From the IMG/VR virus record IMGVR_UViG_3300049215_000771, positions 248,001 to 312,000 of that record: a stretch of DNA of 64,000 nucleotides. The stretch is one strand, 5' to 3'. Under the pieces are notes generated by a model, which did no database searches, was not told where the DNA came from, and saw only the letters and a program-made list of their open reading frames with translations. The position numbers and the translations under genes were made by a program. Below, one piece after another: positions 1 to 64,000 of the stretch. Within the stretch, counting starts at the first letter, position 1, and each line of letters opens with the position of its first letter.

Positions 1-123
1 GACGATCTGAAGGATATACCACCGACCCTCGATTTCCTTCAGGTCAGTGATACCCTTCGTCACGGGCTTGTTGCTGGAGCAGCCAACCAGGGCGAACAAG
101 ATGATGGGAAGTAACTTTCTCAC
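1..123 (-). CDS. Putative lipoprotein, N-terminal part (runs off window start)
   Basis: GTG start overlaps the lysS TGA (GTGA); translates MRKLLPIILFALVGCSSNK..., a basic N-terminus, hydrophobic core and LVGC lipobox. Confidence 0.6.
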   Translation of the reverse strand, partial: MRKLLPIILFALVGCSSNKPVTKGITDLKEIEGRWYILQIV

Positions 124-1673
124 TTTGGCCTCTGATGAGGGAAGGTGATGACATCCCTGATGGCGTCCGTCTCGGCGTAGAGCATGGCGAGGCGGTCGAT
201 GCCAATGCCCAACCCTCCTGCGGGCGGCATCCCGACAATCAAGGCGTCAAGGAAGTCGTAGTCGATCCTTGGATCGTGTTGTCCCGGCTGGAGGCCCAAC
301 TGCTTCTCGAAGTTGGCCTGTTGCACGTCGGGGTTGTTGAGTTCAGTGTAAGCGTTGGCGATCTCCATACCGTTGACGAACAACTCCCAGCGGTCACAAA
401 TCCAGCCCTGCCACTGTTCGTCGTCACGAGGCTTCGCCAGTGGACAAAGGACGGATGGGTAGCCGAACACGAAGGTTGGCTCGGTCAACTGCGGCTGGAT
501 GATCTTGTCGAACACAGCCTCCAGACGATCAACCAGCGGCGTCAACAGGGGCAGACCGGACTTGTGCGCCAGTTCTGCGTCCAGGTCGTGGTGCCACTGA
601 ATGACGTACCTTGGGTCGCCCTGCATCAAACTAGGGCTGTTTGGATCGTACTGCCATTCCGGGGCAAGGACGTGTTCCAACAAGGTGATGTTGCAATACT
701 CCTGAAAAAGATCGCCGTAGGTCGTCGTCCTGGCATTGGCGATGTTGTTTAGGCCGAGAGCGCCGGCGATCTGGCGAGTGATGTAGGCCATCGACTCGAC
801 ATCACCGTAGGCTTCGTACAATTCGAGCATCGTAAACTCAGGATTGTGGGTCCGATCCACGCCCTCGTTCCTGAAGTTCTTGCCGATCTCGTAAATCTTC
901 TCCATACCGCCAACGAGCAACTTCTTCAGGTACAACTCCGGGGCAATGCGAAGGTACAAGTTGGCGTTGTAGGCGTTGTGATGGGTTTGGAACGGACGAG
1001 CAGCGGCCCCACCTGCAATGGGTTGTAGGATTGGGGTTTCTACTTCCGTGAAGCCGTGCTTGTTGAGACACTGCCTGATCTTCCAGACCATCTCGCTCCG
1101 CTTCTGGAGAGTTTTCACCGCCCCTTCCCGGTAGATCAGTTCCAGGTGTCGGTTGCGGGAAAAGACTTCAGGATCGGTAATTCCGTGGAACTTGTCGGGA
1201 GGCGTAGCCAGGCTTTTGCAAAGCATGGTGATCTCGTTAATGCGAAGGCTGATCTCGCCGGTCCTGGTGGCCGTGAGGTAGCCTTGAACGCCAACGATGT
1301 CGCCCGGCAAGAGATTCTGGACGATGTACCAGGGCATCGGGTAATCGGTGCCATTGATGCTGCAAGAACTTACGCCGTCCCACAGGTCGCCCTTGGAAGC
1401 CCAAATCTGAATGGTTTCCGTGGAGTCCCGGAGATGGAAAAATACCAGCTTGCCGAAGTCATTCTTGGACATGACCCGGCCAGCAGCCTTGAATGTGACT
1501 TCCTTGTTGTCCTTGTGCGTCTCGAATTGCCGGCGAATGGTGTCGATGGGCGTGATGCCCTCGAACTTCTGGCCGTAGGGGTCCAGATCGCCGTGCATGA
1601 TGCCGGTCGAGAGTTGTGACAGGATTTCCCGCCTGCGGAGGCGGTCTTGGTAGAGTTGATCTGCGGTGTGCAT
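120..1673 (-). CDS. lysS: Class II lysyl-tRNA synthetase (phage auxiliary gene)
   Basis: OB-fold N-domain (AGRVMSK..FGKLVFFHL), motif 1 GFTEVETPIL, motif 2 FRNEGVDRTHNPEFT, ELFVNGMEIANAYTELN, motif 3 GGLGIGIDRL. Confidence 0.95.
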   Translation of the reverse strand: MHTADQLYQDRLRRREILSQLSTGIMHGDLDPYGQKFEGITPIDTIRRQFETHKDNKEVTFKAAGRVMSKNDFGKLVFFHLRDSTETIQIWASKGDLWDGVSSCSINGTDYPMPWYIVQNLLPGDIVGVQGYLTATRTGEISLRINEITMLCKSLATPPDKFHGITDPEVFSRNRHLELIYREGAVKTLQKRSEMVWKIRQCLNKHGFTEVETPILQPIAGGAAARPFQTHHNAYNANLYLRIAPELYLKKLLVGGMEKIYEIGKNFRNEGVDRTHNPEFTMLELYEAYGDVESMAYITRQIAGALGLNNIANARTTTYGDLFQEYCNITLLEHVLAPEWQYDPNSPSLMQGDPRYVIQWHHDLDAELAHKSGLPLLTPLVDRLEAVFDKIIQPQLTEPTFVFGYPSVLCPLAKPRDDEQWQGWICDRWELFVNGMEIANAYTELNNPDVQQANFEKQLGLQPGQHDPRIDYDFLDALIVGMPPAGGLGIGIDRLAMLYAETDAIRDVITFPHQRPK

Positions 1674-1676
1674 TGA

Positions 1677-1738
1677 TTGATCCTTTACAAACAGCCTTGG
1701 AGATGATACCCCGTTTCCGGCTGTTTGTAAAGGATCAA
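1677..1738. repeat. Perfect 20-bp inverted repeat with 22-bp spacer upstream of lysS
   Basis: ttgatcctttacaaacagcc (1677-1696) and ggctgtttgtaaaggatcaa (1719-1738). Confidence 0.95.
1703..1731 (-). promoter_or_regulatory. Sigma70-type promoter for lysS
   Basis: Minus strand TTTACA-17 bp-TATCAT; the same hexamers recur at 13902-13929. Confidence 0.7.
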
Positions 1739-1744
1739 CGGGGA

Positions 1745-2347
1745 TTACTCGAACGTGTATGTCACGCCAACGTCGTACTTGAGTTCAGGGATGCCGATGT
1801 GGGTGCAAAGGTTATGTTTTTTCGCCTCCTTCGCCGTCAGATACCACTCGGCGTGGCCCTTGTCATGGATGATCTCGGTGAAATAGTTGTCGGGTTTGCC
1901 AACATTCTTCGAGATGATGGAGAAGATCAATTTATGCAATCTTTCCGTCTCCTTGGTGTCGGCTTTAACTTCTTCGACCTTTCCCCAGGAGGCGCTGGAA
2001 ACATCATGAAGCATCAGGGTGGCGTGTTTAGCCATGTAGCGTTGTTGGCCCATTGCGAACAACATGGCCCCGCAGGACATACCCTTTCCTTCAAGTACAG
2101 TAACAACAGGAAGGCTGGCCGACTGGATTTGGGCGATCATGTCGAGAAGGGAGTAGACCTGTCCGCCGTAGGAGTCGATGACGACGGGAATGACGGGTTG
2201 ATGGGTCTGGTGGGCCTTCTCCATTTCTTCGGTGAAGGCTTTGGCCCCATCTTGATCGAACTTGGTGACACGAACGATGACGGGTTGTGGCAGGAGTTCT
2301 TCGATCTTACCACGAATGCGAGGATCAACAGTAAGCGTGCGCCGCAT
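1745..2347 (-). CDS. clpP: ClpP-like serine protease
   Basis: IDSYGG, GMSCG (Ser), LMLHD (His), EWYLTAKEA matching the ClpP D-x-F-L-S-A-x-E-A segment. Confidence 0.85.
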   Translation of the reverse strand: MRRTLTVDPRIRGKIEELLPQPVIVRVTKFDQDGAKAFTEEMEKAHQTHQPVIPVVIDSYGGQVYSLLDMIAQIQSASLPVVTVLEGKGMSCGAMLFAMGQQRYMAKHATLMLHDVSSASWGKVEEVKADTKETERLHKLIFSIISKNVGKPDNYFTEIIHDKGHAEWYLTAKEAKKHNLCTHIGIPELKYDVGVTYTFE

Positions 2348-2579
2348 GGGATGCTCCGATTATTTCTTGTTCGACAATCATTCGGTCGATACAGTCACGG
2401 ACCATATCGGCCAAGGCCGTGTAGTAGAAGAAACTTTTCTCCGTTCCACATTTGTCACGATAGTTGATTATACGCTTCAGTTCAATACGAGCCGAGCGAA
2501 TATCTTCGCATATTTTGGTGTGGGTCCGATATTGGACAGTGAGAATACCATGCTCGTAGCTTACCCTAGTTTTCTTCAT
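2325..2579 (-). CDS. Hypothetical protein
   Basis: 84-aa ORF overlapping the clpP start, with a GTATATA motif just upstream. Confidence 0.55.
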   Translation of the reverse strand: MKKTRVSYEHGILTVQYRTHTKICEDIRSARIELKRIINYRDKCGTEKSFFYYTALADMVRDCIDRMIVEQEIIGASHAAHAYC

Positions 2580-2584
2580 GACAA

Positions 2585-2592
2585 CTATATAC
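2585..2592. promoter_or_regulatory. Putative bidirectional late-promoter motif (C/G)TAnATA
   Basis: CTATATA (+) and GTATATA (-) overlap in the 17-bp gap between divergent ATGs 2579 and 2597. Confidence 0.5.
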
Positions 2593-2596
2593 CTTC

Positions 2597-3199
2597 ATGT
2601 TAGACGGCTTCCGACAATACTTTGAGAGTTTGGCCCACTACACGCCTCGTGAGAACGGGCTTGCTGAACTTGCTCGGCTGGAGAAAGGTCACTACTTGAT
2701 CGTCCAGCCAGCAGACATCGAGACTGCCCATCAATACCTTAATGGGGCAGATGGACTACGGCACATATCGAAGGATATGGTTGTGACGGCTCAGGACATT
2801 GACTTCATGTCCCGAACCACCAAGGAAGCGATAGTTATCATGCCCATCCCGAAACGATGGTTCCGACGACCGCAGCTTGAGCAGAAGGGTGTAACAGGTG
2901 TGATTGGCGAGTTGTTGCCCCTGGGGGATGGCTGGCACTTGCCGGCCAACTATGTGTGGGGCTACTTCTCCAAATGGAACGAGGACCAGGAGAAGATGGT
3001 AGAACCGGGCCAGTTCTATCGCAATCAGAACTACCACGGGCACGACGGCTTGTACGAACTTTGGAAGCGGCAGCATCCCCAGCAGGAGAGGCCACAGACG
3101 CTAGACCGCCCTACGCCGAGAGTAGTTGCACCGTATAACCCGACCATCAATCGGTCATTCCACGGTTACAACACATTCGACTTCGATTCTTCACAATAA
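2597..3199 (+). CDS. Hypothetical protein, possible head-internal protein
   Basis: 200-aa ORF; N-terminus MLDGFRQYFES resembles a T4 capsid-targeting leader. Confidence 0.6.
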   Translation: MLDGFRQYFESLAHYTPRENGLAELARLEKGHYLIVQPADIETAHQYLNGADGLRHISKDMVVTAQDIDFMSRTTKEAIVIMPIPKRWFRRPQLEQKGVTGVIGELLPLGDGWHLPANYVWGYFSKWNEDQEKMVEPGQFYRNQNYHGHDGLYELWKRQHPQQERPQTLDRPTPRVVAPYNPTINRSFHGYNTFDFDSSQ

Positions 3200-3813
3200 C
3201 ATACCTTGCCGCAGTAGACAAGTCGTCTCGCATCAATAAGCGTGATGCCGCCACCTGGCATACAGTCACAGTCCGTGACTCGATGTCCGATGGCTTGTTC
3301 TGTGAAATTCAAAATGAAATCAGAATGGGAAATGAAAACAGCTTTGGCTGGTGAGCGGGCCAGCACTTCATGGACACGCTGAAGAAACTCCTTCGGCGTT
3401 TCTTTGCCCATGCGACCCAGGTGCGGGTCTACAGAAAACTTCAGCCCTGTTACTTCCTCAATGATCCTGGCTGAGTGCCGGCATCGGACGTAAGGGCTGG
3501 TGAAGGCTTCAAAATCCGCCAGATCAAACTCGTGGGCCAGGAACTCGGCGGTCCTATATACCTGGCGCACTCCAACAGGTGTGAGGTTTGCCGGCAGCCT
3601 TTGCCCTGTTGCCTCCCCGTGTCGGATCAGAAAAATCTGCTTGAGATAGAAGTCGTATTCTTCCGTGAAAAACCTACCCGTTTCCGGGTCGAAGAATCCG
3701 CTTTCGATTGCACCATCTTGTTCAGCACAAGAAAGTTTCGAGAACGCATCTCCGTGGTTGCAGCCTGTAACTACCCTTCCGTTGGAGTACAAGGCGGCGA
3801 TATAACTCGACAT
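3166..3813 (-). CDS. Histidine phosphatase (phosphoglycerate-mutase-like) family protein
   Basis: LIRHG, SPYVRCRHSA and distal ISH motifs; about 55-aa extra N-terminal segment; GGAGG RBS. Confidence 0.85.
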   Translation of the reverse strand: MSSYIAALYSNGRVVTGCNHGDAFSKLSCAEQDGAIESGFFDPETGRFFTEEYDFYLKQIFLIRHGEATGQRLPANLTPVGVRQVYRTAEFLAHEFDLADFEAFTSPYVRCRHSARIIEEVTGLKFSVDPHLGRMGKETPKEFLQRVHEVLARSPAKAVFISHSDFILNFTEQAIGHRVTDCDCMPGGGITLIDARRLVYCGKVCYCEESKSNVL

Positions 3814-3834
3814 CGGCCCCTCCTATGATGAGGG

Positions 3835-3841
3835 TATTTAG
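3835..3841 (-). promoter_or_regulatory. Putative late-promoter motif CTAAATA
   Basis: About 22 nt upstream of the 3813 start; close to T4 TATAAATA. Confidence 0.45.
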
Positions 3842-4050
3842 TCGCCCATCTCGCATGTTTCTTGTTCTTCTTCTTGCTTCGCATCCAAAGCAGCCAAACC
3901 CGAACTAACGGCGGCTGAGATCAAGAAGGAAAACACGCCGGCTCCCAAAAAATACCCCCAAATATCCTTGTTATTCAGGGCTAACCAAAACCCTGCAAAC
4001 AACAAGAACCCGGTCAACGAGAACAAACCAACAGAAACAAGAATCTTCAT
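3838..4050 (-). CDS. Small two-TM membrane protein
   Basis: Two hydrophobic stretches, acidic C-tail, GAGGAGGG RBS. Confidence 0.6.
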   Translation of the reverse strand: MKILVSVGLFSLTGFLLFAGFWLALNNKDIWGYFLGAGVFSFLISAAVSSGLAALDAKQEEEQETCEMGD

Positions 4051-4077
4051 ATTCCCTCCTCAGTGGGATTCTCCATT

Positions 4078-4941
4078 CTAGGCAGCTTCTTTACGGGCGT
4101 CGAGACATATTTTTGCTAAACCAGCAACATATTGAGCAGAAGTGGTTCCAAGTTGGGTCGGCAACTTAGCAAGGGCATCGAGTGGGTCGCCTCCCAGCGA
4201 TAACATTGTCGGCGGCGAATACGCAAACAAAGACTTCGAGAAGTAGGGGAAAGCGCCACGACCACCATAGTTGATGAAATTGTTGTTCACTTGATGGTCG
4301 GAGAGAGACATATCGAACGTGTATTGTCCTTCCAGGGCCGCACGTCCTACCAGTTCGGATATACCAATCGACAGCGCCACCCTATCGGTGTGTCGCCAGA
4401 TTTCCTTGCCAGCCATGACTTGCTCGTATGCCAGCATCTCAGTGAGATAGATGGTTCGGTCAAAAAACTCGACGGGCAGGTGGTCGAAATACACGGTGTT
4501 GCCGAGAGCCACCCAATCCCCTGATAGATGCTTGCCAAGGCTAGGGATATTTTCCTCAGCAAGTTCCTTCGTGAAGAAAGGATCGACCTGGAAGACAATG
4601 TGTGGTACATCTTTCCTGGGGATAGTGACGGGCCTGTTGAGAACGGAATCCGGTTCCAACATTACGAAAGGTTGTTTGACAGCTTCTCCTCGCAGTAGAT
4701 TGGCTATTGAGTACAACCCAGCGAGGCGGTCATAGCCACGCACTTCTCCCATGTTGTTGCTACCAAGGGTGCGTGGGTGCGAGAACAGATTGCGGCAGAA
4801 TTCAATTTTGGGAGCCAGTGATGTGAACGACAGCCCTACGGCTAGATTTTCCTCTAGCTTGTGTTGCTTGAAACTTTCGATCAGCAACTCAATCTGCCAC
4901 TGGTAGTAGGGCGTGTGTTCAATGTTGACGAAGTAATCCAT
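4078..4941 (-). CDS. GT-A fold protein resembling plant hydroxyproline O-arabinosyltransferase / peptidyl-serine galactosyltransferase (GT95/GT96-like)
   Basis: Collinear motifs YYQWQIELLIESFK, GYDRL, FVMLEPDSVLNRPV, LGN, FINY, FSK match remembered HPAT motifs YNTWQ, GYVVL, ILMxEPDHIIVKP, IGN, IIHY, FDK; start moved to MDYFVN. Confidence 0.55.
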   Translation of the reverse strand: MDYFVNIEHTPYYQWQIELLIESFKQHKLEENLAVGLSFTSLAPKIEFCRNLFSHPRTLGSNNMGEVRGYDRLAGLYSIANLLRGEAVKQPFVMLEPDSVLNRPVTIPRKDVPHIVFQVDPFFTKELAEENIPSLGKHLSGDWVALGNTVYFDHLPVEFFDRTIYLTEMLAYEQVMAGKEIWRHTDRVALSIGISELVGRAALEGQYTFDMSLSDHQVNNNFINYGGRGAFPYFSKSLFAYSPPTMLSLGGDPLDALAKLPTQLGTTSAQYVAGLAKICLDARKEAA

Positions 4942-4954
4942 GAACCTATAGGAG

Positions 4955-5326
4955 TTACTTCGGTCGATACTTGGAACATTTTTTATCCGTGACGATTGGC
5001 AGGAAGCATTGTTCATAGATGCGGTACACTTCGCTGTACGCTACACCCCATGATGCGTCATGCGACCGTTCTTCAAATTCGTCACAGGTCAAGGCATCAT
5101 GCAAGTGACTCCATGCCCTTGCGTGCGCCCACTCGTGGAGAAGTGTTTCAATGGCCGATGTTTCAGGTAGCTCTCTGTTGATGCGAATACAAAACTTATT
5201 CTCATTCAACGAACAGTCGCCGTCCCTGTGACACGTCATTTTTACTCGCCGCACCTTGATCGGATAGGCAGGCGAGCATTTTCTCTTCAACACGAGAACC
5301 AACTTCTTGTAGGATTCATATGCCAT
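4955..5326 (-). CDS. HEXXH zinc metallopeptidase-like protein (SprT/ImmA-like)
   Basis: IRIN...ETLLHEWAHA and distal H (RSHDASW); start MAYESY with GGAGGGG RBS. Confidence 0.7.
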   Translation of the reverse strand: MAYESYKKLVLVLKRKCSPAYPIKVRRVKMTCHRDGDCSLNENKFCIRINRELPETSAIETLLHEWAHARAWSHLHDALTCDEFEERSHDASWGVAYSEVYRIYEQCFLPIVTDKKCSKYRPK

Positions 5327-5337
5327 ATCCCCTCCAG

Positions 5338-5374
5338 GCAAACAAAAAACCCACGAGGAAATCCTCGTGGGTTT
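5338..5374 (-). terminator. Rho-independent terminator after the cREC gene
   Basis: 12-bp stem AAACCCACGAGG/CCTCGTGGGTTT, 4-nt loop, followed by a U-tract on the minus strand. Confidence 0.8.
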
Positions 5375-5380
5375 ATATAC
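5374..5380 (-). promoter_or_regulatory. Putative late-promoter motif GTATATA abutting the terminator 5' arm
   Basis: A transcript started here would begin inside the hairpin arm and could read into the HEXXH and GT genes. Confidence 0.4.
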
Positions 5381-5399
5381 TGCGTCAGAAACCAACATT

Positions 5400-5783
5400 T
5401 CATCGACGGATTTCTTCCAAAATACTGTCGATGCGGGCGGGAAGTTGGGTAAATGGCACCTGAATCACGTTGACGCCGCCCTGTTTGAGATACGAAACCA
5501 TGTTGCTGGCCCCGGCTGGGTTACAGCTATGGACCACAACAAGGTCAACGATGATCTCGTTATCGGCGATTAGTTTGGCAACTTCCATACCCGTGTCGCC
5601 ACGGTCGGAATTTACCATTTCTTCGCCGCCCAGGTCATGATCGAGAAACACCACATCGTACTTCTTCTTGAGAAGAAGATCGAAGGCTTCCGCCACGGTG
5701 TACGCCTCGTCATGCAACAGGATCGGCTTCATCTTCTGATGCCGATACTTGTTGTCGTCGAGGAACAAGATTCTAAATGCCAT
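5400..5783 (-). CDS. Cyclic-phosphate processing receiver domain (cREC_REC-like)
   Basis: ILFLDD, FLDHDLG, TG and VHSCNPAG motifs; no effector domain. Confidence 0.8.
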   Translation of the reverse strand: MAFRILFLDDNKYRHQKMKPILLHDEAYTVAEAFDLLLKKKYDVVFLDHDLGGEEMVNSDRGDTGMEVAKLIADNEIIVDLVVVHSCNPAGASNMVSYLKQGGVNVIQVPFTQLPARIDSILEEIRR

Positions 5784-6940
5784 TACTCCCCTTTCCTGGA
5801 AATCCGTTTCCGAAGACTCTCGTAGATGAAAGCCGCCCGCTCATCGACGGTATCACCGTCGTTGTTCCAAAGAGAGTTGATCGTTGCGCCGAGGCGTGTG
5901 CTGCCGCAGAAGTGGGCCAGACGCTCGGCGCACTGTTTTGCAGGTGGCAGCTTGCCAAAAACCACTCGATCATAGATGTAGAAGGTGAAAAACCCCGTCT
6001 GCTTCATGATCTTGCGCAGAACTTTGACGTTCACCTGGGCTGCGGCTTGCTGGGCGATCTGATTCCTGAGTTCAGAGTGGAAAACCAGGTAATCCTCGAT
6101 GGCGAGAGCAATCTCCTGGAGAGTCTCGTCGCTGACCTTGAACAGCGATTCCGCTTCTTCTTCGTGATTCTTGTAAGGCAACTTCGCCAATTTCCCGGCG
6201 TAGCGGCGACAGTTGTAGATCGTGTAGTGGGACTTCTGCAAATCTCGGCCCGCCATCTTGCCAGACTTGATGACCTTCTCTGTTCGGGCGTACACAAGTG
6301 CGGCGAGCGGTTGCAGAAAGCCACTCTTGCCGCCGATCAGGTTGCGGGCAGGGGCGCTAATCATGTTGGCGAGCCGCCCATTGAGTTTTGGGTCATACGG
6401 GTCGCAAGAGATGATATGTCCCAAAACCATGTCCGGGTTCTTCAGGAACCCGTCCTTGCTTTGGGGACGACAGTTTTCGAGGTTGCAATACAGTTCCGTG
6501 ATCTTGTCGGCGTCAAAAACCCGGCAAGAAACGATCTCTTTCTTGACCGAGTTCCACATTTCGTCCGAGGCCATCCAGTAAAGATAGAGGAGGAAACAGC
6601 AGCGATGGTGGTGCGAGGCCAGGGTCATGGCGTCCGTGTTTTCGGACTCGCCGATTGGGAATTCCCCAAGGGCTTCGATGCACAACCCTTTCTCGAACCA
6701 GCGAAGAATTTGCCCCATGTCGATGGGCTGACCACCACGATTGCGACCGTAGCCGCCGCAAAGCTGCTGAAGCAGCATGTGAACCACGACCTCGACCGTC
6801 AGAAGAGCAACAACCGAGTTGCTGTAGTTACCTCGCTTCATGGATTTGAAGTCGGGCATCGGCAGGAACTTCTTCGGCAATTCCCGCTTGCGGTTCTTGA
6901 ATTTCTCAGGGTTTGTGAAATCGGCGAGATACATTCCCAT
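5783..6940 (-). CDS. Hypothetical protein
   Basis: 385-aa ORF coupled to the downstream gene (TAATG); no recognised motif. Confidence 0.7.
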   Translation of the reverse strand: MGMYLADFTNPEKFKNRKRELPKKFLPMPDFKSMKRGNYSNSVVALLTVEVVVHMLLQQLCGGYGRNRGGQPIDMGQILRWFEKGLCIEALGEFPIGESENTDAMTLASHHHRCCFLLYLYWMASDEMWNSVKKEIVSCRVFDADKITELYCNLENCRPQSKDGFLKNPDMVLGHIISCDPYDPKLNGRLANMISAPARNLIGGKSGFLQPLAALVYARTEKVIKSGKMAGRDLQKSHYTIYNCRRYAGKLAKLPYKNHEEEAESLFKVSDETLQEIALAIEDYLVFHSELRNQIAQQAAAQVNVKVLRKIMKQTGFFTFYIYDRVVFGKLPPAKQCAERLAHFCGSTRLGATINSLWNNDGDTVDERAAFIYESLRKRISRKGE

Positions 6941-6965
6941 TTTTGGCTCCGAGGTTGGTATCCAG

Positions 6966-7011
6966 ACAGTCGAGCGTCAAAAACAGTCGAGCGTCAAATG
7001 ACGCTCGACTG
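6966..7011. repeat. Three copies of a 13-bp box (two direct, one inverted)
   Basis: cagtcgagcgtca at 6967-6979 and 6984-6996; reverse complement at 6999-7011. Confidence 0.9.
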
Positions 7012-7061
7012 CAACCGAAATGAGATGCTACCACGGAAATCGAGGTTTGTAAACCTCAATT

Positions 7062-7685
7062 CTAAAATTCGTTGTGCTTCTGGAAGAGTACGTCGTGGAC
7101 GATCACCTTCTTCAAGTGATTCCCATACCGGCCCTTCCAGCGCTTTGCCATCATGCAGAACCGGCTGGTGTGTTCCGGGCGGTCCTCCCAAATTTCCAGA
7201 ACTTCCAGGTCTGAGTGAACGATCTCCCGCTCGATGAGTTCGATCTTGATCTCGAAAGTATCTCCGTGCTGCGGGTATCCCTTCATGCCACGGAAGTAAT
7301 ACTCGTCGAAGATCAGTTCCTTCACCGCCAGGATTTCCTTCACTCGATGCCGAATCTTGGCCGGACGACCCGTCATCAAGTAGCAGTTGGTGTCTTCCCT
7401 CGCCCGGTCAGCCTTGTAAGCAGCCAGCGTTTCAGAAATCCACATTTCCTCCGGGATCGGGTCCGGCACGAGCGGCGGCTGGAGCGTTTCGATCCGGCCC
7501 CACCAACCAGAAAACGGCCACAAGTTCCCCGTTTTCTCCAAGTACAGAACTTCTCCTTCGGGCCGATCCGGGGAGCGGAACAGCGTGCCGTCGAAGTCGT
7601 AAATGGAGGCACGGGAACGCTTTCGGACGTTCCGTGGAGCTTCAGCCCCAGGCAGCCACTTCGATAAGGTTTGTTCTTTGCTCAT
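7062..7685 (-). CDS. HAD phosphatase, Swiss-Army-Knife RNA-repair type (HAD_SAK_1-like)
   Basis: IYDFDGTLFRSP, WWG, LMTGR and IWEDR motifs; GGAGG RBS. Confidence 0.8.
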   Translation of the reverse strand: MSKEQTLSKWLPGAEAPRNVRKRSRASIYDFDGTLFRSPDRPEGEVLYLEKTGNLWPFSGWWGRIETLQPPLVPDPIPEEMWISETLAAYKADRAREDTNCYLMTGRPAKIRHRVKEILAVKELIFDEYYFRGMKGYPQHGDTFEIKIELIEREIVHSDLEVLEIWEDRPEHTSRFCMMAKRWKGRYGNHLKKVIVHDVLFQKHNEF

Positions 7686-7745
7686 AATCCTCCCGCAACC
7701 ACGACTACGAGAGGAAGACCCCGTTTTATGGTTCCAGGTTCGGAA

Positions 7746-7773
7746 ATTGTACCAAGATTCTTGGGATTGTAAA
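7746..7773 (-). promoter_or_regulatory. Sigma70-type promoter with a palindrome in the spacer
   Basis: TTTACA-16 bp-TACAAT with extended -10 TG; spacer holds ccaaga-t-tcttgg (7752-7764). Confidence 0.6.
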
Positions 7774-7775
7774 GG

Positions 7776-8330
7776 TTACTTGCCGGCGTATCGAACCGTG
7801 ATGTCCATGCCTTCGTCGGTCGGGGTGATCTGGACCTGGAAACCATCGGGTCGGCGGGCGCTCATTTCGTTCATGGCGATAGCCCTAGCCTGTTTGATGG
7901 CCGAGTTCGGCTCGATATGACCGTGGACGTGGAAAACCCATGTGTTGGCCAGTGGGCGTTCTAGTGTGGCTTTGACGGTAGCATAACCACTACGGCCACC
8001 CTTCATCATGATGGTTTTACCTATTTTTTCCTTGACAGGTTCGGCTGGTGCGTCGGCGACATCGCTTTTGGGCATCTCTCCGACTGGCACACGAGGAGAT
8101 GTCCCATATGGCGTGTGAGTCGTGGCTGGATCGGCTGAGGCGACCATAGCGGGCCGGTCGGCGGCAGGAGAAGCAGGACGATTCATCAGTTTGTTCGCAC
8201 CCCAGGCGCTTGCGGCAAGTCCACCAAGGAGGCCCATTGTTTGTAGAAACTTGTTGTCCTTCAACGCCTCTACCAATTCAACATCCCTAACTTCCAACCA
8301 CTCGTTGAATGTTGGAAGTTTATTCTTCAT
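7776..8330 (-). CDS. Hypothetical protein with capsid-targeting-like leader and hydrophobic segment
   Basis: Start moved to MKNKLPTFNEWLEVRD; the longer ORF merely overlaps the upstream low-complexity tail. Confidence 0.6.
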   Translation of the reverse strand: MKNKLPTFNEWLEVRDVELVEALKDNKFLQTMGLLGGLAASAWGANKLMNRPASPAADRPAMVASADPATTHTPYGTSPRVPVGEMPKSDVADAPAEPVKEKIGKTIMMKGGRSGYATVKATLERPLANTWVFHVHGHIEPNSAIKQARAIAMNEMSARRPDGFQVQITPTDEGMDITVRYAGK

Positions 8331-10047
8331 CGCCGCCATCGTCATCTCCCTTGTCATCGCCAAATCCGTGGTGCTTCGGTTTATCGAATCCGTGCTTCGG
8401 TTTATCGCCGCCGAAGTGGTGCTTGTTTTCTTCGTGATCGTCATCGCCCCCGAAGCCTGGTCGCTTCTCGTTCCTGCCGAAAGCTGGCTTCTTCGTATCT
8501 TCTTCATCCGGGCCGCTGTGTTTGCTTCCCTTCAGCTTGCCGACATTATCCTTCCAGCGGTTGGTAGAAAGATGGCGTTTGACATGATCGAACTCATGGC
8601 CGTGCGGTGCCCGACCCAAATGCTTGGTGTATGCAGGGTTGACAGACTTCTTGCCATCTTCGCCCTGGGTGTACGGAGACAAATCTTTGTCATCGTGACT
8701 CAAGAAGGCATCCGTCTCCGGGCCGACTTGCTTCGCCATTTGCAGCCACTCACGAATCTTGCTTTTGGTCAAGCCCGTGTGGGTGTTCTTCATGTCGTAG
8801 AACTGGTCAGGGTCATATTTGTTCTTTGCGCCCCAACTGTAGAGTTTCACCAGGTAAGCAATATCGCTGGCTTCTTGCTTGCTCCAGCCACCACCAATGA
8901 GCATGTTTTTTACATCTTCAGGCTCGTTATTGCGCAGTACCCAGGCCGGGGCGAGCCAACGGTCGCCACGAAAATCTTCTGGCATATCTTCTTCGTCAAA
9001 ATCAACGCCTGGAAAAACGGCGCTGAGAAGTCCAGTCTGCTTGAAAGACTTCATGTACTTGCGTGGGTCACTGTCCGGGTGTTCCAACCCATCCAGGAAC
9101 TCCTTGCGAACGTGGTCCTTCGGCACATCCTGAAGATCACGATGTCGTTCAAGGGCTTGTTTGTATTTGTCAGGAATCTTATCGGGGTTGCCGTAACGAT
9201 TTAGTTGCTTCATATAGCGCAGGGCCGTTGCCGGGTCTTCGCCTAGACGCTTGTTGAAATCACCAACAGCCACGACCTCGCCGTTCTTCAAGTGGTGAGC
9301 GCCGCCGTGAGGGTCCGTCAGTTCCGAGTTGTCGCCGTCTGCCGTGGTCAACGGAATGTACATAGCGTTCATCGTGAAGTCACGGTTCTGCGAATCATCT
9401 TCAATCGTGGATGCCGCTTCGCCTTTTTCTGCTTGTACTCGTCGGCTTTTTGGGTGTTTGCTGAGGGTGGCCAAGTCGAACTTTTCGCCGTTGATCTCGG
9501 CAGTCATTTCTATTTCCTTACCGGCTTTGTCCCAACGAGAAGCGTAGAAAATCTTGTTCTTTGTACCTGGGGCGGGGAGTTTGGCGTAGCGTTCATCCGA
9601 GGCATATTCGCCGCACCGTGGTTTTGTTTCGGTGAAGCCTGCATCGGGTTGAACGAGGATCATGCGCATTTCAGAAGGGGTGGCATCCGTCACCAGGTCG
9701 TAGTTCCTGGGGGTCTTTCCCTTCAGGTGGTCACGAACAGCACCACCTGTTAGCCACAGGTTCTTCTTCTTCAACTGTGGTTCTACTTCACCCTTGGTCT
9801 TCTCAATAGTCGTATAGCCAACGCCGACTTTATCGCTGTCGGTGAAGGCTTTGATGAGAAGTCGTAGGTTCGGGTGAGTCGTTCTGTTCACAGTGAACGG
9901 AGCGAACTCCTTGGAACCTTCAGTCTTCTGAAGTTTGATCTTGGACGTGATCTGAGGACGCTTCGGGCCTTCGCTGCCGCCACTGCTGCTGCTTCCGCCT
10001 TCCGCCTCTTCACGCAATGTGAAATACTTACCAAATAGGGTTTTCAT
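8320..10047 (-). CDS. Class II tRNA nucleotidyltransferase (CCA/poly(A) polymerase) homologue with altered catalytic motifs
   Basis: GGAVRD..NYDLVTDA, NRDFTMNAMY, EDPATALR; no HD domain; low-complexity acidic/His/Gly C-tail. Confidence 0.85.
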   Translation of the reverse strand: MKTLFGKYFTLREEAEGGSSSSGGSEGPKRPQITSKIKLQKTEGSKEFAPFTVNRTTHPNLRLLIKAFTDSDKVGVGYTTIEKTKGEVEPQLKKKNLWLTGGAVRDHLKGKTPRNYDLVTDATPSEMRMILVQPDAGFTETKPRCGEYASDERYAKLPAPGTKNKIFYASRWDKAGKEIEMTAEINGEKFDLATLSKHPKSRRVQAEKGEAASTIEDDSQNRDFTMNAMYIPLTTADGDNSELTDPHGGAHHLKNGEVVAVGDFNKRLGEDPATALRYMKQLNRYGNPDKIPDKYKQALERHRDLQDVPKDHVRKEFLDGLEHPDSDPRKYMKSFKQTGLLSAVFPGVDFDEEDMPEDFRGDRWLAPAWVLRNNEPEDVKNMLIGGGWSKQEASDIAYLVKLYSWGAKNKYDPDQFYDMKNTHTGLTKSKIREWLQMAKQVGPETDAFLSHDDKDLSPYTQGEDGKKSVNPAYTKHLGRAPHGHEFDHVKRHLSTNRWKDNVGKLKGSKHSGPDEEDTKKPAFGRNEKRPGFGGDDDHEENKHHFGGDKPKHGFDKPKHHGFGDDKGDDDGGDEE

Positions 10048-10081
10048 GTATCCTTCCCAATCGAGATAACAGCGTCTATGT

Positions 10082-10088
10082 TATTTAC
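10082..10088 (-). promoter_or_regulatory. Putative late-promoter motif GTAAATA
   Basis: About 35 nt upstream of the CCA-like start. Confidence 0.45.
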
Positions 10089-10127
10089 TCTTTGCCAGAC
10101 TTTTTTCCCGAACGACCTGGGAAAATG

Positions 10128-10592
10128 TCATGGTGTTGGCGGCGCTTGCCAGCCAAACTTGTAGAGTAGATAGCCGCCCAAAATCATGAACAAGACCTTC
10201 AAGACCCAATCGAAGATTTGATTCATGCGTGTGTCGTGGTGAGATGTCTTGAGTTGGATTCCTTCCAGCTTCAATTCCATCACTTGCAACTTACCTTTCA
10301 ATTCTTCTACCTTGTTTTGGAGGAGATCAAGTTCTTTCTTGGTTTCGCCTGTGACATCTTTCGTTTCGAGGATGGTAAGTCGTTGGGTTACGGAGTGTTG
10401 TAGTTCCATGAATTTATCCAATCGCTCGTCGAGAGCATTCTGTCTTTCTACTAGCATCTTGACCCGTTCATCTATCCTTGACGTAAGATCGAACACCAAC
10501 TTAATGGATTCAGACACCTGGGTATAAAACTGCTCTGCAATCAAGGCTTTTTCTTCCGTGCTTGTGCTTCGAGTGGGCATATTTCCATCCAT
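10128..10592 (-). CDS. Coiled-coil protein with C-terminal TM helix (XhlA/holin-like architecture)
   Basis: Long heptad pattern followed by WVLKVLFMILGGYLLYKFGW. Confidence 0.6.
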   Translation of the reverse strand: MDGNMPTRSTSTEEKALIAEQFYTQVSESIKLVFDLTSRIDERVKMLVERQNALDERLDKFMELQHSVTQRLTILETKDVTGETKKELDLLQNKVEELKGKLQVMELKLEGIQLKTSHHDTRMNQIFDWVLKVLFMILGGYLLYKFGWQAPPTP

Positions 10593-10608
10593 TCTTCTGA
10601 GGTAGCGA

Positions 10609-10620
10609 CTACATATCTAC
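10609..10620. promoter_or_regulatory. Putative bidirectional late-promoter motif
   Basis: CTACATA (+, 10609-10615) and GTAGATA (-, 10614-10620) in the 31-bp gap between divergent genes. Confidence 0.5.
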
Positions 10621-10623
10621 ACC

Positions 10624-11142
10624 ATGAACGATGAACTTAAAACCGCCCAGGCTGAAGAATCGTCTCCTTTGGAAGAAATACCAACCACCAAAGGCGAACT
10701 TATCGAAGATGATCTCGATGACATTGAAAGCCTCATGCCCACCATGAATGTTGCTGTGCCCCAAGGAATGGTTCAAAAAGCTGAGATCATTTCAGACACT
10801 CAGCTTACCGGCATCTACGACGAAATCCTCACAATGCTTCGTAAGGAACACGAACAAGTAACAGATTACATTGACAACTTTGCCGAAATGGTTATCAACG
10901 GCGGCGATCCCAGCACATCTAGCAAAGAAGCACTGGTCAACCTCGTGAAGATCAGGACTGACATCCCCGACAAGATGGTGAAGGTTGCTGACTTGATGAC
11001 CCGGCTCAAGATGAAAGACCCCAACACCTACAAGCCATACTTAAACGCCCATCAGACCAACAACGTAGTGATTGGCGACACGACTGGCGAGCGGCGAGCC
11101 ATTTTGGACCATATCAAGAAGGCGAAGAAGAAGAATAAATAA
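10624..11142 (+). CDS. Hypothetical protein, weakly reminiscent of T4-type small terminase
   Basis: Acidic N-terminus, two helices, then TNNVVIG and a basic tail; resemblance only. Confidence 0.35.
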   Translation: MNDELKTAQAEESSPLEEIPTTKGELIEDDLDDIESLMPTMNVAVPQGMVQKAEIISDTQLTGIYDEILTMLRKEHEQVTDYIDNFAEMVINGGDPSTSSKEALVNLVKIRTDIPDKMVKVADLMTRLKMKDPNTYKPYLNAHQTNNVVIGDTTGERRAILDHIKKAKKKNK

Positions 11143-11224
11143 CGGCTACTAACATATCATGTCATCAATTTGAAAGGGGTATGACATGAAACCAGTGTGG
11201 CCTCCTCAGCCAAAGGTAAGGAAA

Positions 11225-12565
11225 ATGAAGTTCAATACTAATAGTTGGTTCAAGCGAAAACTTCTCGAAGCTGGCGATCCTGCCGGCAACGCAGATGGCA
11301 ACCCGCCAATGGGCAACATGGGCGGCGGTCCAGGTGGGTTTGGTGCTGCGCAACCGCCACAGCCAGGACAAGACCCGAACGTAGCAAATCCAGCGATGGC
11401 GAAAACCCCCGACGCCGGCCAAGGTCCAAACGATCCATCCAAATCAGGCCAACAACCCGATGTTTCCGGTGATCCTGCGGCTCCTGACATGCCGGATGAA
11501 GGCGACGAGATGGACTTTGAGCAGTGGAAGGACTCGTACTTCAAAGAATCCGTCAAGGGCGATGTCAACAAACTGATTGACATGATCCATCAAGTTCGTG
11601 ATCTCGAACTCGACCCATATCCACGGAAGTTTGTTGAGGACAATTTGCAGATCGTTTTCTTGCGCCAGAACGCCAACATTGACAAGGCCAGCAAGGAAAT
11701 CCGCAAACTCATCAAGCAGGAACTCGATCAGAACAACCCATCTACAACCCTGGTCAACCATATCACCACTGTTCTCCAGCAGATGCCAGAACTTAGTAAT
11801 GTGTTCATCAAGTTGAAAGGGTTGCTGGGCATGAAGGGCGATTTGCATCGTAAATACATTGCCGCTTTGATTGGTGGTGTTCAGGTCGGCACGGGCGGCA
11901 ACGCCGAAGATGTAATCTACAACGAGAAAGACTACTCGATCCGTGTCTCCACCAGGTACAACGACCGCTGGGGCCGAGTTGACATCGGCAAATGGGCGTT
12001 GCGTGAAGACGACCCGGAGCGTTACCTGTCCGAGCCTGAGTTGAAGCGATTGGAAGGTGAAGGTTCGCCGGGTGAGAAGGAAGAACTGCGCAAGCGCATC
12101 GTTGTGGAATCCATCGCCGAGCAGTTCAAGCAAAGGGCGTTCATTGTGAACGTCGTTGGCAAGAACGGAACTGTCTACACCCTGGGCTGGGACTTGGCTG
12201 GCAGTTTGAAGGCCGCTTACACGGCGGGCAAGCTGGTAGTGAGAACCATTCAGGCCGAGAACTCGGACTCCATGATTACGGATGACGGAGAGATCATTCC
12301 GTATGTTGACATCAAAGTTCGCTATATGAAGGAAACAGGCGGACAGGATGAGGATGGCAAGCCTGAGAAGGAAGAACACGATTTCCTGGAAAGGATTGAC
12401 GGCACCTTGTTCCTTACTTCTCGATTCAACATTTTGCGTGAGGCGGCATCCAGCTTCCAGGGTATTGTGTTGAAAGAAACCCCCTACACCGGCAACCCTT
12501 CTGACTTGAGGGTATTGCAGCGGTGTGTGCCGAGCGCTCCTGAAATTTTACTGAGGCAGTGCTAA
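11225..12565 (+). CDS. Hypothetical virion/prohead-associated protein
   Basis: MKFNTNSWFKRKLLEA leader, Pro/Gly/Asp-rich linker, then a globular region; upstream ATG 11186 also possible. Confidence 0.65.
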   Translation: MKFNTNSWFKRKLLEAGDPAGNADGNPPMGNMGGGPGGFGAAQPPQPGQDPNVANPAMAKTPDAGQGPNDPSKSGQQPDVSGDPAAPDMPDEGDEMDFEQWKDSYFKESVKGDVNKLIDMIHQVRDLELDPYPRKFVEDNLQIVFLRQNANIDKASKEIRKLIKQELDQNNPSTTLVNHITTVLQQMPELSNVFIKLKGLLGMKGDLHRKYIAALIGGVQVGTGGNAEDVIYNEKDYSIRVSTRYNDRWGRVDIGKWALREDDPERYLSEPELKRLEGEGSPGEKEELRKRIVVESIAEQFKQRAFIVNVVGKNGTVYTLGWDLAGSLKAAYTAGKLVVRTIQAENSDSMITDDGEIIPYVDIKVRYMKETGGQDEDGKPEKEEHDFLERIDGTLFLTSRFNILREAASSFQGIVLKETPYTGNPSDLRVLQRCVPSAPEILLRQC

Positions 12566-12780
12566 TGTGTTGCTGTTTTGGTGGCTGTTTGAGTTCCGGC
12601 AGGGAGAAGTACCATGAAGGATGGGTTGTTTTGTACAACAAAGGCAACCCCGTTCCTTACTTGACGAGTACATGGTCAGACTACCCGCCGAAGTATTTCA
12701 AAACGAAGGAAGAAGCCGAGGCAGTGTGCCAGGCTTTGAGATTCGGCGGCTGGGCCGCAAAAGGAGGAGTATGCCAGTAA
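12565..12780 (+). CDS. Small hypothetical protein
   Basis: TAATG coupling to the upstream gene and overlap with the downstream start. Confidence 0.4.
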   Translation: MCCCFGGCLSSGREKYHEGWVVLYNKGNPVPYLTSTWSDYPPKYFKTKEEAEAVCQALRFGGWAAKGGVCQ

Positions 12781-13256
12781 CAATGTTCATGGAATTCGTT
12801 GACCGCCAACAACGGGAATCGAGAAGGCATCTCAAGATCATGGAGAAACTTCTCAAAAGCCAAGGTATGCAGGTGAAGTCCCATCTTGAAGACGAAGACC
12901 CCTACATTTTCGTCAAAACAACTACACCAAGGCTGAGTTTTGACGGCATCAGAATCTACGAGATAGGCGAAGCCCTTGCCTATCGGGTCGTGAAAGAAGA
13001 AAAAACTGAACCTTACGGCAAGGCGTACTCATTGAATCTTGAACAAATGTTCAACGATTTCATGAGTGAAAACAAGATGGAATCGGAGCAAGCGGGCAAG
13101 AAGGTAATCGAGAGTGTTTTGAACGAGTTGAAGAAATTCTTCGACAAAAGTGCAACAGCCGAGAAGGAATTGAAAGCTGGCGACTTGGATGGGACTGGCA
13201 TCATCCTGAGAACAGGTGGTACGGATTACTCCAGCCTGGTCTTCAACAAGCCATAA
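12771..13256 (+). CDS. Hypothetical protein
   Basis: AGGAGGAG RBS before ATG 12771; followed by a terminator. Confidence 0.7.
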   Translation: MPVTMFMEFVDRQQRESRRHLKIMEKLLKSQGMQVKSHLEDEDPYIFVKTTTPRLSFDGIRIYEIGEALAYRVVKEEKTEPYGKAYSLNLEQMFNDFMSENKMESEQAGKKVIESVLNELKKFFDKSATAEKELKAGDLDGTGIILRTGGTDYSSLVFNKP

Positions 13257-13261
13257 AGCTG

Positions 13262-13325
13262 ACCGGGGCTGAGACTAGCTGAAGGCATTTTTGTGCCTCT
13301 TAATGCTGTCTCAGCCCCGGTTTTT
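13262..13325 (+). terminator. Terminator-like long stem-loop
   Basis: 14-bp stem accggggctgagac/gtctcagccccggt around a 32-nt structured loop, followed by TTTT. Confidence 0.7.
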
Positions 13326-13366
13326 CGTGTTTCTAGGGCTTCCTATTGAAGATTAGTCAGCCCCGT

Positions 13367-13831
13367 TCAGCCCCCACCGCCCCGTCGAACCGCCTGCTGA
13401 ACCATCTGCTTCAGTTGGCCCACTTCAACAGGGCTAAACTCCGAAGAAAGCGACTCAATTCTTTGAAGAAGTTCGTTGCCCTTGGCAACTGAACAAGAAT
13501 ACCCATTCAAGGTCCGAGCCACCATCTCGTAGTTAGTTTCCCACTCGGTCCCAGGAAATCGGTCAGGTCGCCTGGGCAGTTTGCGACAACAAGAGTAGCA
13601 CCGCTGCGGCCCGATGTAGCCACCACGATCCCCACCTGAACGAAGTTCCAGTGGCGTCCAGCAATACAAGCACCCGGTCATCATGAATTCCAGGCCGACC
13701 ACCGACCAGAATCCAACTTCGGCCTCCAAACCCATGAAGGTGTGATTGCACTTCCGGCAGGTAAATTCCCGAAAGCGGCTTGCGCCGCCTATCTTTACGC
13801 CTGCCTTGCACTTCGGACAAATCAGTTTCAT
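13367..13831 (-). CDS. Zinc-ribbon protein in an oppositely oriented insert
   Basis: CPKC, CRKC, CLYC and CYSC pairs; AAGGGGAG RBS before MKLICPKC; own promoter. Confidence 0.7.
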   Translation of the reverse strand: MKLICPKCKAGVKIGGASRFREFTCRKCNHTFMGLEAEVGFWSVVGLEFMMTGCLYCWTPLELRSGGDRGGYIGPQRCYSCCRKLPRRPDRFPGTEWETNYEMVARTLNGYSCSVAKGNELLQRIESLSSEFSPVEVGQLKQMVQQAVRRGGGG

Positions 13832-13901
13832 GGTCCGTTCTCCCTTTCGCAAGGAAGACCGTGGGAACTTCCCAGGGTTCGGAATTTTTCTCCCTCCTTC
13901 G

Positions 13902-13929
13902 ATGATACGCCGTTTTTGCCAGTTGTAAA
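13902..13929 (-). promoter_or_regulatory. Sigma70-type promoter for the zinc-ribbon gene
   Basis: TTTACA-16 bp-TATCAT; shares aaacggNg-tatcat with the lysS promoter. Confidence 0.65.
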
Positions 13930-13931
13930 GC

Positions 13932-13938
13932 CTAGATA
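13932..13938 (+). promoter_or_regulatory. Putative late-promoter motif CTAGATA
   Basis: 5 nt before ATG 13944, with no SD. Confidence 0.45.
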
Positions 13939-13943
13939 ACGCA

Positions 13944-14474
13944 ATGAACCCGAATCTTTTCCAGACGCTCGAACAGTGCTTGAAGAACAACAACGCCCTG
14001 GCCGGGCCGACAACTCCCGTCATCCAGAAGGGAAGTCTGGTGAAGTTTGGCTACCTGTACGCAAAGCCAGGTCACGATCAAACACCGATGGTTTTGATTA
14101 CCGACATCTGGCCGGCGTACATCAGGGGGTTGAATCTGAACTACTTGACGTTTCCGATTATCAAAGGGTTGTTGCAACAGTTCGGGGAGAAGCCGACGTT
14201 CTCGTATCAGAACATCAAAGGTCAGGACTACATAGTATCAGCATTTCGCCAATACAAACGTCCTGGCATCAGCGCCATCCAGAAGCTAAACAGCCCTTTC
14301 TTACTGAACGCACTCGCTTGTGCCCGCTCCACTGATCCAAGCGAAGTCGAACAGATGAGAAAAGTCATTCGTGACCAGCTTCGTCAGCAGACTAACCCTT
14401 CTGCGGCTCCTTCTGCCGAGATGCCTGTTGGTGGAAATCCCACCCAACAACAGCCTCCAGCGCCAGGAGTTTGA
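13944..14474 (+). CDS. T4 gp2-like DNA end protector protein
   Basis: VKFGY..DQTPMVL..IRGLNLNYL..SYQNIKG..AFRQYK resembles the gp2 family pattern D-x-x-P-L...GLNLHY. Confidence 0.6.
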   Translation: MNPNLFQTLEQCLKNNNALAGPTTPVIQKGSLVKFGYLYAKPGHDQTPMVLITDIWPAYIRGLNLNYLTFPIIKGLLQQFGEKPTFSYQNIKGQDYIVSAFRQYKRPGISAIQKLNSPFLLNALACARSTDPSEVEQMRKVIRDQLRQQTNPSAAPSAEMPVGGNPTQQQPPAPGV

Positions 14475-14498
14475 AAATGCGAACTAATTTAGGTAGAC

Positions 14499-17400
14499 AT
14501 GGCACAAGTTCTTGACAGTTTTGGGCGTGCTGCTGAAGACGCAACAATGAGTCTGAAGCAGCTTCGTGAGTTAATCAAGTCGTTGGCTCAGGGCAAAGTT
14601 GGCCCGCCAACGTCTCCTGGACAGGCTGCGCAAGATGCTGGCGTAAAGATGCCGATGCCGACCCCGGATGTCAAGCCCGATCCAAACAGTGTCGATCCCA
14701 AAGTCATTGAAGAAATGCGTGACATTTTGAAGGAGTACAAGAAGGATTGGGACAAGGAAACAGATGATGCCAAGAAGCACGTCGAGGACACTGTTGATCT
14801 CCTGAAAAACATCGACCAGGCCAAAGAAGCAAAAAGCAAGCAACCCAAGGGTGTGGGGAAAGACAAACCGAGCAAAGAAGATGTCTCGATGGAGCATTCT
14901 CTTGCTCAGTTGGCGCATCATGGACTGAAGAAAGGTTCGATCCAGACGGCAGATTGGAAGATGTTCTCGCACGTTGTCAAGGCGGACGGCATCACACAGT
15001 CAAAGCTGGAACAAATCGTGCAGCTACTTGACAAGAGCGCCAAAGTTTCCAAGGGTATCAAGCCCGGCACATTCAAGGTTGAAACCGACTTGAACCTGTC
15101 TACAGTGAAAAAGCAAGTCGAGAAGGAAGCCCCCGGTGCTTACAAGGCTGGCAAGACAAAACGAGACGACAGCTACTCGGCTCACCCAGCGCACAAAGCC
15201 CTGGCCGAGATGCGACTTGAACCATTGGTGCGTGAACTTTCCTTCATGAAGGAAGTCCTCACGAGTATAACTGGCGTGCTGGATAAGATGCAGGATGCCT
15301 TCTTTGGCTTCAAGGTCGGCGAGACGTTGTTCAAGGGTATTGTCAAAGAAGAAACCAAGTTCATCCGTGATGCCCGTGCTGCCGCCTACGAGACAGCCGG
15401 AATCACTAAGGAAACTCGTGCCCTGCAACGAGCCTACGAAGACATCGGCACAACTGCCGCCATCACGGGCTTCAATCGTACCGAGTACCAGAAAGCCTAC
15501 CTGAAGACCTTGAAGCGTGGCATCAAGGATTTGGGCACGGTCAACAAGATCACCCAGGCTCAACTCAACACCGAAAGCCAGATCGGTGTCGAGGCCGGTA
15601 CTTTGAGCGATGAGTTCGCCAACTGGCACACGCAGATGAGGTTCAACGCTGGCCAGGTTGCCGAAATGGGACGTGGAGTTCGTGATGTTGCCAAGTTCAC
15701 TGGCATCACTGGCGAGAAGCTGGCACAAGCCGTCAAGAGCAGTGAGCAGTTCATGACGACGATGCGCAACGCCGCCACATTGACAGCTTCCGCAGCGAAG
15801 AACATCATCGAGATTCAGGCTGTTTCTCAGAAGATGGGTACTGCTGACACAATGGCCCCGCTCATGAAGGCCATGACCAGTACCAACAATTTGATCCGAG
15901 AGGCATCCAACCAGACTCGTGCCTTGTTGATTAACGCCGCCGCCAAGGTTGGTCGTGTTCGTGAATTGATGATGGGCACCATCCTCCAGTCCAAGGCCGG
16001 TATCAAGGACATGGCGAAGGGTTTGGAGGCTAACCTCCGCATGTTCGGCGTCAATAGCATCGAAGAAATCGACAACCTGAGCGACGAGGCCAAGCAGCGG
16101 CTTAACCTCCAGTTGAAGGCTGCTTTTGGCATTGAACTTGGAGAGATGCGTCAAACCATCGAAACCCTGAAGGAAGCTGGCAAGGGTTTGGGCGACCGCA
16201 TCGCCGACATCAACAAGAAACTACAACAAAACGTCACCATCGAGGAGCGTAAGGCTTTGGAAGAACAGAAGCGGGCTATGACCGCTTCTGCCAGCTTGTC
16301 GGTTTTGAACGCCCTGGACGAAGCAGCCAAGGGTGCCCAGGACATGAACCAGGCTCTCGCCAAGTTTGGCACTCGCCGCAAGCAGTTCCAGGATGACCTG
16401 AACGCAATGGGTATCACCGCTACGGACAACGCTGATGTTGCCCGTCAAGCCATCGGTACGGCCCTCGCCAACATCAACCAGTCTTTGAAGGCTGGCGGTA
16501 AGCAGGAACTCAAGATCGACTCGTCGCAGATTGAGAAGGCACTGCAAGACCCGGTTGCGTTCCGTGAGCTACAAGCACAACTGACCAAGGCTGAACAACA
16601 AGCAGCAACGGCTGCCAAGGCCCAGCTTGATCCGGTGTCGGAGATCAGACAGAAAGTCAACGAGATCAACGACAACATCAGGAATATGAGCCAGAACGTC
16701 ATCAGCAAGCTGATGAATAGTATGTTGGGCAAGTTGGCCTTCATCGCCATTGCCATCATGTCTGTCGTGTCAACGGTTGGATTGTTCCTGATCGGGTTGT
16801 ATATGCTCAAGAGGGAACTTGGCACCATGTTGCAGTTCGTCGGGCCGTCCCTGATGAAGATATTCGATCTATTCAAGTCAAAGTTGTTCGGAGGCGGTCC
16901 AACGACCCCGGCTCCTAAAGGACCGACCACACCTGATGCCGCACTCGATATTGTGGATAAGAGGAAGAAGGAAGGAAAAGAAAAAACAACTGAAGCAGAG
17001 AAAAAAACCAAAACTCCTTGCGATCCATGTCCACTGCTCACAGAAATAGTCAAATTGTTGAGTGCTATCAAGGATTGTGTTTGCCAGGGTAAGGAACCGA
17101 CCATCAAAACTGCTGTTGTTGATTCCAAGGGCAAGATCATTCCTGAAGAAAAACGGGCCGAGGCTGCTGCTGGGATGAACAAGTACCAGGGCATGACACA
17201 AGAGCAAAAAGCGACAGAAAAACTGAAGGAACGCAAGGGAGTCACGACCCCAACTGCGGCTCTGCCGACTCCGCAGACGCTACCGAAAGCTACAGAAACA
17301 ACGGCTGCAATGCCCAAGAAGGCGGAAGCTGCTGCTGGCGCTGCGGCCACGGCGGTCAAAGAAAAAACAACTTGTGACACCTGCCCAATCCTGAAAGAAA

Positions 17401-20400
17401 TCGCCGGCAGCATCAAGGCTTTGGACCCAACCATGAAGGAAATGGCTGGCAAAGTTGCTGCATTGGAACCAGTCGTCAAAGCTATTGATCCTTCTTTGAA
17501 GGCAATTGCTTCGGCTTTGGCCCCGCTTGCCGACATCAAAACACTTCTCGATGCCATCAAGCAATGTGTGTGTCAGCCAAAAACCGAACAAGCTACCCAG
17601 GCTGCACAACCAGAAGCCAAGAAAACAACAACCACGCCAGCGGCAACAGCACAGGCAACGGCTACGGCTGCTGCGACTGCTCCTGCGAAGAAGATTGAGG
17701 GGTTGGAAGACCCAGCGGTTGTCAAGGCCAAGCTGAAACAGATCAACAACGACAGCAAGCTCACGACTGTCGAGAAGAAGATGCAGACGAAGGAACTCGT
17801 CATGCAGCGCAAAGAAATCATCATGCAGAAGAAGGCGATTCCTTTGCAAAAGCGTGAGATTGCAACAGAAAAAGCACGGGAGGGTTTGGTCAAGGGCCAG
17901 AAGAAGGAAATGGCTAAGGCCGAGCCAGCAGAACCACCACCAACTGCACCTTCTGGTGGGTGGGACTTGGAATCCCTGAAGAAGTCTGGACCGGAGATGG
18001 CTAAGACAGCCGCCGCCATTTTGATTATGGCCGTGGGTGTTGTAGCCCTTGGTGCGGCTATTGTCTTCCTGTCGCACAAGGTCATCAAAGCCTTCAACCT
18101 TGACATGAAAACTGTGCTGGAGACTGCGGGCATAGTTGCAGCTTTGGCAGGAGCCGGCGCAGCCATCGCCGTCGCAGCTTATGGTGTCATCGAGGCATTG
18201 GAAAGCAAAGAAGTCCAAGACTTTGTTGGCAAGGCGAAGAAGGGTTGGAAAGACCTGGCTAAAACCGCCGCTGCCATCCTCATCATCGGACCAGCCGTTG
18301 TGCTACTTGGTGCTGCCGTTGTTGGAGCTACTGCCGCCATCCTGAAGGCTTTCAACCTGAATCTTACCACCGTAATTGAAACGGCGGCGGTTGTAACTGC
18401 TGTTGCTGGCGCTGCTACTGCTATTATTGTGGCCGCAAGTAAGGCATTGGAGTGCATGGAAGAAATGAACTCCCTGCCGGGTGCGAAGAAACTGATGCAG
18501 AATCCTGTCAAGATGGCATGGACGATGGCGAAGGCTGGCCTGGCGATGCTTATCCTAGCCCCGGCCATTGTATTCCTGGGTGCTGCTGTCATCAAGATGG
18601 CTCAGTGGATATTGGGAATCTTCAACCTCGATGCTAGGACGGCGATGGAAGTTGGGGCCACAGTCGCCGCCGTCATCCTGTCTGCCGGTCTAATTGCTGG
18701 TGCCATCATTGGTGCCATGTTCGGGTTGTATGGCCTGGGCTTGCTGGTTGACTGGATGTACTCCGATCCGACTTTCATTCCGCATATCACCCAGGGCGCA
18801 ATCGCCTTGTTGATTCTGGCCCCGCTCGTTTTGCTACTGGCAGCCGCCGTCACCAAGTTCGCTCAGTGGATTCTTGGAGCCTTCAAACTATCTGCCAAGG
18901 ACGCCCTTGACACCGGCATGACTGTAGCCGCCGTCATAGTCGGGGCCGGTTTGATTGCCGGTGCCATCATTGGTGCGATGTACGGATTGTACGGCCTGGG
19001 CTTGCTGGCGAAATACGCCATGAAGTACGCCTGGACGATAGCGATGGGCGCTTTGGCTTTGCTCATCTTGACGCCAGTGATGATTAAATTGGCCTTGGTA
19101 ATCATCGACATGGCGAACTCCCTGATCGACCTGTCGCCGAAGGATGTTGAAAACATTGTCAACAAGGTCACAGCTTTGTTTGAAGGAGCCGGCAAGATAG
19201 CCTTGGCTGTATTGTTGGCATCCGGTGCCCTGGCCTTGCTCGGCATGGCTGTAGCATCTGGCTATATTCTTTATGCCGCCCTCATGATGGGTCTTGGCGC
19301 TTTGGCATTGCTGGTTTTGACTCCTGCCATGATAAAGATGGCGCTCGCCATCCTCAACATGGGCAAGGAGCTAACCGAAAGTATCTCCCTAGAAGAAGCC
19401 AAGAAGATCGCCGAAGGTGTGAAGACAATCTTCACTGCCGCTGGTGATGTTGCAGGTGCCGTGGTAGACATGAGCGGTTATCTGTTGAAGATGGGTTTCC
19501 TGTCCTTCTTGAATTTGTTTGGATTTGTTACAGGTTTGTTGAACAAGGGCGCAGCGTTCTTCTTCGAGATTGCGAAGCCAATCGGCAACTTCGTGATGGG
19601 GTTGATGGCAATGGGCAAGGCCATGACTCAAACGATGCCGATGGATCAGGCAAAGAAAACAGCCGAGGGCGTCAAAACGATCTTCGAGTCTGCTGGTGTC
19701 ATTTCCGACAATGTTCAGTCCTCCGTGTGGTCGTTGATTAAGATGGGATTCCTTAGCATCCTCAACAGGGGTGGTTGGATTACCAGCTTGATGGATGCCG
19801 GCGCAGGCTTCTTCATGGATTTGGCTAAACCAGTTGCCAAGTTCACCTTGTCGATTTTGGCGTTGGGCAAGGCTATGTCGCAAGCTATCGACCCGGCCAA
19901 GGCACGAGAAATTGCCAAGGGCGTGAAGGACATTTTCGATGCAGCGGCAGCCGTCAACCAGTCGCTAACCAGCCAGATGAGTACCCTCATCAAGCTGGGA
20001 ATGCTTTCCTGGTTCTCGTTCCTGATTCCTGACCTGGACAAAGCAACCGAATTCTTCATGTCGCTGGCGAAGCCGGCTATGAAGTTCACCCTCATTCTGA
20101 TTGCCCTGGGCCGTGCCCTTGTTGCTGCTGCTGGTGGTCCGAAGAAGATTAAGCCGTTGATTGAAGGAATCAAGGGTATTGGCGAGATCATTGAGGCAGT
20201 CAGCAAGATCATGGACATTCTCATCAAGAAGATCGTGCCGATGACTCAGGCGAAATGGTTCGGCTTGTTCGGCTCGTCTCAGCTTGAAGATTTGGCTGAC
20301 GCTGTGCCGAAGTTCCGGGCGTCGTTCGAGTCAATCACGACCTTCATCAGAGATGGCATCATTATGCCGATCAGGAGAACTTTCAGGAACACGGCGCAGA

Positions 20401-23400
20401 TTCAGAAAACCCTCGCCATCGCCAAGGGTCTGGCCGACGCTATGCAGGCGGCAGCCAAGATCATGGATACAGTCATCAAGTCCGTCCTGCCGTTGACTCG
20501 TCCGTGGTTCCTGGGTTGGTGGGGTAACAGTCGCCTCGACGATCTGGCAGATGCGATTCCGAAGTTCCAGAAGTCGTTCGAGAAGATTGTTGATTTCATC
20601 AAGAACGCAATCATTGAACCGATCAGGAGTGCTTTCCGAAACACCAAGAAGATCGCAGCGGTCATTGGTGTTGCCAAGGCGATTGCGCAAGCAATGCAAG
20701 CCGTTCTGCCGATGGTCAACAGCGTCCAGAAAGCGGTTTCGGACTTGACGCAGGCCAGGGGCTTCTTCAGCTTCATTGGCATTGGCGACTCCAAGATGGA
20801 ACAGCTTGAGAAAGCAATACCAGGATTCCAGGGAACCTTCCAGAAGATTGTCGATTTCGTCAAGAATGGCATCATCGAACCAATCCGCCGTGCATTCCCG
20901 CACCTGAAGAAAGTGCAGCCGATCATTGCCATCGCCAAGGGCATTGGCGATACGGTGCTTTCTATCGTCAACATGGTTGACACAGTTGCGAACAAGTTAG
21001 TGCCAATGACAGAACGTGGTGGTATTTGGGCCAGCATGTTCGGTGACGCCCGCTCGCAAATGGAGAAGATCGACGCCTTGCTCACAGGAAGTTTCCAGAA
21101 AATCTTCTCCAGCATGGTGAACTTCTTGAAGAACGGCCTTATTGGACCAATCACCAGTGCGTTCCCGAACCTGCAACAAGTCAACACGATTCTTCCAGTT
21201 GTCAACGGAGTCGGCAATGCCGTCACTGCCATTGCAAACATGGTGGACGCCCTAATCAACAAGTTGATGCCGCTGGCTGAGAAGCCTGGTTTTTGGGGAA
21301 GGATATTCGGCGAAACAAAATCCAAGTTCGAGCAGTTGGAAGAAGTCATCCCGACCATCGGGGCGATGTGGAGCAGTATTGTTTACTTCGTCCGTGACGG
21401 ATTGATTGGTCCAGTTGTGCGTGCTTTCCCATGCCTGAAAGAAGCCGAATCGCAAATCAAAACTGTTGAATTGGTTGGCAAGTCCATAAAAACAGTTGCC
21501 GATGTCATGGAAACAGTAAAGGAGATACAGCAAAACATCGACCCGCTGGCCGGTATAAGGTCTATCTTTGGCGACATCTTCCCCAAGGTGAACCCGCTGG
21601 AGAAAGCGATCCCGATGATCCAGGCTACCTTCATCGCCATCACCAAGTTCGTGAAGGAAGGTATTATCGAGCCAGTTCAGTCAATGGATGCCAATGGCTT
21701 GAAACAGTCCGTCACAAAACTGGAACAAATGAACAAGGCGTTCCAACTCATGCAAGACCTGGTGGATAGTCTCCAGGGCATGATGGGCATGACAGAAGGG
21801 GGCACCGTAAGCAAAACCACCGGCCCTTGGTACTGGCGGACCACGGTTGTCGAGAAGGTTGATCCAATGACGGACAAGCTGCAAGCCGCCATCAAGCCGA
21901 TTTCCGATACCTTCAAGAAGATCACTCAGTTTGTGCAAGATGGCATCGTGGTCCCTGTTTCCAAACTTGATGCTGGCGACCTGAAGAAAACCGTCAAGAT
22001 TTTGATGTGGATGGCATTGGCGCTAGAGAAAGTTCCAGAAGTAATGGAGAACCTGGGCGACGTTCTGAAGATGTTGAGTCCTGATGGCAACGCACTGCAA
22101 AGCCACCTTGCAACTCAAATGATTAACGAAATGCAGGGTCGCTGGAAGGGTTGGTACAAGTGGGTCTTCACGGGTATGGCAACATTCATCAAGGACGGCA
22201 TCATGGACCCGATCTTGAAGAATCTTACCGATGTGAAGAAAGTCAAAACCGTCGCCAAGATTATCATGGCAGCGGCTATAATGCTCGACAAACTTCCAGA
22301 CATGATGGAGAACTTGGGAGATGCGCTCAGGCTGTTGAGTCCTGATGGTAACGCACTACAAAGCCACCTTGCAACTCAAATGATTAACGAGATGCAGGGT
22401 CGCTGGAAGGGTTGGTACAAGTGGGTCTTCACGGGCATGGCAACATTCATCAGGGAAGGCATCATAGACCCAATCTCCAAGGAACTCACGGACGTTAAGA
22501 AGGTCAAAACCGTCGCCAAGATCGTTGTCGCCGCCGCAATGATGCTTGAAAAACTTCCAACGATGATGGAAGGACTTGGCAACGCTCTCAGGCTGTTGAG
22601 TCCTGATGGCAACGTACTGCAAAGCGCTCTCGCAACACAGATCATTAACGAGATGCAGGGTCGATGGAAGGGCTGGTACAAGTGGGTCTTCACTGGCATG
22701 GCAGCATTCATCAGGGAAGGCATCATGGACCCAATCTCGAAGAACCTTACCGAAGTGGATAAAGTCCAAACCGTAGCTAAGATTCTGGTCGCTGCCGCCA
22801 CCATGATGACCAAGCTCCCGCCTGTCATGCAGAACCTTGGTGATGCACTCAGGCTGTTGAGTCCTGATGGTAATGTACTCCAGACCGCCCTCGTGTCGCA
22901 GATTCAAGGAGAAATGAACGGACGCTGGAAAGGCTGGTACGCCAAGACCTTCACCGACATCGCCAAGTTCATCAGGGAAGGCATCGTCAACCCGGTGTTG
23001 GGAGAACTCTACGACGCCAAGACAATCATGACCGCCGCCAAGATTCTGGTCGCTGCGGCGCAGATATTGACCGTTCTGCCAGTAGTCATGCAGAAACTCG
23101 GCGATGCACTCAGGTTGTTGAGTCCTGACGGAAACGTACTGCAAAGCGCTTTGACAACGCAAATGCAGAACGAAATGGCCGGACGTTGGAAGGGCTGGTA
23201 CGAGAAGACCTTCAGATCAATCGCCATTTTCATGCGGGAAGGTATCGTCAACCCAATACTGCAAGAACTGCCGAATGTCAAGGACATTGTGATGGCAGCC
23301 CGCTTGATGCGTGCGATGTCGGTTATCCTCACGTCACTACCGAGGGTTATCACTGCCTTGGCAAGTGCTATGGGCCTGATGTCCAACCCGGATTCGCTGC

Positions 23401-26400
23401 GTGATGCTCCGGGCGAAAAAATCATGGAACACAAAGAAGAGTTCAGGGTGTGGTTCAAAAACATCGCCATCTTCATGCGTGACGCCATTGTGAACCCAAT
23501 CTTGGACGAACTGCCGGATGTCAAGTCGGTATTGATGGCTGCTCGTTTGATGCGTGCCATGAGTGTTGTGATCTCGTCGATCCCTCGTGTCATCCTGGGT
23601 ATGGCCAATGGCCTGATGCCGTTGGTTGATAGTGGTATGACCTTGAGAGACACGCCTGCTGACAAGATCAACGACAGCAAGGATGAGTTCAAAGAATGGT
23701 TCCGCCAGGTTGCCATTTTCATGCGTGATGGCATTGTGGCTCCAATCTTGGAAGAACTGCCGGATGTTAAAAGCATCTTGATGGCGGCTAGGATTCTGCG
23801 TGCCATGAGCATCGTCGTCAGTGGCGTTGCTGCAATCATCAAGAATATCTCCAAGGTATTTGGAACCCTGAAGCCAAGCGAGTGCATCAATGACTCCCCT
23901 ATGAGCATGATAGCCGCAGCCGCACCGATCTTCGCTGATTGGTTCATGACTTTGACCGACTTCTTGGTTGGCGGAATCATTGATCCGATTTTGCTCTACT
24001 TCCCAAACAAGGAAGAAGTAGCTGTCGTTGTGGATGCGTTGCGACAGATGATTAACGTCATTCGGTTGCTGCCTGCATTCCTTAACGAACTGTCGGCTGA
24101 AATTGCACCAATGATTGACGGAAGCTGGATGCGGGCCTCACCGATCTCCCGAATTGCATCAGGAGTCATCATCTTTGGCGCTTGGTTCGGTGCGCTCGCC
24201 AATGCCCTGATTGTGGGAATCATCAACCCGATCAAGAATGAGTTCCCGAAGCCTGAAGAAATTGGGCAGATGTTTAACTCCATGCAGACCATGAATGGCT
24301 TGCTGGCAAGTATGCCGGAATTCCTGGAAGACCTGGGCGACCAGATGTCGAAGATTTACGACTCCCCAATATGGGATGAAGGCATGAAGATGCAGGTCAC
24401 TGTTTTCTCAGCCTACTTCAAACACATCTCAGATGCGTTGGTGAAGGGTATCGTAACTCCGGTCGAGGCGTGGCCGAAGAGCGCTATGCTCCAGGAAATG
24501 GTTGCCCGACTGCGTGCAATGTCTGATGCTGTGAAAGCTGTCGCTGAAGTCCTCGAAACCTTCTCCAACAAGTTGGGACCGTTGGTTAATGGATATTGGT
24601 GGTACAGCCCGGAATTGTCAGACCTGAGCCGTAGGGTTGGAAGATTCTCCACCTACTTCACAGGCATTGCTCTATCTTTGCGTGATGGTATCATCAAGCC
24701 GATCCAAGATAACTTCCCAGCAGCGACCGAGTTGCAGGAAATTGTAACAAGGGTAACTGCCCTGAACGATGTCATCCACAACCTCAGCGGTGCTATGACG
24801 GAATTGGCGGCAACAATCGCAGAATTGAATGCCATCAATATGCCAGACCTGGACCCGGAAGTGCTGGGAAGAATTGCTGGTATATTGAACAGACTTGCCC
24901 TCCCGCCAGCAATGGCTCCAGTACAAACTGTTTCGTTCTCGAACCCTGAAGTTTCTTTTGATCCGAACCAGTTCGCACCACCTGAAATTCAACTGGCAGC
25001 ACCAGAAGTTCAGCCTGCATCCTTCCAGATGCCGGATGCACAAGTATTAACACCACCTGCTGCACCACAAGTACAAATGCCAACGCCACAAGCGTTGACG
25101 CCCCCGGCTGCACCACAGTTGCAAATGCCGATGCCACAAGTTCAGCCTGCATCCTTCCAGGTGCCGGGAAGTTCCTTCCAGATGCCAGCACCACAGGTGT
25201 TGACACCACCTGCTGCACCACAAGTACAGATGCCAGCACCACAGGTGTTGACACCACCTGCTGCACCACAAGTACAGATGCCAGCACCGCAGGCACAAAT
25301 ACCGGCTGCACCACAGTTGCAAATGCCAACGCCGCAGGTTCGGCCAGCATCTTTCCAGATGCCAGCACCACAAGCATTGACACCACCCGCAGCCCCACAG
25401 TTGCAAATGCCAACGCCGCAGGTTCGGCCAGCATCTTTCCAGATGCCAGCACCACAAGCATTGACACCACCCGCAGCCCCACAGTTGCAAATGCCGACTC
25501 CACAGGTGCGGCCAGCAGCACCACTACAGTTGCCGAGGCCACAAGCCCAGCAGCCGCAGATGCCGCAGCAAGTGCAGAACTTGCAGATTCCGCAGGTACA
25601 ACAGGTAACAATGCCACAAGTGCAGCAGTTGCAGATTCCGCAGCTTCAAAACTTGCAGATTCCGCAAGTACAACAGTTGCAGATTCCACAGGCACAACAA
25701 GTGCAAGTTCCTCCTGTCCCAGCAATACCTTCACCGGCGCAGTTGCAACAAGCTGGAGCCACGGTTCGTCCGCCAACCATCACCCAGGCAAACATCGGAG
25801 CAAATGCTGGTGCGGCTGGCGCTGGTGCGCTGGGCGGAACTCCGACACCAACACCGGCAGCCCCAGCAACGCCGGCAACCCCAACACCACCGACACCAAG
25901 GGCACCAGCACAAGGAAGACCAGCAACAGGAAGACCAGCAACAGGAAGACCAGCAGCGATGCCGGGTATGCCAATGCCTCCTGCGCCTGCTGCCCCTGCG
26001 ACCCCAGCCCCGACAGGCAACTGGTTCTCTCGCTTGATGCCAAGTTGGATGGGTGGAACGCCGACGCCAGCACCAGCAGCAACGCCGGCAACCCCAACAC
26101 CACCGACACCAAGGGCACCAACTCCAGGAAGACCAGCACAAGGAAGGCCGGCAACAGGAAGACCAGCAACACCAGCAGCGATGCCGGGTATGCCAATGCC
26201 TCCTGCGCCTGCTGCCCCAGCAACCCCAGCCCCAACAGGCAACTGGTTCTCTCGTATGTTGCCTAGTTGGATGGGTGGAACGCCAACACCTACAACGCCA
26301 GCAGCGATGCCGGCAACACCAAGACCGCCTGTAAGACCGCCTGTAACAAGGCCGGCTCCCGTACAAGGTACGGCCACACTACAACAAGGACAGATCACCG

Positions 26401-28160
26401 GAACTACCGGAAACATTACACCACCTGCCGTCACAGACGCCCGTGCAAGGTTGAATGAAGCAAATGCTCCGCTCCAAGAAAGGTTGCGTGCAGCACGGGA
26501 AAGAATGTCGAGAAGAATGACCGAGCGTAGGGCACAACGGGGATTGCCTGCAATTCCAACTGCTCCGACAACGCCCGCCACAACAATGCCTGCAATCCCG
26601 GCGACAACGCCCGCCACAACAATGCCTGTTGTTCCAACAGCGCCAGGTGTGGCTCCTGGTGCGCCGCCGACAACCCCAGCCCCGGCTGGCAACTGGCTTA
26701 CTCGTATGTTGCCTAGCTGGATGGGTGGAACGCCGACGCCAGCACCAGCAACCCCAGCAGGCCCAGCAGCGATGCCGGGTATGCCAATGCCTCCTGCCCC
26801 GCCTGCCCCAGCAACCCCAGCCCCGACAGGCAACTGGCTTACTCGTATGTTGCCTAGCTGGATGGGTGGAACGCCGACGCCAGCAGCGCCGCAAGTAACC
26901 CCTGGAATTACTCCTCAACCGACAGATATTCCGGGGCCGGCTGTTCCACAAACGCCGACTGCTCCGACAAACTTGACACCACCAACTATGCCGGGTGCAA
27001 CAAGACCGCCAAGGACAGTGTTGCCGCCAGTTCAAAGGAACACAACACGTCCACCAAGGACGGTATTGCCGCCAGTCCAGCGGGATATGACACGACCGCC
27101 ACAAACTGTATTGCCCCCTGTAGAAAGGGATGCAACACGACCACCAAGGACGGTATTGCCGCCAGTCCAGCGGGATATAACACGACCGCCACAAACTGTA
27201 TTGCCGCCAGTGGAAAGGGATGCAACACGACCACCAGCCACGGTGTTGCCGCCAGTGGAAAGGAACACAGTACGTCCACCAAGGACTGTACTACCTCCTG
27301 TAGAGAGGGATGCAACACGTCCACCAAGGACTGTACTACCTCCTGTAGAGAGGGACATGACAAGACCACCAAGGACAGTAGTGCCGCCAGTGGAAAGGAA
27401 CACAGTACGTCCGCCAAGGACTGTACTGCCTCCTGTAGAGAGGGATGCAACACGTCCACCAAGGACTGTACTGCCTCCTGTAGAGAGGGATGCAACACGT
27501 CCACCAAGGACTGTACTGCCGCCAGTCCAGCGGGATGCAACACGACCACCAAGGACGGTATTGCCGCCAGTGGAAAGGAACACAGTACGTCCGCCAAGGA
27601 CTGTACTGCCTCCTGTTGGCTCGTTGACTCAGCCACCGATGTCGGCTGTTGCTCCTCCTGGATTGAGGCCACCGACACAACAATTCAACAACTTGTCAAT
27701 GCCGATGCCGATGCCGATGAGGAATTTGGCGAGCGGCGACTCTACTACTTCTACCGTCGAGGGACAAAGCGGACAAACCGCTGCAACCCCAACGGCCCCG
27801 CAAGTACGACCGCTCCCGCCTGCTCAGGCCAATATGGACACGCAGCGTAGGGTGGAGCAAGATCGTGCTTCGTCCCAACCGCCAGTGGCAAGCATTTCGT
27901 CGCCGGAACTTGGTCAGATTGCTGCAAGTTCTCAACAGACCAACAGCAGCATGACGCAGTTGGTGACTTTGATCCAGACGCTCGTGAACTACATGAAGCC
28001 GCAAAACGGAACAGTTGGAAACAGTGACAGTAGCGGGCAGGGAAGGGGTGGTACGAACATGGTGGTAAGTTCCCCACCTAAGTATTACAAGTGGAACACA
28101 GGCAAGCACAATCAAATCGCAGGCAAAGCTGTGACCAACATTAGTGCAAGCAATTACTAA
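14499..28160 (+). CDS. Tail tape measure protein (4553 aa)
   Basis: Very long Ala/Ile/Lys/Met-rich helical ORF with hydrophobic middle and Trp/Phe-periodic repeats, directly upstream of tube-initiator, LysM and hub genes. Confidence 0.85.
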   Translation: MAQVLDSFGRAAEDATMSLKQLRELIKSLAQGKVGPPTSPGQAAQDAGVKMPMPTPDVKPDPNSVDPKVIEEMRDILKEYKKDWDKETDDAKKHVEDTVDLLKNIDQAKEAKSKQPKGVGKDKPSKEDVSMEHSLAQLAHHGLKKGSIQTADWKMFSHVVKADGITQSKLEQIVQLLDKSAKVSKGIKPGTFKVETDLNLSTVKKQVEKEAPGAYKAGKTKRDDSYSAHPAHKALAEMRLEPLVRELSFMKEVLTSITGVLDKMQDAFFGFKVGETLFKGIVKEETKFIRDARAAAYETAGITKETRALQRAYEDIGTTAAITGFNRTEYQKAYLKTLKRGIKDLGTVNKITQAQLNTESQIGVEAGTLSDEFANWHTQMRFNAGQVAEMGRGVRDVAKFTGITGEKLAQAVKSSEQFMTTMRNAATLTASAAKNIIEIQAVSQKMGTADTMAPLMKAMTSTNNLIREASNQTRALLINAAAKVGRVRELMMGTILQSKAGIKDMAKGLEANLRMFGVNSIEEIDNLSDEAKQRLNLQLKAAFGIELGEMRQTIETLKEAGKGLGDRIADINKKLQQNVTIEERKALEEQKRAMTASASLSVLNALDEAAKGAQDMNQALAKFGTRRKQFQDDLNAMGITATDNADVARQAIGTALANINQSLKAGGKQELKIDSSQIEKALQDPVAFRELQAQLTKAEQQAATAAKAQLDPVSEIRQKVNEINDNIRNMSQNVISKLMNSMLGKLAFIAIAIMSVVSTVGLFLIGLYMLKRELGTMLQFVGPSLMKIFDLFKSKLFGGGPTTPAPKGPTTPDAALDIVDKRKKEGKEKTTEAEKKTKTPCDPCPLLTEIVKLLSAIKDCVCQGKEPTIKTAVVDSKGKIIPEEKRAEAAAGMNKYQGMTQEQKATEKLKERKGVTTPTAALPTPQTLPKATETTAAMPKKAEAAAGAAATAVKEKTTCDTCPILKEIAGSIKALDPTMKEMAGKVAALEPVVKAIDPSLKAIASALAPLADIKTLLDAIKQCVCQPKTEQATQAAQPEAKKTTTTPAATAQATATAAATAPAKKIEGLEDPAVVKAKLKQINNDSKLTTVEKKMQTKELVMQRKEIIMQKKAIPLQKREIATEKAREGLVKGQKKEMAKAEPAEPPPTAPSGGWDLESLKKSGPEMAKTAAAILIMAVGVVALGAAIVFLSHKVIKAFNLDMKTVLETAGIVAALAGAGAAIAVAAYGVIEALESKEVQDFVGKAKKGWKDLAKTAAAILIIGPAVVLLGAAVVGATAAILKAFNLNLTTVIETAAVVTAVAGAATAIIVAASKALECMEEMNSLPGAKKLMQNPVKMAWTMAKAGLAMLILAPAIVFLGAAVIKMAQWILGIFNLDARTAMEVGATVAAVILSAGLIAGAIIGAMFGLYGLGLLVDWMYSDPTFIPHITQGAIALLILAPLVLLLAAAVTKFAQWILGAFKLSAKDALDTGMTVAAVIVGAGLIAGAIIGAMYGLYGLGLLAKYAMKYAWTIAMGALALLILTPVMIKLALVIIDMANSLIDLSPKDVENIVNKVTALFEGAGKIALAVLLASGALALLGMAVASGYILYAALMMGLGALALLVLTPAMIKMALAILNMGKELTESISLEEAKKIAEGVKTIFTAAGDVAGAVVDMSGYLLKMGFLSFLNLFGFVTGLLNKGAAFFFEIAKPIGNFVMGLMAMGKAMTQTMPMDQAKKTAEGVKTIFESAGVISDNVQSSVWSLIKMGFLSILNRGGWITSLMDAGAGFFMDLAKPVAKFTLSILALGKAMSQAIDPAKAREIAKGVKDIFDAAAAVNQSLTSQMSTLIKLGMLSWFSFLIPDLDKATEFFMSLAKPAMKFTLILIALGRALVAAAGGPKKIKPLIEGIKGIGEIIEAVSKIMDILIKKIVPMTQAKWFGLFGSSQLEDLADAVPKFRASFESITTFIRDGIIMPIRRTFRNTAQIQKTLAIAKGLADAMQAAAKIMDTVIKSVLPLTRPWFLGWWGNSRLDDLADAIPKFQKSFEKIVDFIKNAIIEPIRSAFRNTKKIAAVIGVAKAIAQAMQAVLPMVNSVQKAVSDLTQARGFFSFIGIGDSKMEQLEKAIPGFQGTFQKIVDFVKNGIIEPIRRAFPHLKKVQPIIAIAKGIGDTVLSIVNMVDTVANKLVPMTERGGIWASMFGDARSQMEKIDALLTGSFQKIFSSMVNFLKNGLIGPITSAFPNLQQVNTILPVVNGVGNAVTAIANMVDALINKLMPLAEKPGFWGRIFGETKSKFEQLEEVIPTIGAMWSSIVYFVRDGLIGPVVRAFPCLKEAESQIKTVELVGKSIKTVADVMETVKEIQQNIDPLAGIRSIFGDIFPKVNPLEKAIPMIQATFIAITKFVKEGIIEPVQSMDANGLKQSVTKLEQMNKAFQLMQDLVDSLQGMMGMTEGGTVSKTTGPWYWRTTVVEKVDPMTDKLQAAIKPISDTFKKITQFVQDGIVVPVSKLDAGDLKKTVKILMWMALALEKVPEVMENLGDVLKMLSPDGNALQSHLATQMINEMQGRWKGWYKWVFTGMATFIKDGIMDPILKNLTDVKKVKTVAKIIMAAAIMLDKLPDMMENLGDALRLLSPDGNALQSHLATQMINEMQGRWKGWYKWVFTGMATFIREGIIDPISKELTDVKKVKTVAKIVVAAAMMLEKLPTMMEGLGNALRLLSPDGNVLQSALATQIINEMQGRWKGWYKWVFTGMAAFIREGIMDPISKNLTEVDKVQTVAKILVAAATMMTKLPPVMQNLGDALRLLSPDGNVLQTALVSQIQGEMNGRWKGWYAKTFTDIAKFIREGIVNPVLGELYDAKTIMTAAKILVAAAQILTVLPVVMQKLGDALRLLSPDGNVLQSALTTQMQNEMAGRWKGWYEKTFRSIAIFMREGIVNPILQELPNVKDIVMAARLMRAMSVILTSLPRVITALASAMGLMSNPDSLRDAPGEKIMEHKEEFRVWFKNIAIFMRDAIVNPILDELPDVKSVLMAARLMRAMSVVISSIPRVILGMANGLMPLVDSGMTLRDTPADKINDSKDEFKEWFRQVAIFMRDGIVAPILEELPDVKSILMAARILRAMSIVVSGVAAIIKNISKVFGTLKPSECINDSPMSMIAAAAPIFADWFMTLTDFLVGGIIDPILLYFPNKEEVAVVVDALRQMINVIRLLPAFLNELSAEIAPMIDGSWMRASPISRIASGVIIFGAWFGALANALIVGIINPIKNEFPKPEEIGQMFNSMQTMNGLLASMPEFLEDLGDQMSKIYDSPIWDEGMKMQVTVFSAYFKHISDALVKGIVTPVEAWPKSAMLQEMVARLRAMSDAVKAVAEVLETFSNKLGPLVNGYWWYSPELSDLSRRVGRFSTYFTGIALSLRDGIIKPIQDNFPAATELQEIVTRVTALNDVIHNLSGAMTELAATIAELNAINMPDLDPEVLGRIAGILNRLALPPAMAPVQTVSFSNPEVSFDPNQFAPPEIQLAAPEVQPASFQMPDAQVLTPPAAPQVQMPTPQALTPPAAPQLQMPMPQVQPASFQVPGSSFQMPAPQVLTPPAAPQVQMPAPQVLTPPAAPQVQMPAPQAQIPAAPQLQMPTPQVRPASFQMPAPQALTPPAAPQLQMPTPQVRPASFQMPAPQALTPPAAPQLQMPTPQVRPAAPLQLPRPQAQQPQMPQQVQNLQIPQVQQVTMPQVQQLQIPQLQNLQIPQVQQLQIPQAQQVQVPPVPAIPSPAQLQQAGATVRPPTITQANIGANAGAAGAGALGGTPTPTPAAPATPATPTPPTPRAPAQGRPATGRPATGRPAAMPGMPMPPAPAAPATPAPTGNWFSRLMPSWMGGTPTPAPAATPATPTPPTPRAPTPGRPAQGRPATGRPATPAAMPGMPMPPAPAAPATPAPTGNWFSRMLPSWMGGTPTPTTPAAMPATPRPPVRPPVTRPAPVQGTATLQQGQITGTTGNITPPAVTDARARLNEANAPLQERLRAARERMSRRMTERRAQRGLPAIPTAPTTPATTMPAIPATTPATTMPVVPTAPGVAPGAPPTTPAPAGNWLTRMLPSWMGGTPTPAPATPAGPAAMPGMPMPPAPPAPATPAPTGNWLTRMLPSWMGGTPTPAAPQVTPGITPQPTDIPGPAVPQTPTAPTNLTPPTMPGATRPPRTVLPPVQRNTTRPPRTVLPPVQRDMTRPPQTVLPPVERDATRPPRTVLPPVQRDITRPPQTVLPPVERDATRPPATVLPPVERNTVRPPRTVLPPVERDATRPPRTVLPPVERDMTRPPRTVVPPVERNTVRPPRTVLPPVERDATRPPRTVLPPVERDATRPPRTVLPPVQRDATRPPRTVLPPVERNTVRPPRTVLPPVGSLTQPPMSAVAPPGLRPPTQQFNNLSMPMPMPMRNLASGDSTTSTVEGQSGQTAATPTAPQVRPLPPAQANMDTQRRVEQDRASSQPPVASISSPELGQIAASSQQTNSSMTQLVTLIQTLVNYMKPQNGTVGNSDSSGQGRGGTNMVVSSPPKYYKWNTGKHNQIAGKAVTNISASNY
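22030..23330 (+). repeat. Five 261-bp (87-aa) tandem repeats within the TMP
   Basis: LSPDGN anchor (Ser codon) at 22077, 22338, 22599, 22860, 23121; core GRWKGWY. Confidence 0.9.
25010..25720 (+). repeat. Pro/Gln-rich repeats in the TMP C-terminal region
   Basis: LTPPAAPQ(V/L)QMP units followed by LQIPQ units. Confidence 0.85.
25850..26900 (+). repeat. Pro/Ala/Thr repeats with four NW(F/L)(S/T)RxxPSWMGG motifs
   Basis: Motif starts at 26019, 26241, 26691, 26832. Confidence 0.85.
27000..27629 (+). repeat. Fourteen 45-bp (15-aa) tandem repeats in the TMP
   Basis: Unit TRPPRTVLPPV(E/Q)R(D/N)x. Confidence 0.9.
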
Positions 28161-28168
28161 GGAGAAAA

Positions 28169-28699
28169 ATGGCACAAGCTACATCACCAGGCGGCAATTT
28201 AATTGAGATTGACGATTGTTACATTGACATCAATGGAACGCTTCTTACTCAAAGAATGCTGCCTGATATTACAGACGCCAAGGGAGCCAGTTACCCGGAA
28301 GAACCTTTGATGGGTCGGTCTACTCCGCTGAAAACTTACTCCCACTCGGAAACACGCACTATTTCTTGGACCATGCACTTCATCGTGTGCAAAGAAGAAG
28401 ACATCCAGGAGAACCTGGCAAACCTTCGGGCCATCGAAAGTGCCGTGTATCCGGTTGATAACGCATCAAACGCCCCGTACCAGCCGCCAAACCTTTGTCG
28501 CATCAAGTGCGGCCAGATGCTTGGCGATAACGAGTTGTGTGCGGCCATGAAAAGCTATTCAGTGAAATTCCCGCCAGATGTTGCGTGGGATGAAGAAACT
28601 TTGTTGCCCTACAAGTTCGATGTCGATATGTCGTTCGACGTGGTTTACGACAGCAGCGATCTGCCGGGGGCAGACAGGATTTTTGCTACTGGAGAGTAA
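28169..28699 (+). CDS. Contractile tail tube-initiator / CIS tube-like protein
   Basis: MGRSTPL.TY..SETRTISWTMHF, PP..CRI..G, and LPYKFDVDMSF pattern; follows the TMP. Confidence 0.7.
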   Translation: MAQATSPGGNLIEIDDCYIDINGTLLTQRMLPDITDAKGASYPEEPLMGRSTPLKTYSHSETRTISWTMHFIVCKEEDIQENLANLRAIESAVYPVDNASNAPYQPPNLCRIKCGQMLGDNELCAAMKSYSVKFPPDVAWDEETLLPYKFDVDMSFDVVYDSSDLPGADRIFATGE

Positions 28700-28701
28700 C
28701 A

Positions 28702-29028
28702 ATGGCGAATTACTACGAAGAAACATTGATTAACGCACGAAGGTTTGTGCCGGTGACGAGCCGGTACGCCAACGAAACGGTGATCTATTACACGGATAGA
28801 AAACTGTTGGCCTACAAAACATACATCAGGCCAGAATACAAAAAAGACGCCAAGGACAAGTTCACTGTCGTCACGAAACGGTATGAATACAGGCCCGATC
28901 TTACATCCTACGACGCTTACGGAACGCCAGATTTCTGGTGGAAAATCATGGAAGCAAATGGGATTTGGGATGTGTTCGATTTCAAAGCCGGCCTCAACAT
29001 CAGATTGCCGGGCAACATTTTCCTATAA
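28702..29028 (+). CDS. LysM-like baseplate wedge protein (gp53/gpX-like)
   Basis: RPDLTSYDAYGTPDFWWKIMEANGI...GLNIRLP. Confidence 0.8.
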   Translation: MANYYEETLINARRFVPVTSRYANETVIYYTDRKLLAYKTYIRPEYKKDAKDKFTVVTKRYEYRPDLTSYDAYGTPDFWWKIMEANGIWDVFDFKAGLNIRLPGNIFL

Positions 29029-29036
29029 GGAGATAA

Positions 29037-30530
29037 ATGTCATCTTGCGAATTTGATTGTCTTGCACAATACCAATGCGGCCAAGTAGAGCAATTGCCGC
29101 CTGGTGCTATTTATGGTCCCTGGGTTCAGATCGGACTTTCAGGAGAAGGTACAAACATCACGGTCGGTAATCATTCCTCCCCACCAGACAACCACGCCTG
29201 CATCAAATCCTTCGAGTACGGATTCTCCGAGGGCGCTGGCATGAAGGTGGAAATTTACGACGAGGAAGGTAGCCGGCTTTCCACCTTCGTCAACCGCATC
29301 AGCAAAACTGTTTGCCAAGCACCAAATGACTACAAGCTGACGGTAAATTTTGGGTGGATCACTGTAGATTGCAATGGAAACACCAACATTATCAGCACCC
29401 AAAATTTCGGCAACACGTTGTACTTCCTCCCACTGAAAATCGAAGTGGCGTTCGAGAACGGCAAGATCAAATACACTATTGAAGGTACAGACCTTCAGGA
29501 CCGCATCTCGGAAACTCGTGTTGAAAACGCCCGTGGGACGGAAGACGCACGAGTGGATTTGAAAACAGCCATTCGTGAACTATTTGCCGATAGCTGTCCA
29601 AAAATTGACGACATTCGATTTACTGACGCCGAACATCCAGATGCGCCAGATGGATGGCACTTCAAAAACAGTGACGGCGGACCAAATGGACCGAGGGCAG
29701 TGTGGACTACAGACCAGCAGAATGCGATGGCGACAACGAGGAAATGGATTTCTCCTTTGCTCACGGAAAACGACAAAGGTGTAATCCTTCAGTGGAAACA
29801 AGATGAGGACCATCCGGTTCTGGTTTTGTTGGAAGACCCAAACCCGGCCCCGGACGAAAACGAAAGCTGCTGCGAGAACAGCATTGGCACCTACATCGTA
29901 AATGGAGGCAACTGCACTCCCGTTCTCGGATTCACACCACAGATCAATTGGGCATTGAGTTCCAACGCCGGCTCCGGTGGTCAGCAGGCGGGTGGCGCAT
30001 CTGCCAACAACCAGCAACAGGTCGGTAGGCCAGACTCCAACATTGAACGTGTTGGTACGCAAACACAATGGCCTGTGAATCAGAACGATAATATGTGGCG
30101 TCCACAAGACTTGATCGTTCACCGGGCACAAGAAGCTAACGCCGCTCACGAAGCCGCCAACCGCTTCCGTGAAGTTCCGCAAAGCATCAACGCCGAGTTG
30201 AAATTGATGGGTGATCCATCCCTAGCCTTCCCATTGGGCGGGTCTGGTTTGGTGGGCAAATCTGTCTCACTCGTCGTCATCAACCCTTTCTACATTCAGG
30301 AATGTGAATGGATCGCTCAACCTCCCTGTAACGAAATGTTGAGCAACAAAAGATGGATGATTATGGGAGCTAATCACCAAATTAGAGAAGGTTCTTACAC
30401 CACAACACTGAAGTTGTTCCTTGCTGTGCCGAACGTGGACCTGGAACCTGGTACGCCGCTTGGTGGACCTGGCTGTGGAAGATTGACCTTCGACAACGAC
30501 CGCAGCGGCGGCAACGACGAGGACAGCTAA
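29037..30530 (+). CDS. Baseplate hub protein (gp27/gpD-like)
   Basis: Between LysM and spike genes; C-terminal AELKLMGDP..WMIMGANHQI..SYTTTLKL. Confidence 0.7.
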   Translation: MSSCEFDCLAQYQCGQVEQLPPGAIYGPWVQIGLSGEGTNITVGNHSSPPDNHACIKSFEYGFSEGAGMKVEIYDEEGSRLSTFVNRISKTVCQAPNDYKLTVNFGWITVDCNGNTNIISTQNFGNTLYFLPLKIEVAFENGKIKYTIEGTDLQDRISETRVENARGTEDARVDLKTAIRELFADSCPKIDDIRFTDAEHPDAPDGWHFKNSDGGPNGPRAVWTTDQQNAMATTRKWISPLLTENDKGVILQWKQDEDHPVLVLLEDPNPAPDENESCCENSIGTYIVNGGNCTPVLGFTPQINWALSSNAGSGGQQAGGASANNQQQVGRPDSNIERVGTQTQWPVNQNDNMWRPQDLIVHRAQEANAAHEAANRFREVPQSINAELKLMGDPSLAFPLGGSGLVGKSVSLVVINPFYIQECEWIAQPPCNEMLSNKRWMIMGANHQIREGSYTTTLKLFLAVPNVDLEPGTPLGGPGCGRLTFDNDRSGGNDEDS

Positions 30531-32731
30531 TGTCAGTAGTAAGCCAACAACAATTCGCCAAACTCGAACAACGACTCAAAGAAATCGAAGTGCGATTCGG
30601 CAACATGCTGTACGATACTCGTGGTGTTGTACAATCAGAATTGAAAGACCGAATGATTGTTCACAGTCAGTCGGAATCTCAATTTGGGTTGTACACCGCC
30701 CTGTGCATCGACACCATTGACATTTGGAAACAAAATCGCATCAGGTTTTTCTGTCCGGCCTTCCACAATCCGAAGCGTCCGATCAAGGAGATGCCCTGGG
30801 CTTACCCTGTTTCCAACATGGGTGGTTTTGACGATTGTGGTTTGACTTGGGTTCCACCTGCTGGTTCAACTGTCTGCATCTTGTTTGAAGCGGGCCAGCG
30901 GTCATCGCCGTTCTACATTGGTACGACCTGGCATCGTAACCGTGGGCCGGGCGGCAACTTGTTTGGCTTCAACATTGACGAATACTACCGAGTTTGGGCT
31001 GGGCATCGTGGCGGCTATTTGGTAGGGCCGGATGACGAATCTCAGGTTTTCCCGCCGTGGAACACAGAAAACTACAACGGATTTGATCTTTCCTCCATCG
31101 TAGATTTCTCCTCCAACCCGGAGGCACAAAAACTAATCACCTATCCAAATATCTACGGCTTCAAAACACCTGAGAAGCACATGATAAAAATGACGGATGG
31201 TGATCCCAAGTGTAATCGACGATGGAAACGATTCGAGATCATGTCCGGTTGTGGCAACTGGATCATGTTGAAAGACGACCACCTTCATTACGCCGGACAG
31301 TGGGCGCATCCACAGTGCGGCGTCAAAGATGGTGAGACTTCCTGCGTACAAGGTGCGTCCAATAGCAGCGAAACCGACATCACCAGACAGCAGGGTTTAT
31401 CTCCTGATGGAACTACTGCGCATGACGTTCCGACTACAAGCGATCCAATCTCGAAACAATTTGCCGATGTAACAAGTTCAACCTTCCAGTCGGCCCCAAA
31501 AACTGAGAATACACCGTGCCAGGGAACGCACAGCAACAGCAGTATCATTGGAGGACATCCAGCAACATCTGCTGATGATTCGCCGTATATAAACTCTCAA
31601 GCCGGCGCTAATCCATTCTTCAAACATCAAAGCGAGTGCCGACCCTATCAGGGACCGGGCACGCCCCAAAACAACAGAATCGACTTACCGCAGTCTGGCA
31701 TTCAGATTATGTCGATTTCCGGCCACACCATTGTTATGGATGATTCAGTAGAAGAACCTTCCGGCGATCCACGTTGGGAACGTGGAATACAACCATTTGA
31801 TTTCGGTTGCAACAATCACTATTCCGGGCGAACGTACTGGAAGTCTGCCACAGGCCACTGCATTGAGATGCGGGATGTAGAAGACCCTCCACACGTCCAA
31901 AACGCTATGTTGCGTGGTGAATTCAACTTCATCAGGCTGCTGACGGCGACTGGCAACAAAATCGAACTAAACGACCACACTGTAGGTGCGCCGAACTGTC
32001 CTGGCTGTCCGCCAAACGTAGCTGGAAACAAGCGTGGCATCATGCTTGCCAGCACAGCGGGTCACACCATCGAGATGCACGACGAACTAAACCAACAGTG
32101 CGGTCCTTGTCGCATGGAAGGTGGCGTACCTGCTCCGATGGCGAACCCAGGAAACGCTTATGTGAGGATTAGGACGGGGTACGGACTGGAGATGATGTAT
32201 CACGACGACAACCGCCAAGACAAAACAGTTCAACAATACATTCAGATTTTCTGTCCGCAGAAAGACAACAAGGTTCGTGGGCCGCACATCATGAGGTTCC
32301 AGGAAGCACCATCTGGACCTGGATTGATTTTCTTGAGGGCTGGCGGAAACTACATCATCATGACCTACGATAACATGATTGAAATCGTAGGAGACATCAA
32401 GAAAAATCCTTCCGACAAGATCGAAATCATCAGCAAATTGAAGCTGGTGTACACCAAGGACTTCTATGTGAACGTAACTGAGAAGTCGCATGTATTTGTG
32501 GCGAAGAATGACATTCTCCTGTTGGCCGGATGTGATTGTTCATCACCGCAGTTCAACGAAATATGCGGTAGCAGTTGCGGCCCATGCGTTGGACCTGTGT
32601 TGGTTTATGTTGGCGGTTGCATCAGGTTGAGCGACCGCATATATGGTTCTTCTTCACTCAGCGCAACACCAGCTAACATCTTCATGTTGGAACCGCTGGT
32701 CAAGTGTCCGCAGGGTGGGGGCTGCGGCTAA
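30530..32731 (+). CDS. Baseplate central spike (gp5/VgrG OB-fold), Cys-rich
   Basis: RIRFFCP..PWAYP..G..WVPPAGSTVCILFEAGQRSSPFYIG OB-fold; repeated S/TGHxIxMxD beta-helix motifs. Confidence 0.8.
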   Translation: MSVVSQQQFAKLEQRLKEIEVRFGNMLYDTRGVVQSELKDRMIVHSQSESQFGLYTALCIDTIDIWKQNRIRFFCPAFHNPKRPIKEMPWAYPVSNMGGFDDCGLTWVPPAGSTVCILFEAGQRSSPFYIGTTWHRNRGPGGNLFGFNIDEYYRVWAGHRGGYLVGPDDESQVFPPWNTENYNGFDLSSIVDFSSNPEAQKLITYPNIYGFKTPEKHMIKMTDGDPKCNRRWKRFEIMSGCGNWIMLKDDHLHYAGQWAHPQCGVKDGETSCVQGASNSSETDITRQQGLSPDGTTAHDVPTTSDPISKQFADVTSSTFQSAPKTENTPCQGTHSNSSIIGGHPATSADDSPYINSQAGANPFFKHQSECRPYQGPGTPQNNRIDLPQSGIQIMSISGHTIVMDDSVEEPSGDPRWERGIQPFDFGCNNHYSGRTYWKSATGHCIEMRDVEDPPHVQNAMLRGEFNFIRLLTATGNKIELNDHTVGAPNCPGCPPNVAGNKRGIMLASTAGHTIEMHDELNQQCGPCRMEGGVPAPMANPGNAYVRIRTGYGLEMMYHDDNRQDKTVQQYIQIFCPQKDNKVRGPHIMRFQEAPSGPGLIFLRAGGNYIIMTYDNMIEIVGDIKKNPSDKIEIISKLKLVYTKDFYVNVTEKSHVFVAKNDILLLAGCDCSSPQFNEICGSSCGPCVGPVLVYVGGCIRLSDRIYGSSSLSATPANIFMLEPLVKCPQGGGCG

Positions 32732-32743
32732 TGGAGGTAACTG

Positions 32744-33166
32744 ATGCCTAAATTTCTCGGCGTACCTTACCCAATAATGCCGAATGCCCTGGGTTTCATG
32801 CACGCACAAGGCGGCGTTAGACAGATCAAAGCCGATTTGTTGCAATTGTTGCTAACGAATCCGGGCGAGAGAGTATTTTTGCCGACATTTGGTACTCCTT
32901 TAAGGAAGTTGCTGTTTGAACCAAACGACCCGACCATTGCGGCCACGGCGAGGACGATGATTATAAACTCCGTCAAAGCGTGGGAACCAAGGATCGCAGT
33001 ACAAAGCATCACAGTAACAAACTCAGGAATCGACACGGAGTTGAATCCTGCCGACACAAAAACAGAGTTTCAGGCCATCCTGAGCATCAACATCGTGTTT
33101 GTAGACCCGGATCAGATCAGCGATGTGCAATCACTGAGCCTAGAAATACCACTCGCTGGAGGATAA
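32744..33166 (+). CDS. Baseplate wedge protein gp25/GPW-like
   Basis: LLLTNPGERVFLPTFGTPLRKLLFEP..WEPRI. Confidence 0.9.
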   Translation: MPKFLGVPYPIMPNALGFMHAQGGVRQIKADLLQLLLTNPGERVFLPTFGTPLRKLLFEPNDPTIAATARTMIINSVKAWEPRIAVQSITVTNSGIDTELNPADTKTEFQAILSINIVFVDPDQISDVQSLSLEIPLAGG

Positions 33167-34744
33167 ATGGCAATTACCAACGGCTGCCCATTTGACATTG
33201 CACCATATGCACAATCGCAGGTCGTAAGTAGCCCAAACATCTTCAACCTGAACTACACCAACCAGGACTTCTGGTCGATGAAGACACGTTTGATCGACTT
33301 CATTCGGCAAAAGTTCACCACGGAGTTCTCGGACTTTGTTGAAGGTTCTTTGGCCATCATGTTGATCGAGAATTGGGCATTCCTGGCGGATACCCTTTCC
33401 TTCAAAATCGACCAAATCGCTAATGAAATCTTCATCGACACAGTAACAGAAATAGACAATGGTTTCAGGCTTTCTAAACTGGTTGGCTTCCAGCCACAAC
33501 CCCCGATTGCAGCTTCCTCCATGTGGACCGCTACGATCAATAACCCGATCCTAACAGACCTGACAATCCCTGCGCCACTCGACATCAAAACACAATCGGG
33601 CACAACAAGCATCACTATTGAGTTGTACCCAGCCGATCAGAACAACAATCCAATTTTCGATCAAGACATCATCATCCCGGCTGGAAACATTGTAAACGCC
33701 GCCATTGTTGGACTTGAGGGGCGAACCCGCACCCAAACAGTAACCAGCACAGGTGTTGTTGGACAAACTATCCAGTTGAACTACTTCCCTGTCATTTTCG
33801 ACTCGGTGTTGGTGGATGTAGATGGGGTACGCTGGACCCAGGTTGAATTCTTCACTGACTCGCAGCCTCGCCGGGAATTTAGAGTTGAGTTTGACGCCAC
33901 TTACACAGCCTATGTCATTTTTGGAGACAACACGGCTGGTTTGCTGCCTTCCAACGGTTCGCAAATTGTTGTGACCTATCGTCAGGGTGGCGGAACCATC
34001 GGCAACATCGTGACTGGCTCAGTGCAGACACAGACCATTGTGGATGTGCCTGGGCTGGGATATGCCGTACCCGTCAATTTCACCAATTACACCGCTGGCA
34101 CCAATGGCTACGACGGCGACACGCTGGATGACATTCGACACAAACTACCGGCCTGGACCACGACTCAGCTTCGGTGTGTCACTGGACTTGACTACAAGAA
34201 CACAGCAGACCTGTTTGCCACTCCCTACAACGGATTGATTGGAAAATCCACGGCGGTACTGAGGAATGCTGGATGCGCAGGAAACATCATTGACCTGTAC
34301 GTTCTTGCCGTAGCTGGGACTACGCAATCCTTGTCAACAACAGCCCTGGCCCCGGCATCGAATGAATTGAAAACGGCCCTGCAAGAATATCTGGCCGGTT
34401 TGCAAATGTTCACAGACTACGTTTGTATTCGAGATGGATTCGTGGTGACAGTTGACGTAACAATTGACGTGGTTTTGAACAAGTTCTACCAGAAGTTCCA
34501 GGATCAGATCAACGCACAGATACAACAAAAATTGACCCAATTCTTCTCGTTGAGCAATTGGGATTACGGGCAGACCTTGCAAGACAAAGACATCATCATG
34601 CTGCTTTCCAGCATCTCGGAGGTAAGCAGCTACGAAATCTCGTTCACGACGAACGATCCAAACAATGGCGGAACAACCGTTGTGACGGATTTCAACCAGA
34701 TTATCGTGCCTGATGTTGTGACAATTGCTTTTTCCTACGAGTAA
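33167..34744 (+). CDS. Baseplate J / gp6-like wedge protein
   Basis: NYTNQDFWSMK..SDFVEGSLAIMLIE, FGDN..G..P, G.DGDTLDDIR, RCVTGLDY. Confidence 0.85.
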   Translation: MAITNGCPFDIAPYAQSQVVSSPNIFNLNYTNQDFWSMKTRLIDFIRQKFTTEFSDFVEGSLAIMLIENWAFLADTLSFKIDQIANEIFIDTVTEIDNGFRLSKLVGFQPQPPIAASSMWTATINNPILTDLTIPAPLDIKTQSGTTSITIELYPADQNNNPIFDQDIIIPAGNIVNAAIVGLEGRTRTQTVTSTGVVGQTIQLNYFPVIFDSVLVDVDGVRWTQVEFFTDSQPRREFRVEFDATYTAYVIFGDNTAGLLPSNGSQIVVTYRQGGGTIGNIVTGSVQTQTIVDVPGLGYAVPVNFTNYTAGTNGYDGDTLDDIRHKLPAWTTTQLRCVTGLDYKNTADLFATPYNGLIGKSTAVLRNAGCAGNIIDLYVLAVAGTTQSLSTTALAPASNELKTALQEYLAGLQMFTDYVCIRDGFVVTVDVTIDVVLNKFYQKFQDQINAQIQQKLTQFFSLSNWDYGQTLQDKDIIMLLSSISEVSSYEISFTTNDPNNGGTTVVTDFNQIIVPDVVTIAFSYE

Positions 34745-34747
34745 AAT

Positions 34748-37700
34748 ATGGCAACAGTAGCGCCCGATCAAAACCCTCAAGTATTAGACACGGTTCTGTT
34801 CAACCTGCCGACGCCGGATGCCAATGGCTGCTTCCTGGCTGATCCATACATGGTGAACAGCGTTGTGGTCTATTTCGTTGAGAGAGATTTCGCTGATCTG
34901 AATGAAAACCAATATGACAATATCATTCAGGATGACGCCGCCAGTGCTGCCGCTGACGCAGCCGAGGCCGTGGCCTGCGCCAATCCGACTGCCGCCAACA
35001 TTCAACAAGCAAAAACACTTCGGTCACAAGCCAACAGTTTGGCATTCACAAGCCCATTCTACTACAACGATGCCAACCCTGTCACTGTTGTAGGCAATGC
35101 TGATTATCCTGCCTGGCTTACCACAGATCAAAGCAACGCCTTCATCACGCACACTGGCACCGGGCAGTTTCAATATGCCTGGAACAGTTATGGAATGCGT
35201 GAAGGCGACTACTTTGTTTGTTGGACCTGGACGCCCAACCCTGCCGGCGACACCATCTCCAACAGTTTCAAGTTCAATCTGGCTGGCAATTCAGTAGTAA
35301 CAACCAGCATTCCGACGCACTACACACAGCCGGACAAGTATTACACTCTACTGACAACCTACCTGCCGGAAACGTACAAAACACTGATTACTGACACCGA
35401 CCGAACACCAGATGTATTGGACAGGTTCAACCAGGCCGTAGCCCTTGGTTTTACTGCTGTAGAAAACCTAGCCAATCAGATTGTAGACCTTCAGGACGCC
35501 AACAGTACGGCAGAAGCATTCTTGCCCCTTCTGGCCCGTTACTTTGGCATTACCCTGAAAACACAAGACCCAGCACTGTGGAGGCGTCAGATCAAGCAAG
35601 CCATCCCATTGTTCAAGAAGAAGGGAACGATTGGAGGCTTGCAGGAGGCATTGGCTCAGGCTGGAATCAGGATGGCGAAAGTAACCAGGTTGTGGCAGAT
35701 TATTTCTTCATACACTTGGCAGGACGCTTTCACCTATGACGGAACCAATGACACCTGGGAACTTTCCAAGACGCCAGTGATGCCTATTGATCCAACCAAC
35801 TATGCTGTTTACTTGAGGCCAGAAGGACAACCTTCTTACATGCAATTGGGAACAGATTATGTTTCCTTTGGAACTGACATGGACGGCAACCCAACAGTAA
35901 CCTGGGCTGGCAGCGGCCTGATGATCGACCCTATTGACCTTGTTGCTGGCGACATCGTAAAGGTGTTGTATGTTTACAAGTCAGTGCCGGATAGCCCACA
36001 CCAGACCATTGAGAATTATGTGCGCAGCCTGCCATTGGCTGACCAGCGTGACGAAACAAAACAACAATACCCACTAAAAAACTGGAACGTGCGACTCATC
36101 GAGGAGGACGACCCGTTGTTCAATGTGGTCATTCCCGACAAGTTTCCATTCATGGACCCGCTGATCTACGGCAAGGTGCGCACTGAATTCCCGTACTCCG
36201 AGAATGCCTACAACGCCGATGAATACAACGGCAGCATCAGGAATTCCTACAATCCCTGCGACATCGACAAGGACTTCCTCGATCCATGTACGGCCTGCCT
36301 GGGAAGCAAGTTCAATATCGACCTGGAGATCGAGAACTTGTCCAACAATCGCATTCTGGAGGCCCAGGACGTGATATTGGAATTCGTGCCGTTCCACGCC
36401 CAGCTTCAGACCATGAACTTCACTGGCGGGATAACTGAATTTATAACGCCTCCCCTGGAAGAAATTGAGGTTTTGGTGAGTGTTTCGGGCGGTGATTTTG
36501 TGCTTTGCGGCGAGGGACAGATGTGGTTCAACCGTGCCATGAAGGGCGGCTTAACCACCCATATCATCGACCGCTCCATGTTGGCATCGTCGGACATCCC
36601 AATATCAAATCAGGCCGGCACAGCCTACAACGATTACATTACCATCTGGAGTTCCAGTGTTTTGTTCGACAACATAGCCATGTCCACAGATGGTTCGGCT
36701 TTATTGGAAGTTTTTGCACCATCACCAAATGCCGGAACCTACAACCTGAGCAACCCGTCCCGCAACACAGCAGTTGTAACTGGTGCTACGGAACCACTGA
36801 ACACTTCAGCATTTACGTTCAGGCTATCGAACGTCTTGACTTCAGGTACGCTGTGTAACATCTATCAGAACAACTCGGTGACGTTGCTTGATGCGAACAA
36901 TCCGTTCCCTAGTGTTTTGTCCTTGTTTGACGTGACATATAACGGGGCGACGGGACCATATACAGTTTTGATTCCTGCTTACAGCGCCACACATTATCAG
37001 GTGAACAGTGTTTTCCCGGACGGCTCCTTGGAGTTGTTGGATCACGGAGAAACGCTGCCAACATCCAATGTAACCAACGTGGCTTATACCTTGTACGATG
37101 AGAACGGAGCGGTGGTAAGCAGCAGTACGACAGGCGGGTTGACGATAGCAGTACGGGGTCGGGTGCAATCGTTGGATAGTAGCATTCAGGACATCCACAA
37201 CATGATTCGTGGCACCTGTTATGTTGTTACGGGCGGCAGTCAGTATTTGATTGATGGTTTTGTCAGTCCCACTGATGACGCCGAATTCTACATCGACGGG
37301 TACGCAGGCGGGGACATGGCTGGCACGACTTTGACGATTTACCAGCGAATTGTAGACAACGAAATTGGATATTTCAGCCATCGAGGACTGGAGTTGCAGG
37401 TTTCAGGCAACCTGGAAACAACTTTGAACATACAAAATGGTGCAAATCCACCTGCTACGCCGCTAGAAAATAACGACTTCATGGAGAACTACATTGTAAC
37501 AATTAACAGCCAAGATTACTTGATTAGCATGATAAATGGCAACAGCCCACCGGGATACACGACAATTACTTTGGCCGGGCCGGACAATTACTGGAAGACG
37601 TTGGGTGCAGGAGGTACGAGCGTGAATTTCACGGTAACACACTTCACCAAGGAAACGATCACAGTTCCAGGCCAGCAGTTCGATCTACCTGCTCACACCT

Positions 37701-37879
37701 TCCCGACCTATGACCGTGGAGGCCGTGAGGTTATTGACCAGCAAACCAACAACGATCCGCCTGTAGGTGTGTCGATGGTTGGCAAGGGTGCCGGTTTGAC
37801 AGAAGTTGTCGAGCAATCGGAGGGCATTAGTTTTGAAATCGAATGGGCCGATGGCTCGAAGGATCAGGGGAATATATGA
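34748..37879 (+). CDS. Baseplate wedge protein with Tail_P2_I-like domain (gp7-like)
   Basis: FLPLLARYFG..WRRQIKQAIPLFKKKGTIGGL..AL; follows the J gene. Confidence 0.75.
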   Translation: MATVAPDQNPQVLDTVLFNLPTPDANGCFLADPYMVNSVVVYFVERDFADLNENQYDNIIQDDAASAAADAAEAVACANPTAANIQQAKTLRSQANSLAFTSPFYYNDANPVTVVGNADYPAWLTTDQSNAFITHTGTGQFQYAWNSYGMREGDYFVCWTWTPNPAGDTISNSFKFNLAGNSVVTTSIPTHYTQPDKYYTLLTTYLPETYKTLITDTDRTPDVLDRFNQAVALGFTAVENLANQIVDLQDANSTAEAFLPLLARYFGITLKTQDPALWRRQIKQAIPLFKKKGTIGGLQEALAQAGIRMAKVTRLWQIISSYTWQDAFTYDGTNDTWELSKTPVMPIDPTNYAVYLRPEGQPSYMQLGTDYVSFGTDMDGNPTVTWAGSGLMIDPIDLVAGDIVKVLYVYKSVPDSPHQTIENYVRSLPLADQRDETKQQYPLKNWNVRLIEEDDPLFNVVIPDKFPFMDPLIYGKVRTEFPYSENAYNADEYNGSIRNSYNPCDIDKDFLDPCTACLGSKFNIDLEIENLSNNRILEAQDVILEFVPFHAQLQTMNFTGGITEFITPPLEEIEVLVSVSGGDFVLCGEGQMWFNRAMKGGLTTHIIDRSMLASSDIPISNQAGTAYNDYITIWSSSVLFDNIAMSTDGSALLEVFAPSPNAGTYNLSNPSRNTAVVTGATEPLNTSAFTFRLSNVLTSGTLCNIYQNNSVTLLDANNPFPSVLSLFDVTYNGATGPYTVLIPAYSATHYQVNSVFPDGSLELLDHGETLPTSNVTNVAYTLYDENGAVVSSSTTGGLTIAVRGRVQSLDSSIQDIHNMIRGTCYVVTGGSQYLIDGFVSPTDDAEFYIDGYAGGDMAGTTLTIYQRIVDNEIGYFSHRGLELQVSGNLETTLNIQNGANPPATPLENNDFMENYIVTINSQDYLISMINGNSPPGYTTITLAGPDNYWKTLGAGGTSVNFTVTHFTKETITVPGQQFDLPAHTFPTYDRGGREVIDQQTNNDPPVGVSMVGKGAGLTEVVEQSEGISFEIEWADGSKDQGNI

Positions 37880-38355
37880 GAGAAACACATAGCCCGTGTG
37901 AAGTGTACGGCCATGTCCAGGCGATCATCGACTACAAGTCTGGCGAGAGGGCCGTCATTGAGTTTCCGAACACCATTCTTCGCACGGGAAGGAATGCGTT
38001 GGCGGCTTCACTTGCCAATGATGTAGGAGGCCAGTTCAACTTCTATATCTCAAGGATGTTGTTCGGCGACGGCGGCACGGCGGGCGGCGTCGTTAAGTTC
38101 GTAGACACTGCCAGAAACGGGTTGTTTGGTATTACCCGTGCCAACAAGCCAGTTATTGCGCAGGTCGATCCGAACATTCCATCTCAGGTGATTTTCACTT
38201 CTGTCGTCGCCTACAGTGAGGCGAACGGTTACACTTTGAATGAGATGGCGTTGCAGATGAACACAGGGGATTTCTACAGTATGGTGACGTTCCCGGACCT
38301 AACCAAGACAGATCAGATGCAGATTACTTGGAATTGGAGGCTTTCCTTCGTATGA
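37876..38355 (+). CDS. Tail/baseplate fibre-attachment protein
   Basis: NTILRTGR..ISRMLFGDGG..EANG..LNEMAL..KT..ITWNWRL, typical of tail-collar/wedge proteins; ATGA coupling. Confidence 0.6.
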   Translation: MRETHSPCEVYGHVQAIIDYKSGERAVIEFPNTILRTGRNALAASLANDVGGQFNFYISRMLFGDGGTAGGVVKFVDTARNGLFGITRANKPVIAQVDPNIPSQVIFTSVVAYSEANGYTLNEMALQMNTGDFYSMVTFPDLTKTDQMQITWNWRLSFV

Positions 38356-38717
38356 AAAACTACTGGCTCGATAAGAAAAAGAACAACATTCCGACTTGCA
38401 AGGATTTGCAGGAAGCTACTGTTGATTTTCAGAACAACAGGACAACAAAAAACGCCGAGAGGCTATGCGAGATGTTCAAGGTTTTGGTGGAAACCATCTT
38501 GAAGTATTTCGGCGACAAGATCGACCTTGGGGACAGGAAGCAAGTTACTGTCGAGTGCATGGCGACGTGCTTTACCAAACTGAGGCGGTACAATCCACAG
38601 AAGGGGAAGGCGTTCAATTTCTTCACAACAATCATCCTGTCACACATGCGGCAGATATACAGAACGAGGAGGGCTTATGCGGAACTTTTGGCTCGACAAA
38701 ATAACAGAAAAAAGTAA
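38352..38717 (+). CDS. gp55-like sigma-factor region-2 protein with NYWLD leader
   Basis: CFTKLRRYNPQKGKAFNFFTTII matches the region 2.2-2.4 pattern of T4-type late sigma; starts MKNYWLDK. Confidence 0.65.
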   Translation: MKNYWLDKKKNNIPTCKDLQEATVDFQNNRTTKNAERLCEMFKVLVETILKYFGDKIDLGDRKQVTVECMATCFTKLRRYNPQKGKAFNFFTTIILSHMRQIYRTRRAYAELLARQNNRKK

Positions 38718-39084
38718 GGTGCAAACTTGGAACTTCGAGGAAGAACTGAAGAAAATGATGGACAAGGCAGCGATAACTTTGGAGATGCAGTCCGTGAAAG
38801 TCTTGCCGGAACCAAGCTCGACGGAAAACTTGGTGCGCCGTTGGAAGAGAATGGAAATCACTTCCCAATGCGGGCACAGTTGGTTCTTCGCCGACGAGAA
38901 TGCAAGCTGCGGCGCATGGGCGAAGCTGGTGGAGCGGCCCGATTATGGGGTTCCATTGCCGCAGGCATCCGTAAAGCAACAAGATGATGTGCTTCCACCC
39001 TGGAACACTGAAACCTACAACGGAATCGACCTGGAGAATACCGAAGAATTTACGCCGACAAACGGCTGGGAGTGCGATCTATGA
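38677..39084 (+). CDS. Mini-protein carrying spike-derived segments with NFWLD leader
   Basis: GAGGAGGG RBS; RRWKRMEITSQCG and PPWNTETYNGIDL match segments of the 30530 spike. Confidence 0.75.
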   Translation: MRNFWLDKITEKSKVQTWNFEEELKKMMDKAAITLEMQSVKVLPEPSSTENLVRRWKRMEITSQCGHSWFFADENASCGAWAKLVERPDYGVPLPQASVKQQDDVLPPWNTETYNGIDLENTEEFTPTNGWECDL

Positions 39085-39632
39085 AGAACTACTGGTTAGA
39101 CAGGAAAAAAAAGAAAGATTGCTACTGCGACAAATCCGACGAGGGAATGAGGAGGCGGGCAAAGTTGCAGACTGAGTACATGCGGCGTCGGATAGAACGC
39201 CTGCGAAACTTCACCAGGGCTTTGGCCACGGGCGGCTCGGTGGAGATCAATTGGGAAGCCATTGAGAAGGAGGAGCAGGAAGAAAAAATCAAGTTCGAGA
39301 TTCCTGAAATTCCGACCCCTGAAATTCCGCCAATCACAGTAATGTGGGACTTCAACACCCCGCCGCCTGAAATCAACATCCCGCCGATGGTATTCGGGAC
39401 CATCGACATCACTGGTACTGGAATAATGACTCAGATCGACATTTCGCCACCCGTCAATATACCGACTGAGATCAAACTGGTTGCTCCAGACCCGATGCCT
39501 GTCATCAAGGTGGAATGGGGTCTACCGCCTACCATTCCTTTGATAATCACGGATACGTCCGGGCCGATGGGGACCATGCCGTTGGACATTCCCAGCGTGA
39601 TTACGATAAACTCGCCGGAATACCGTATATAA
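39081..39632 (+). CDS. Mini-protein resembling the flanks of the 2048-aa fibre, with NYWLD leader
   Basis: ATGA coupling; NIPPMVF, PPVNIPTEI and VEWGLPPT match fibre NLPPIVF, PPINIPSEI and VNWGPAPT. Confidence 0.7.
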   Translation: MKNYWLDRKKKKDCYCDKSDEGMRRRAKLQTEYMRRRIERLRNFTRALATGGSVEINWEAIEKEEQEEKIKFEIPEIPTPEIPPITVMWDFNTPPPEINIPPMVFGTIDITGTGIMTQIDISPPVNIPTEIKLVAPDPMPVIKVEWGLPPTIPLIITDTSGPMGTMPLDIPSVITINSPEYRI

Positions 39633-39636
39633 CGAT

Positions 39637-40461
39637 ATGCCAGAACTTGATCTGTATCCAGTACCACTGTATAATCCACTGCACCCGTACCATTGGGAGT
39701 ACGACAACCTGCCGTTGCAGAATTTAATCCTTCGGGATGAAATCATCAACGGCCAGGTTGACTACAACTCAGGCATCTTGATGGATGCCGCTGGTACACA
39801 GGGCACATTGGCAAATCGGCTTGCGCAAAGCATCGACCCCAACGGCAGTCTCTTACTTGCCGCCGTCGATTCCGTGATGCACAACATAGCCGCTCACATT
39901 GACGGAACAGCCAATCTGTCTCCAACTGAGATTTCTTCTTTGGCGACACTTGGGTATGTTGTATCGAATCCAGTCCCGTATGTGAGAATGTTGAACGCAG
40001 AACGGGCCAAGCTATCCCTTATTGCTGATGAAGCAACGAACATGACGATTCAGGTGCAAACACCTTCTGTCACTGTTCTGTACACCCAGGGACCGATTAC
40101 CTTTGTTCCATCCGAAACAGTAACATGGTTCGTTTCAGGTAATCAGATACAGGCCAATTTGGGGTTCCCGATTGAAGCAGCACATCGTCACTACTACGAT
40201 CAGGAACCAGTAACGAGCGATTATCAGAACTATCAAACAACGTCGGTCAGCACACCATGTAGGGTGGGCACATTGCGAGTGTACATCAACGGCGTAAGAC
40301 TCAGTGAAACAGCAAACGTCTACGTTCCCTCAGCCATCATCTCGGCCCCGTGGACGCTGAACTCCTTCACGCCAAACGAAGAAGCTGGAACTTTCCAACT
40401 GGAAACTCCCATTACCGCCGCTGACATCATTCGCATCGACTTCGACATTGCTTTGACATAA
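39637..40461 (+). CDS. Tail/baseplate structural protein
   Basis: Beta-rich ORF in the tail operon; C-terminal LRVYINGVRL domain common in tail proteins. Confidence 0.6.
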   Translation: MPELDLYPVPLYNPLHPYHWEYDNLPLQNLILRDEIINGQVDYNSGILMDAAGTQGTLANRLAQSIDPNGSLLLAAVDSVMHNIAAHIDGTANLSPTEISSLATLGYVVSNPVPYVRMLNAERAKLSLIADEATNMTIQVQTPSVTVLYTQGPITFVPSETVTWFVSGNQIQANLGFPIEAAHRHYYDQEPVTSDYQNYQTTSVSTPCRVGTLRVYINGVRLSETANVYVPSAIISAPWTLNSFTPNEEAGTFQLETPITAADIIRIDFDIALT

Positions 40462-40479
40462 GGCAATGAGGCATAAAAC

Positions 40480-41019
40480 TTGAGCAATTTATTCACACAT
40501 AAGGACTTGAAGTGTGGGTTCATTATCTTGTGTTCGGAACACAACCCTGATCTTTTACGATACACAGTCCGATCAATTCAGATGCGCTACGGCGAAGCAC
40601 CCATCATCGCCGTAACTGACGCCGGGACAACAGATAACGAGATGAGGGAAATGAAAACATTTTGCCCTGTGTTTAAGGGCAAGAAAACTTTCACTTCCCT
40701 CATCAATGTTGGTTTCCAGCACACCCTGGCCGGTTGGAACTTCGTCGTCATGGCCGGCACAACCATGCGGGCCAGCCTGGATCGCAAAATGTCCTACTTT
40801 GTCAACAGCGAGAAGGACATTTTGTTTCCAATTGCCAACAACAAGTGGAATTTCGTGGAGGCGACCCTGAACGGCCTCCTAATTCACAAGAAAACCTTCA
40901 AGGAGGTCGGCGACATGCCAAACGAAGGCTCCCTGGAGATGGCAAAGGCAGAATGGGCACTGAACGCTGCTGACCGTGGCTGCACTTTCAAAGCCATCAT
41001 AGGAGCCAAACTTTGCTAG
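40480..41019 (+). CDS. Short GT-A (GT2-like) fold protein lacking an obvious DxD
   Basis: GFIIL..LRYTVRSI..IIAVTDA..SLINVGF..WNFVVMAG..NGLLIHKKTFKEVG..EWA.NA..G..F; TTG start. Confidence 0.45.
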   Translation: MSNLFTHKDLKCGFIILCSEHNPDLLRYTVRSIQMRYGEAPIIAVTDAGTTDNEMREMKTFCPVFKGKKTFTSLINVGFQHTLAGWNFVVMAGTTMRASLDRKMSYFVNSEKDILFPIANNKWNFVEATLNGLLIHKKTFKEVGDMPNEGSLEMAKAEWALNAADRGCTFKAIIGAKLC

Positions 41020-41567
41020 ACCAGGCCGTAGGTGAACGCCCAGCGGTCGTTATGGACATGCTTGCCCTTATTCACTTCGCATAGATATTCCCACAGCCCA
41101 TCCCAGCTACCGAACATGAACTCATGCGGGATGAAGCCATAATACCACAAGGGAATGAACTCCTTCCCCTGCGGACAAACCAGCATGGTCGGCTTCTTCG
41201 CATTGTTTGAGTTGATGATTTCGTGGTGCGTGCCGGTCGTCGGAACACCAGACGGCAGGTAGGCAATCGTGAAATCCGCCCGATCCACCATAGCCAAATC
41301 CTTCCGCACGAAGGCTTTGGCTATTTTCGTCATTGTTTCATAGTCCCTGTCGATCCTGGCTTGTTTCAGAACAGGAACCCACTGTTGCTTGGGATCGGCG
41401 AAAGGATCAAACAGCGTGATTTTGAAGGTTTCAACCAGCACCTTGCGAGGTTCATCCCGCCAGTTGTGCCCCTGGTTGTCGTTCTCAATAGGCCCGGAGA
41501 GGTAGCAGCGTTTTCCCTTCAATACCTTCTTGCGAGGCTTTGGCGGCATCAGGTCGATATTTTGCAT
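41016..41567 (-). CDS. Nucleoside 2-deoxyribosyltransferase / nucleotide N-hydrolase-like protein
   Basis: CYLSGPI..WR..LFDPF..DLAMVDRAD..YL..TTGTHHEI; start moved to MQNIDL (GAGGA RBS). Confidence 0.75.
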   Translation of the reverse strand: MQNIDLMPPKPRKKVLKGKRCYLSGPIENDNQGHNWRDEPRKVLVETFKITLFDPFADPKQQWVPVLKQARIDRDYETMTKIAKAFVRKDLAMVDRADFTIAYLPSGVPTTGTHHEIINSNNAKKPTMLVCPQGKEFIPLWYYGFIPHEFMFGSWDGLWEYLCEVNKGKHVHNDRWAFTYGLV

Positions 41568-41624
41568 GGCTTCCTCGTGATATAGAACTCTATTACAGGT
41601 AGGTTGTACCACACAGGAGAAAAT

Positions 41625-42305
41625 ATGTCAACACAACTCGAATCGGTGAATTTCATGTCGGATATTGACAAGGTACTGGAGGCAGAAGTCGCCCAGCGGC
41701 ACAGCTTCTTCCAACTCAAATACTTCGTCATTGGCAAAGAACCCACCCATCAGGCCCGCATGTGGCAGTGTATTCGTGAACTCAAAGCACGGCGGGAAGC
41801 CCTTGTTGCCCTTGAACTTGAGATCGAGGAGGGCAGGGATAACCTCGAACTGTCCGAGATGCAATTCGACGAGCATATCAATACGGACGATGTAGTGAAC
41901 AGGGACAAATATGCAGAACGACGGCGGCATATTATGGGCCGCAAACTGCTGCGTCAGGTGAATGCCGCCAAGAACAACCTGGCCCAGCTTGAGGACAAGA
42001 AGAAGTGGTTGTTACAGGAAGCGCAGTTCTTCCTGGAGTCGTTCAAGAACCTTGAGAAGATCGAGAAAATGAAGCCATTCGACGACTTGGATGCTCAGAA
42101 AGCATATTGGGGCGAGAAACTGGCGAACAAAATAAACCTCAAAATGTTGATGCAGAACCCTGTAGATACTGAACTGATCGAAACGGTCATCGCTTTGCCG
42201 GATGATATTCCCGTCAAACAAACGATGGTGAAGCGTCTGAACTCAATCCAGAACCAAATGCTTCTGCTCAAGGAAGAATATAAGAAGAAACTTGGGGCTG
42301 CATAA
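41625..42305 (+). CDS. Coiled-coil hypothetical protein
   Basis: AGGAG RBS; long heptad pattern. Confidence 0.65.
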   Translation: MSTQLESVNFMSDIDKVLEAEVAQRHSFFQLKYFVIGKEPTHQARMWQCIRELKARREALVALELEIEEGRDNLELSEMQFDEHINTDDVVNRDKYAERRRHIMGRKLLRQVNAAKNNLAQLEDKKKWLLQEAQFFLESFKNLEKIEKMKPFDDLDAQKAYWGEKLANKINLKMLMQNPVDTELIETVIALPDDIPVKQTMVKRLNSIQNQMLLLKEEYKKKLGAA

Positions 42306-42314
42306 AGGAGGAAT

Positions 42315-43367
42315 ATGGCTGTACAAAGGATTTCTTCCCTGGACCTGGGGTACTCGTCAGGTCAATTGTCGCTTTTTCCTTCAGCCTTGGACTCGGCATA
42401 TCAACTGTACAAAGCAGCCAACAACGCCGTAACCAAACTGAAGCAAACGATGACGTACAACGCAAAATACATCGTCGTTGAAGATACAACAGGCTTCCCG
42501 CCGAACGGCCTCATCAGAATCGGCCCACCACCCGGCCAACCGGGAAATTCCGAACTGATCTATTACGATCAGGTCACAACGGGTGTATTCCGTAATCTGA
42601 TCCGTGGTTTCGCCGGCTCCATCCAAGGCCAGTGGACTGTAGGAAGCTACGTCACCAACTCGGTGATGGCAGAACACCACAACTCCGTCAAGGATGCAGT
42701 CCTTCAGATGGAGGCCGATCTCGGTACGGAGGTTGATCCAACAGCCACGAGCCTGAATGGAATCCTGAAGTCGCAAGAAACTCGGTTCTTGTCACCCCAG
42801 GCTATCTTCAGGGCGTGGCCCCAAGCTGGTCCGCCTCCATTGCGTGTTCGTTTCCAAAACTTCAGCACCGGGCCAGTTATTCGATCCCTTTGGGATTTTG
42901 GTGATGGAACAACTTCTGTCGAGAAGTCGCCCATTCATACCTACTTAGCCGATGGTGTGTATACCGTCAGCTTAAACATCATTACTTTGCTTGGAGCGCA
43001 AGGGATCGTAACGAAAACAAACTACATAACCGTAGACCCAGGAGACAGACAACCTTTCTTCTATGTTACGCCTCAAACTGGTCTATCCGCTGCTACTGCG
43101 GCCAAGTTGAACGTACAACCAACAACATTCCAGTTTGTCGATCAAACAGATGGCGACATCTCCCAGCGCTACTGGATTTTCGACGGCAACGGAAAAATCA
43201 ATGGCGTAGAAGTAGCGAACCAAAGCCTCCCTGAAAACGATCCAAACATACACACGGCAACCTACGTTTATGACCTGCCTGGCAGCTACACCCCTTCGTT
43301 GTTGGTTTTGTTTGCCAACCAGGAGCTAAAAAGAGCCTACTTGTCAAGTACAATCACGGTGCAGTAA
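42315..43367 (+). CDS. PKD-domain tail fibre/baseplate protein
   Basis: SLWDFGDG..PIHTY..GVYTVSL PKD; HHN motif shared with the next two genes. Confidence 0.75.
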   Translation: MAVQRISSLDLGYSSGQLSLFPSALDSAYQLYKAANNAVTKLKQTMTYNAKYIVVEDTTGFPPNGLIRIGPPPGQPGNSELIYYDQVTTGVFRNLIRGFAGSIQGQWTVGSYVTNSVMAEHHNSVKDAVLQMEADLGTEVDPTATSLNGILKSQETRFLSPQAIFRAWPQAGPPPLRVRFQNFSTGPVIRSLWDFGDGTTSVEKSPIHTYLADGVYTVSLNIITLLGAQGIVTKTNYITVDPGDRQPFFYVTPQTGLSAATAAKLNVQPTTFQFVDQTDGDISQRYWIFDGNGKINGVEVANQSLPENDPNIHTATYVYDLPGSYTPSLLVLFANQELKRAYLSSTITVQ

Positions 43368-45628
43368 TGACAATCCCAAATGGAAGCAACTATCCAGCGG
43401 CATTGGACACAGACGACAATATGTTCCTTGTCCATGACTCGCTTCGTGTAACCCTTGCGCAAGATTACAACCCTGGCGACACATCCATTACTGTTTCCGG
43501 TGACTTGGAAACTATGTCCAGATTTCCGCCCACCGGCCTCATTACCCTTACCGAACAATGCAGCGACCCCAAACTACGGGCTATTTCTTTCTACTACAAA
43601 GCAACCGACAATCTTTCTACGTTTAGCGGCCTGGAATTGCTGGAAGGTTTCACGGATAATCCAAAACCTGCCCTTATCACAGACGTAACCCAAAACGTCA
43701 TGGATAAACATCACAACAGCATCAAAGATGCTGTAATAGCCATCCAGCAGTTCGCCGGCAAGAAAGGTGAAGTTGGCACTATTCCACTTGAAGGAACAAT
43801 GGAAGCCAGGATCAATTATCTGCGCAACCTCGTGCTGATTCCCAAGGCGTGGATGTCCGCCAACACAACAATCGGGCTGGTTCCATTCACTGTTGAGTTT
43901 ACCGACCAATCTTTCCGACTAGGAACGGATGGAACCTCCCATTCCATCACCCGAACCTGGGACTTCGGTGATAACAACGGACCATCGGAAATTACCATCT
44001 CGCAGACGGCCACTGGCCTCCCCTGCCCGTCACCAGACATTACGCCACCTGAAACGATCTCTCACACCTACACAACGCCCGGAATCTACGATGTGACGCT
44101 GACGATAACCAACGACTTCGGCTCAGATACAGTCGTATTTCCCAGCCTCATTAACGCCCGTGTGCCTGCTCCTGATTTTGCTGTGATAAATTTCACGCCA
44201 AGGTCGGGACAGATTTTCACGCCAGGCAGCCCAATTGGTGGGCCGTATATAACAACGCCAATCATTCGATCCCCTACCAACACCATCATCACACTCGACG
44301 TGCCACAGGGCATCAACGGAAACACAGGCGAGTCTTATGCTGGAGAAACATTGGATGGGGCTGGACATCCTATCGACCCGATTACAGCCTACACCTGGTC
44401 GCTGGCTGATGATTTGCAGCACAACAACTCCATGATGGCTAATGCCTCCTACAGCGTGGGCGGATTGTACGATCTAATCCTGCGTGTAGACACGGAATTC
44501 GGCGCATATCGCATCACAAAGTACCCGGCAGCCCTGGACATCGTTGAACGAGACAACTTATGGTTCTGGAGTTTCAGCAACATTCAGCAAGTGTACAGTT
44601 TTGAGTTTGGATTGTTCTCTGAGACGTTCAAAAACCGCTCTCAGGCAGCCCTGAACGTCAATTATAACGATTCCTTCCTGTCAGGAGCCGTCAACAGTGC
44701 CCAGCAGCTTCGGGAATTCCATCGCAACAATGGCTTCGCTCAACGTGGGTCTATCCAGTCTGGATTGGGCGGAACGGGTCTTTTGTATTGGGCGAGCGGC
44801 AGAAACGCCACAGATAGCCCCGCTTTGGAAACTATTCAGTTCAGCGAGTTCAACGGTTTCGCTGATACCTACACTGCTCGCTCCCCCATCAACCGCCCGT
44901 GGAATTGGGTGTCACTGGTATCGCAAAGCAAGATTTACTTTCTGCTAGGCGGGGTAACAACCCCTTCTTTGCCAAATACCTCGCCGACAAATCAGCGGCA
45001 AGACGCCCTCCTGCTATCGAACCTCAGCGTAGCTTCTGTCTCCTTTGGTAATTCAAACTACAAAAACGGAGCCAACGAGTTGATGCAGAACGAGGTAACT
45101 TACGACATCAGCGGCAATCCACTCCAGGGAAACATGAGCGTGTACAGGTCATGTTGGAAAGATAGCGCCGGCTATTTCCTTCGGAATGAAGGTACTGGTG
45201 CGTTCTTCAGGATGGCCGCTTTCTACAAAACAAACGGGAACACAACCGAGCCGTTCCAGTTTCTCTACAAACTGCCAGATATGGCAGGACCGGCAAAAGT
45301 GGAAGGTCAACTGGTAACACTGAGCCAAGGGGTGTTCTTCTTCAATAACTCCGGGTCGGTGTCGGCATACAACCCTACATCGGCAGTATGGGAAGTCGGT
45401 GGCCCTGGTGCAAACTCGGCGGCGTTTCGCTCCTTCCAGGATACGAATGTGCTTGATTTCGACGATCCAGCGAACACACTGCTGGCAACGTCTGACAACC
45501 AACAAGTAGCATATTTGAGCTACGACTACAGCACCAATGCTTTCATCAAATTCAATGCTGCGGACTTGACATTCAGCAGCGTGGTTGCGAGGCCAAGCGG
45601 GACGCAATGGCAGATGACAATCTTCTGA
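43367..45628 (+). CDS. PKD-domain tail fibre / putative receptor-binding protein
   Basis: HHN anchor, TWDFGD..SHTYTTPGIYDVTL PKD, C-terminal beta-propeller-like region. Confidence 0.75.
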   Translation: MTIPNGSNYPAALDTDDNMFLVHDSLRVTLAQDYNPGDTSITVSGDLETMSRFPPTGLITLTEQCSDPKLRAISFYYKATDNLSTFSGLELLEGFTDNPKPALITDVTQNVMDKHHNSIKDAVIAIQQFAGKKGEVGTIPLEGTMEARINYLRNLVLIPKAWMSANTTIGLVPFTVEFTDQSFRLGTDGTSHSITRTWDFGDNNGPSEITISQTATGLPCPSPDITPPETISHTYTTPGIYDVTLTITNDFGSDTVVFPSLINARVPAPDFAVINFTPRSGQIFTPGSPIGGPYITTPIIRSPTNTIITLDVPQGINGNTGESYAGETLDGAGHPIDPITAYTWSLADDLQHNNSMMANASYSVGGLYDLILRVDTEFGAYRITKYPAALDIVERDNLWFWSFSNIQQVYSFEFGLFSETFKNRSQAALNVNYNDSFLSGAVNSAQQLREFHRNNGFAQRGSIQSGLGGTGLLYWASGRNATDSPALETIQFSEFNGFADTYTARSPINRPWNWVSLVSQSKIYFLLGGVTTPSLPNTSPTNQRQDALLLSNLSVASVSFGNSNYKNGANELMQNEVTYDISGNPLQGNMSVYRSCWKDSAGYFLRNEGTGAFFRMAAFYKTNGNTTEPFQFLYKLPDMAGPAKVEGQLVTLSQGVFFFNNSGSVSAYNPTSAVWEVGGPGANSAAFRSFQDTNVLDFDDPANTLLATSDNQQVAYLSYDYSTNAFIKFNAADLTFSSVVARPSGTQWQMTIF

Positions 45629-45637
45629 GAAATAGGG

Positions 45638-45644
45638 CTAGATA
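45638..45644 (+). promoter_or_regulatory. Putative late-promoter motif CTAGATA
   Basis: 4 nt before ATG 45649. Confidence 0.45.
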
Positions 45645-45648
45645 GGGC

Positions 45649-48600
45649 ATGGCTAATGGCTTTCCTCCAGTTCCGGTTTACCCTGCGGGGTACGATAGTG
45701 ACAAAACTCTGTATTTGGTTTACAACACAGCAGAAACAGTCACCACCCGTGATAATGCGCCCTGGTCTGAATTCATTCACATCAAACCAGTTGATTCCGA
45801 TGCAGATGAAATTTGGGCCAGCAATGGCTTCGCCAATATCGAAGGCGAACTGTTCTACTACGACGCCGTAGGTTACGACGAATTTGGCAAAGTAAACGTC
45901 CTGAAGCGATGCGCCAGGAACCTGGGCGGCTCGCACACTGTATGGAACCCGCAAGGCTCCGACGTTCGTGGTTTCGTCATTGCCGAACACCACAACCAAC
46001 TCGTGGAGGCCATTCTAAACACCCAGGGCTTCATTGGCTACAACTTCACGAATGACTGCTCCACACTTGACTGGAGGATTCGCCATCTCCAGGCTTTGCC
46101 GATCATCGACGATGATTCCAACTGCCCCACAATCGTTCTTGATGTACAAGTCATTAGCCAAGACCCAGCCCAGGGCACCGTCATCCAGTATGCCATTCTC
46201 ATCAATGGCCCATACACTGGATTCCGCCTGGATTTCGGTGACGGAGATTTTACAACCACAGCTACCAACGGATACCACCAATACGCCGCCAATGCGACCA
46301 TCGACCCAATCGTAACCATCGTCAACTCCAACTGCTCGGTAGTAACTTCGCCAATTCAGCGTACTATCGCCACTGAACCTGCGGTCGGGTCTGCTTTGAC
46401 GCCATTTGAAGTTACAATCCCAACGATACCTTCACTACCCCCAATTATTTTCCCGAACGTAATTCCACCATCGAACGCTTTCAACCTGCCGCCAATTGTG
46501 TTCCCGTGCTTGAACATTGGACCTATTGGCCCAATCAACATACCTTCTATCATCACTGTTGAACCACCGATCAACATACCTTCGGAGATTTTCATCACGC
46601 CGGTCACAATCCCGACCGAGATCACGATCACCCCAATCACGATCCCGACCGAGGTTGTCATCACCCCGATCACGATCCCAACACACATAACGATCTCGCC
46701 GGTTACGATCCCGACGCTGATTACTATCACGCCGGTTACGATCAGCCCAATTGACATTCCGACGTTAATCGTCATCACGCCGGTCAGCATCCCGACCGAA
46801 ATCGTCATCACGCCGGTCAGCATCCCGACCGAAATCGTCATCACGCCGGTCAGCATCCCGACATTGATTACGATTACGCCGGTCAACATCCCGAACGTCA
46901 TTACGATCACTCCGATCACAATCCCGAACATCAGGATCACACCGATCTCGATCCCGAACATCACGATCTCGCCGGTCAGCATCCCGACCGTTATCACGAT
47001 CACGCCGGTAACGATCCCGACTCAGATCACGTTCGGGCCAGTGACGATTCCGACTGCGATCACAATTACACCAGTGACGATTCCGACTGCAATCACAATT
47101 ACACCAGTCACAATCCCGACGACAATTACCATCACGCCGGTCAATATCCCGACGAACATTACCATTACGCCGGTCAATATCCCGACACAGATCACGTTCG
47201 GGCCAGTAACGATCCCGACACAGATCACGTTCGGGCCAGTAACGATCCCGACACAGATCACGTTCGGGCCAGTGACGATCCCGACTCAGATCACGATCAC
47301 TCCGATCACGATCCCGAACATCAGGATCACGCCGATCTCGATCCCGAACATCACGATCTCGCCGGTCAGCATCCCGACAACAATCACCATTACGCCGGTC
47401 AACATCCCGACAGTGATAACGATCACGCCGTTCCCGTGCAAAATTCCATCGCAGATCACGATCACTCCGGTCACGATCCCGACGAACATCACTATTACAC
47501 CAATTTCGATACCGAACATCAACATTTCACCGATTTCGATACCGACAAAGATCACAATTACACCAGTCACGATCCCGACGACAATTACCATCACGCCGGT
47601 CAATATCCCGACGAACATCACCATCACGCCGGTTGATATTCCGACGAACATCACCATCACGCCGGTCGCAATCCCGACGAACATCACGATTACGCCGGTC
47701 AACATCCCGACGTTGATTACCATTACGCCGGTCAACATCCCGACAACAATCACCATTACACCAGTGACGATCCCGACTCAGATCACGTTCGGGCCAGTGA
47801 CGATCCCGACTCAGATCACGATCACTCCGATCACGATCCCGAACATCAGGATCACGCCGATCTCGATCCCGAACATCACGATCTCGCCGGTCAGCATCCC
47901 GACAACAATCACCATTACGCCGGTCAACATCCCGACAGTGATAACGATCTCGCCGGTCAACATCCCGACAAACATAACGATCTCGCCGGTTACAATACCG
48001 ACTAACATCACCATTACACCTGTCACGATACCGACGAAGATCACCATTACGCCGGTTGACATCCCGACGAACATCACGATTACGCCGGTCAACATCCCGA
48101 CGTTGATTACCATTACGCCGGTCAACATCCCGACTCAGATCACGTTCGGGCCAGTGACAATCCCGACTCAGATCACGTTCGGACCAGTGACGATCCCGAC
48201 TCAGATCACGATCACTCCGATCACGATCCCGAACATCAGGATCACTCCGATCACGATCCCGAACATCACGATTACGCCGGTCAACATCCCGACGTTGATT
48301 ACCATCACGCCTGCCAACATCCCGACGAACATCACCATCACGCCGGTCAACATCCCGACAAACATCACCATTACGCCGGTTACAATACCGACTAACATCA
48401 CCATTACGCCGGTTACAATACCGACGAAGATCACCATCACTCCGGTCACGATCCCGACAGTGATAACGATCACTCCGGTCACGATCCCGACAGTGATAAC
48501 GATCACTCCGGTCACGATCCCGACAGTGATAACGATCACACCAGTTGACATCCCGACTGCAATCACGATCACTCCGGTTACAATCCCGACGAACATCACC

Positions 48601-51600
48601 ATTACGCCGGTAACGATTCCGACAACGATTACGATTACTCCAGTCACGATTCCGACAAAAATCACCATTACGCCGGTCAACATCCCGACGAACATCACCA
48701 TTACGCCGGTTACAATACCGACGAACATCACTATTACGCCGGTCAACATCCCGACGTTGATTACCATTACGCCGGTCACGATCCCGACGACAATTACCAT
48801 CACGCCGGTCACGATCCCGACAACAATCACCATTACGCCGGTCAACATCCCGACGTTGATTACCATTACGCCGGTCAACATCCCGACGTTGATTACCATT
48901 ACGCCGGTCACGATCCCGACTCAGATCACGTTCGGGCCAGTAACGATCCCGACTCAGATCACGTTCGGGCCAGTGACGATTCCGACTAAGATCACGATTA
49001 CACCGATCACGATTCCGGCAATCAGGATCACGCCGATCTCGATCCCGAATATCACGATTTCACCTGTAAACATCCCGACGACAATTACCATCACGCCGGT
49101 CAACATCCCGACAGCGATCACGATCACGCCAGTTGATATTCCGACAGCGATCACGATCACGCCAGTTGATATTCCGACAGCGATCACGATCACGCCAGTC
49201 AACATCCCAACGAACATCACCATTACGCCGGTCACGATACCGACAGCGATTACCATTACGCCGGTCACGATACCGACAAAGATTACCATTACGCCGGTCA
49301 ACATCCCGACGTTGATTGCGATCACGCCGGTCAACATCCCGACAAACATCACCATCACACCAGTTACGATCCCGACACGAATCACAATCACGCCGGTCAC
49401 GATCCCAACAGCGATCACGATCACGCCGGTCACGATCCCGACGACAATTACCATCACGCCGGTCAACATCCCAACAGCAATCACGATCACGCCGGTCAAC
49501 ATCCCGACTCAGATCACGTTCGGGCCAGTGACGATCCCGACTCAGATCACGTTCGGGCCGGTTACAATTCCGACCAAGATCACGATCACTCCGGTAACGA
49601 TCCCAAACATCAGGATCACACCGATCTCGATCCCGAACATCACGATTACTCCAGTTGATATTCCGACAGCGATCACGATCACGCCGGTCAACATCCCGAC
49701 AGCGATCACCATCACTCCAGTTGATATTCCAACAGCGATCACCATCACGCCGGTCAACATCCCGACAGCGATCACCATCACGCCGGTCAACATCCCGACA
49801 GCGATCACCATCACGCCGGTCACGATCCCGACGTTGATTACCATTACCCCTGTGATAATCCCGACGTTAATTACAATTACGCCGGTCACGATACCGACAA
49901 AAATCACCATCACGCCGGTCGCAATCCCGACGAACATCACCATTACACCGATCACGATCCCGACAGCGATCACTATTACGCCGGTTGATATTCCGACAGC
50001 GATCACTATTACGCCGGTCAACATCCCGACAGCGATCACTATTACGCCGGTCAACATCCCGACAGCGATCACGATCACGCCGGTCACGATCCCAACAGCG
50101 ATCACGATCACGCCGGTCAACATCCCGACAACAATCACCATTACGCCGGTCAACATCCCGACGTTGATTACCATTACACCAATTACAATCCCAACACAAA
50201 TTACGTTCGGACCAGTGACGATCCCGACTCAAATTACGTTCGGGCCAGTGACGATTCCGACTAAGATCACGATCACACCGATCACGATTCCGGCAATCAG
50301 GATCACGCCGATCTCGATCCCAAACATCATGATCTCGCCGATCTCGATACCGACAGTGATTACGATCTCGCCGGTCAATATCCCGACAGCGATCACGATC
50401 ACTCCAGTTGATATTCCGACAGCGATCACGATCACGCCAGTTGATATTCCGACAGCGATCACGATCACGCCGGTCACGATCCCAACAGCGATTACCATTA
50501 CGCCGGTCACGATCCCGACAGCGATTACCATTACGCCGGTCACGATACCGACAGCAATCACCATTACGCCGGTCAACATCCCGACGAGTATCACGATCAC
50601 GCCGATCACGATTCCTGCAATCACGATCACGCCGATCTCAATCCCGAATATCAACATTACGCCGATCTCGATCCCAGCGATCACGATCACACCGATCTCG
50701 ATCCCAGCGATCACGATCACACCGATCTCGATCCCAGCGATCACGATCACACCGATCTCGATTCCGAATGTGAACATCACGCCGATCACGATCCCAAATG
50801 TGAACATCACACCGATCTCGATCCCGGACATTAACATCACGCCGATCACGATCCCAAATGTGAACATCACACCGATCTCGATCCCGGACATTAACATCAC
50901 GCCGATCACGATTCCTGCAATCACGATCACGCCGATCTCGATTCCAGCAATCACGATCACACCGATCTCGATTCCGAATGTGAACATCACGCCGATCTCG
51001 ATACCGGACATCAATATCACGCCGATCACGATTCCTGCAATCACGATCACGCCGATCACGATCCCGGACATCAACATCACGCCGGTCACAATCCCGGACA
51101 TCAACGTGAATTGGGGACCAGCGCCAACAGTTACCTGCACGGTAACGGTGTCGTGTCCTTCTTCGCCGTCAACGACGCCATCTATGGGGTTCCTGGCGGG
51201 TGGGGTAGCTTTGCCGAGCGACTTCCAGGATGGCTTCTCACCGATTGAGGGAACGGTAGAGACAAGTGACATTGGCATTCCAACTGAAATTCAGTTGGTT
51301 GTGCCTGAAATCCCGGACATCCGAGTGATTCACGACATCCCGGCCATGATTGAGGTTGTGGCCCCGAAGATTCCGCCGATTGAGATCACGGGCTGGCAGA
51401 ACATCCCGAAGACCATCGAGGTCATTGCCACGGACATCCCGAAGACCATCGAGGTTGTGGGAGCGCACGCTATTCCGAAGTCGATCTCGATTGAGGGGGC
51501 GTCGAACATCCCAACCGTCATCAGGCTAGAAGTGCCTGTGGACTTCCCGAAGACGATTGTGCTGGACGCCAGCGGCATCCCGGACAAGATTCAAGTTGTC

Positions 51601-51795
51601 GGCATTCCGCCAGTCATTGAATTGATTGGCAACATCCCAACGGAAATCAAACTAACGATGCCTGAGAAACCGGAAGTAGAAATGGTATACAGGGGCGCTC
51701 CTATAGAGATGAAGATCAGCCTGGACACGAGCCGGCTGACAGGCGAGGATCAAAACGCCAACTGTGTAGCGATTGTCCCGTGCAAACCGAGCTAA
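45649..51795 (+). CDS. 2048-aa tail fibre-like protein with Ile/Pro/Thr repeat shaft
   Basis: HHN anchor plus PKD-like LDFGDG, about 1500 aa of 10-11-aa repeats, then a non-repetitive C-domain. Confidence 0.75.
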   Translation: MANGFPPVPVYPAGYDSDKTLYLVYNTAETVTTRDNAPWSEFIHIKPVDSDADEIWASNGFANIEGELFYYDAVGYDEFGKVNVLKRCARNLGGSHTVWNPQGSDVRGFVIAEHHNQLVEAILNTQGFIGYNFTNDCSTLDWRIRHLQALPIIDDDSNCPTIVLDVQVISQDPAQGTVIQYAILINGPYTGFRLDFGDGDFTTTATNGYHQYAANATIDPIVTIVNSNCSVVTSPIQRTIATEPAVGSALTPFEVTIPTIPSLPPIIFPNVIPPSNAFNLPPIVFPCLNIGPIGPINIPSIITVEPPINIPSEIFITPVTIPTEITITPITIPTEVVITPITIPTHITISPVTIPTLITITPVTISPIDIPTLIVITPVSIPTEIVITPVSIPTEIVITPVSIPTLITITPVNIPNVITITPITIPNIRITPISIPNITISPVSIPTVITITPVTIPTQITFGPVTIPTAITITPVTIPTAITITPVTIPTTITITPVNIPTNITITPVNIPTQITFGPVTIPTQITFGPVTIPTQITFGPVTIPTQITITPITIPNIRITPISIPNITISPVSIPTTITITPVNIPTVITITPFPCKIPSQITITPVTIPTNITITPISIPNINISPISIPTKITITPVTIPTTITITPVNIPTNITITPVDIPTNITITPVAIPTNITITPVNIPTLITITPVNIPTTITITPVTIPTQITFGPVTIPTQITITPITIPNIRITPISIPNITISPVSIPTTITITPVNIPTVITISPVNIPTNITISPVTIPTNITITPVTIPTKITITPVDIPTNITITPVNIPTLITITPVNIPTQITFGPVTIPTQITFGPVTIPTQITITPITIPNIRITPITIPNITITPVNIPTLITITPANIPTNITITPVNIPTNITITPVTIPTNITITPVTIPTKITITPVTIPTVITITPVTIPTVITITPVTIPTVITITPVDIPTAITITPVTIPTNITITPVTIPTTITITPVTIPTKITITPVNIPTNITITPVTIPTNITITPVNIPTLITITPVTIPTTITITPVTIPTTITITPVNIPTLITITPVNIPTLITITPVTIPTQITFGPVTIPTQITFGPVTIPTKITITPITIPAIRITPISIPNITISPVNIPTTITITPVNIPTAITITPVDIPTAITITPVDIPTAITITPVNIPTNITITPVTIPTAITITPVTIPTKITITPVNIPTLIAITPVNIPTNITITPVTIPTRITITPVTIPTAITITPVTIPTTITITPVNIPTAITITPVNIPTQITFGPVTIPTQITFGPVTIPTKITITPVTIPNIRITPISIPNITITPVDIPTAITITPVNIPTAITITPVDIPTAITITPVNIPTAITITPVNIPTAITITPVTIPTLITITPVIIPTLITITPVTIPTKITITPVAIPTNITITPITIPTAITITPVDIPTAITITPVNIPTAITITPVNIPTAITITPVTIPTAITITPVNIPTTITITPVNIPTLITITPITIPTQITFGPVTIPTQITFGPVTIPTKITITPITIPAIRITPISIPNIMISPISIPTVITISPVNIPTAITITPVDIPTAITITPVDIPTAITITPVTIPTAITITPVTIPTAITITPVTIPTAITITPVNIPTSITITPITIPAITITPISIPNINITPISIPAITITPISIPAITITPISIPAITITPISIPNVNITPITIPNVNITPISIPDINITPITIPNVNITPISIPDINITPITIPAITITPISIPAITITPISIPNVNITPISIPDINITPITIPAITITPITIPDINITPVTIPDINVNWGPAPTVTCTVTVSCPSSPSTTPSMGFLAGGVALPSDFQDGFSPIEGTVETSDIGIPTEIQLVVPEIPDIRVIHDIPAMIEVVAPKIPPIEITGWQNIPKTIEVIATDIPKTIEVVGAHAIPKSISIEGASNIPTVIRLEVPVDFPKTIVLDASGIPDKIQVVGIPPVIELIGNIPTEIKLTMPEKPEVEMVYRGAPIEMKISLDTSRLTGEDQNANCVAIVPCKPS
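46570..51110 (+). repeat. Tandem 33/30-bp repeat array
   Basis: Units IPTxITITPV(T/N/D), IPTQITFGPVT and IPxIxITPI(S/T); roughly 140 units from span divided by unit length. Confidence 0.95.
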
Positions 51796-51796
51796 G

Positions 51797-52663
51797 ATGA
51801 GAATCAAAAAAACCAAAGACAAAAACGAGTACCTGCTGACCAAGCAGGGTATGTGGGTTCGCAACTTCACCAAGAACCTGGTTCCGTTTGTTGATTTGAA
51901 CGAATCAGTAGACAAGAAAGATCATTTCATGCTACTGAAGAATGAAATAAACAACAATCGAGCCAGGTACACTTGGATTGACTCGGAGAAATTTTATCAC
52001 ACCAAGATGGTAATTGTTTCTGACGGATATGGATTCCAGGAGAAGCACAAACTGCTAGAGGATTTGCCCAAGGACGTGGCAATCATTGCCGTCCACGGGG
52101 CGCTCGCAAAATGGAACATCAACAGAAATCCAACCTACTACGTTGTCAACAACCCATATGAATTGTGCATGATGTACTTGCCACGCCGTCTGAGAAGTTT
52201 GCCAAAATGTATAGCTTCAACCAGAACAAATTACGAGTTCCTTGCTAACTACCGTGGCACCAGGTATCGGTACTTTCCTGTGAGTGGAAAGAATTATGCA
52301 GGGTCAAAAACCAGCGAAGCCCAATGGCAAATTGATGATTATCGCAATCCGATTTGTGCCGCCATAGGGCTTGCCTACCGCTTTGGGGTGGACAGGTTAG
52401 CGCTGCTGTGTTGCGATGATGTATTCAAAGATGAAAGGGTAGGATCGGAACAAATACACAACGGCATGTGGATTTACCCGCCTCAGTTGACGGCCCACGG
52501 GCTAATTGACGGTTGTTTGTACTGGCTAAGAAACACGCCATATCGAGATATGAAAGTTGTAGATCACAGTTCTGGCCCACTTTACGAGAATGCTGTGTAT
52601 ATAGAGAAGGACAATCTAGTGTCTTTCCTACAGGATGGAGTGTCTGATGACAAAAAGGAATGA
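51797..52663 (+). CDS. Maf/DUF115 (MptE-like) fold protein
   Basis: MVIVSDGYG..IIAVHGAL..PTYYVVNNP and NPICAAIGLAYRFGVDRLALLCCD; starts 1 nt after the fibre stop. Confidence 0.55.
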   Translation: MRIKKTKDKNEYLLTKQGMWVRNFTKNLVPFVDLNESVDKKDHFMLLKNEINNNRARYTWIDSEKFYHTKMVIVSDGYGFQEKHKLLEDLPKDVAIIAVHGALAKWNINRNPTYYVVNNPYELCMMYLPRRLRSLPKCIASTRTNYEFLANYRGTRYRYFPVSGKNYAGSKTSEAQWQIDDYRNPICAAIGLAYRFGVDRLALLCCDDVFKDERVGSEQIHNGMWIYPPQLTAHGLIDGCLYWLRNTPYRDMKVVDHSSGPLYENAVYIEKDNLVSFLQDGVSDDKKE

Positions 52664-52967
52664 CCACCAAGGGGATGAAAGGTTAAACCCTGCTTCATTT
52701 TCTTTGAGTGACTTCAAAAAATGGATGGAGAGCCAGCAGAAAGAAGAAGCCCCGAAGCCCAACCTAGTCGGCACCACGGTCGAATCCAGGATCAGCGTGC
52801 GCAAGCTCGTTGACCGGATGGACAGTGACGATGACTTGGAGGAACTAGCTAAAGACTTCAAGAAAAACGGCGGCGTAATCGCCGAAGTAGATGGTCACAG
52901 ATTGATGATCGAAGTGGATTCAGGAACTTTCATTATCCACCGAATGTTCGTCAAGCGTTGTGGCTAA
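52647..52967 (+). CDS. Hypothetical protein
   Basis: GGAG RBS; overlaps the upstream stop. Confidence 0.6.
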   Translation: MTKRNDHQGDERLNPASFSLSDFKKWMESQQKEEAPKPNLVGTTVESRISVRKLVDRMDSDDDLEELAKDFKKNGGVIAEVDGHRLMIEVDSGTFIIHRMFVKRCG

Positions 52968-53353
52968 TCTTTCCGCCTAACCATCGTTTGCACTTTTGGC
53001 AAATTACTTTGGACAGCCCGCTGGGGGTTAGAAAACAACCCGCCAAACAATTCAGGCTGCCCACTCACAGGCAGGCCAGAATACCCTCGCCGCTTCAAGC
53101 TGGTTTTCAAAGCATCATAAGTCGGGGCTGATTCAATCCAAGGTTCCCACATCATCCTGTCATCGGCGATGATTTTTGCAACCTGTGTGTACAAATTAGC
53201 TGGCAACTGAAGCACCTTCAAATCACTCACTCGTACCGGCGCTTGCTGCTGCCCGGTAAAAGTTGAAATCAGTCGCACGCCAGATTTATCTCGGCGGGCC
53301 AGGTAGAGGTACAAAGTCGCAGCCTGTGTTATTTTCTTCTTCATGTTTTTCAT
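52964..53353 (-). CDS. Hypothetical protein
   Basis: 129-aa ORF convergent with the 52647 gene. Confidence 0.55.
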   Translation of the reverse strand: MKNMKKKITQAATLYLYLARRDKSGVRLISTFTGQQQAPVRVSDLKVLQLPANLYTQVAKIIADDRMMWEPWIESAPTYDALKTSLKRRGYSGLPVSGQPELFGGLFSNPQRAVQSNLPKVQTMVRRKD

Positions 53354-53478
53354 CAGAGTTCATGCCATACAACTCTTCCAACAATACTTCCCAAAACACT
53401 CTTGTATAGATGTCATCCAAAGGCCCGAATTGATTGAAAAAATCACCAAGAGCTTCTATTCCTTTTTGAGAGTCTGTC

Positions 53479-54087
53479 ATGAGTGTACCTTTGCCCGAAT
53501 ATGTCAAAGTAAAAGACAAGTATTGCATCGCTTATTTTGGTCATTGCGATGATTACCTGGTTCAGTTGAAACTACTGCGTCCCATCATGGAAAAATCCTT
53601 CCCAGGAATCCATGTGTATATAGCCTGCAAAACCTCAGCTATGGAACACATGGAGGGTGAAGATAACGTAGTCAACATTGCCAACCCCAAAGACTATGGC
53701 TACTTCCGGGAGTTGCGGTGCGATATGGCCTCTCATCCCGTAGAAGCATTCATGAAAGAATCCGGCCTCCCATGCGGACCAGTTCGCATTAAACCATTTG
53801 CCACCAATTCCAAGAAGCGAGGAGTCATTGTACAAAATGGAATGCTTCCAACTCGGTCCCTCAGCATGGAACAAATCATCGCCGCCCGGAAATTCTTGTT
53901 CACCAAAGGCTGCTACAACATAGAAATGGACGGAAACATCAACGAGGCAGATGTAGTTTTGGGAGTCGAGTCGGCCAAATTGTTCCAAGCAGGAGCCAAC
54001 GGCGCTCAAGTGTTTTTGGTGCCAACGGGGTTTGGTGAAAATATCTTCAAATGTATGTACCCCAAAGGAACCATCATCAAATTATAG
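53479..54087 (+). CDS. Degenerate GT-B (GT9-like) fold protein
   Basis: YCIAYFGHCDDYL..LRPIMEKSFPGIHVYIAC and ADVVLGVESAKLFQA parallel the intact GT9 at 54857. Confidence 0.4.
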   Translation: MSVPLPEYVKVKDKYCIAYFGHCDDYLVQLKLLRPIMEKSFPGIHVYIACKTSAMEHMEGEDNVVNIANPKDYGYFRELRCDMASHPVEAFMKESGLPCGPVRIKPFATNSKKRGVIVQNGMLPTRSLSMEQIIAARKFLFTKGCYNIEMDGNINEADVVLGVESAKLFQAGANGAQVFLVPTGFGENIFKCMYPKGTIIKL

Positions 54088-54142
54088 CAGGTGGTGCATA
54101 TCTACTCCTGAAGACCAAAGATCGGCACCATCAAGGAGCATA

Positions 54143-54784
54143 ATGAGCGTATTTCAAGTCACTTTGAACAACATCGCCCAGGGTTACATGGATTTGAACC
54201 CTGCAACGGCGACCATGTACCAGGCTGACCTTTACAGCAACCTGGGCGCTGAAATGCAGCCATCTATCCAGAGGACGATTTACGTTGCTGGTCCGAACAG
54301 GACTTACCGTAAGTTGTACGACGGCCAGACTTTCACGGACTGCAACTACTGGAAGCGTTTCGCTTACCCACAAGTTCCTCTCGACCAGGCTTTCATCACC
54401 GTCATCACTGACGATGGTTCTGTTTGGAGCGATGTGGAGTCTGAGAACACTTACCCGAAGGTTTACAACGTCGCAGTCGCCAACGGCTCGACCTACACCA
54501 CGGGTTACAATGGTTCTACTTCTTCGGGTAACACCGTCAACATCCTGGGCGACACGGGTGGTTACGCCATCTTCGTTCAGATTGCCAACCAGTCTTCCAC
54601 GGCTGTCAAGGTTCAGTTGAATGGCATGTCCACCGCCATCTTCGACCTGGGCGCTGGCGAGACTCAGGTGTTCAACTCTGGCGAACTGTCGGTAACGATG
54701 ATTCAGTTCGCAAACACGGTATCTGGTGGCTCGACCGCCAACATCCAGGTACTCGTTTCCGTCAAGAGCGTCTGCAACAGCTAA
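54143..54784 (+). CDS. Probable abundant virion structural protein
   Basis: AAGGAG RBS, codons biased to GGT/AAC/TCT, beta-rich composition, own terminator. Confidence 0.6.
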   Translation: MSVFQVTLNNIAQGYMDLNPATATMYQADLYSNLGAEMQPSIQRTIYVAGPNRTYRKLYDGQTFTDCNYWKRFAYPQVPLDQAFITVITDDGSVWSDVESENTYPKVYNVAVANGSTYTTGYNGSTSSGNTVNILGDTGGYAIFVQIANQSSTAVKVQLNGMSTAIFDLGAGETQVFNSGELSVTMIQFANTVSGGSTANIQVLVSVKSVCNS

Positions 54785-54807
54785 AACTAGCTGGGCCTAA
54801 ACAAGAG

Positions 54808-54830
54808 AGCCGGGAGCAATCCCGGCTTTT
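54808..54830 (+). terminator. Rho-independent terminator
   Basis: agccggga-GCAA-tcccggct followed by TTT. Confidence 0.8.
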
Positions 54831-54856
54831 CTCGTTTCTGCATACTCCTTCAAGGT

Positions 54857-55840
54857 ATGCCAAAACTAATCAAACCCAAGGCTTACGCCGCAGTCCCGCT
54901 GGGCCTTTCTGACTTTTACAAAAAGCGCAACAAAGTGCTGATCTGGCATGAGAAAGGAGGGCTGGGCGATGTTTTCATGCAACGAATGATGTTCGACGAC
55001 TTGAAAGAAATAGCTCCGAACTGCGACCTAATTTTCGCTTGCCTGCCGGAATACTTTGATGCGGCCAGGGACCATCCAGCCATTTCTGAAGTAATCGACT
55101 CACGCTCAGTGAATCCGAAAGATTACGTCGCCTGCTACAACACATGCGTTACCATCGCCGACCGCTGTGAGAATTTCTACGCCCCAAACTGCAACGAACA
55201 TAGGGCTGACATATGGGCCAAGGTGCTGGGAGTTGAGTTAAAAACCCACGAGATGAACTTCCGACTCAATCCGAGGTTGGTTGCGACAGGTAAAACAAAA
55301 ATGGAGACGTTCAGGAGGTCGGGGCAACCATTGGTGGCTTTGGCCCCTGTAAGCAAAATGTCAACCAAGTCGTTGCTGCCAGAACAATTGGAAGCAATTG
55401 TAGAAGCTACGAGGGATTGCAGTCTGGTTGGGATACATAACCAGGAGGTCAGAGAACTTACGGCGTTGGGAGTGCCGGGTTTGTACAAATCGACCATTCA
55501 GGAATGGATGAGTTACATCAATGCTGCTGATTACGTCATCTCAGTTGATACAGCGGCTTTCCACTTGGCAGGCGGGTTGAAAAAACCATTGATGGGAATT
55601 TTTACTTTCGCTGACGGGAAAGTGTACGGCAAGTATTTTGACTTCATCCTGGTGCAGAAACACCGGGACAACGGAGATTGGGACTGCGGCCCCTGTTTCA
55701 AGTTCATCGACTGTCCTAAATGCAAATCTCTACCGAAACCTTGTTTGACTGAAATTACAGGCGAGATGCTGAGGGGTGGTGTGGAGAAAATGTTCCAGCG
55801 ATGGCCTCGTTACAGAACAGCCTTGCCAATACTCGTTTAG
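54857..55840 (+). CDS. Glycosyltransferase family 9 (heptosyltransferase-like)
   Basis: GGLGDV, HPAISEVI, ADYVISVDTAAFHLAGGLKKPLMGIF; Cys-rich C-terminal loop. Confidence 0.85.
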   Translation: MPKLIKPKAYAAVPLGLSDFYKKRNKVLIWHEKGGLGDVFMQRMMFDDLKEIAPNCDLIFACLPEYFDAARDHPAISEVIDSRSVNPKDYVACYNTCVTIADRCENFYAPNCNEHRADIWAKVLGVELKTHEMNFRLNPRLVATGKTKMETFRRSGQPLVALAPVSKMSTKSLLPEQLEAIVEATRDCSLVGIHNQEVRELTALGVPGLYKSTIQEWMSYINAADYVISVDTAAFHLAGGLKKPLMGIFTFADGKVYGKYFDFILVQKHRDNGDWDCGPCFKFIDCPKCKSLPKPCLTEITGEMLRGGVEKMFQRWPRYRTALPILV

Positions 55841-55867
55841 TTTCTGGAGAAAATCACAAGAAATGGA

Positions 55868-55874
55868 GTACATA
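55868..55874 (+). promoter_or_regulatory. Putative late-promoter motif GTACATA
   Basis: 4 nt before ATG 55879. Confidence 0.4.
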
Positions 55875-55878
55875 GGGT

Positions 55879-56088
55879 ATGCCAGCGCTCATCAAACCAC
55901 ATGAAGTGAAAGTAACTACCAAAGATGGCGAGGTTCAGGTAGCGATTACATTGGACTTGAACATCAACTTGAATGCGGCTGGACTGCATGTTACGGCAAA
56001 AGTAGCCGGCGAACAGAAAGAAGAGACACAGTGGGAAATTCCCGACTTTGAACCTTCACCAAAAATCAACTTCGGAAAGAAGGAGTAA
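55879..56088 (+). CDS. Small hypothetical protein
   Basis: 69-aa ORF ending 2 nt before the actin-like gene; its end carries the AAGGAG RBS of that gene. Confidence 0.6.
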   Translation: MPALIKPHEVKVTTKDGEVQVAITLDLNINLNAAGLHVTAKVAGEQKEETQWEIPDFEPSPKINFGKKE

Positions 56089-56090
56089 CT

Positions 56091-57095
56091 ATGCCAATCG
56101 GATTTGACTGTGGAACGTACAACTTAGTCGCTTGCACCAGGGATGACAAAGGAAACTTCGTCCACAAGCGAGAAGTAAATGCTTTCCTCGAACTCCCGCT
56201 GGAGAATCGCTTTGTATTCAACATGATGAAGAATGCGGGCGTGCCCTTGATTGAAAGGGAGAAAGTCGGCTATGCCTTGGGCGAGGCGGCTGTCAACATG
56301 GCCTACACAATGAGCCAGTTGGAACTTAAAAGGCCCATGACGGCGGGATGCGTCAACCCGAAAGAAAGAGACGCTTTTCAGATTTTGTCCATCATGATTC
56401 ACAGCTTGCTGGACGATGTTAGGAAGGATGGAGAAGTGTTGTACTACTCCGTCCCAGCCAATGCCATCAATGAGGAGACAGATGCAGACTACCACGCCAA
56501 AATCCTTGAAGCCATCTTCAAAGCCTACAAATCCGACAAAGGGTACAAAGTTGACCCACGCCCGATCAATGAAGGTTTGGCCTTGGTGTATGCGGAACTC
56601 GGCAAGAAAGCATTCACTGGTATCGGCGTTTCCTTCGGCGCTGGTATGGTAAACCTATGCTATGCAATGTACGGCAATCCAGTTTTCCAGTTCTCGATTG
56701 TGAATTCTGGCGACTGGATCGACAAGCAAGCAGCGAAGGCAACCGGCGAATCGGTTTCCTTCATCAACAAGCAGAAGACAAAGATCGACCTGACCAAACA
56801 ACCGACAACCCTTGTGGATCGGGCTATATGCACACAATATAACCTGATGATTGAGAAAACAGTTCAGGAGATCAAGAAGGGACTCACCAATGCTTCAAAG
56901 GTCGTTCACTCGGACGCCCCTGTAGACATTGTTATCGCTGGTGGTACATCGTCGCCATATGGTTTTGCGTCGGTGTTCAAGGATACCATCAAAGTAGCCA
57001 ATCTGCCTATTCAGGTTGGCGAAGTCGTTAAGCCAACGGACCCGCTATACAGCGTGGCTCGTGGCTGTTTGATTGCTGCGGAAGCAGCGAAGTAA
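56091..57095 (+). CDS. Actin-like ATPase (ParM/MreB/MamK superfamily)
   Basis: Phosphate 1 IGFDCGTYN, connect INEG, phosphate 2 GVSFGAGMVN, adenosine IAGGTS, connect 2 PLYSVARG. Confidence 0.85.
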   Translation: MPIGFDCGTYNLVACTRDDKGNFVHKREVNAFLELPLENRFVFNMMKNAGVPLIEREKVGYALGEAAVNMAYTMSQLELKRPMTAGCVNPKERDAFQILSIMIHSLLDDVRKDGEVLYYSVPANAINEETDADYHAKILEAIFKAYKSDKGYKVDPRPINEGLALVYAELGKKAFTGIGVSFGAGMVNLCYAMYGNPVFQFSIVNSGDWIDKQAAKATGESVSFINKQKTKIDLTKQPTTLVDRAICTQYNLMIEKTVQEIKKGLTNASKVVHSDAPVDIVIAGGTSSPYGFASVFKDTIKVANLPIQVGEVVKPTDPLYSVARGCLIAAEAAK

Positions 57096-57115
57096 CTTTT
57101 CAGAAAGGATGAGTA

Positions 57116-57979
57116 ATGAACGATACAACACAGAAAGTGGAAGACCGCTTCCACGCAACTCCCCCAAGCTACAAACGGATCGCCGACAATTGGCCGGCTG
57201 CCCCAAAAGCACCGACCACCCCATTGGCAATGGCCTACTGTCCCCAGGGAAATCAAGCCCTTGAAGCGACGAAGGCCGGCTACAAGTTCACCGAGGACAA
57301 GAACTACCATGTTCTTGAACGGAAAGACTACAAGATCAAGGTGGTCGATGACAGCGGAACCGAGCGCTGGGTGAAGGAAGATTACTTCACTCTAGCGAAT
57401 CAGGCTCTCATGCACGACAAGGACTGCGGCTTCACAACCAAGAAGCCCCAAGACACTTTGCTTTGGGGTGGACTGGAACTTGACCCAGGCGTACCCGACG
57501 TGCGCAAGGTGAAGTTGAATAAGCCGGAAGACGACCCACAGTTGGTCGAGAACAAGATCACCCTGGATCGGTTCTCTGACAACAACACCAAGGCGCTGGC
57601 AGGTGTGGATGGCAAAAGCTACCACGACTACCAACGCACACACGAGAAAACAAAGCTGGGACCAAACCAGGAATTCATTGACCTGAAGTCTCCAAAGACC
57701 ATGAACGACATCGACAAGCTGTGGGAGAAGATGGGAAACGTCTTCCCTGAGTACCGCAAGGTCAACTCGGACGGCTTGATGGATTACATCAAGAGCAAGT
57801 TCCCAAGTCGTGGCATTAGTTGGAAGTGCGGCGTATTGATGGTTGATGGCTGCGCTACCAACATCAATAAGGCAGATGTGAATGCGGTGTTCGACGGCTT
57901 GAAAAAACTGACAACACCAAAGATGGCCGATAAGCTGGTAGGCAAGGTCATCGTGAGCAAGTTGAAGAAACTATTCTAA
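57116..57979 (+). CDS. Hypothetical protein with possible SH3-like segment
   Basis: YHVL..IKVVDDSGTERWVKEDYF; directly after the actin gene. Confidence 0.6.
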   Translation: MNDTTQKVEDRFHATPPSYKRIADNWPAAPKAPTTPLAMAYCPQGNQALEATKAGYKFTEDKNYHVLERKDYKIKVVDDSGTERWVKEDYFTLANQALMHDKDCGFTTKKPQDTLLWGGLELDPGVPDVRKVKLNKPEDDPQLVENKITLDRFSDNNTKALAGVDGKSYHDYQRTHEKTKLGPNQEFIDLKSPKTMNDIDKLWEKMGNVFPEYRKVNSDGLMDYIKSKFPSRGISWKCGVLMVDGCATNINKADVNAVFDGLKKLTTPKMADKLVGKVIVSKLKKLF

Positions 57980-57994
57980 ACAGTAGCGGAGGGA

Positions 57995-58037
57995 CCACGC
58001 CTCAATTTGAGGCGTGGCACCCCTTTGAAAGAAAGGG
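57995..58037 (+). promoter_or_regulatory. 23-bp palindrome plus an SD-occluding hairpin
   Basis: ccacgcctcaa-t-ttgaggcgtgg (57995-58017); cccttt-gaaag-aaaggg (58021-58037) overlaps the RBS of ATG 58042. Confidence 0.6.
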
Positions 58038-58041
58038 AGAA

Positions 58042-58506
58042 ATGAAGAAGAATCAAAAATGCGTCAGCGACCTTGGTGCCGCTGCATACATCCTCATGCA
58101 CGAATACAAAGTCATAGGTCGCCGTGGAAAGGAAATTTTTTTCCTCGTCGATGATGACGAACACAACAACGAGAAGTTTGACGAGTTGACACTCGACTAC
58201 CTCTCCAGTGAGTTCCATCGCTTCGACTCGTGTATCATGTCGTTAAAAAAAATCGGCGAGTACCCATTCGACCAGAAAAAACACCGATTTGTAACAGACC
58301 TGGGAGCCGCCGCATACATCCTCATGCACGGTTACAGGGTTGTTGGGAAGAAAGGCAAAGCAATTTACTTCGAGGTTGTTGAAGAAGAAACTGCCGACAA
58401 GTTTGATGAAGTTGCGCTGGAATACCTGTCCAGCGATTTCCACAGATTCGATTCCTGCCTGATGTCTCTCAAAAAGATCGGTGAATATATCAGCGAGCAG
58501 AACTAA
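58042..58506 (+). CDS. Protein with two tandem DUF5659-like domains
   Basis: Two copies of DLGAAAYILMH..FDE..L.YLSS.FHRFDSC.MSLKKIGEY. Confidence 0.6.
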   Translation: MKKNQKCVSDLGAAAYILMHEYKVIGRRGKEIFFLVDDDEHNNEKFDELTLDYLSSEFHRFDSCIMSLKKIGEYPFDQKKHRFVTDLGAAAYILMHGYRVVGKKGKAIYFEVVEEETADKFDEVALEYLSSDFHRFDSCLMSLKKIGEYISEQN

Positions 58507-58517
58507 CCCATCTCTTC

Positions 58518-58524
58518 CTATATA
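58518..58524 (+). promoter_or_regulatory. Putative late-promoter motif CTATATA
   Basis: CTATATACC identical to the 2585 copy; 15 nt before ATG 58540. Confidence 0.5.
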
Positions 58525-58539
58525 CCGGCAGGTGAAACT

Positions 58540-60477
58540 ATGCGAACATTTGCTGAATTCAGGAAGAGAATGGTTGTTGAATCTGGAGATAGAGAACATC
58601 TTACTCCTGACGAGGAAACTGCGCCCGCAGCGGAAAAACCTGCTGCTCCAGTGGCAGAAAAACCAACAACTCCTGCCGCTCCAATGCCCGACCACCTTGC
58701 GGCTGACCTAGAGAGAACTGTTGACCAGTTTGTTAGCCAACTAAAACAACAGCTTGTCAACCCGACCACGCCACCAGATGCCCGCCGAGGCGTTTGGGAT
58801 CGGATGAAAAACTGGTGGTCCAATATGTGGCACGGTCGCTACAATCAAACCAACCCTTATTTCTGGCAGAACAAACTAGGCGATGACCTGGGCCGGCAAG
58901 CCTCCCCCATGCCGACAGAAAGCGTCCTGGCTCCCATGCCGCTCGAACACTACATGGTTCTGCATGAACAAGCCAACATGCTTGAATTGGCCCTACCTCC
59001 TGGGGCCGAGGGGCTTCAAGTTGTGCGAGTTGTTGACCAGTGGGCCGGGCAATTCAAGAACGCCCTCATGAATCTTGTTTCTCGACATCACGCCGCCCAT
59101 CCAGTGCCTTCTGCTCCTGCTCCTGCTGGTGGGGAAGTACATCACGAAGAAGAACCAGAATTCCATGATGAAGAAGGTTTTGAAGATGATGATGCTGCTC
59201 ACGAAGAAGAACCTGCTCACGAAGAAGAACCGGAAGCCGAGGAGCCAGGACATCCATCGCTCGACGATTTGGAAAAAGATAACCCTTCAGCCGACCCACT
59301 AGAAGCCAGCAGAAAGAAACTCCTGGATGAACTAGATGCAATGAAAGATAAAATGCCTCGTGCTACCTACGAAGCATTCAAACATCACATCACAGTTGGA
59401 TCAGAAGAACACCTGAACCGCATCAGCCTGTTGATGCAAAAAAGGCGTACTGCCCCAATGAAGAATCCAGAAGAAGTCGGCAAAGCAACAGCCCCGCCAG
59501 AACGGGTGCCGGCCTCCTCCACTGCGGCTGCGGCTACAAGCGAGGAAGATGATGTTGCGCCGCCAAAACCAGACAAGCGACAGTGGAAAGAACTTTCCGT
59601 ACATGAAAGGGAACAATGGGATCAGGCTGGTGGAGGGAGTGCTGGCGATGCTTCGTTTTATGCACGACACCACCACGATATTCGTACCCTGCCGTGGATA
59701 TTGCGTATTGGCGACCCACGCCTAACTGCAATAGAAAGCATCCCTGGGCGCAGTTTGTACAAAAGATTGGTCCGGCAGAAGCGAATTGAAACTCCTGCCC
59801 ACCCGATCAAAAACAGGATTCAACTCGAAAAAGCTGTCGAGGAAGCACAAAGGCTACATGGCGACGAACGATCTAACGTATCGTCGGACAGAAAGGAACG
59901 GCACAAGAGAAGAATGCTCAGAAACAACATCACGGCCAGACTTGAAGGACAGCCAGAAGATGAAGGAGGCGAAGAAGAAACTACTGGAGGCGGGGATGGA
60001 CGTACTGCGCCTTTGAATACAAGCCAGCCAAGCGAACCTGCGGCCAGTACCGCCAGCGGAAAACCACGTCCGCCACGCACGGCCCCGCTGAAAACAGGTG
60101 GGGCAGTGGAAGATATTGATCCCAAGGCTTTGACCGCCGATCTCGAAAGTTTGAAGGGCGAAATTGACGATGAAATCTACGCCAAACTACACAATTGGAT
60201 CGAGAGGGGCGAGCCAGAATATCTGAAAAGCGTTCAGGAGAAGCTAAAATTCCTCAAGGAACTGATTGCCAAGAAGAAAACTGAAAAACCACCAGAAGCC
60301 GAATCTGACGAGATGCCGGAAGAAGGTAGCGGTCACGGCCTCGACAAAATCGAGTCTACAGTTCGTGACCGCACGGCCTTTGTGGTTTCAAATTTCAGAA
60401 ACCTTGTCAACGAAACCAACAAGGATTGTAGCATCATAGGCGAGAAGAAACGGGTCCGGCGACAGAAGGTTTCCTGA
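58540..60477 (+). CDS. Probable head-internal/ejection protein
   Basis: MRTFAEFRKRMVVES leader, amphipathic WDRMKNWWSNMW, acidic low-complexity stretches. Confidence 0.6.
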   Translation: MRTFAEFRKRMVVESGDREHLTPDEETAPAAEKPAAPVAEKPTTPAAPMPDHLAADLERTVDQFVSQLKQQLVNPTTPPDARRGVWDRMKNWWSNMWHGRYNQTNPYFWQNKLGDDLGRQASPMPTESVLAPMPLEHYMVLHEQANMLELALPPGAEGLQVVRVVDQWAGQFKNALMNLVSRHHAAHPVPSAPAPAGGEVHHEEEPEFHDEEGFEDDDAAHEEEPAHEEEPEAEEPGHPSLDDLEKDNPSADPLEASRKKLLDELDAMKDKMPRATYEAFKHHITVGSEEHLNRISLLMQKRRTAPMKNPEEVGKATAPPERVPASSTAAAATSEEDDVAPPKPDKRQWKELSVHEREQWDQAGGGSAGDASFYARHHHDIRTLPWILRIGDPRLTAIESIPGRSLYKRLVRQKRIETPAHPIKNRIQLEKAVEEAQRLHGDERSNVSSDRKERHKRRMLRNNITARLEGQPEDEGGEEETTGGGDGRTAPLNTSQPSEPAASTASGKPRPPRTAPLKTGGAVEDIDPKALTADLESLKGEIDDEIYAKLHNWIERGEPEYLKSVQEKLKFLKELIAKKKTEKPPEAESDEMPEEGSGHGLDKIESTVRDRTAFVVSNFRNLVNETNKDCSIIGEKKRVRRQKVS

Positions 60478-60682
60478 CGACGTAAACAGTGTCTTCGGGA
60501 TGCTTGGCAAAGTTATTCCAGGTTTCGATGATTTCATGGAACGGTACACCATTGCGGTATCGTTCCGTGAAAAAATCTACAAACCGAGCCAACTTCCACG
60601 AACCAAACAAGCCTGTGCCCAGGTGTTGGCAGTGAATGATGTAAGTCCCATGTTCCGTTGTATATTCAGTGTCAATTCCCAT
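60434..60682 (-). CDS. Small hypothetical protein
   Basis: Start overlaps the glpX stop. Confidence 0.45.
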   Translation of the reverse strand: MGIDTEYTTEHGTYIIHCQHLGTGLFGSWKLARFVDFFTERYRNGVPFHEIIETWNNFAKHPEDTVYVVRKPSVAGPVSSRL

Positions 60683-61589
60683 GATTTGTTGTCAACCACC
60701 TAATCGTGCCACTTTCTGAGCGCATGAACACGGAATTCGTGATAGGTCCACGGCTATCAAACCGCACACCCTTCAACAAACTGCCGTTGGTGATCCCGGT
60801 AGCAGCGAAGGCACATTCACCTTTCACCAGGTCTTCAATCACCATCATACCGCCGTCCACTTTGCCATCTTTCCAGATAGCACCCATGAAGAAACCTCCG
60901 AGGCACTTCATGGCAGCCGCCGTAATGACGGCTTCAGGTGCGCCACCCACGCCGAACTGCATATCAATCTCCCCGTCAGGAAGACAAGTTGCAATCGCCG
61001 CCGAGATGTCACAGTCCTGAATCAACTTGATCCGAACCCCCAACTCCCTCATCTCGTCAATGTACTGCTGATGTCGTGGTCGATTCAAAATACACACCAG
61101 CAACCTGTGCAGCGGCTTGTTCAATGCCGTCGCTACTTGTTGGCACAAAATAGGGAGAGGAGTTGTAAGGTAGAGATTTGTTTTCTTTGCCACTTTGCCG
61201 CTGACAGCCAGCTTGAGCATGTAGTGTTCTTCGGTGTCGAACATTGTATCTTTGTTCGAGATGGCAATGACACTCATGGCTTCCGGGCCGGAATTCACAG
61301 TGGGAGTGGTGCCGTCAATCGGGTCAACAGCAATGTCGTATTCCTCCAAACAACGGTCATAGTGAGGAGCCGAAATCACATCTCCTTTGAACAAGCCATA
61401 GCTTTGGTCCTTCTTGCCTTCACCAATTTTGATGTGACCGCAGAAGTTTGTGATTCTTCCCAGGCGCTCCTGCATAGCAGTCGTAGCCGCCCTATCCGCC
61501 TCCAGTTTATTGCCACTCCCAACCCACGCCGACGCCGAGATTGCTGCGGCTTCCGTTACCCGAACCAAGTCGAAACTCATGTTCTTCAT
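60672..61589 (-). CDS. glpX: Class II fructose-1,6-bisphosphatase
   Basis: LVRVTEAAA, AD.AA..AM, IGEG, DIAVDPIDGT, YMLKL, RPRH, GVGGAPEAVI, FAATGIT. Confidence 0.9.
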   Translation of the reverse strand: MKNMSFDLVRVTEAAAISASAWVGSGNKLEADRAATTAMQERLGRITNFCGHIKIGEGKKDQSYGLFKGDVISAPHYDRCLEEYDIAVDPIDGTTPTVNSGPEAMSVIAISNKDTMFDTEEHYMLKLAVSGKVAKKTNLYLTTPLPILCQQVATALNKPLHRLLVCILNRPRHQQYIDEMRELGVRIKLIQDCDISAAIATCLPDGEIDMQFGVGGAPEAVITAAAMKCLGGFFMGAIWKDGKVDGGMMVIEDLVKGECAFAATGITNGSLLKGVRFDSRGPITNSVFMRSESGTIRWLTTNHGN

Positions 61590-61972
61590 TTTTTCTTCTC
61601 CATCTCCTTGGCTTGTCGTGCAAGGTCTGCCATGATGTCTATATCTGCGAATTGTGACTCGTCAACCTTCATCTCCATTGACGGTTGAATCCCCTTCTCC
61701 TTGATTTCCTTGATGAGTTCTGCGTCGGCTGGTTTTGATGGATCAAGCATTTGTTCTTCCGAGATACCAACAATATGGGAATACGGGAAGAAGTTCTTGC
61801 AACCAGTAACGGGATGAATCGTCACAACACCATCCAGATCAATTGACTCCACCAAACCAACGAAGTAATCGTTGAACTGTTGGTGAGTAAAATGCTTCGG
61901 CATGTCCGTGACAAAAATCGTGCAGACCCGCTTAACGAAGTATTCTAGGCTCTTGAGGGTTCCGTGTTTCAT
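61586..61972 (-). CDS. Hypothetical protein, possibly Sm/SH3-like beta barrel
   Basis: YFVGLVESIDLDGVVT..FFPYSHIVGI; ATGA coupling to glpX. Confidence 0.55.
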   Translation of the reverse strand: MKHGTLKSLEYFVKRVCTIFVTDMPKHFTHQQFNDYFVGLVESIDLDGVVTIHPVTGCKNFFPYSHIVGISEEQMLDPSKPADAELIKEIKEKGIQPSMEMKVDESQFADIDIMADLARQAKEMEKKK

Positions 61973-62001
61973 TTTTTAACTCCAATTTCATTTATACCTA
62001 C

Positions 62002-62244
62002 ATGAGTAACATCAATGAAGTTTCGCCGCCTGGCTGGGCCGGCACCGTCAAGGCCATGAAGAAACACAAGGACATCGACAATCCTTTCGCCCTTGCGTGG
62101 AGCATGAAGAACAAGGGTGACACTGCGCATTATAAGGACAAGAAGAAAGGAAAACCCGAAAAGAAAACCAAATACAAGCATGAAGAAATTGAGAGGAAAA
62201 CCTTCAAACAATTCCTCGAAGAAAAGGGCTGGAAGCCTCAGTAA
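62002..62244 (+). CDS. Small basic protein, possibly head-associated
   Basis: DNPFALAWSMKNKG motif; Lys-rich; C-terminal KTFKQFLEE. Confidence 0.55.
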   Translation: MSNINEVSPPGWAGTVKAMKKHKDIDNPFALAWSMKNKGDTAHYKDKKKGKPEKKTKYKHEEIERKTFKQFLEEKGWKPQ

Positions 62245-63287
62245 CCAAAAAAATTCGTCCAGTCCGCCCCTGCCTGGTACGGGAACTGGTAGGAAATTGG
62301 TTTAGCAAACTTCTTGATGAACCCGTGGACGATAACCGGGCCTTCCTTGACGTACATCTCATTCCAGTCCTTGTAGGGTTTCGGGGGACGTACAACAAAC
62401 AACTTGTCCTTGTGCTTGGAAGTCGTCTGCACCAGCGACAAAGCATCACTCATGACCGTAGTTCCTACCTTTCCCGCTTTGTCACGGTCGAGACACAACA
62501 CCAACCTGTAGTCCGCCAGCATGATGGCCTGCTTATCATTCATGTTCTTACCACCACACGCAGCAGCGTTCAAGTCAGAAAACGCCAGACTCATGGCGTT
62601 GAACTCACCTTCGCACAAATGCACGAGTTCGCCAGCCCTGGGCCACTTGCCTCCCGGCATGTAAATGACATCACCTTTGCCGACCCCTACCTCCTTGGGC
62701 GGGCCGAGGTAGCGAATCTTTGCCTGGGGAAAGATATGTCGCCCGTTCCAGTAAATCAACTTCCCGGTCCTGTCGTAATACGGGATGATGATGCGTGACT
62801 TGTAGGGGTGTTCCGTGCAGATGTACAAACCCGTTGTCGGAATCTTACGCCCTTCCAGGTACTCTTCCGCCTTCTGCTTCCACCACTTATTCTTCAGTTC
62901 GTCGATCAAGTAGGTGCCATAAGGCAGCAACAGATCAGGCGGGGGCGGCTCGACTTCTTCGGGTTGTTGTTTGGCGAAGAACTCTTCCAGGGCCACTTCC
63001 AGGTCACGAACTGTTGGCTCGCCCTTCAAAATGGCGAGAGCGTCTTCACGGTCGCAGTGGTCGATGAGTTGGACGAAGTTGATGAGGCTGCCCTTGCGGT
63101 CAGTCTTGAAGCAGTGGAATACCCCATACTTGCGGCGTTTCTTTCCACCAACAGGTGACAACCATAGATGATGGCCGTCATCGTCCGGCTCGAAGATGCT
63201 GTTGATGCGGATTTCCGTACCTTTCACGATCACGTCGTCGAAGCGTCGTTCTACCCAGCGTCGGAATCGGTCGAAATCTACAGCCAT
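62238..63287 (-). CDS. DNA primase (T4 gp61/DnaG-like)
   Basis: RIIIPYYD..GKLIYWNGR, KIRYL, TOPRIM LCEGEFNA and LCLDRDKAG; start moved to MAVDFDRF. Confidence 0.85.
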   Translation of the reverse strand: MAVDFDRFRRWVERRFDDVIVKGTEIRINSIFEPDDDGHHLWLSPVGGKKRRKYGVFHCFKTDRKGSLINFVQLIDHCDREDALAILKGEPTVRDLEVALEEFFAKQQPEEVEPPPPDLLLPYGTYLIDELKNKWWKQKAEEYLEGRKIPTTGLYICTEHPYKSRIIIPYYDRTGKLIYWNGRHIFPQAKIRYLGPPKEVGVGKGDVIYMPGGKWPRAGELVHLCEGEFNAMSLAFSDLNAAACGGKNMNDKQAIMLADYRLVLCLDRDKAGKVGTTVMSDALSLVQTTSKHKDKLFVVRPPKPYKDWNEMYVKEGPVIVHGFIKKFAKPISYQFPYQAGADWTNFFGY

Positions 63288-63362
63288 GCTCTGTTCTATA
63301 TATTGGACTGGCTTATCATTGAATATCGGGTTAAAATACCCAACGATATTGGAGACTACACA

Positions 63363-64000
63363 ATGGACATCGAACACATCAGCGTATCACGAAAACAAAC
63401 CTGGGACACCTGCCAGCAACAATATAAATACCGTTACCATTTGAAGATGTACCCGGAAGGCCCACAACCCATCTACCTTTCCTACGGAAAAACCGTCCAC
63501 AAGGTCGCCGAGGAATACGTCCGGGCACAGGGCAAACGCAAAATCGAGGATATTGCCAAGGACGTTCTCTCCGGGCATATTCTACTCGAACATGGCGTTG
63601 CTGCACCACCCCTGGATCGGGAATACAAGAAAAAATTCCCGCAGCACTGCCGGCATATCAAAGAACTGACCGACAAGATCGGCTACGACGGCGAACTGGA
63701 GTACCAGTTCCACTACGACCTGGACCCGCCGCACGGACGCTTCGTCACAGGCTTCATCGACCGTCTCATCGTCCGGGGCGACAAGTATTTCATCCTCGAC
63801 TACAAGACCACCAAGAAAGGCTTCTGGCGCAAGAACTCAAACACCATCAAGAAAGACCTCCAGTTGGCTGCTTACGGTCGGGTTGTACAACGCACATTCA
63901 ATGCGAAGGCTGAAAACATCCGGGCAGCCTTGTTCTATCTGGAAGGAAACGAACTCGTGTCGGTTCGTTTCAACGACGAGATGTTGTTGAAGGCCGAGCA
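63363..64000 (+). CDS. PD-(D/E)xK RecB-like nuclease (partial, runs off window end)
   Basis: ISVS..TWDTC..QYKYRY, GKTVH, GFIDRL, ILDYKT, QLAAY; GGAG RBS; below the ATG-to-stop rule so absent from the ORF track. Confidence 0.85.
   Translation, partial: MDIEHISVSRKQTWDTCQQQYKYRYHLKMYPEGPQPIYLSYGKTVHKVAEEYVRAQGKRKIEDIAKDVLSGHILLEHGVAAPPLDREYKKKFPQHCRHIKELTDKIGYDGELEYQFHYDLDPPHGRFVTGFIDRLIVRGDKYFILDYKTTKKGFWRKNSNTIKKDLQLAAYGRVVQRTFNAKAENIRAALFYLEGNELVSVRFNDEMLLKAE

What the first reader, a model, noticed from the sequence alone, without database searches (positions are those of the whole stretch)
1677..1738. lysS promoter and RBS locked inside a perfect 20-bp inverted repeat
Seen: on the minus strand the 5' arm contains the -35 (TTTACA), the 22-bp spacer contains the -10 (TATCAT), and the 3' arm contains the SD-like AAGGA and ends 3 nt before the ATG. 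Established: T4 gene e is silenced on read-through mRNA by a hairpin and translated only from an internal promoter. Inference: read-through RNA from clpP folds a 20-bp hairpin that blocks lysS translation, while RNA from the internal promoter lacks the 5' arm and is translated. Alternatively, inversion of the spacer would flip the -10 and switch lysS off, or the arms are a dimeric operator.
Basis: partly seen in the sequence, partly recalled or inferred. Interest (0 to 1): 0.62.

Follow-up and report, generated by a model that had tools for sequence, protein, structure and literature searches.

The report
Phage lysS promoter inside RBS-hiding hairpin
In a 533-kb phage from moss, the lysyl-tRNA synthetase gene's own conserved promoter sits inside a perfect 20-bp hairpin, so RNA reading in from the neighbouring late gene should hide the ribosome-binding site while RNA from that promoter leaves it open, which is a new example of a trick known from phage T4.

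Summary
Arms 1677-1696 and 1719-1738 are 20/20 complementary with a 22-nt spacer. On the minus strand the 5' arm holds TTTACA, the spacer holds TATCAT 17 nt later, and the 3' arm holds AAGGA and ends 3 nt before the lysS ATG.

The promoter is real by two tests:
- The same -35/17/-10 block lies before lysS in all three syntenic relatives.
- The motif occurs 22 times in the 533-kb genome against about 0 expected, often 5-7 nt from an ATG. That places the lysS start site at about 1696, the first base of the 3' arm.

The upstream ClpP-like gene is led by a second promoter class, GTATATAG (25 copies against 1.5 expected). This class precedes the tail sheath and a T4 gp55-like late sigma. No terminator is predicted before lysS.

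Folding gives the SD an unpaired probability of 0.001 on read-through RNA and about 0.3 on promoter-initiated RNA.

The hairpin is absent from the relatives, so it is young. An independent DNA sample shows the same single spacer orientation.

The best reading is T4 gene e-type gating with reversed timing. It rests on sequence analysis only: no start site, read-through RNA or translation was measured. It is a new member of a known kind, of moderate interest.

The parts
1719..1738 (-). 5' arm of the inverted repeat (TTGATCCTTTACAAACAGCC). It contains the -35 hexamer.
1697..1718 (-). 22-nt spacer, which forms the loop (GGAAACGGGGTATCATCTCCAA). It contains the -10 hexamer with the GG typical of this promoter class.
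1677..1696 (-). 3' arm (GGCTGTTTGTAAAGGATCAA). It forms the 5' UTR of promoter-initiated lysS mRNA and is absent from the three relatives.
1726..1731 (-). -35 hexamer TTTACA
   Evidence: 10 of 12 matches, 17-nt spacer; aligned in all four loci; class census
1703..1708 (-). -10 hexamer TATCAT, preceded by GG (GGTATCAT)
1694..1698 (-). Predicted transcription start, with the 7th nt after the -10 at G1696, the first base of the 3' arm. This is inferred, not measured.
   Evidence: Six promoters of the same class lie 5-7 nt from an ATG, as for leaderless mRNAs. L005 and L004 lysS lie 6 and 8 nt from the -10.
1681..1685 (-). SD-like AAGGA. AGGA starts at -11 from the ATG.
   Evidence: The genome-wide SD profile peaks at -11 to -8. 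Unpaired probability is 0.001 on read-through RNA and about 0.3 on promoter-initiated RNA.
120..1673 (-). lysS, a class II lysyl-tRNA synthetase of 517 aa
   Evidence: relatives at 59-68% identity, then Planctomycetota LysS at 42-45%
1745..2347 (-). ClpP-family protease-like gene (200 aa), probably a late or prohead-type protease. Its stop codon lies 6 nt before the 5' arm.
2325..2579 (-). 84-aa ORF that overlaps the start of the ClpP-like gene. It is the first gene of the upstream transcription unit.
   Evidence: a homologous 82-aa ORF is present in L004
2585..2592 (-). GTATATAG, a late-type (-10-only) promoter-like element, 5 nt before the ATG of the 84-aa ORF. It is the likely source of transcripts that read into lysS.
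   Evidence: conserved in L004

Best explanation
The window lies in a 533-kb tailed phage from moss metagenomes.

The proposed mechanism:
1. lysS has its own two-element, sigma-70-type promoter (TTTACA-17-GGTATCAT), inherited from the common ancestor of this phage clade.
2. In this lineage a 20-nt inverted copy of the -35 region now lies between the -10 and the ATG.
3. Transcripts entering from the upstream late-type unit (GTATATAG promoter, 84-aa ORF, ClpP-like protease, no terminator) carry both arms. They fold a stem of 20-21 bp (about -36 kcal/mol) that buries the SD and ends 2-3 nt before the AUG, so lysS is not translated from them.
4. Transcripts started by the lysS promoter begin at about the first base of the 3' arm. 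They lack the 5' arm and have a free 23-nt leader with a well-placed SD.

This is the logic of T4 genes e, soc, 49 and I-TevI, probably with reversed timing: the early-type promoter is productive and late read-through is silent.

Shown: the repeat, the promoter motif with its conservation and class, the second promoter class, and the folding difference.
Inferred: the start site, the existence of read-through, the temporal classes, and any effect on translation.
For: Promoter:
- All three syntenic relatives carry TT(T/A)ACA-17-TAT(C/A/G)AT directly before lysS, while the flanks diverge (alignment).
- TTTACA-N17-TATNAT occurs 22 times in the genome against about 0 expected. The copies are strand-polarised and lie before ORF starts.

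Start site:
- Six promoters of this class lie 5-7 nt from an ATG.
- L005 and L004 lysS lie 6 and 8 nt from the -10. The start is therefore about 7 nt after the -10, which is G1696.

Read-through source:
- GTATATAG occurs 25 times against 1.5 expected. One copy lies 5 nt before the 84-aa ORF that leads the ClpP-like gene, and it is conserved in L004.
- This class precedes the tail sheath, an adaptor-like gene (weak hit) and a 179-aa sigma that matches the PHROG 'late sigma transcription factor'.
- The sigma-70-like class precedes GluRS/GlnRS, PRPP synthetase, RNA ligase and NADAR.
- No terminator-like site is predicted on the minus strand between 2592 and lysS.

Occlusion:
- The SD has an unpaired probability of 0.001 on read-through RNA and 0.27-0.33 on RNA starting at 1694-1698.

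Same logic by other means in relatives:
- L003 pairs its -10 region with the AUG (AUG unpaired 0.02 on read-through RNA, 0.87 on its own RNA).
- L005 has a classic terminator plus a leaderless start.
- L004 is nearly leaderless.

Precedent: T4 genes e, soc, 49, I-TevI and Aeh1 mobE (PMC3014915, PMC2988022).
Against: - The hairpin is absent from all three relatives. It is lineage-specific and probably young, and a perfect repeat may simply not have had time to decay.
- No start site, read-through transcript or translation was measured. The RNA-library contigs lie at 1529-1679 and 1985-2300 and do not cross the hairpin.
- The temporal assignment of the two promoter classes is inferred from gene content.
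- Truncated RNAs always look more open, so part of the accessibility contrast is generic.
- A perfect 20-bp RNA duplex is also an RNase III substrate, and cleavage could reverse the outcome.
- One class-1 promoter copy abuts a tRNA in a way that does not fit the assumed start-site spacing.
Confidence: 0.5

Rival explanations
1. RNase III processing site or 3'-end stabiliser. The long perfect duplex on read-through RNA is cut by the host RNase III, or it blocks 3' exonucleases. This separates the ClpP-like message from lysS. Depending on the cut, it either frees the SD (activation) or destroys the lysS leader.
For: - The stem is 20-21 bp and perfect, about the minimum RNase III substrate (enzyme requirement from my own knowledge of T7 and lambda N-leader processing).
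- A second perfect repeat (genome 344849-344913) buries the AAGGAGG and AUG of its downstream gene and has no recognisable promoter inside, so that gene needs some opening mechanism.
- Perfect long repeats outnumber decayed ones 4 to 1, as expected if perfect pairing matters.
Against: - The phage genome has no RNase III gene (PF14622), and the host enzyme is unknown.
- The conserved internal promoter already explains how lysS is expressed.
- There is no cleavage evidence.
Confidence: 0.17
2. Young, selectively neutral inverted duplication. A template-switch event copied the -35 region in inverted form into the leader. It persists only because it is recent, and its main consequence is a longer 5' UTR with an SD.
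For: - The repeat is absent from the three relatives.
- The arms are perfect, and the arm sequence is unique in the genome.
- L004 carries a tandem direct 17-nt duplication of the same -35 region, so local duplication happens at this spot.
- The two DNA samples are identical, so they give no information on selection.
Against: - The placement is very specific: one arm lies exactly upstream of the predicted start and the other covers exactly the SD.
- Decayed long repeats are scarce genome-wide.
- Relatives reach the same promoter-dependent translation by other means.
- Even if it arose neutrally, the RNA would still fold and block the SD on any read-through transcript.
Confidence: 0.2
3. DNA-level operator. 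The two 20-bp arms, with centres 42 bp apart, are bound by a dimeric or tetrameric repressor that clamps the lysS promoter.
For: The arms bracket the promoter symmetrically, with centres about four helical turns apart.
Against: - No other copy of the arm exists in 533 kb within 3 mismatches.
- Relatives keep the promoter but not the repeat.
- 20-bp half-sites 42 bp apart are atypical for operators (my own knowledge).
- No DNA-binding protein was recognised among the neighbouring genes scanned.
Confidence: 0.05
4. Non-canonical transcription terminator for the ClpP-like unit. The hairpin stops or pauses RNA polymerase coming from upstream.
For: - In L005 a classic terminator occupies the equivalent position.
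- Six of 24 class-1 promoters have a terminator abutting the -35, against 8% at random sites.
Against: - There is no U-tract after the stem (UCAAUGCAC).
- The loop is 22 nt, whereas the genome's terminators have loops of 3-9 nt.
Confidence: 0.06
5. Invertible switch. Recombination between the arms flips the 22-bp spacer and with it the -10.
For: Only the geometry of the repeat.
Against: - The source assembly and an independent sample both show one orientation, with no joints.
- 22 bp is far below the length that DNA looping for site-specific inversion allows (my own knowledge).
- Contigs cannot exclude rare variants.
Confidence: 0.01

Closest known systems
T4 gene e (lysozyme) translational gating, also seen for T4 soc, 49, I-TevI/II/III and segB and for Aeh1 mobE (PMC3014915, PMC2988022; McPheeters et al. 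1986, PMC311593)
   Same: - The SD and initiation region are sequestered in a stable helix on long transcripts from upstream genes.
- A promoter lies inside the structure, so its transcripts lack the 5' strand and can be translated.
   Different: - In T4 the internal promoter is a -10-only late promoter, and the silent RNAs are early or middle.
- Here the internal promoter is a two-element sigma-70-type promoter, with the -35 in the 5' arm and the -10 in the loop. The silent RNA probably comes from a late-type promoter, so the timing is reversed.
- The stem is a perfect 20-bp inverted duplication of the promoter's own -35 region.
- The hairpin is not conserved in relatives, whereas the gene e structure is predicted in closely related T4-type phages, though several T4-related phages that have gene e show no such structure (PMC3014915).
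- The gated gene is a tRNA synthetase.
RNase III processing hairpins of T7 early mRNA and the lambda N leader (my own knowledge)
   Same: A long intercistronic duplex lies between co-transcribed phage genes and overlaps a translation initiation region.
   Different: - Those sites usually have internal loops and documented cleavage.
- This stem is perfect, has a 22-nt loop that contains a promoter element, and has no cleavage data.
Terminator-promoter modules of this genome and of L005
   Same: They sit in the same position between an upstream gene and a class-1 promoter and would have the same insulating effect.
   Different: - Terminators end the RNA. They have short loops and U-tracts and lie wholly upstream of the -35.
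- This hairpin spans the promoter and acts, if at all, on translation.
Leaderless lysS mRNAs of relatives L004 and L005
   Same: Translation is tied to the gene's own promoter, because only a 5'-terminal AUG is used efficiently.
   Different: The window has a 23-nt leader with an SD, and promoter dependence would come from the hairpin instead.

Membership tests
T4 gene e-type gating (RBS-sequestering hairpin with an internal promoter) | The SD and/or AUG is held in a stable helix on transcripts that start upstream. | tested here: met
   The stem is 20-21 bp, -35.6 kcal/mol when isolated. SD unpaired probability is 0.001 on read-through RNA, and z = -7.6 against shuffles. This is prediction only.
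T4 gene e-type gating (RBS-sequestering hairpin with an internal promoter) | A promoter is placed so that its transcripts lack the 5' strand of the helix. | tested here: met
   TTTACA-17-TATCAT is conserved in three relatives and belongs to a class with 22 copies against about 0 expected. The start site inferred from leaderless members falls at 1696, the first base of the 3' arm. The start site was not measured.
T4 gene e-type gating (RBS-sequestering hairpin with an internal promoter) | Transcription from an upstream unit of another temporal class reads into the gene. | tested here: inconclusive
   A late-type GTATATAG lies at 2592-2585, and no terminator-like site is predicted on the minus strand before lysS. 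No RNA contig bridges 1680-1984.
T4 gene e-type gating (RBS-sequestering hairpin with an internal promoter) | Long and short transcripts are translated differently. | not testable with these tools
   This needs reporter fusions or toeprinting.
Intrinsic (rho-independent) terminator | A GC-rich stem with a short loop, followed by a U-tract. | tested here: not met
   The loop is 22 nt and the tail is UCAAUGCAC. The scan does not call the 20-bp hairpin a terminator on the minus strand.
RNase III processing site | An RNA duplex of about two helical turns. | tested here: met
   The perfect stem is 20-21 bp.
RNase III processing site | Cleavage by RNase III. | not testable with these tools
   No phage RNase III gene was found, and the host enzyme is unknown.
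Invertible promoter switch (Hin/Gin/Fim type) | Both orientations are present in the population, and the invertible segment is long enough for synapsis. | tested here: not met
   Two independent assemblies show a single orientation and no joints, and the segment is only 22 bp. Rare variants are not excluded by contigs.
Sigma-70-type promoter class of this phage (TTTACA-17-GGTATnAT) | Both hexamers, a 17-nt spacer and G(G/T)G before the -10, on the strand of the downstream gene and close to its start. | tested here: met

The most novel reading that the evidence does not exclude
This huge phage uses a hairpin built from its own promoter as a temporal gate of reversed polarity. A translation-apparatus gene (lysS) is translated only while the sigma-70-type promoter fires. 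It is silenced on late transcripts that are driven by a gp55-like sigma from the neighbouring protease gene. Together with the other perfect 20-24-bp intercistronic repeats, at least one of which also buries an RBS, this would point to a recurrent way of creating translational insulators by templated inverted duplication.
Probability: 0.3. Interest if true: 0.55.

Novelty: new member of a known kind. Interest (0 to 1): 0.42.

Why it matters
Huge phages carry tRNA synthetases and tRNAs (PMC7162821), but how these genes are timed is essentially unknown, because the phages are uncultivated.

This site gives a concrete, testable regulatory design for one such gene. The analysis also recovered two promoter classes from sequence alone: a sigma-70-like class with frequent leaderless starts, and a -10-only GTATATAG class linked to a gp55-like late sigma. 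These can be used to annotate the transcription programme of this phage clade.

If the gating is real, the T4 gene e principle extends to an unrelated giant phage with opposite temporal polarity. It would also show that such a gate can arise in one step by inverted duplication of a promoter element.

Tried and rejected
- **Close relatives by DNA or single protein:** the viral-contig scan with LysS alone and blastn against phages found nothing. A scan with the four-protein LysS alignment gave only 33-40% identical LysS on unrelated viral contigs, useless for comparing the junction.
- **Hairpin in relatives:** no inverted repeat of 15 nt or more lies near lysS in L003-L005, so covariation could not be tested.
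- **Known RNA family:** an Rfam E-value scan of 1-6000 found nothing relevant.
- **Repeat family or multi-site operator:** the arm and the spacer are unique in the genome.
- **Shared motif in the other long repeats:** the loops of the other three hold no class-1 or class-2 promoter and no enriched 8-mer.
- **Divergent promoter on the plus strand:** TTTACA-17-TACCCC is not a credible -10 and the scan does not call it.
- **RNA evidence:** the metatranscriptome runs are held only as contigs, at very low depth. Pieces lie at 1429-1579, 1529-1679 and 1985-2300 and none crosses the hairpin. They neither show nor exclude read-through or a start site.
- **Translational coupling from the ClpP-like stop codon:** the stop lies 6 nt before the stem, so a terminating ribosome would open at most 1-2 bp (inference).
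- **tRNA-mimic autoregulation of the thrS type:** no tRNA-Lys anticodon-loop-like sequence is visible in the loop. This was by inspection only.
- **Crude gene caller:** my greedy ORF caller mis-called the ClpP region. I used it only for the SD profile.

Full report
**What is there.** The window is bases 248,001-312,000 of a 532,729-bp virus record with 52.7% GC.
- The record encodes a tail sheath protein, 56 tRNAs, several aminoacyl-tRNA synthetases and two sigma-like proteins. It is therefore a huge tailed phage of the kind described in PMC7162821.
- It was found in moss metagenomes.
- Apart from three phage-clade relatives, its LysS is closest to Planctomycetota LysS at 42-45% identity. This is a hint about the host, not proof.

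**The observation.** The repeat finder returns arms 1677-1696 and 1719-1738, 20 nt, 100% complementary, 22 nt apart. On the minus strand the order is:
- stop codon of the ClpP-family protease-like gene (TAA, 1747-1745), then 6 nt;
- 5' arm 1738-1719, with TTTACA at 1731-1726;
- spacer 1718-1697, with TATCAT at 1708-1703, 17 nt after TTTACA;
- 3' arm 1696-1677, with AAGGA at 1685-1681, then 3 nt;
- ATG of lysS at 1673.

- By my own arithmetic, about 5e-5 perfect 20-bp inverted repeats with a spacer of 100 nt or less are expected in this genome, and four are present.
- The RNA fold is -39.1 kcal/mol over 96 nt, z = -7.6.
- A contig from an independent moss sample (X3, 1019-2134) is identical, so the repeat is not an assembly artefact.

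**The promoter is real.** LysS has three relatives at 59-68% identity on syntenic contigs. The shared gene order is histidine phosphatase, antisense ORF, small ORF, ClpP-like gene, LysS, PrkA-like gene, then a class I synthetase. Directly before each lysS start lies the same block (alignment):

| Locus | Promoter block | Distance from -10 to ATG |
|---|---|---|
| L003 | TTAACA-17-TATAAT (preceded by TGG) | 17 nt |
| L004 | TTTACA-17-TATGAT | 8 nt |
| L005 | TTTACA-17-TATCAT | 6 nt |
| window | TTTACA-17-TATCAT | 29 nt |

- The flanks are otherwise diverged.
- Genome-wide, TTTACA-N17-TATNAT occurs 22 times against about 0 in Markov simulations and is expected 0.01 times per 64 kb.
- The 24 convincing copies share TTTACAA and (T/G)GGTATnAT. 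They lie on the plus strand up to 209 kb and on the minus strand from 213 kb, and they sit before ORF starts.
- Six copies lie only 5-7 nt from an ATG, the signature of leaderless mRNAs. This fixes the start site at about the 7th nt after the -10.
- For lysS that is G1696, the first base of the 3' arm. The start site is inferred, not measured.

**Where read-through would come from.**
- The ClpP-like gene overlaps an 84-aa ORF whose ATG (2579) lies 5 nt after GTATATAG (2592-2585).
- GTATATAG is among the most over-represented 8-mers in the genome, 25 copies against 1.5 expected.
- It usually sits 3-18 nt before a start, often right after the start codon of a divergent gene. It is conserved at the same place in L004.
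- Genes behind it include the tail sheath, an adaptor-like protein (weak hit), a peptidase and a 179-aa protein. That protein has only sigma region 2 and matches the PHROG 'late sigma transcription factor' family, so it is T4 gp55-like.
- Genes behind the sigma-70-like class are GluRS/GlnRS, PRPP synthetase, a T4-type RNA ligase, NADAR and lysS.
- I infer that GTATATAG is the late class and TTTACA-17-TATCAT an early or host-type class. The latter could also be read by the 279-aa phage sigma, which has regions 2 and 4.
- No terminator-like site is predicted on the minus strand between 2592 and lysS. The ClpP-like gene best matches phage head-maturation proteases, which fits a late gene.

**Consequence for the RNA.**
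- On RNA that starts upstream (1760 or 1800), the SD has an unpaired probability of 0.001.
- On RNA that starts at 1694-1698 it is 0.27-0.33.
- AGGA begins at -11, on the genome-wide SD peak at -11 to -8.
- This is the mechanism documented for T4 genes e, soc, 49 and I-TevI and for Aeh1 mobE (PMC3014915, PMC2988022). The difference is that here the productive promoter is the two-element sigma-70 type and the silent transcripts are probably late ones.

**Evolution.**
- The hairpin is absent from the three relatives.
- In the alignment the 5' arm corresponds to the ancestral -35 region, and most of the 3' arm is extra sequence between the -10 and the ATG.
- The simplest origin is an inverted duplication of the -35 region by template switching (inference).
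- L004 has a tandem direct 17-nt duplication of the same -35 region, so this spot is prone to local duplication.
- The relatives seem to reach the same end by other means:
  - L005 has a canonical terminator after the ClpP-like gene plus a leaderless lysS.
  - L004 is nearly leaderless.
  - L003 pairs its -10 region with the AUG (AUG unpaired 0.02 on read-through RNA, 0.87 on its own RNA).
- These contrasts are partly generic, because shorter RNAs always look more open.
- Six of 24 class-1 promoters have an intrinsic terminator abutting the -35, against 8% at random sites. At lysS the hairpin occupies that insulating position.

**Rivals.**
- **RNase III site.** A perfect 20-bp duplex is a plausible substrate. 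A second perfect repeat (genome 344849-344913) buries the AAGGAGG and AUG of its downstream gene with no promoter inside, so some opening mechanism must exist in this system. The phage has no RNase III gene.
- **Neutral young duplication.** This cannot be excluded, because the two DNA samples are identical. Against it, decayed long repeats are rare, 1 against 4 perfect ones.
- **Operator.** This is weakened by the uniqueness of the arm and by its absence from the relatives.
- **Non-canonical terminator.** This is unlikely, since there is no U-tract and the loop is 22 nt.
- **Spacer inversion.** This is rejected as far as contigs allow, with one orientation in two assemblies, and on physical grounds.

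**Limits.**
- All RNA and DNA runs were available only as contigs. The RNA pieces (1429-1579, 1529-1679, 1985-2300) show that this phage's sequence is present in RNA libraries, but they give nothing on starts or read-through.
- Nothing here measures transcription or translation.

**Verdict.** This is a new instance of a known regulatory design in an unusual setting. It is lineage-specific and untested, so its interest is moderate.

Noticed in passing
G000:C1:344849-344913 (L027:750-814): A perfect 22-bp inverted repeat with a 21-nt loop starts 4 nt after the upstream gene's TAA. Its 3' arm holds the AAGGAGG and ATG of a 172-aa ORF. No class-1 or class-2 promoter lies inside, so it is unclear how that ORF is ever translated.
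   Followed up: partly
G000:C1:212872-212939 and G000:C1:198390-198445: Two more perfect long inverted repeats (24 bp with a 20-nt loop, GC-rich; 22 bp with a 12-nt loop). The first lies where the plus-strand and minus-strand arms of class-1 promoters converge, so it may be a bidirectional stop or a terminus. A class-1 promoter at 213108(-) points at it.
   Followed up: partly
window 2585-2592 (-), plus 24 other sites in G000 (window copies near 3561, 52597, 53616 and 58525): GTATATAG is a second, -10-only promoter-like class (25 copies against 1.5 expected). It precedes the tail sheath and a gp55-like 179-aa sigma (genome 413426-413965). This implies a T4-like late transcription system in this huge phage.
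   Followed up: partly
G000:C1:90389-91228: A second phage sigma factor (279 aa) with regions 2 and 4. It could read the two-element class-1 promoters in place of the host sigma.
   Followed up: partly
G000:C1:7961-8064: The TATCAT of a class-1 promoter ends at 7989, and tRNA-Ala(tgc) starts at 7990. A start about 7 nt later would fall inside the tRNA. This is unexplained.
   Followed up: no
G000 whole genome (tRNA clusters at 0.1-122 kb and 472-497 kb): ARAGORN tRNA genes. Three have CUA anticodons and one has UCA (suppressor-like). None is called as Lys despite the phage lysS, though one odd call at 13184-13278 has a 4-nt 'cttg' anticodon. I did not invoke or test any alternative genetic code.
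   Followed up: no
L004:4951-4984 and L004:4315-5004: In relative L004 a polysaccharide deacetylase gene is inserted between the ClpP-like gene and lysS. The lysS promoter lies inside its 3' end, and the -35 region is tandemly duplicated (a 17-nt direct repeat).
   Followed up: partly
window 14499-28160 (+): A single open reading frame of 4,553 aa.
   Followed up: no
window 2597-3199 (+): A 200-aa gene of unknown function lies antisense within the minus-strand gene block. Its start is 17 nt from the divergent 84-aa ORF, and the arrangement is conserved in L003-L005.
   Followed up: no
whole record: The protein database lists the window's LysS on a 673,178-bp contig, longer than the 532,729-bp record that IMG/VR labels a provirus. 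The trimming may reflect host-like genes (synthetases, tRNAs) and not integration.
   Followed up: no

What the first reader, a model, noticed from the sequence alone, without database searches (positions are those of the whole stretch)
4078..4941. Phage protein resembling plant protein O-glycosyltransferases (HPAT/SGT1)
Seen: seven collinear motifs (YYQWQ..FK, GY..L, EPD..L.RP, LGN, W....D..A, INY, FSK). Established: GT95 HPAT and GT96 SGT1 glycosylate Pro/Ser-rich extensin repeats and use an EPD/DxD metal motif. The comparison is from memory, not a search. Inference: a phage member of a mainly plant/algal peptide O-glycosyltransferase fold, probably late-expressed from the motif at 5374.
Basis: partly seen in the sequence, partly recalled or inferred. 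Interest (0 to 1): 0.68.

Follow-up and report, generated by a model that had tools for sequence, protein, structure and literature searches.

The report
Megaphage HPAT-like glycosyltransferase gene
This gene of a 533-kb uncultured phage from a moss metagenome encodes a small soluble sugar-transferring enzyme whose nearest named relatives are the plant and algal enzymes that put sugars on cell-wall proteins; it is a conserved gene of a whole group of giant phages, but what it glycosylates is still unknown.

Summary
The ORF at 4078-4941 (-) is real: 287 aa, with the start confirmed by 35 homologues that all begin at the same Met. The family-conserved ones are W15, Q16, F24, K25, D98, Y225, F234 and K236.

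So the remembered resemblance holds at fold and remote-homology level. Formal family membership is not met.

The family has about 287 clusters at 50% identity and occurs only in uncultured jumbo phage contigs. It usually sits directly behind a minimal SprT-like zinc peptidase, inside an RNA-repair and protease island next to the tail module.

The "late promoter at 5374" is a terminator-like hairpin in the intergenic region upstream of the peptidase gene.

A DNA-modifying role is unlikely. A protein or peptide acceptor is plausible but untested, and Hyp specificity is not supported across the family.

The parts
4078..4941 (-). HPAT-like GT-A glycosyltransferase, 287 aa (P0001). Soluble catalytic domain only. 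[E]-P-D98 lies after strand beta4. C-terminal Y225...G229..P232.F234.K236 motif.
4955..5326 (-). Minimal SprT-like zincin peptidase, 123 aa. True start is ATG 5326, behind a GGAGG. HEWAH plus a third His are invariant in 21 homologues. Its stop lies 13 nt before the GT start.
5347..5374 (-). Terminator-like hairpin (12-bp stem, 7 GC pairs, followed by a T-run) in the cREC/SprT intergenic gap, preceded by GTATATAAA.
3838..4050 (-). 70-aa ORF with two hydrophobic segments, 27 nt downstream of the GT. One metatranscriptome contig spans the GT 3' end and this ORF.
3166..3813 (-). Histidine phosphatase (His_Phos_1), a recurrent downstream neighbour of the GT (cluster c10, 12 loci).
5400..5783 (-). 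cREC_REC (cyclic-phosphate processing receiver domain), upstream neighbour.
8320..10047 (-). tRNA nucleotidyltransferase (PolyA_pol head domain), conserved upstream member of the same-strand gene block (cluster c2, 34 loci).

Best explanation
The gene encodes a cytoplasmic, single-domain, nucleotide-sugar-dependent glycosyltransferase. It has a GT-A fold of the retaining GT8-like type. It belongs to a phage-specific, highly divergent branch of the HPAT (PF23452; GT95/GT96-related) lineage.

Shown:
- the fold;
- the HPAT family as nearest named neighbour;
- conservation of a [H/E/D]-x-D motif directly after strand beta4 and of a C-terminal Y..G..P.F.K motif;
- absence of a membrane anchor;
- restriction of the family to uncultured jumbo and megaphages;
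- tight pairing with an intact SprT-like zinc peptidase.

Inferred:
- D98, with E96, holds the divalent metal and diphosphate of a UDP-sugar, and K236 contacts the diphosphate, by analogy with GT8 enzymes recalled from memory.
- The enzyme transfers one sugar to a hydroxyl of a protein or peptide acceptor in the infected cell. The acceptor could be a phage virion protein, such as the Thr/Pro-rich repeats of the 2048-aa ORF or of the 4553-aa tail-module protein, or a host protein.
- It possibly acts together with the neighbouring peptidase.

The confidence given is for 'active HPAT-like GT-A glycosyltransferase'. For a protein or peptide acceptor I estimate about 0.45. For the specific fibre/TMP repeats, about 0.15.
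For: Fold and family:
- AF2 model pLDDT 94.6, pTM 0.92.
- Foldseek against PDB returns GT6/GT8/WbbM at E about 1e-7.
- ESM Atlas: HPAT clusters TM 0.75-0.78; bacterial PqqD+HPAT TM 0.75-0.77; a phage O-FucT+GlcNAc-transferase cluster TM 0.76-0.77.
- Language-model neighbours are viral clusters partly labelled PF23452.
- HPAT is the sole Pfam hit on two orthologues and on 3 of 150 representatives.
- Conserved catalytic-type motifs.
- No transmembrane segment.

Family size: 287 representatives at E<=1e-3, all about 250-300 aa.

Context:
- The SprT-like gene is immediately upstream in 26 of 37 loci, with a gap of -26 to +17 nt except one ORF call at +69, and with HExxH intact.
- In one sub-lineage the GT abuts a GLF/DegT/GT2/Nucleotid_trans glycan cluster.
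- The PqqD (peptide-recognition) fusion in bacterial HPAT relatives and the protein-directed nature of many top structural matches fit a peptide acceptor.
- Fragments of the operon, 100% identical, occur in metatranscriptome assemblies.
Against: - No sequence-level hit of P0001 to any curated family.
- HPAT hits on orthologues are below the gathering score.
- This protein has lost three residues conserved in most of the family: N9, N74 and H224.
- GT8-like folds also include sugar- and lipid-directed enzymes such as LgtC, so fold alone does not fix the acceptor.
- The P4H-like gene does not co-occur with the family.
- The neighbours are mostly RNA-repair genes, not glycan or virion genes.
- The complex prediction with the peptidase gave no verdict.
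- Metatranscriptome contigs cannot exclude DNA carry-over.
Confidence: 0.8

Rival explanations
1. It is a glycan-building or host-surface-modifying GT: it adds a sugar to an oligosaccharide, LPS/capsule intermediate or lipid-linked sugar, as GT8 enzymes such as LgtC do. The result would change the host surface or extend a glycan that another enzyme started.
For: - GT8 enzymes LgtC and WbbM are among the best solved matches.
- In the L003-type phages the gene abuts a GLF, DegT, GT2, ATP-grasp, Nucleotid_trans cluster.
- The own genome also has an NDP-sugar epimerase and a GT9-like gene.
- PMC7824862 reads jumbo-phage GT clusters as surface-polysaccharide modifiers.
Against: - In most loci, including this one, no glycan genes are nearby.
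- The family is a syntenic core gene of the clade rather than a sporadic accessory gene.
- HPAT-type models match better (TM 0.75-0.78) than a GT8-labelled Atlas cluster (0.64).
- There is no membrane association.
Confidence: 0.2
2. It is part of the RNA-repair and host-conflict island and acts on a nucleic-acid or nucleotide-derived acceptor, for example a modified tRNA base or ribose, or an ADP-ribose-type product. It would protect or restore tRNAs attacked by host nucleases.
For: Recurrent same-strand neighbours are a CCA-adding enzyme, HAD_SAK_1 phosphatase, cREC_REC, His_Phos_1 and a weak tRNA_lig_CPD hit. PMC7824862 assigns these to RNA repair.
Against: - No GT-A of this lineage is known to me to act on RNA.
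- Synteny within one phage clade can reflect shared ancestry, not shared function.
- The closest partner is a peptidase, which points to proteins.
- ClpP in the same block shows the island is functionally mixed.
Confidence: 0.1
3. It glycosylates phage DNA bases (hydroxymethyl- or hydroxy-pyrimidines) to evade restriction. This is the outcome the first reader named as refuting.
For: DNA glycosylation is the classical role of phage GTs. The genome is very large and must evade host nucleases.
Against: - The own genome has no thymidylate-synthase-family hydroxymethylase or hydroxylase and no match to the Tet/JBP model. The Tet/JBP model also rang in none of the 14 control genomes, so that negative is weak.
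- 3 of 4 nearly complete genomes carrying the family (this one included) lack a ThyA homologue.
- The characterised RB69 and DLP3 DNA arabinosyltransferases give GT-B type structural matches, not GT-A (PMC13326640).
Confidence: 0.05
4. It is a catalytically dead or repurposed GT-A fold, for example a sugar-nucleotide-binding or structural protein.
For: P0001 and its closest relatives have lost consensus residues N9, N74 and H224. The first position of the DxD-like motif varies.
Against: D98, Y225, G229, F234, K236 and the WQ..LL.ESF helix are retained across sequences as little as about 23% identical. That fits purifying selection on an active site.
Confidence: 0.07

Closest known systems
Hydroxyproline O-arabinosyltransferases HPAT1-3 (CAZy GT95; Pfam PF23452) and the related extensin Ser alpha-galactosyltransferase SGT1 (GT96)
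   Same: - Best named structural neighbours: TM 0.75-0.78 over about 265-273 residues.
- HPAT is the only Pfam family that touches orthologues, aligned collinearly from the N-terminus through the DxD region.
- Related viral Atlas clusters are partly labelled PF23452.
- Similar catalytic-domain size.
   Different: - No HMM hit for this protein, and orthologues score below the cut-off.
- No type II membrane anchor (PMC8012813 describes HPATs as Golgi type II membrane proteins); this one is cytoplasmic.
- It sits in a phage, paired with a zinc peptidase.
- No consistent prolyl hydroxylase partner.
- Donor and acceptor are unknown.
GT8 retaining glycosyltransferases (glycogenin, LgtC, Gat1, WbbM C-terminal domain) and GT24 UGGT
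   Different: - About 8-12% identity and no PF01501 hit.
- Lower shape similarity than to HPAT models: TM about 0.5-0.55 by Foldseek against PDB.
- The His that binds metal in GT8 is Asn in this protein.
Virus-encoded protein glycosyltransferases (PBCV-1 A64R; mycobacteriophage virion glycosylation enzymes)
   Different: No detectable sequence relation. No evidence here that virion proteins are glycosylated.
Bacterial PqqD-HPAT fusion proteins (ESM Atlas cluster, Pseudomonadota)
   Same: TM 0.75-0.77 to the model. These are prokaryotic, cytoplasmic HPAT-like domains.
   Different: They carry a PqqD peptide-recognition domain, which the phage protein lacks. The phage gene is instead paired with a SprT-like peptidase. 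I could not retrieve their sequences.

Membership tests
HPAT family (Pfam PF23452 / CAZy GT95-GT96) | Match to the family HMM at or above the gathering score (23.9 bits) | tested here: not met
   P0001 has no hit at E<=10. Orthologues in L012 and L017 score 18.2 and 15.7 bits. 3 of 150 representatives hit, best E 0.0014.
HPAT family (Pfam PF23452 / CAZy GT95-GT96) | Catalytic domain fold closest to HPAT models | tested here: met
   TM 0.75-0.78 to three eukaryotic HPAT clusters, the best named matches. Both sides of the comparison are predicted models.
HPAT family (Pfam PF23452 / CAZy GT95-GT96) | Type II membrane anchor, Golgi-lumenal enzyme | tested here: not met
   The protein starts at strand beta1. 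Maximum 19-residue hydropathy is 0.86, with no TM segment.
HPAT family (Pfam PF23452 / CAZy GT95-GT96) | Hydroxyproline acceptor, which needs a prolyl 4-hydroxylase | tested here: inconclusive
   The own genome has a 199-aa 2OG-FeII_Oxy_3 protein about 208 kb away. It is absent from 4 of 5 other large genomes carrying the family.
HPAT family (Pfam PF23452 / CAZy GT95-GT96) | UDP-L-arabinofuranose (HPAT) or UDP-galactose (SGT1) donor; transfer to a peptide | not testable with these tools
   The only hint is a UDP-galactopyranose mutase (GLF) gene next to the GT in the L003-type phages. There is none in the own genome.
GT8 (Pfam PF01501) | HMM match | tested here: not met
   No PF01501 hit for P0001 or any of the 150 representatives.
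GT8 (Pfam PF01501) | GT-A fold with an acidic metal-binding motif after beta4 | tested here: met
Phage DNA base glycosyltransferases | A hydroxymethyl- or hydroxy-pyrimidine-forming enzyme (ThyA homologue or TET/JBP) in the genome | tested here: not met
   Neither is found in the 532,729-bp record. The Tet_JBP model also rang in none of the 14 control genomes, so that half of the test is weak.
SprT-like zincin peptidase (neighbour gene, PF10263) | HExxH plus third zinc ligand; HMM match | tested here: met
   26.3 bits against a cut-off of 25.6. H64, E65, H68 and H89 are invariant in 21 sequences.

The most novel reading that the evidence does not exclude
A clade of giant phages carries, as a conserved two-gene cassette, a cytoplasmic HPAT-lineage peptide O-glycosyltransferase and a dedicated minimal zinc peptidase. 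Together they modify a protein target: either the phage's own Thr/Pro-rich tail or fibre repeats (an extensin-like glycoprotein on a virion) or a host factor during takeover. This would be the first functional GT95/96-type protein glycosylation system outside the eukaryotic secretory pathway.
Probability: 0.25. Interest if true: 0.75.

Novelty: new variant of a known kind. Interest (0 to 1): 0.5.

Why it matters
HPAT/SGT1-type enzymes are known as Golgi enzymes of plants and green algae that start extensin and peptide-hormone glycosylation. A soluble, phage-specific branch that is a syntenic core gene of uncultured 200-670 kb phages would widen the known range of this lineage. It would also offer a small, easily expressed catalytic domain for structural and specificity work. 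No solved HPAT structure turned up among the matches in the PDB copy searched here.

If the acceptor is a virion protein, it would add giant phages to the few viruses known to glycosylate their particles with their own enzymes. If the acceptor is a host protein, it would be a new kind of takeover effector.

If the enzyme turns out to be an ordinary glycan GT, the finding is routine annotation of a previously unnamed family.

Tried and rejected
Searches that found nothing for P0001:
- Pfam, PHROGs, NCBIfam and PDB sequence searches, with the single sequence and with the A1 profile.
- tblastn of P0001, P0036 and P0027, and megablast of window 1-12000, against 50,697 deposited phage genomes: no match.

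Attempts to obtain true HPAT sequences for a profile-profile test failed:
- PF23452 was not found in the own genome, in the two MAGs that carry the family, or in 401 genomes of the phylum of the Chloracidobacterium-labelled MAG G001.
- A second word search with the 150-sequence profile brought only family members.

Other attempts:
- Complex prediction of the GT with the SprT-like peptidase gave no verdict (score 0.00). This is neither for nor against binding.
- The P4H-like oxygenase as an obligatory partner is rejected, because it is absent from 4 of 5 other large genomes.
- GTATATAA(A) as a recurrent promoter motif is rejected: 11 copies in 532 kb on both strands, about what chance gives, in mixed contexts.
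- The sigma-70 scan was not above shuffles.
- RB69/DLP3-type DNA arabinosyltransferases were considered and rejected as relatives; their best structural matches are GT-B type enzymes.

Full report
**The gene.** The window is bases 248,001-312,000 of a 532,729-bp virus record that IMG/VR classes as a provirus. The same protein is also recorded on a 673-kb contig. Near-identical DNA is held by runs labelled moss metagenome.

The finding's coordinates, 4078-4941 on the minus strand, are an open frame of 287 codons plus stop. A longer frame reaches back to 5016.

The listed motifs are all in the translation. Conservation was measured over 150 cluster representatives:
- Strongly conserved: W15 (100%), Q16, L19, L20, S23, F24, N51, H55, D98 (87% D, 9% H), Y225 (97%), G229, P232, F234, K236, P253.
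- Weakly conserved: GY..L and LGN.
- Position 96 of 'EPD' is H 55%, E 14%, D 11%. The family motif is therefore [H/E/D]-x-D, a DxD variant.
- This protein and its nearest relatives differ from the consensus at N9 (H), N74 (A) and H224 (N).

**What curated libraries say.** They say nothing for this protein:
- Pfam, at E up to 10.
- PHROGs.
- NCBIfam.
- PDB sequences, with the single protein and with the A1 profile.
- tblastn against 50,697 deposited phage genomes, also with two distant family members.

The word-indexed search found 43 unnamed relatives. The exhaustive profile search found 287 cluster representatives at E<=1e-3, of which 256 were at E<=1e-10. Nearly all of the 150 listed are about 250-300 aa, single-domain proteins.

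In IMG/VR the family sits on 30 contigs of up to 527 kb. Among 185,579 species genomes it occurs on only two MAG contigs, of 48 kb and 546 kb, and both show the phage-type gene neighbourhood. It is therefore a family of uncultured jumbo and megaphages.

**Fold.** With the 36-sequence alignment, AlphaFold2 gives pLDDT 94.6 and pTM 0.92. The order of elements is beta1, alpha1 (the WQ.ELLIESFK helix), beta2, beta3, alpha, beta4 (residues 92-95), then D98. That is the GT-A layout, with the acidic motif at its canonical place.
- Foldseek against the PDB returns only GT-A glycosyltransferases: BoGT6a, ABO GTA/GTB, alpha3GalT, WbbM and LgtC, at E about 1e-7 and TM about 0.5.
- BFVD gives many viral GT-A proteins.

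**The HPAT question.** Four lines of evidence bear on it.
1. In the ESM Atlas shape search, two unnamed viral clusters come first (TM 0.83 and 0.78). The best named matches are then HPAT (PF23452) clusters of Chlorophyta and Streptophyta, at TM 0.75-0.77, 263-271 residues aligned, rmsd 3.6-3.8 Å. Also listed are a bacterial PqqD+HPAT cluster (0.75) and a phage 1005-aa O-FucT+GlcNAc-transferase cluster (0.77). A cluster partly labelled GT8 scores 0.64.
2. The Atlas's own model of this protein gives the same picture, with HPAT clusters at 0.74-0.78 plus one shorter HPAT-labelled cluster at 0.69.
3. By language-model features, the top named clusters for both P0001 and the distant member P0036 are viral clusters of 274-277 aa in which 16% and 40% of members carry PF23452.
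4. At sequence level, the HPAT HMM hits 3 of 150 representatives weakly (best E 0.0014). In a six-frame scan of 29 viral records that carry the family, it touches only two places, and both are the orthologue of this gene. For the L012 orthologue, HPAT is the only Pfam hit: 18.2 bits, residues 4-133 against HMM positions 4-139. For L017 it scores 15.7 bits, residues 60-136 against HMM positions 64-143. Both are below the 23.9-bit cut-off.

PMC8012813 states that HPAT1-3 founded GT95, that GT95 is related to GT96 (SGT1), and that these are Golgi type II membrane proteins.

My reading is that the family is a divergent, phage-specific offshoot of the HPAT lineage, which itself has a GT8-like retaining GT-A fold. 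Formal membership is not met for this protein. I could not obtain HPAT sequences, so the motif-by-motif correspondence was not tested.

**Differences from HPAT.** The phage protein has no hydrophobic anchor: the maximum 19-residue hydropathy is 0.86. It begins at beta1, so it is the bare catalytic domain and should act in the cytoplasm.

The genome does encode a 199-aa 2OG-Fe(II) oxygenase of the prolyl-hydroxylase-type family PF13640. It lies about 208 kb away. The family is missing from 4 of 5 other large genomes that carry the GT, three of which are 98-100% complete. Hydroxyproline is therefore not supported as a family-wide acceptor.

**Neighbourhood.** I called ORFs in 37 GT-carrying loci and clustered them. 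The arrangement is strongly conserved.
- On one strand lies a block of structural-looking genes that ends in a giant protein. In the window these are 10624-11142, 11186-12565, 12621-13256, 13944-14474 and the 4553-aa ORF 14499-28160. Baseplate wedge and tail proteins follow at 33167-37879.
- Diverging from it on the other strand are:
  - a tRNA nucleotidyltransferase (8320-10047);
  - in many loci a HAD_SAK_1 phosphatase;
  - a small SprT-like peptidase;
  - the GT;
  - often a histidine phosphatase (3166-3813) and ClpP (1745-2347).
- A cREC_REC gene (5400-5783) also recurs.

PMC7824862 interprets cRec, SAK-HAD and CCA-adding enzymes of jumbo phages as RNA repair. It interprets ClpP and SprT-like peptidases as proteases likely aimed at host proteins.

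The tightest link is with the peptidase. It lies directly upstream of the GT in 26 of 37 loci, and in the window itself. The gaps run from -26 to +17 nt, apart from one ORF call at +69. This holds across GT sequences as little as about 26% identical to P0001. H64, E65, H68, H89 and several other positions are invariant in 21 peptidase sequences.

That alignment also corrects the window's peptidase gene. It starts at ATG 5326, behind a GGAGG, and not at 5398.

In lineages without the peptidase, the GT follows the CCA enzyme directly. In one of these lineages (the L003 type) it abuts a convergent cluster with UDP-galactopyranose mutase (GLF), a DegT aminotransferase, a GT2, an ATP-grasp protein, a Nucleotid_trans protein and a sulfotransferase. 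Galactofuranose is the hexose counterpart of L-arabinofuranose, the HPAT sugar (my knowledge). This is only a hint about the donor, because the mutase could serve the other transferases.

The own genome has no GLF. It does have an NDP-sugar epimerase/dehydratase and a GT9-like gene about 120 kb away.

**The 'late promoter at 5374'.** On the minus strand the cREC gene stops at 5400. GTATATAAA follows. Then comes a 12-bp stem (7 GC pairs) with a 4-nt loop and a T-run at 5374-5347. Then GGAGG and the peptidase start at 5326. So the site is first of all an intrinsic-terminator-like hairpin in a 73-nt intergenic gap.

A promoter overlapping it cannot be excluded. However, GTATATAA occurs only 11 times in the genome, about the chance number, and in mixed contexts. 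The sigma-70 scan is not above shuffles.

The GT lies 13 nt behind the peptidase gene, so it is most simply the second gene of a unit that starts in this gap. Nothing supports late timing. Inference only: the company of RNA-repair and protease genes on the strand opposite the tail module would fit early or middle expression at least as well.

Metatranscriptome assemblies from moss and plant samples hold 100%-identical pieces over 3957-4257, 5145-5303 and 6390-6887. The first piece spans the GT 3' end, the spacer and the downstream 70-aa ORF. The second lies in the peptidase gene. This is consistent with transcription, but contigs cannot show strand, ends or level, and DNA carry-over is possible.

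**Acceptor.** A DNA acceptor is unlikely.
- The genome has no thymidylate-synthase-family enzyme and no Tet/JBP match. The Tet/JBP model rang in none of the 14 control genomes, so that negative is weak.
- Of the four nearly complete (98-100%) genomes carrying the family, this one included, three lack a ThyA homologue.
- The characterised phage DNA arabinosyltransferases give GT-B type structural matches (PMC13326640).

A protein or peptide acceptor is my preferred reading, for four reasons:
- The nearest family glycosylates peptides.
- Bacterial HPAT-like domains are fused to the PqqD peptide-recognition domain.
- Many top solved matches act on proteins: glycogenin, Gat1, UGGT, GlyE and PBCV-1 A64R.
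- The conserved partner is a peptidase.

The 2048-aa ORF at 45649-51795 holds more than 90 'ITITP' 11-residue repeats. The 4553-aa ORF has TPTPTPAAPATPATP-type stretches near residues 3780-4200. Nothing ties them to the enzyme beyond being in the same genome.

A sugar or lipid acceptor (a GT8-like role) and an RNA-linked role remain open as rivals.

The complex prediction for the GT and the peptidase gave no verdict and is not evidence either way.

**Verdict.**
- Observation: confirmed.
- Interpretation: partly supported. The HPAT-like glycosyltransferase fold holds. The acceptor is untested. Late expression from 5374 is not supported.
- Classification: a new, phage-specific variant of a known kind of enzyme. 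It is of moderate interest because it is a core gene of giant phages, it extends a plant/algal lineage to phages, and it forms a conserved pair with a zinc peptidase.

Noticed in passing
window 45649-51795 (+): A 2048-aa ORF whose middle (about 46.6-51.0 kb) consists of more than 90 tandem 11-residue Ile/Thr/Pro repeats (ITITP..., 33-nt period). This explains the strong negative GC skew at 46-50 kb. It has no Pfam or PHROG hit at either end and lies at the end of the baseplate/tail module, so it is probably a fibre.
   Followed up: partly
window 14499-28160 (+): A single 4553-aa ORF, Ala/Pro/Leu/Thr-rich, with no Pfam family. It lies directly upstream of the baseplate genes. It has Pro/Thr-rich repeats (TPTPTPAAPATPATP...) around residues 3780-4200. 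Homologues (cluster c7) occupy the same position in 26 related loci. It may be a tape-measure-like or injected giant protein.
   Followed up: partly
window 5347-5374 (-): Strong intrinsic-terminator-like hairpin (12-bp stem, then TTTTTGTTT) between the cREC_REC and SprT-like genes. It shows that the longest-ORF start of the SprT-like gene (5398) is wrong; the true start is 5326.
   Followed up: yes
window 120-10047 (-): Host-conflict island on the minus strand: class II aminoacyl-tRNA synthetase of the D/K/N type (120-1673), ClpP (1745-2347), histidine phosphatase (3166-3813), cREC_REC (5400-5783), an unknown 385-aa protein (5783-6940) and a tRNA nucleotidyltransferase (8320-10047).
   Followed up: partly
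G000:C1:460471-460707 (-), = L042:1462-2061 (-): 199-aa 2OG-Fe(II) oxygenase of the prolyl-4-hydroxylase-type family PF13640 in the same phage genome, outside the window. It is present in only 1 of 5 other large genomes carrying the GT family.
   Followed up: partly
G000:C1:370021-371391 and 378687-379616 (L044): A GT9-like (heptosyltransferase family) protein and an NDP-sugar epimerase/dehydratase lie about 8 kb apart, with a subtilase, a Prim-Pol and a TPR protein between and around them. The phage therefore has further sugar-metabolism genes away from the GT studied.
   Followed up: no
L003:8837-16787 (and L004, L005, L037-L039): In one sub-lineage of related jumbo phages the GT abuts a glycan gene cluster: UDP-galactopyranose mutase, DegT aminotransferase, GT2, ATP-grasp, Nucleotid_trans and a sulfotransferase.
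   Followed up: partly
L010 (CALFYV010000090.1, 546 kb) and L009 (JAYVUD010000138.1, 48 kb): These two contigs are binned into bacterial MAGs (Bacteriovoracaceae, Chloracidobacterium). They carry the phage-type gene order around the GT, so they are probably megaphage contigs binned by mistake, or prophage-like regions.
   Followed up: no
window 4078-4941, residues 9, 74, 224: P0001 and its two or three closest relatives replace residues conserved in most of the family: N9->H, N74->A and H224->N. This may reflect a change of donor or metal use in this sub-clade.
   Followed up: no

Follow-up and report, generated by a model that had tools for sequence, protein, structure and literature searches.

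The window, i.e., the whole stretch of 64,000 nucleotides analysed here, comes from the complete 533-kb genome of an uncultured phage with a T4-type head, recovered from a moss metagenome. Its first 25 kb gave no megablast match among 50,697 phage records, and the closest record at the protein level is a 595-kb uncultured phage with 45% identity. On the minus strand, the open reading frame at 8320..10047 starts with ATG, preceded 6 nt upstream by the Shine-Dalgarno-like GGGAAGGA, and encodes a protein of 575 aa that is homologous to class II nucleotidyltransferases (the CCA-adding enzyme/PAP family), with rewritten catalytic motifs. RNA-library contigs are 100% identical to this frame, which is weak evidence of transcription because DNA carry-over is possible. 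The protein matches PF01743 in Pfam (69.5 bits, 4.3e-19) and phrog_2244, "tRNA nucleotidyltransferase", in PHROG (3.6e-25), and sequence matches to the solved structures of E. coli PAP I and CCA-adding enzymes were obtained at 1e-12 to 3e-12. The predicted model has a pLDDT of 81, mostly above 90 across residues 50-500. Each of the top 46 Foldseek matches in the PDB is a CCA-adding enzyme, a PAP, or a related enzyme of tRNA processing (best E 4e-12); 400-540 columns are aligned, and the full-length enzymes matched include the tRNA complex 5hc9.

The head-neck-body-tail architecture and the fold are like those of class II CCA-adding enzymes and bacterial PAP I (PF01743; PDB 6qy6, 5hc9, 1miv, 3aqk). 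The head (Pol-beta-type) domain, residues 97-262 (9262..9759, minus strand), corresponds to PF01743 and contains the GGxVRD turn, here an invariant GGAVRD, followed by an insertion of about 26 aa and motifs A, B, and C. The helical neck, body, and tail, residues 263-509 (8521..9261, minus strand), can be aligned along their length to CCA-adding enzymes of known structure (430-490 columns; for the predicted model, the target-normalised TM is about 0.6). Judging from this model, the neck, body, and tail domains for holding tRNA appear to be present; the net charge of this region fell from +3 to -1, which counts against stronger tRNA binding there. The protein has in common with class II enzymes the GGxVRD turn, the Arg-Asp of motif B, N227, motif C (D..GG), and the Asp of motif D. 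Unlike in those enzymes, Asn takes the place of the first Asp in DxD, and arginines are replaced in ATFR, in RRD (the first of the two), and in EDxxR, as is a further one in the neck. Additions to the class II plan are, besides the head insertion, a 13-aa leader joined by a linker to a 64-aa basic subdomain at the N-terminus, and a disordered tail at the C-terminus.

The sequence-only reading had proposed that three signature motifs are rewritten, and both the codons and the PDB alignment bear this out: N-Y-D, NRD, and EDPAT stand opposite DFD, RRD, and EDPVR of PAP I. On the minus strand, N115-Y116-D117 (AAC TAC GAC, 9697..9705) replaces the metal-binding DxD, N221-R-D (AAC CGT GAC, 9379..9387) replaces the RRD of motif B, and E270-D-P-A-T274 (GAA GAC CCG GCA ACG, 9226..9240) replaces the base-templating EDxxR. 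The active site of class II enzymes comprises three carboxylates and a neck Asp/Arg template (PMC3925840). The third-carboxylate position is D191, located in the strand EKFDLATLSK (9457..9486, minus strand) and mapped to E74 of AaL by alignment to 1vfg (with PMC3925840). Three changes go beyond the list of the earlier reading, namely, R196 > S in the same strand, where Ser stands for the Arg of ATFR, D125 > S, and R280 > K.

For the site census, we compared 145 members of the rewritten clade with 16 canonical phage and 25 cellular-type relatives; it covers all three rewritten motifs. The residues D, R, and R at the three motif positions are found in 25/25 cellular-type and in 14-16/16 canonical phage relatives; because they are near-universal in canonical relatives, the motif differences are not chance variation. 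Across the rewritten clade, position 115 is N in 127 members, G in 12, D in four, and S in two, and position 117 is N in 12/145 members. Position 191 is unconstrained (E44, N33, D14, R13, S9, Y8, H6) and is D in the window protein. At position 221, the first Arg of motif B is replaced by N, G, S, or T in 144/145 members (N in 122/145), and position 274 is mostly T (T126, I7, V5), compared to R in 41/41 canonical relatives. Ser occupies position 125 in 145/145 members and position 196 in 120/145, and R280 is changed to K or N. Newly fixed in the clade are thus N115, S125, S196, N221, and T274; the GGAVRD turn, R222-D223, N227, D245, GG248-249, and D271 are invariant. All three carboxylates are kept in 0/145 members, two in 56, one in 82, and none in seven. 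The window protein itself keeps two of the three (D117 and D191), and we count this against the pseudoenzyme reading; the retained D117, R222, D223, and D271, with an Asn fixed at position 115, would also fit other chemistry. From the pattern of replacements, it is very probable that the protein no longer performs metal-dependent CCA addition.

The N-x-D and EDxxT motifs are not private to this genome: they are clade-wide, in 145 huge-phage orthologues. In the tree, the rewritten clade has 100/100 support and a stem of 0.72 substitutions/site, and is nested among canonical syntenic orthologues; on this phylogeny, the rewriting took place once, in the ancestor of a single lineage of T4-headed huge phages. 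The canonical huge-phage orthologues (L034-L039, L045, L047-L049; P0122, P0124, P0128), to which the window clade is a derived, rewritten sister, have the same synteny at 36-48% identity and share the N-terminal subdomain and the leader type (MRKTFLEYLSLKEN...); with D-x-D, F-E-x-A-T-F-R, RRD, and ED..R preserved, they have the appearance of functional CCA-adding enzymes. For unsaturated pairs, dN/dS is 0.03-0.07 in the rewritten clade; at the same locus, the canonical sister clade has values of 0.04-0.08. As estimated from these alignments, purifying selection on the whole protein is as strong as in the catalytically intact sister clade. More than 145 homologues have an uninterrupted reading frame, and an alignment of 30 sequences (52-86% identity to the window protein) has 80 invariant columns. 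Private substitutions without purifying selection, one of the outcomes that the sequence-only reading had named against itself, were not found, and its view that this is not a normal CCA-adder gains from the clade-wide substitutions, their single origin, and the strong purifying selection. Catalytic residues gone, with fold and purifying selection kept, is the pattern expected of a pseudoenzyme at the level of sequence. In three relatives, the rewritten protein coexists with a canonical enzyme encoded separately; the complete genome of the window phage contains no second PF01743 gene.

The same reading had described an N-terminal extension of about 95 aa and a capsid-targeting-like leader. The extension is real, as GGAVRD starts at residue 101; the leader proper, however, is only about 13 aa, and the extension consists of three parts, i.e., a 13-aa leader, a variable linker, and a conserved basic subdomain. 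The leader, MKTLFGKYFTLRE (residues 1-13, 10009..10047, minus strand), resembles the T4 capsid-targeting sequence (CTS), with predicted cleavage after E13 (L-R-E|E); E13 is found in every one of the 145 rewritten orthologues and in 15/16 canonical ones, L/F-x-E is conserved, and in the model this segment is a detached helix with pLDDT <50. The linker (residues 14-32, 9952..10008, minus strand) is rich in Gly, Ser, and acidic residues, varies in length and composition among the aligned orthologues, and also has pLDDT <50. The basic subdomain (residues 33-96, 9760..9951, minus strand) is folded and conserved, and is found in the huge-phage family only, canonical relatives included; an Atlas search with residues 30-98 brought up fragments of this same family and nothing else. 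The net charge of the subdomain has a median of +6 in the rewritten clade, compared to +1 among the canonical phage relatives. The whole extension was rejected as a leader, given that residues 33-96 are folded, conserved, and common to canonical enzymes. Because fully canonical orthologues have both the leader and the subdomain, these two features are older than the rewriting and not tied to it. The GDKPKHGF-type tail (residues 510-575, 8323..8520, minus strand), low-complexity and rich in His, Gly, Phe, Asp, and Lys, is disordered as claimed (pLDDT <50); the alignment shows, however, that it is private to the window genome and not conserved.

The suggestion that the leader resembles a capsid-targeting sequence receives indirect support from the T4-type head with its S77/gp21 protease, from the L-x-E ending, and from the presence of the leader on unrelated proteins. 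The head module has a T4-like gene order (PF03420, 99.6 bits; PF07230, 253 bits; PF07068, 289 bits) and holds a T4-type portal gene, an S77 protease gene (N-terminal LIE-11), a scaffold-sized ORF, and a gp23 capsid gene. The neighbouring ClpP-like gene was considered as the prohead protease and rejected, since a bona fide S77 protease lies in the head module. The T4 CTS reads MKTYQEFIAE. Within the roughly 10 aa of this sequence, residues 4 and 7 determine targeting and residues 8 and 10 processing, and the cut falls after Glu (PMC9026906, PMC5694885, PMC9958956). The window leader is in the same register, with an MK start, aromatics at or near positions 4 and 7, and L/I-x-E, and, as in T4 internal proteins and Alt, whose CTS is cut by gp21, leaders of this type precede unrelated cargo. 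The S77 protease, gp20 portal, and gp23 capsid genes are homologous to those of T4 (PMC9026906, PMC9958956). Unlike T4 internal proteins, the cargo would be a 60-kDa homologue of a tRNA enzyme, with a long disordered linker after the leader. A T4-like leader pattern at ORF starts gave seven matches in the genome vs. 0.3 +/- 0.5 in shuffles, a comparison that controls composition only, since the pattern was partly defined post hoc, after matches had been seen. The leader is conserved at the amino-acid level over orthologues of 30-87% identity, beside a hypervariable linker, and a CTACATA-N5-ATG element often lies upstream of leader-bearing genes. Two observations count against packaging: the window leader departs from the tightest consensus, F.EWL.L.E, and the CCA-like gene lies about 75 kb from the head module, amid RNA-metabolism genes. 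Taken together, the first 13 residues are probably a T4-type capsid-targeting sequence.

Two further frames with a leader or a leader-like start adjoin the gene. The divergent, highly conserved neighbour o459 (11225..12565, plus strand) begins with the leader MKFNTNSWFKRKLLE, followed by a P/G linker of about 100 aa and a conserved body; its family is unrelated to the CCA-like protein and conserves the same leader-plus-linker design, and an Atlas search with it gave only weak restriction-endonuclease-like leads with scores <0.8. Between the CCA-like gene and the HAD_SAK gene, a small ORF (7776..8330, minus strand) with the probable start MKNKLPTFNEWLEVRD, also leader-like, is absent from related loci. 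Downstream, a HAD_SAK_1 phosphatase with a DFDGT motif (7062..7685, minus strand) is a conserved neighbour of the orthologues, directly downstream in most of 55 syntenic loci, and a cREC (cyclic-phosphate-processing receiver) domain protein (5400..5783, minus strand; PMC7824862) is an insertion specific to the window genome. These two genes form a same-strand block with SprT-like, histidine phosphatase, ClpP-like, and class II aaRS genes, and the order CCAL-HAD_SAK-SprT-o312-ClpP is kept down to 30% identity. Searches of Pfam and PHROGs gave no match for o312, o385, o189, o172, o459, and o211, nor for the 663-aa and 299-aa head-module ORFs, the small leader-bearing ORFs, and a 4,553-aa ORF.

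RNA-repair sets of jumbo phages have been described that combine a CCA-adding enzyme, cRec, a Swiss-army-knife HAD, and ATP-grasp RNA ligases (Iyer et al. 2021, PMC7824862). The present locus is similar in that HAD_SAK_1 is adjacent, cREC is two genes off, and three genes of the PF09414 ligase family are found elsewhere, at genome positions 93.6, 392, and 503 kb. It differs in that the nucleotidyltransferase, assumed to be active in the published set (PMC7824862), appears to be disabled, and in that no RNA ligase gene was found in the same operon or immediate neighbourhood; RtcB was not found in the genome. The phage has 56 tRNA genes, all without CCA. A connection of the rewriting to the odd ends of these genes (discriminator-C-T, no CCA) was also considered and rejected, since genomes with the canonical enzyme share them.

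The explanation that we tentatively prefer, at somewhat less than even confidence, is that this disabled homologue of a CCA-adding enzyme is a virion-packaged, non-catalytic binder of tRNA 3' ends. The single ancestral change replaced residues that bind the catalytic metals (D115 > N, with the third carboxylate released from constraint), the NTP (R196 > S, R221 > N, and R280 > K/N), and the base (R274 > T). We judge it an evenly balanced proposition that tRNA is bound via the conserved body and tail, that the pocket, now remodelled and with less charge, holds its 3' end, and that the newly basic N-terminal subdomain serves as an extra contact. The leader would direct the protein into the prohead core, the S77/gp21-type protease would cut after E13, and the mature protein would be delivered with the DNA at infection. 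It may then act as a binding or presenting factor in a phage set for tRNA-end repair and processing, of which the HAD_SAK 3'-phosphatase, cREC, the histidine phosphatase, the aaRS, and the 56 CCA-less tRNA genes are in view; CCA synthesis itself would be left to the host enzyme or, in some relatives, to the second phage enzyme. Dead paralogues that serve as tRNA-binding subunits include ADAT3 and Trm6, and pseudo-nucleotidyltransferases also exist. The likeness to them, i.e., loss of catalytic residues with fold and purifying selection kept, is an analogy of principle only. The tRNAs of a cell far outnumber a protein present in tens to hundreds of copies. T4 internal proteins are packed in such copy numbers (PMC9958956), so that bulk tRNA sequestration by injected copies alone is unlikely, packaged copies being few compared to the tRNAs of the cell; with such numbers, the protein would need a rare target or a contribution from later expression. 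A rare target might be reached by blocking or decoying immunity that attacks tRNA tails, or by marking tRNAs for the phage end-healing enzymes. In its fullest form, the proposal is that a T4-headed huge-phage lineage loads and injects CCA-family proteins, one clade of which has a non-catalytic binder that hits a rare early target, the conversion of the cargo from enzyme to binder having taken place once, irreversibly, in one large clade; we regard this as a doubtful, if possible, scenario.

Packaging is the point at which a cytoplasmic alternative departs: the protein could be a non-packaged tRNA-repair scaffold that brings HAD_SAK and further healing enzymes to tRNA ends that have been damaged. 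The N-terminal motif would then be a shared signal of a different kind, perhaps one for degradation by the ClpP-like protease, for localisation, or for translation initiation. It fits this that the gene is surrounded by RNA-metabolism genes, has a conserved ClpP-like gene nearby, and is distant from the head genes, as does the shared CTACATA-N5-ATG element, since leader and promoter may travel as an expression cassette. However, the leader is conserved as amino acids beside a hypervariable linker, its register matches the T4 CTS in a phage with homologous protease, portal, and capsid proteins, and a leader followed by a disordered linker is a typical propeptide layout; we consider the scaffold unlikely. 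An injected protein could instead be an anti-defence decoy or inhibitor, a dead enzyme that mimics a CCA-adding enzyme or a tRNA-bound complex and, right after injection, blocks or titrates a host effector that attacks tRNA 3' ends, e.g., tail-cleaving nucleases or CCA-modifying toxins. Packaged T4 internal proteins do include an anti-restriction factor, IPI, directed against GmrSD (PMC9958956), tRNA-tail-cleaving immunity exists (Cas12a3, PMC12851939), and a low-copy injected protein suits a low-copy target better than the tRNA pool. Moreover, DxD was eroded three separate times in the leader-bearing family, which suggests that binding was selected over catalysis. Nonetheless, this is a purely inferential idea, the sequence indicating no protein target, and its probability is low.

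Retained chemistry has to be weighed as well. The protein may still be an enzyme on tRNA or RNA 3' ends, with non-canonical chemistry or a new substrate: a one-metal or metal-independent transfer, another nucleotide donor, or a hydrolytic or end-trimming reaction in the remodelled pocket. The replacements are fixed rather than drifting, as their counts at positions 115, 125, 196, 221, and 274 indicate; D117, R222, D223, N227, D245, and D271 are retained; the phage has many CCA-less tRNA genes and only this PF01743 gene; and the end-healing neighbours would feed an end-modifying enzyme. On the other hand, the third carboxylate is unconstrained, N117 occurs in 12 members and seven have no carboxylate at all, and three arginines for NTP holding and base templating were lost together. 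No class II enzyme is known to work without those residues. The separate canonical enzyme in some relatives likewise suggests that the rewritten protein does something else. An enzyme of this kind appears improbable, and the transferase with new specificity that the sequence-only reading had offered as an option is unlikely because, in the census, the metal site itself is no longer conserved. Finally, the lost catalytic motifs and the low-complexity C-terminal tail, private to this genome, might point to a decaying gene or an annotation artefact without function. The intact frame in the homologues, the low dN/dS, the invariant columns, the conserved synteny, and, weakly, the RNA-library contigs over the ORF speak against decay, which the selection data already refute; we give it almost no weight.

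It is routine to treat the "CCA-adding enzymes" of huge phages as functional genes of translation or RNA repair (PMC7162821, PMC7824862). To judge from their sequences, the members of one large, widespread clade cannot add CCA in the ordinary way, yet these proteins are as tightly conserved as real enzymes, which argues for a new function built on a tRNA-recognising scaffold. The canonical and rewritten orthologues at the same locus provide a before/after pair for the conversion of an RNA polymerase-type enzyme into a binding protein. If the leader works as in T4, capsid-targeted delivery would extend to half-megabase phages and to tRNA-directed cargo, and the rule MK..F.EWL.LxE plus linker would predict the injected proteome of uncultured phages.

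The open reading frame at window 8320-10047 on the minus strand encodes a 575-aa CCA-like protein, with an ATG start and an upstream ribosome-binding-like site (GGGAAGGA), and lies on a single phage contig of 532,729 bp (52.7% G+C) that originates from moss metagenomes. Short contigs from three moss/plant metatranscriptome libraries are 100% identical to the ORF, in a partial low-depth tiling that is no proof of transcription. The protein matches the poly(A) polymerase/CCA head domain of Pfam (PF01743, 4.3e-19) and PHROG 2244, 'tRNA nucleotidyltransferase'; the NCBIfam pcnB/CCA models match as well, yet far under their curated cut-offs, and the solved E. coli PAP I and CCA-adding enzymes can be aligned with it. 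An AlphaFold model built from 30 homologues is confident for residues 33-509 and disordered for residues 5-31 and 510-575. All of the 46 significant Foldseek matches in the PDB were class II CCA-adding, A-adding or CC-adding enzymes or PAP I; the alignments span 400-540 columns and therefore cover head, neck, body and tail. By fold, the protein is a member of the class II nucleotidyltransferase superfamily.

The sequence-only reading had described three rewritten signature motifs, an N-terminal extension and a low-complexity tail, all of which are present where it placed them: N115-Y-D117 (AAC TAC GAC) stands opposite DxD, N221-R-D opposite RRD, and E-D-P-A-T274 opposite EDxxR. Three further changes belong to the same set, i.e., S196 for the Arg of the 'ATFR' strand, S125 for a conserved Asp, and K280 for a conserved neck Arg. 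The carboxylates of the A. aeolicus A-adding enzyme are D31, D33 and E74 (PMC3925840); alignment to this enzyme places the third catalytic carboxylate at position 191, which is Asp in the CCA-like protein. We compared these sites between 145 rewritten-clade sequences and 41 active-type relatives (16 canonical phage and 25 cellular-type). At position 115, the first Asp of DxD, the clade has N127, G12, D4 and S2, versus D in 41/41 relatives; at position 117, the second Asp, D132, N12 and H1, versus D in 40/41; at position 191, E44, N33, D14, R13, S9, Y8, H6 and others, versus E/D in 41/41. The arginines of the relatives are replaced at position 196 (S120, G18, versus R in 41/41), at position 221, the first of RRD (N122, G14, versus R in 39/41), and at position 274, that of EDxxR (T126, I7, V5, versus R in 41/41). 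All three carboxylates are kept in none of the 145 clade members, and 7 members keep none. GGAVRD, D218, R222, D223, T225, N227, D245, GG248-249 and D271 are invariant in the rewritten, canonical-phage and cellular-type groups alike.

A word-indexed search returned 276 homologues, with 50-87% identity and contigs up to 670 kb among the 120 listed, and an exhaustive search gave 48 clusters at E < 1e-30. In a maximum-likelihood tree all rewritten sequences form one clade (support 100/100), nested within orthologues with canonical motifs; its stem is long, at 0.72 substitutions per site. These canonical orthologues occupy the same locus, and the gene order o176-o211-o459-o172 / cc154-CCA-like-HAD_SAK-SprT-o312-(HisPhos)-ClpP (o-numbers denote neighbouring ORFs) is kept down to 30% identity. 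Pairs with unsaturated dS give dN/dS values of 0.03-0.07 within the rewritten clade, against 0.04-0.08 for its canonical sister clade. Therefore, the motifs were rewritten a single time, at this locus, and selection has since preserved the product no less strictly than an active enzyme; the substitutions are clade-wide among the 145 sequences and under purifying selection, rather than private to this genome. Within this leader-bearing family, DxD was eroded independently on two more occasions: loci L050-L054 carry N-x-E or D-x-Q in its place and keep the motif D Arg, and loci L036/L037 carry D-Y-N with all other motifs canonical.

In class II enzymes, three carboxylates hold Mg2+ ions and a neck Asp/Arg pair reads CTP and ATP (PMC3925840). 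In the rewritten clade, one carboxylate position is free to become Arg, Tyr or His, Asn has been fixed at another, and three to four NTP- or base-contacting arginines are gone together. This pattern fits abandonment of metal-dependent nucleotidyl transfer, in line with the proposal that the protein is not a normal CCA-adder. A transferase with new nucleotide specificity, the other option raised, fits poorly with the carboxylate drift, the fixed Asn and the joint arginine loss, and is unlikely. With three defining catalytic features failed, annotation as a CCA-adding enzyme is unsuitable. Newly fixed and retained residues in the pocket indicate that it is still under selection; we therefore read it as a putative binding site, for which the tRNA 3' end would be the simplest ligand, rather than as a cavity in decay.

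A link between the rewriting and the ends of the phage tRNA genes was also considered. The genome has 56 tRNA genes in two clusters (145-121540(+) and 472882-497080(-) of the whole contig, G000:C1); none of the 56 encodes 3'-CCA, and nearly all read discriminator-C-T, so that the genes appear to encode C74, with T as the next base. In two related huge phages, 69/86 tRNA genes show this pattern too. Because relatives with a canonical enzyme have the same ends, they are not tied to the rewriting, and the link was ruled out. No other PF01743 gene was found in this genome, which is complete by CheckV; the phage tRNAs must therefore be finished by a host enzyme. Three other rewritten-clade genomes have a second, canonical PF01743 gene of ~410 aa beside the rewritten one (L115, G004:C1:226299-226742; L117, G007:C1:205666-206097; L116, G005:C1:56243-56671), hence the two are not redundant. 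Among the tRNA genes, three have the amber-reading anticodon CTA, one the opal-reading TCA ('SeC' in ARAGORN), and two tRNA-like genes received four-base anticodon calls (G000:C1 121393-121540, 491736-491826, 80837-80930, 13184-13278, 55504-55586); these may allow stop codons to be suppressed or recoded in late infection. No in-frame stop interrupts the CCA-like ORF.

The N-terminal extension is real, because GGAVRD begins only at residue 101. Of the ~95-aa extension that had been described, the leader-like start takes up 13 residues (MKTLFGKYFTLRE, a low-confidence detached helix; consensus MKxLFxKYxxLRE, E13 invariant); the remainder is a linker (residues 14-32) that varies from ~5 to >60 residues among homologues, and a conserved, confidently folded subdomain (residues 33-96). 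This subdomain also occurs in canonical relatives, e.g., homologue P0122 and loci L034-L039; its median net charge is +6 in the rewritten clade versus +1 in canonical phage relatives. The C-terminal tail is not conserved among homologues. Similar His/Gly/Phe/Asp-rich tails (..HGFD.., ..FGHGFDHGDGD..) end the CCA-like protein (window 8323-8520(-)), a small leader-bearing ORF adjoining the prohead protease (G000:C1 about 334740-334900(-)), and homologue P0010.

For IPIII of T4, the ~10 N-terminal residues suffice for packaging, residues 4 and 7 of the capsid-targeting sequence determine targeting and residues 8 and 10 processing, and gp21-type proteases cleave after Glu (PMC9026906, PMC5694885, PMC9958956). 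The phage has a T4-type head module at 330.9-340.3 kb, with a gp20 portal containing an intein (PF07230, 253 bits; 855 aa, G000:C1 330903-333470, L072:2904-5471), a 663-aa ORF, an S77/gp21 protease (PF03420, 99.6 bits), a 299-aa coiled-coil ORF of scaffold size, and a gp23 capsid protein (PF07068, 289 bits). The N-terminal half of the portal has an intein splicing-domain match (PF14890) and HTH-like segments. The S77 N-terminus reads ...LLIE-11, where T4 gp21 carries LIE-9 (PMC9026906), and the capsid propeptide has LLE and MNE sites. At least 12 unrelated ORFs open with a leader that reads M[KR]..F.E[WY]L..(L.E) and precedes a Pro/Gly/Ala-rich linker, for example, MKTFYEWLHE, MKSFSEWMNE, MKTFLEWLKLREE, MRKFHEWVNLRLRE and MKTFSQFVGLKE, the last adjoining the protease gene. 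A relaxed pattern gave 51 matches versus 26.7 +/- 5.4 in residue shuffles, and a stricter T4-like one 7 versus 0.3 +/- 0.5, figures that overstate significance because the patterns were refined after matches had been inspected. The o459 orthologues all start ..[AI][LI]E[ED]WLxE, followed by a hypervariable ~100-aa linker and a conserved body, which lends independent support to the capsid-targeting reading. Canonical orthologues of the CCA-like protein have a still more T4-like leader (MRKTFLEYLSLKEN, MKTFKEYILLKEG), a trait shared by the separate canonical CCA-enzyme genes of two relatives (MNFKQWLLTEE, MKFKNWLLKEEE); thus, the leader predates the rewriting and is independent of it. The best reading, which we consider reasonably probable, is putative packaging with predicted cleavage after E13, in which case delivery would resemble that of T4 internal proteins. 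The capsid-targeting proposal would then apply to residues 1-13.

The genome contains fewer copies of the heptamer CTACATA than expected (23 versus ~54), yet 14 of them precede the ATG of an ORF of at least 60 aa by no more than 23 nt (mode 5 nt), with no Shine-Dalgarno sequence between (e.g., G000:C1 202824, 211929, 237712, 352580, 367031, 485969 and 335104; one such copy in the window is upstream of 10624). Of the 11 genes closest to it, at least 7 have a leader-type N-terminus. The heptamer resembles a promoter or short-leader element and may travel with the leader as a cassette.

In jumbo-phage RNA repair, cRec and 'Swiss-army-knife' HAD proteins are described to open 2',3'-cyclic phosphates and remove 3'-phosphates, working beside CCA-adding enzymes (PMC7824862). 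Throughout the family, the gene conserved downstream of the CCA-like one is that of the HAD_SAK_1 phosphatase (window 7062-7685(-), DFDGT motif intact). The cREC domain protein (5400-5783(-)), a 385-aa ORF and a 189-aa leader-like ORF (together 5400-6940 and 7776-8330, minus) have no counterparts in 67 related loci and are genome-specific insertions into the CCA-like/HAD_SAK/SprT block. The same strand carries the SprT-like protein (4955-5398(-)) and a histidine phosphatase (3166-3813(-)); the co-directional genes end with a ClpP-like protease (1745-2347(-)), whose synteny with the CCA-like gene recurs in many relatives, and a class II aaRS of Asp/Lys/Asn type (120-1673(-), PF00152, 251 bits). 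At other places, the phage genome has three ATP-grasp RNA-ligase-family genes, and it has no RtcB. Upstream, a 154-aa coiled-coil protein (10128-10592(-)) is syntenic across the family; it has a hydrophobic C-terminal segment and weak DUF1664 and 'hemolysin' PHROG matches. The most conserved neighbour is o459 (11225-12565(+), 50-78% identity, ~55 loci), a candidate second capsid-targeted cargo; its ..EEWLxE leader precedes a P/G/Q linker, and its sole leads are weak restriction-endonuclease-like Atlas neighbours. A single ORF of 4,553 aa (14499-28160(+)) had no Pfam match at E <= 0.01.

The sequence-only interpretation is thus supported in outline and corrected in detail. A literature search, within the journals covered, found neither catalytically disabled phage CCA-enzyme homologues nor CTS-type leaders on them. 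The protein would enter the prohead via its leader and be trimmed after E13. It would no longer add nucleotides; tRNA would still dock, with its 3' end held in a pocket stripped of negative metal ligands and NTP-binding arginines, and the more basic N-terminal subdomain may provide an added tRNA contact. In principle, this would be akin to tRNA-binding subunits that are dead paralogues of enzymes. Injected in tens or hundreds of copies, a non-catalytic protein cannot cover the entire tRNA pool; either expression during infection matters or the target is scarce, e.g., a defence effector. The CCA-like protein may act together with the end-healing enzymes, or on a rare tRNA-related target.
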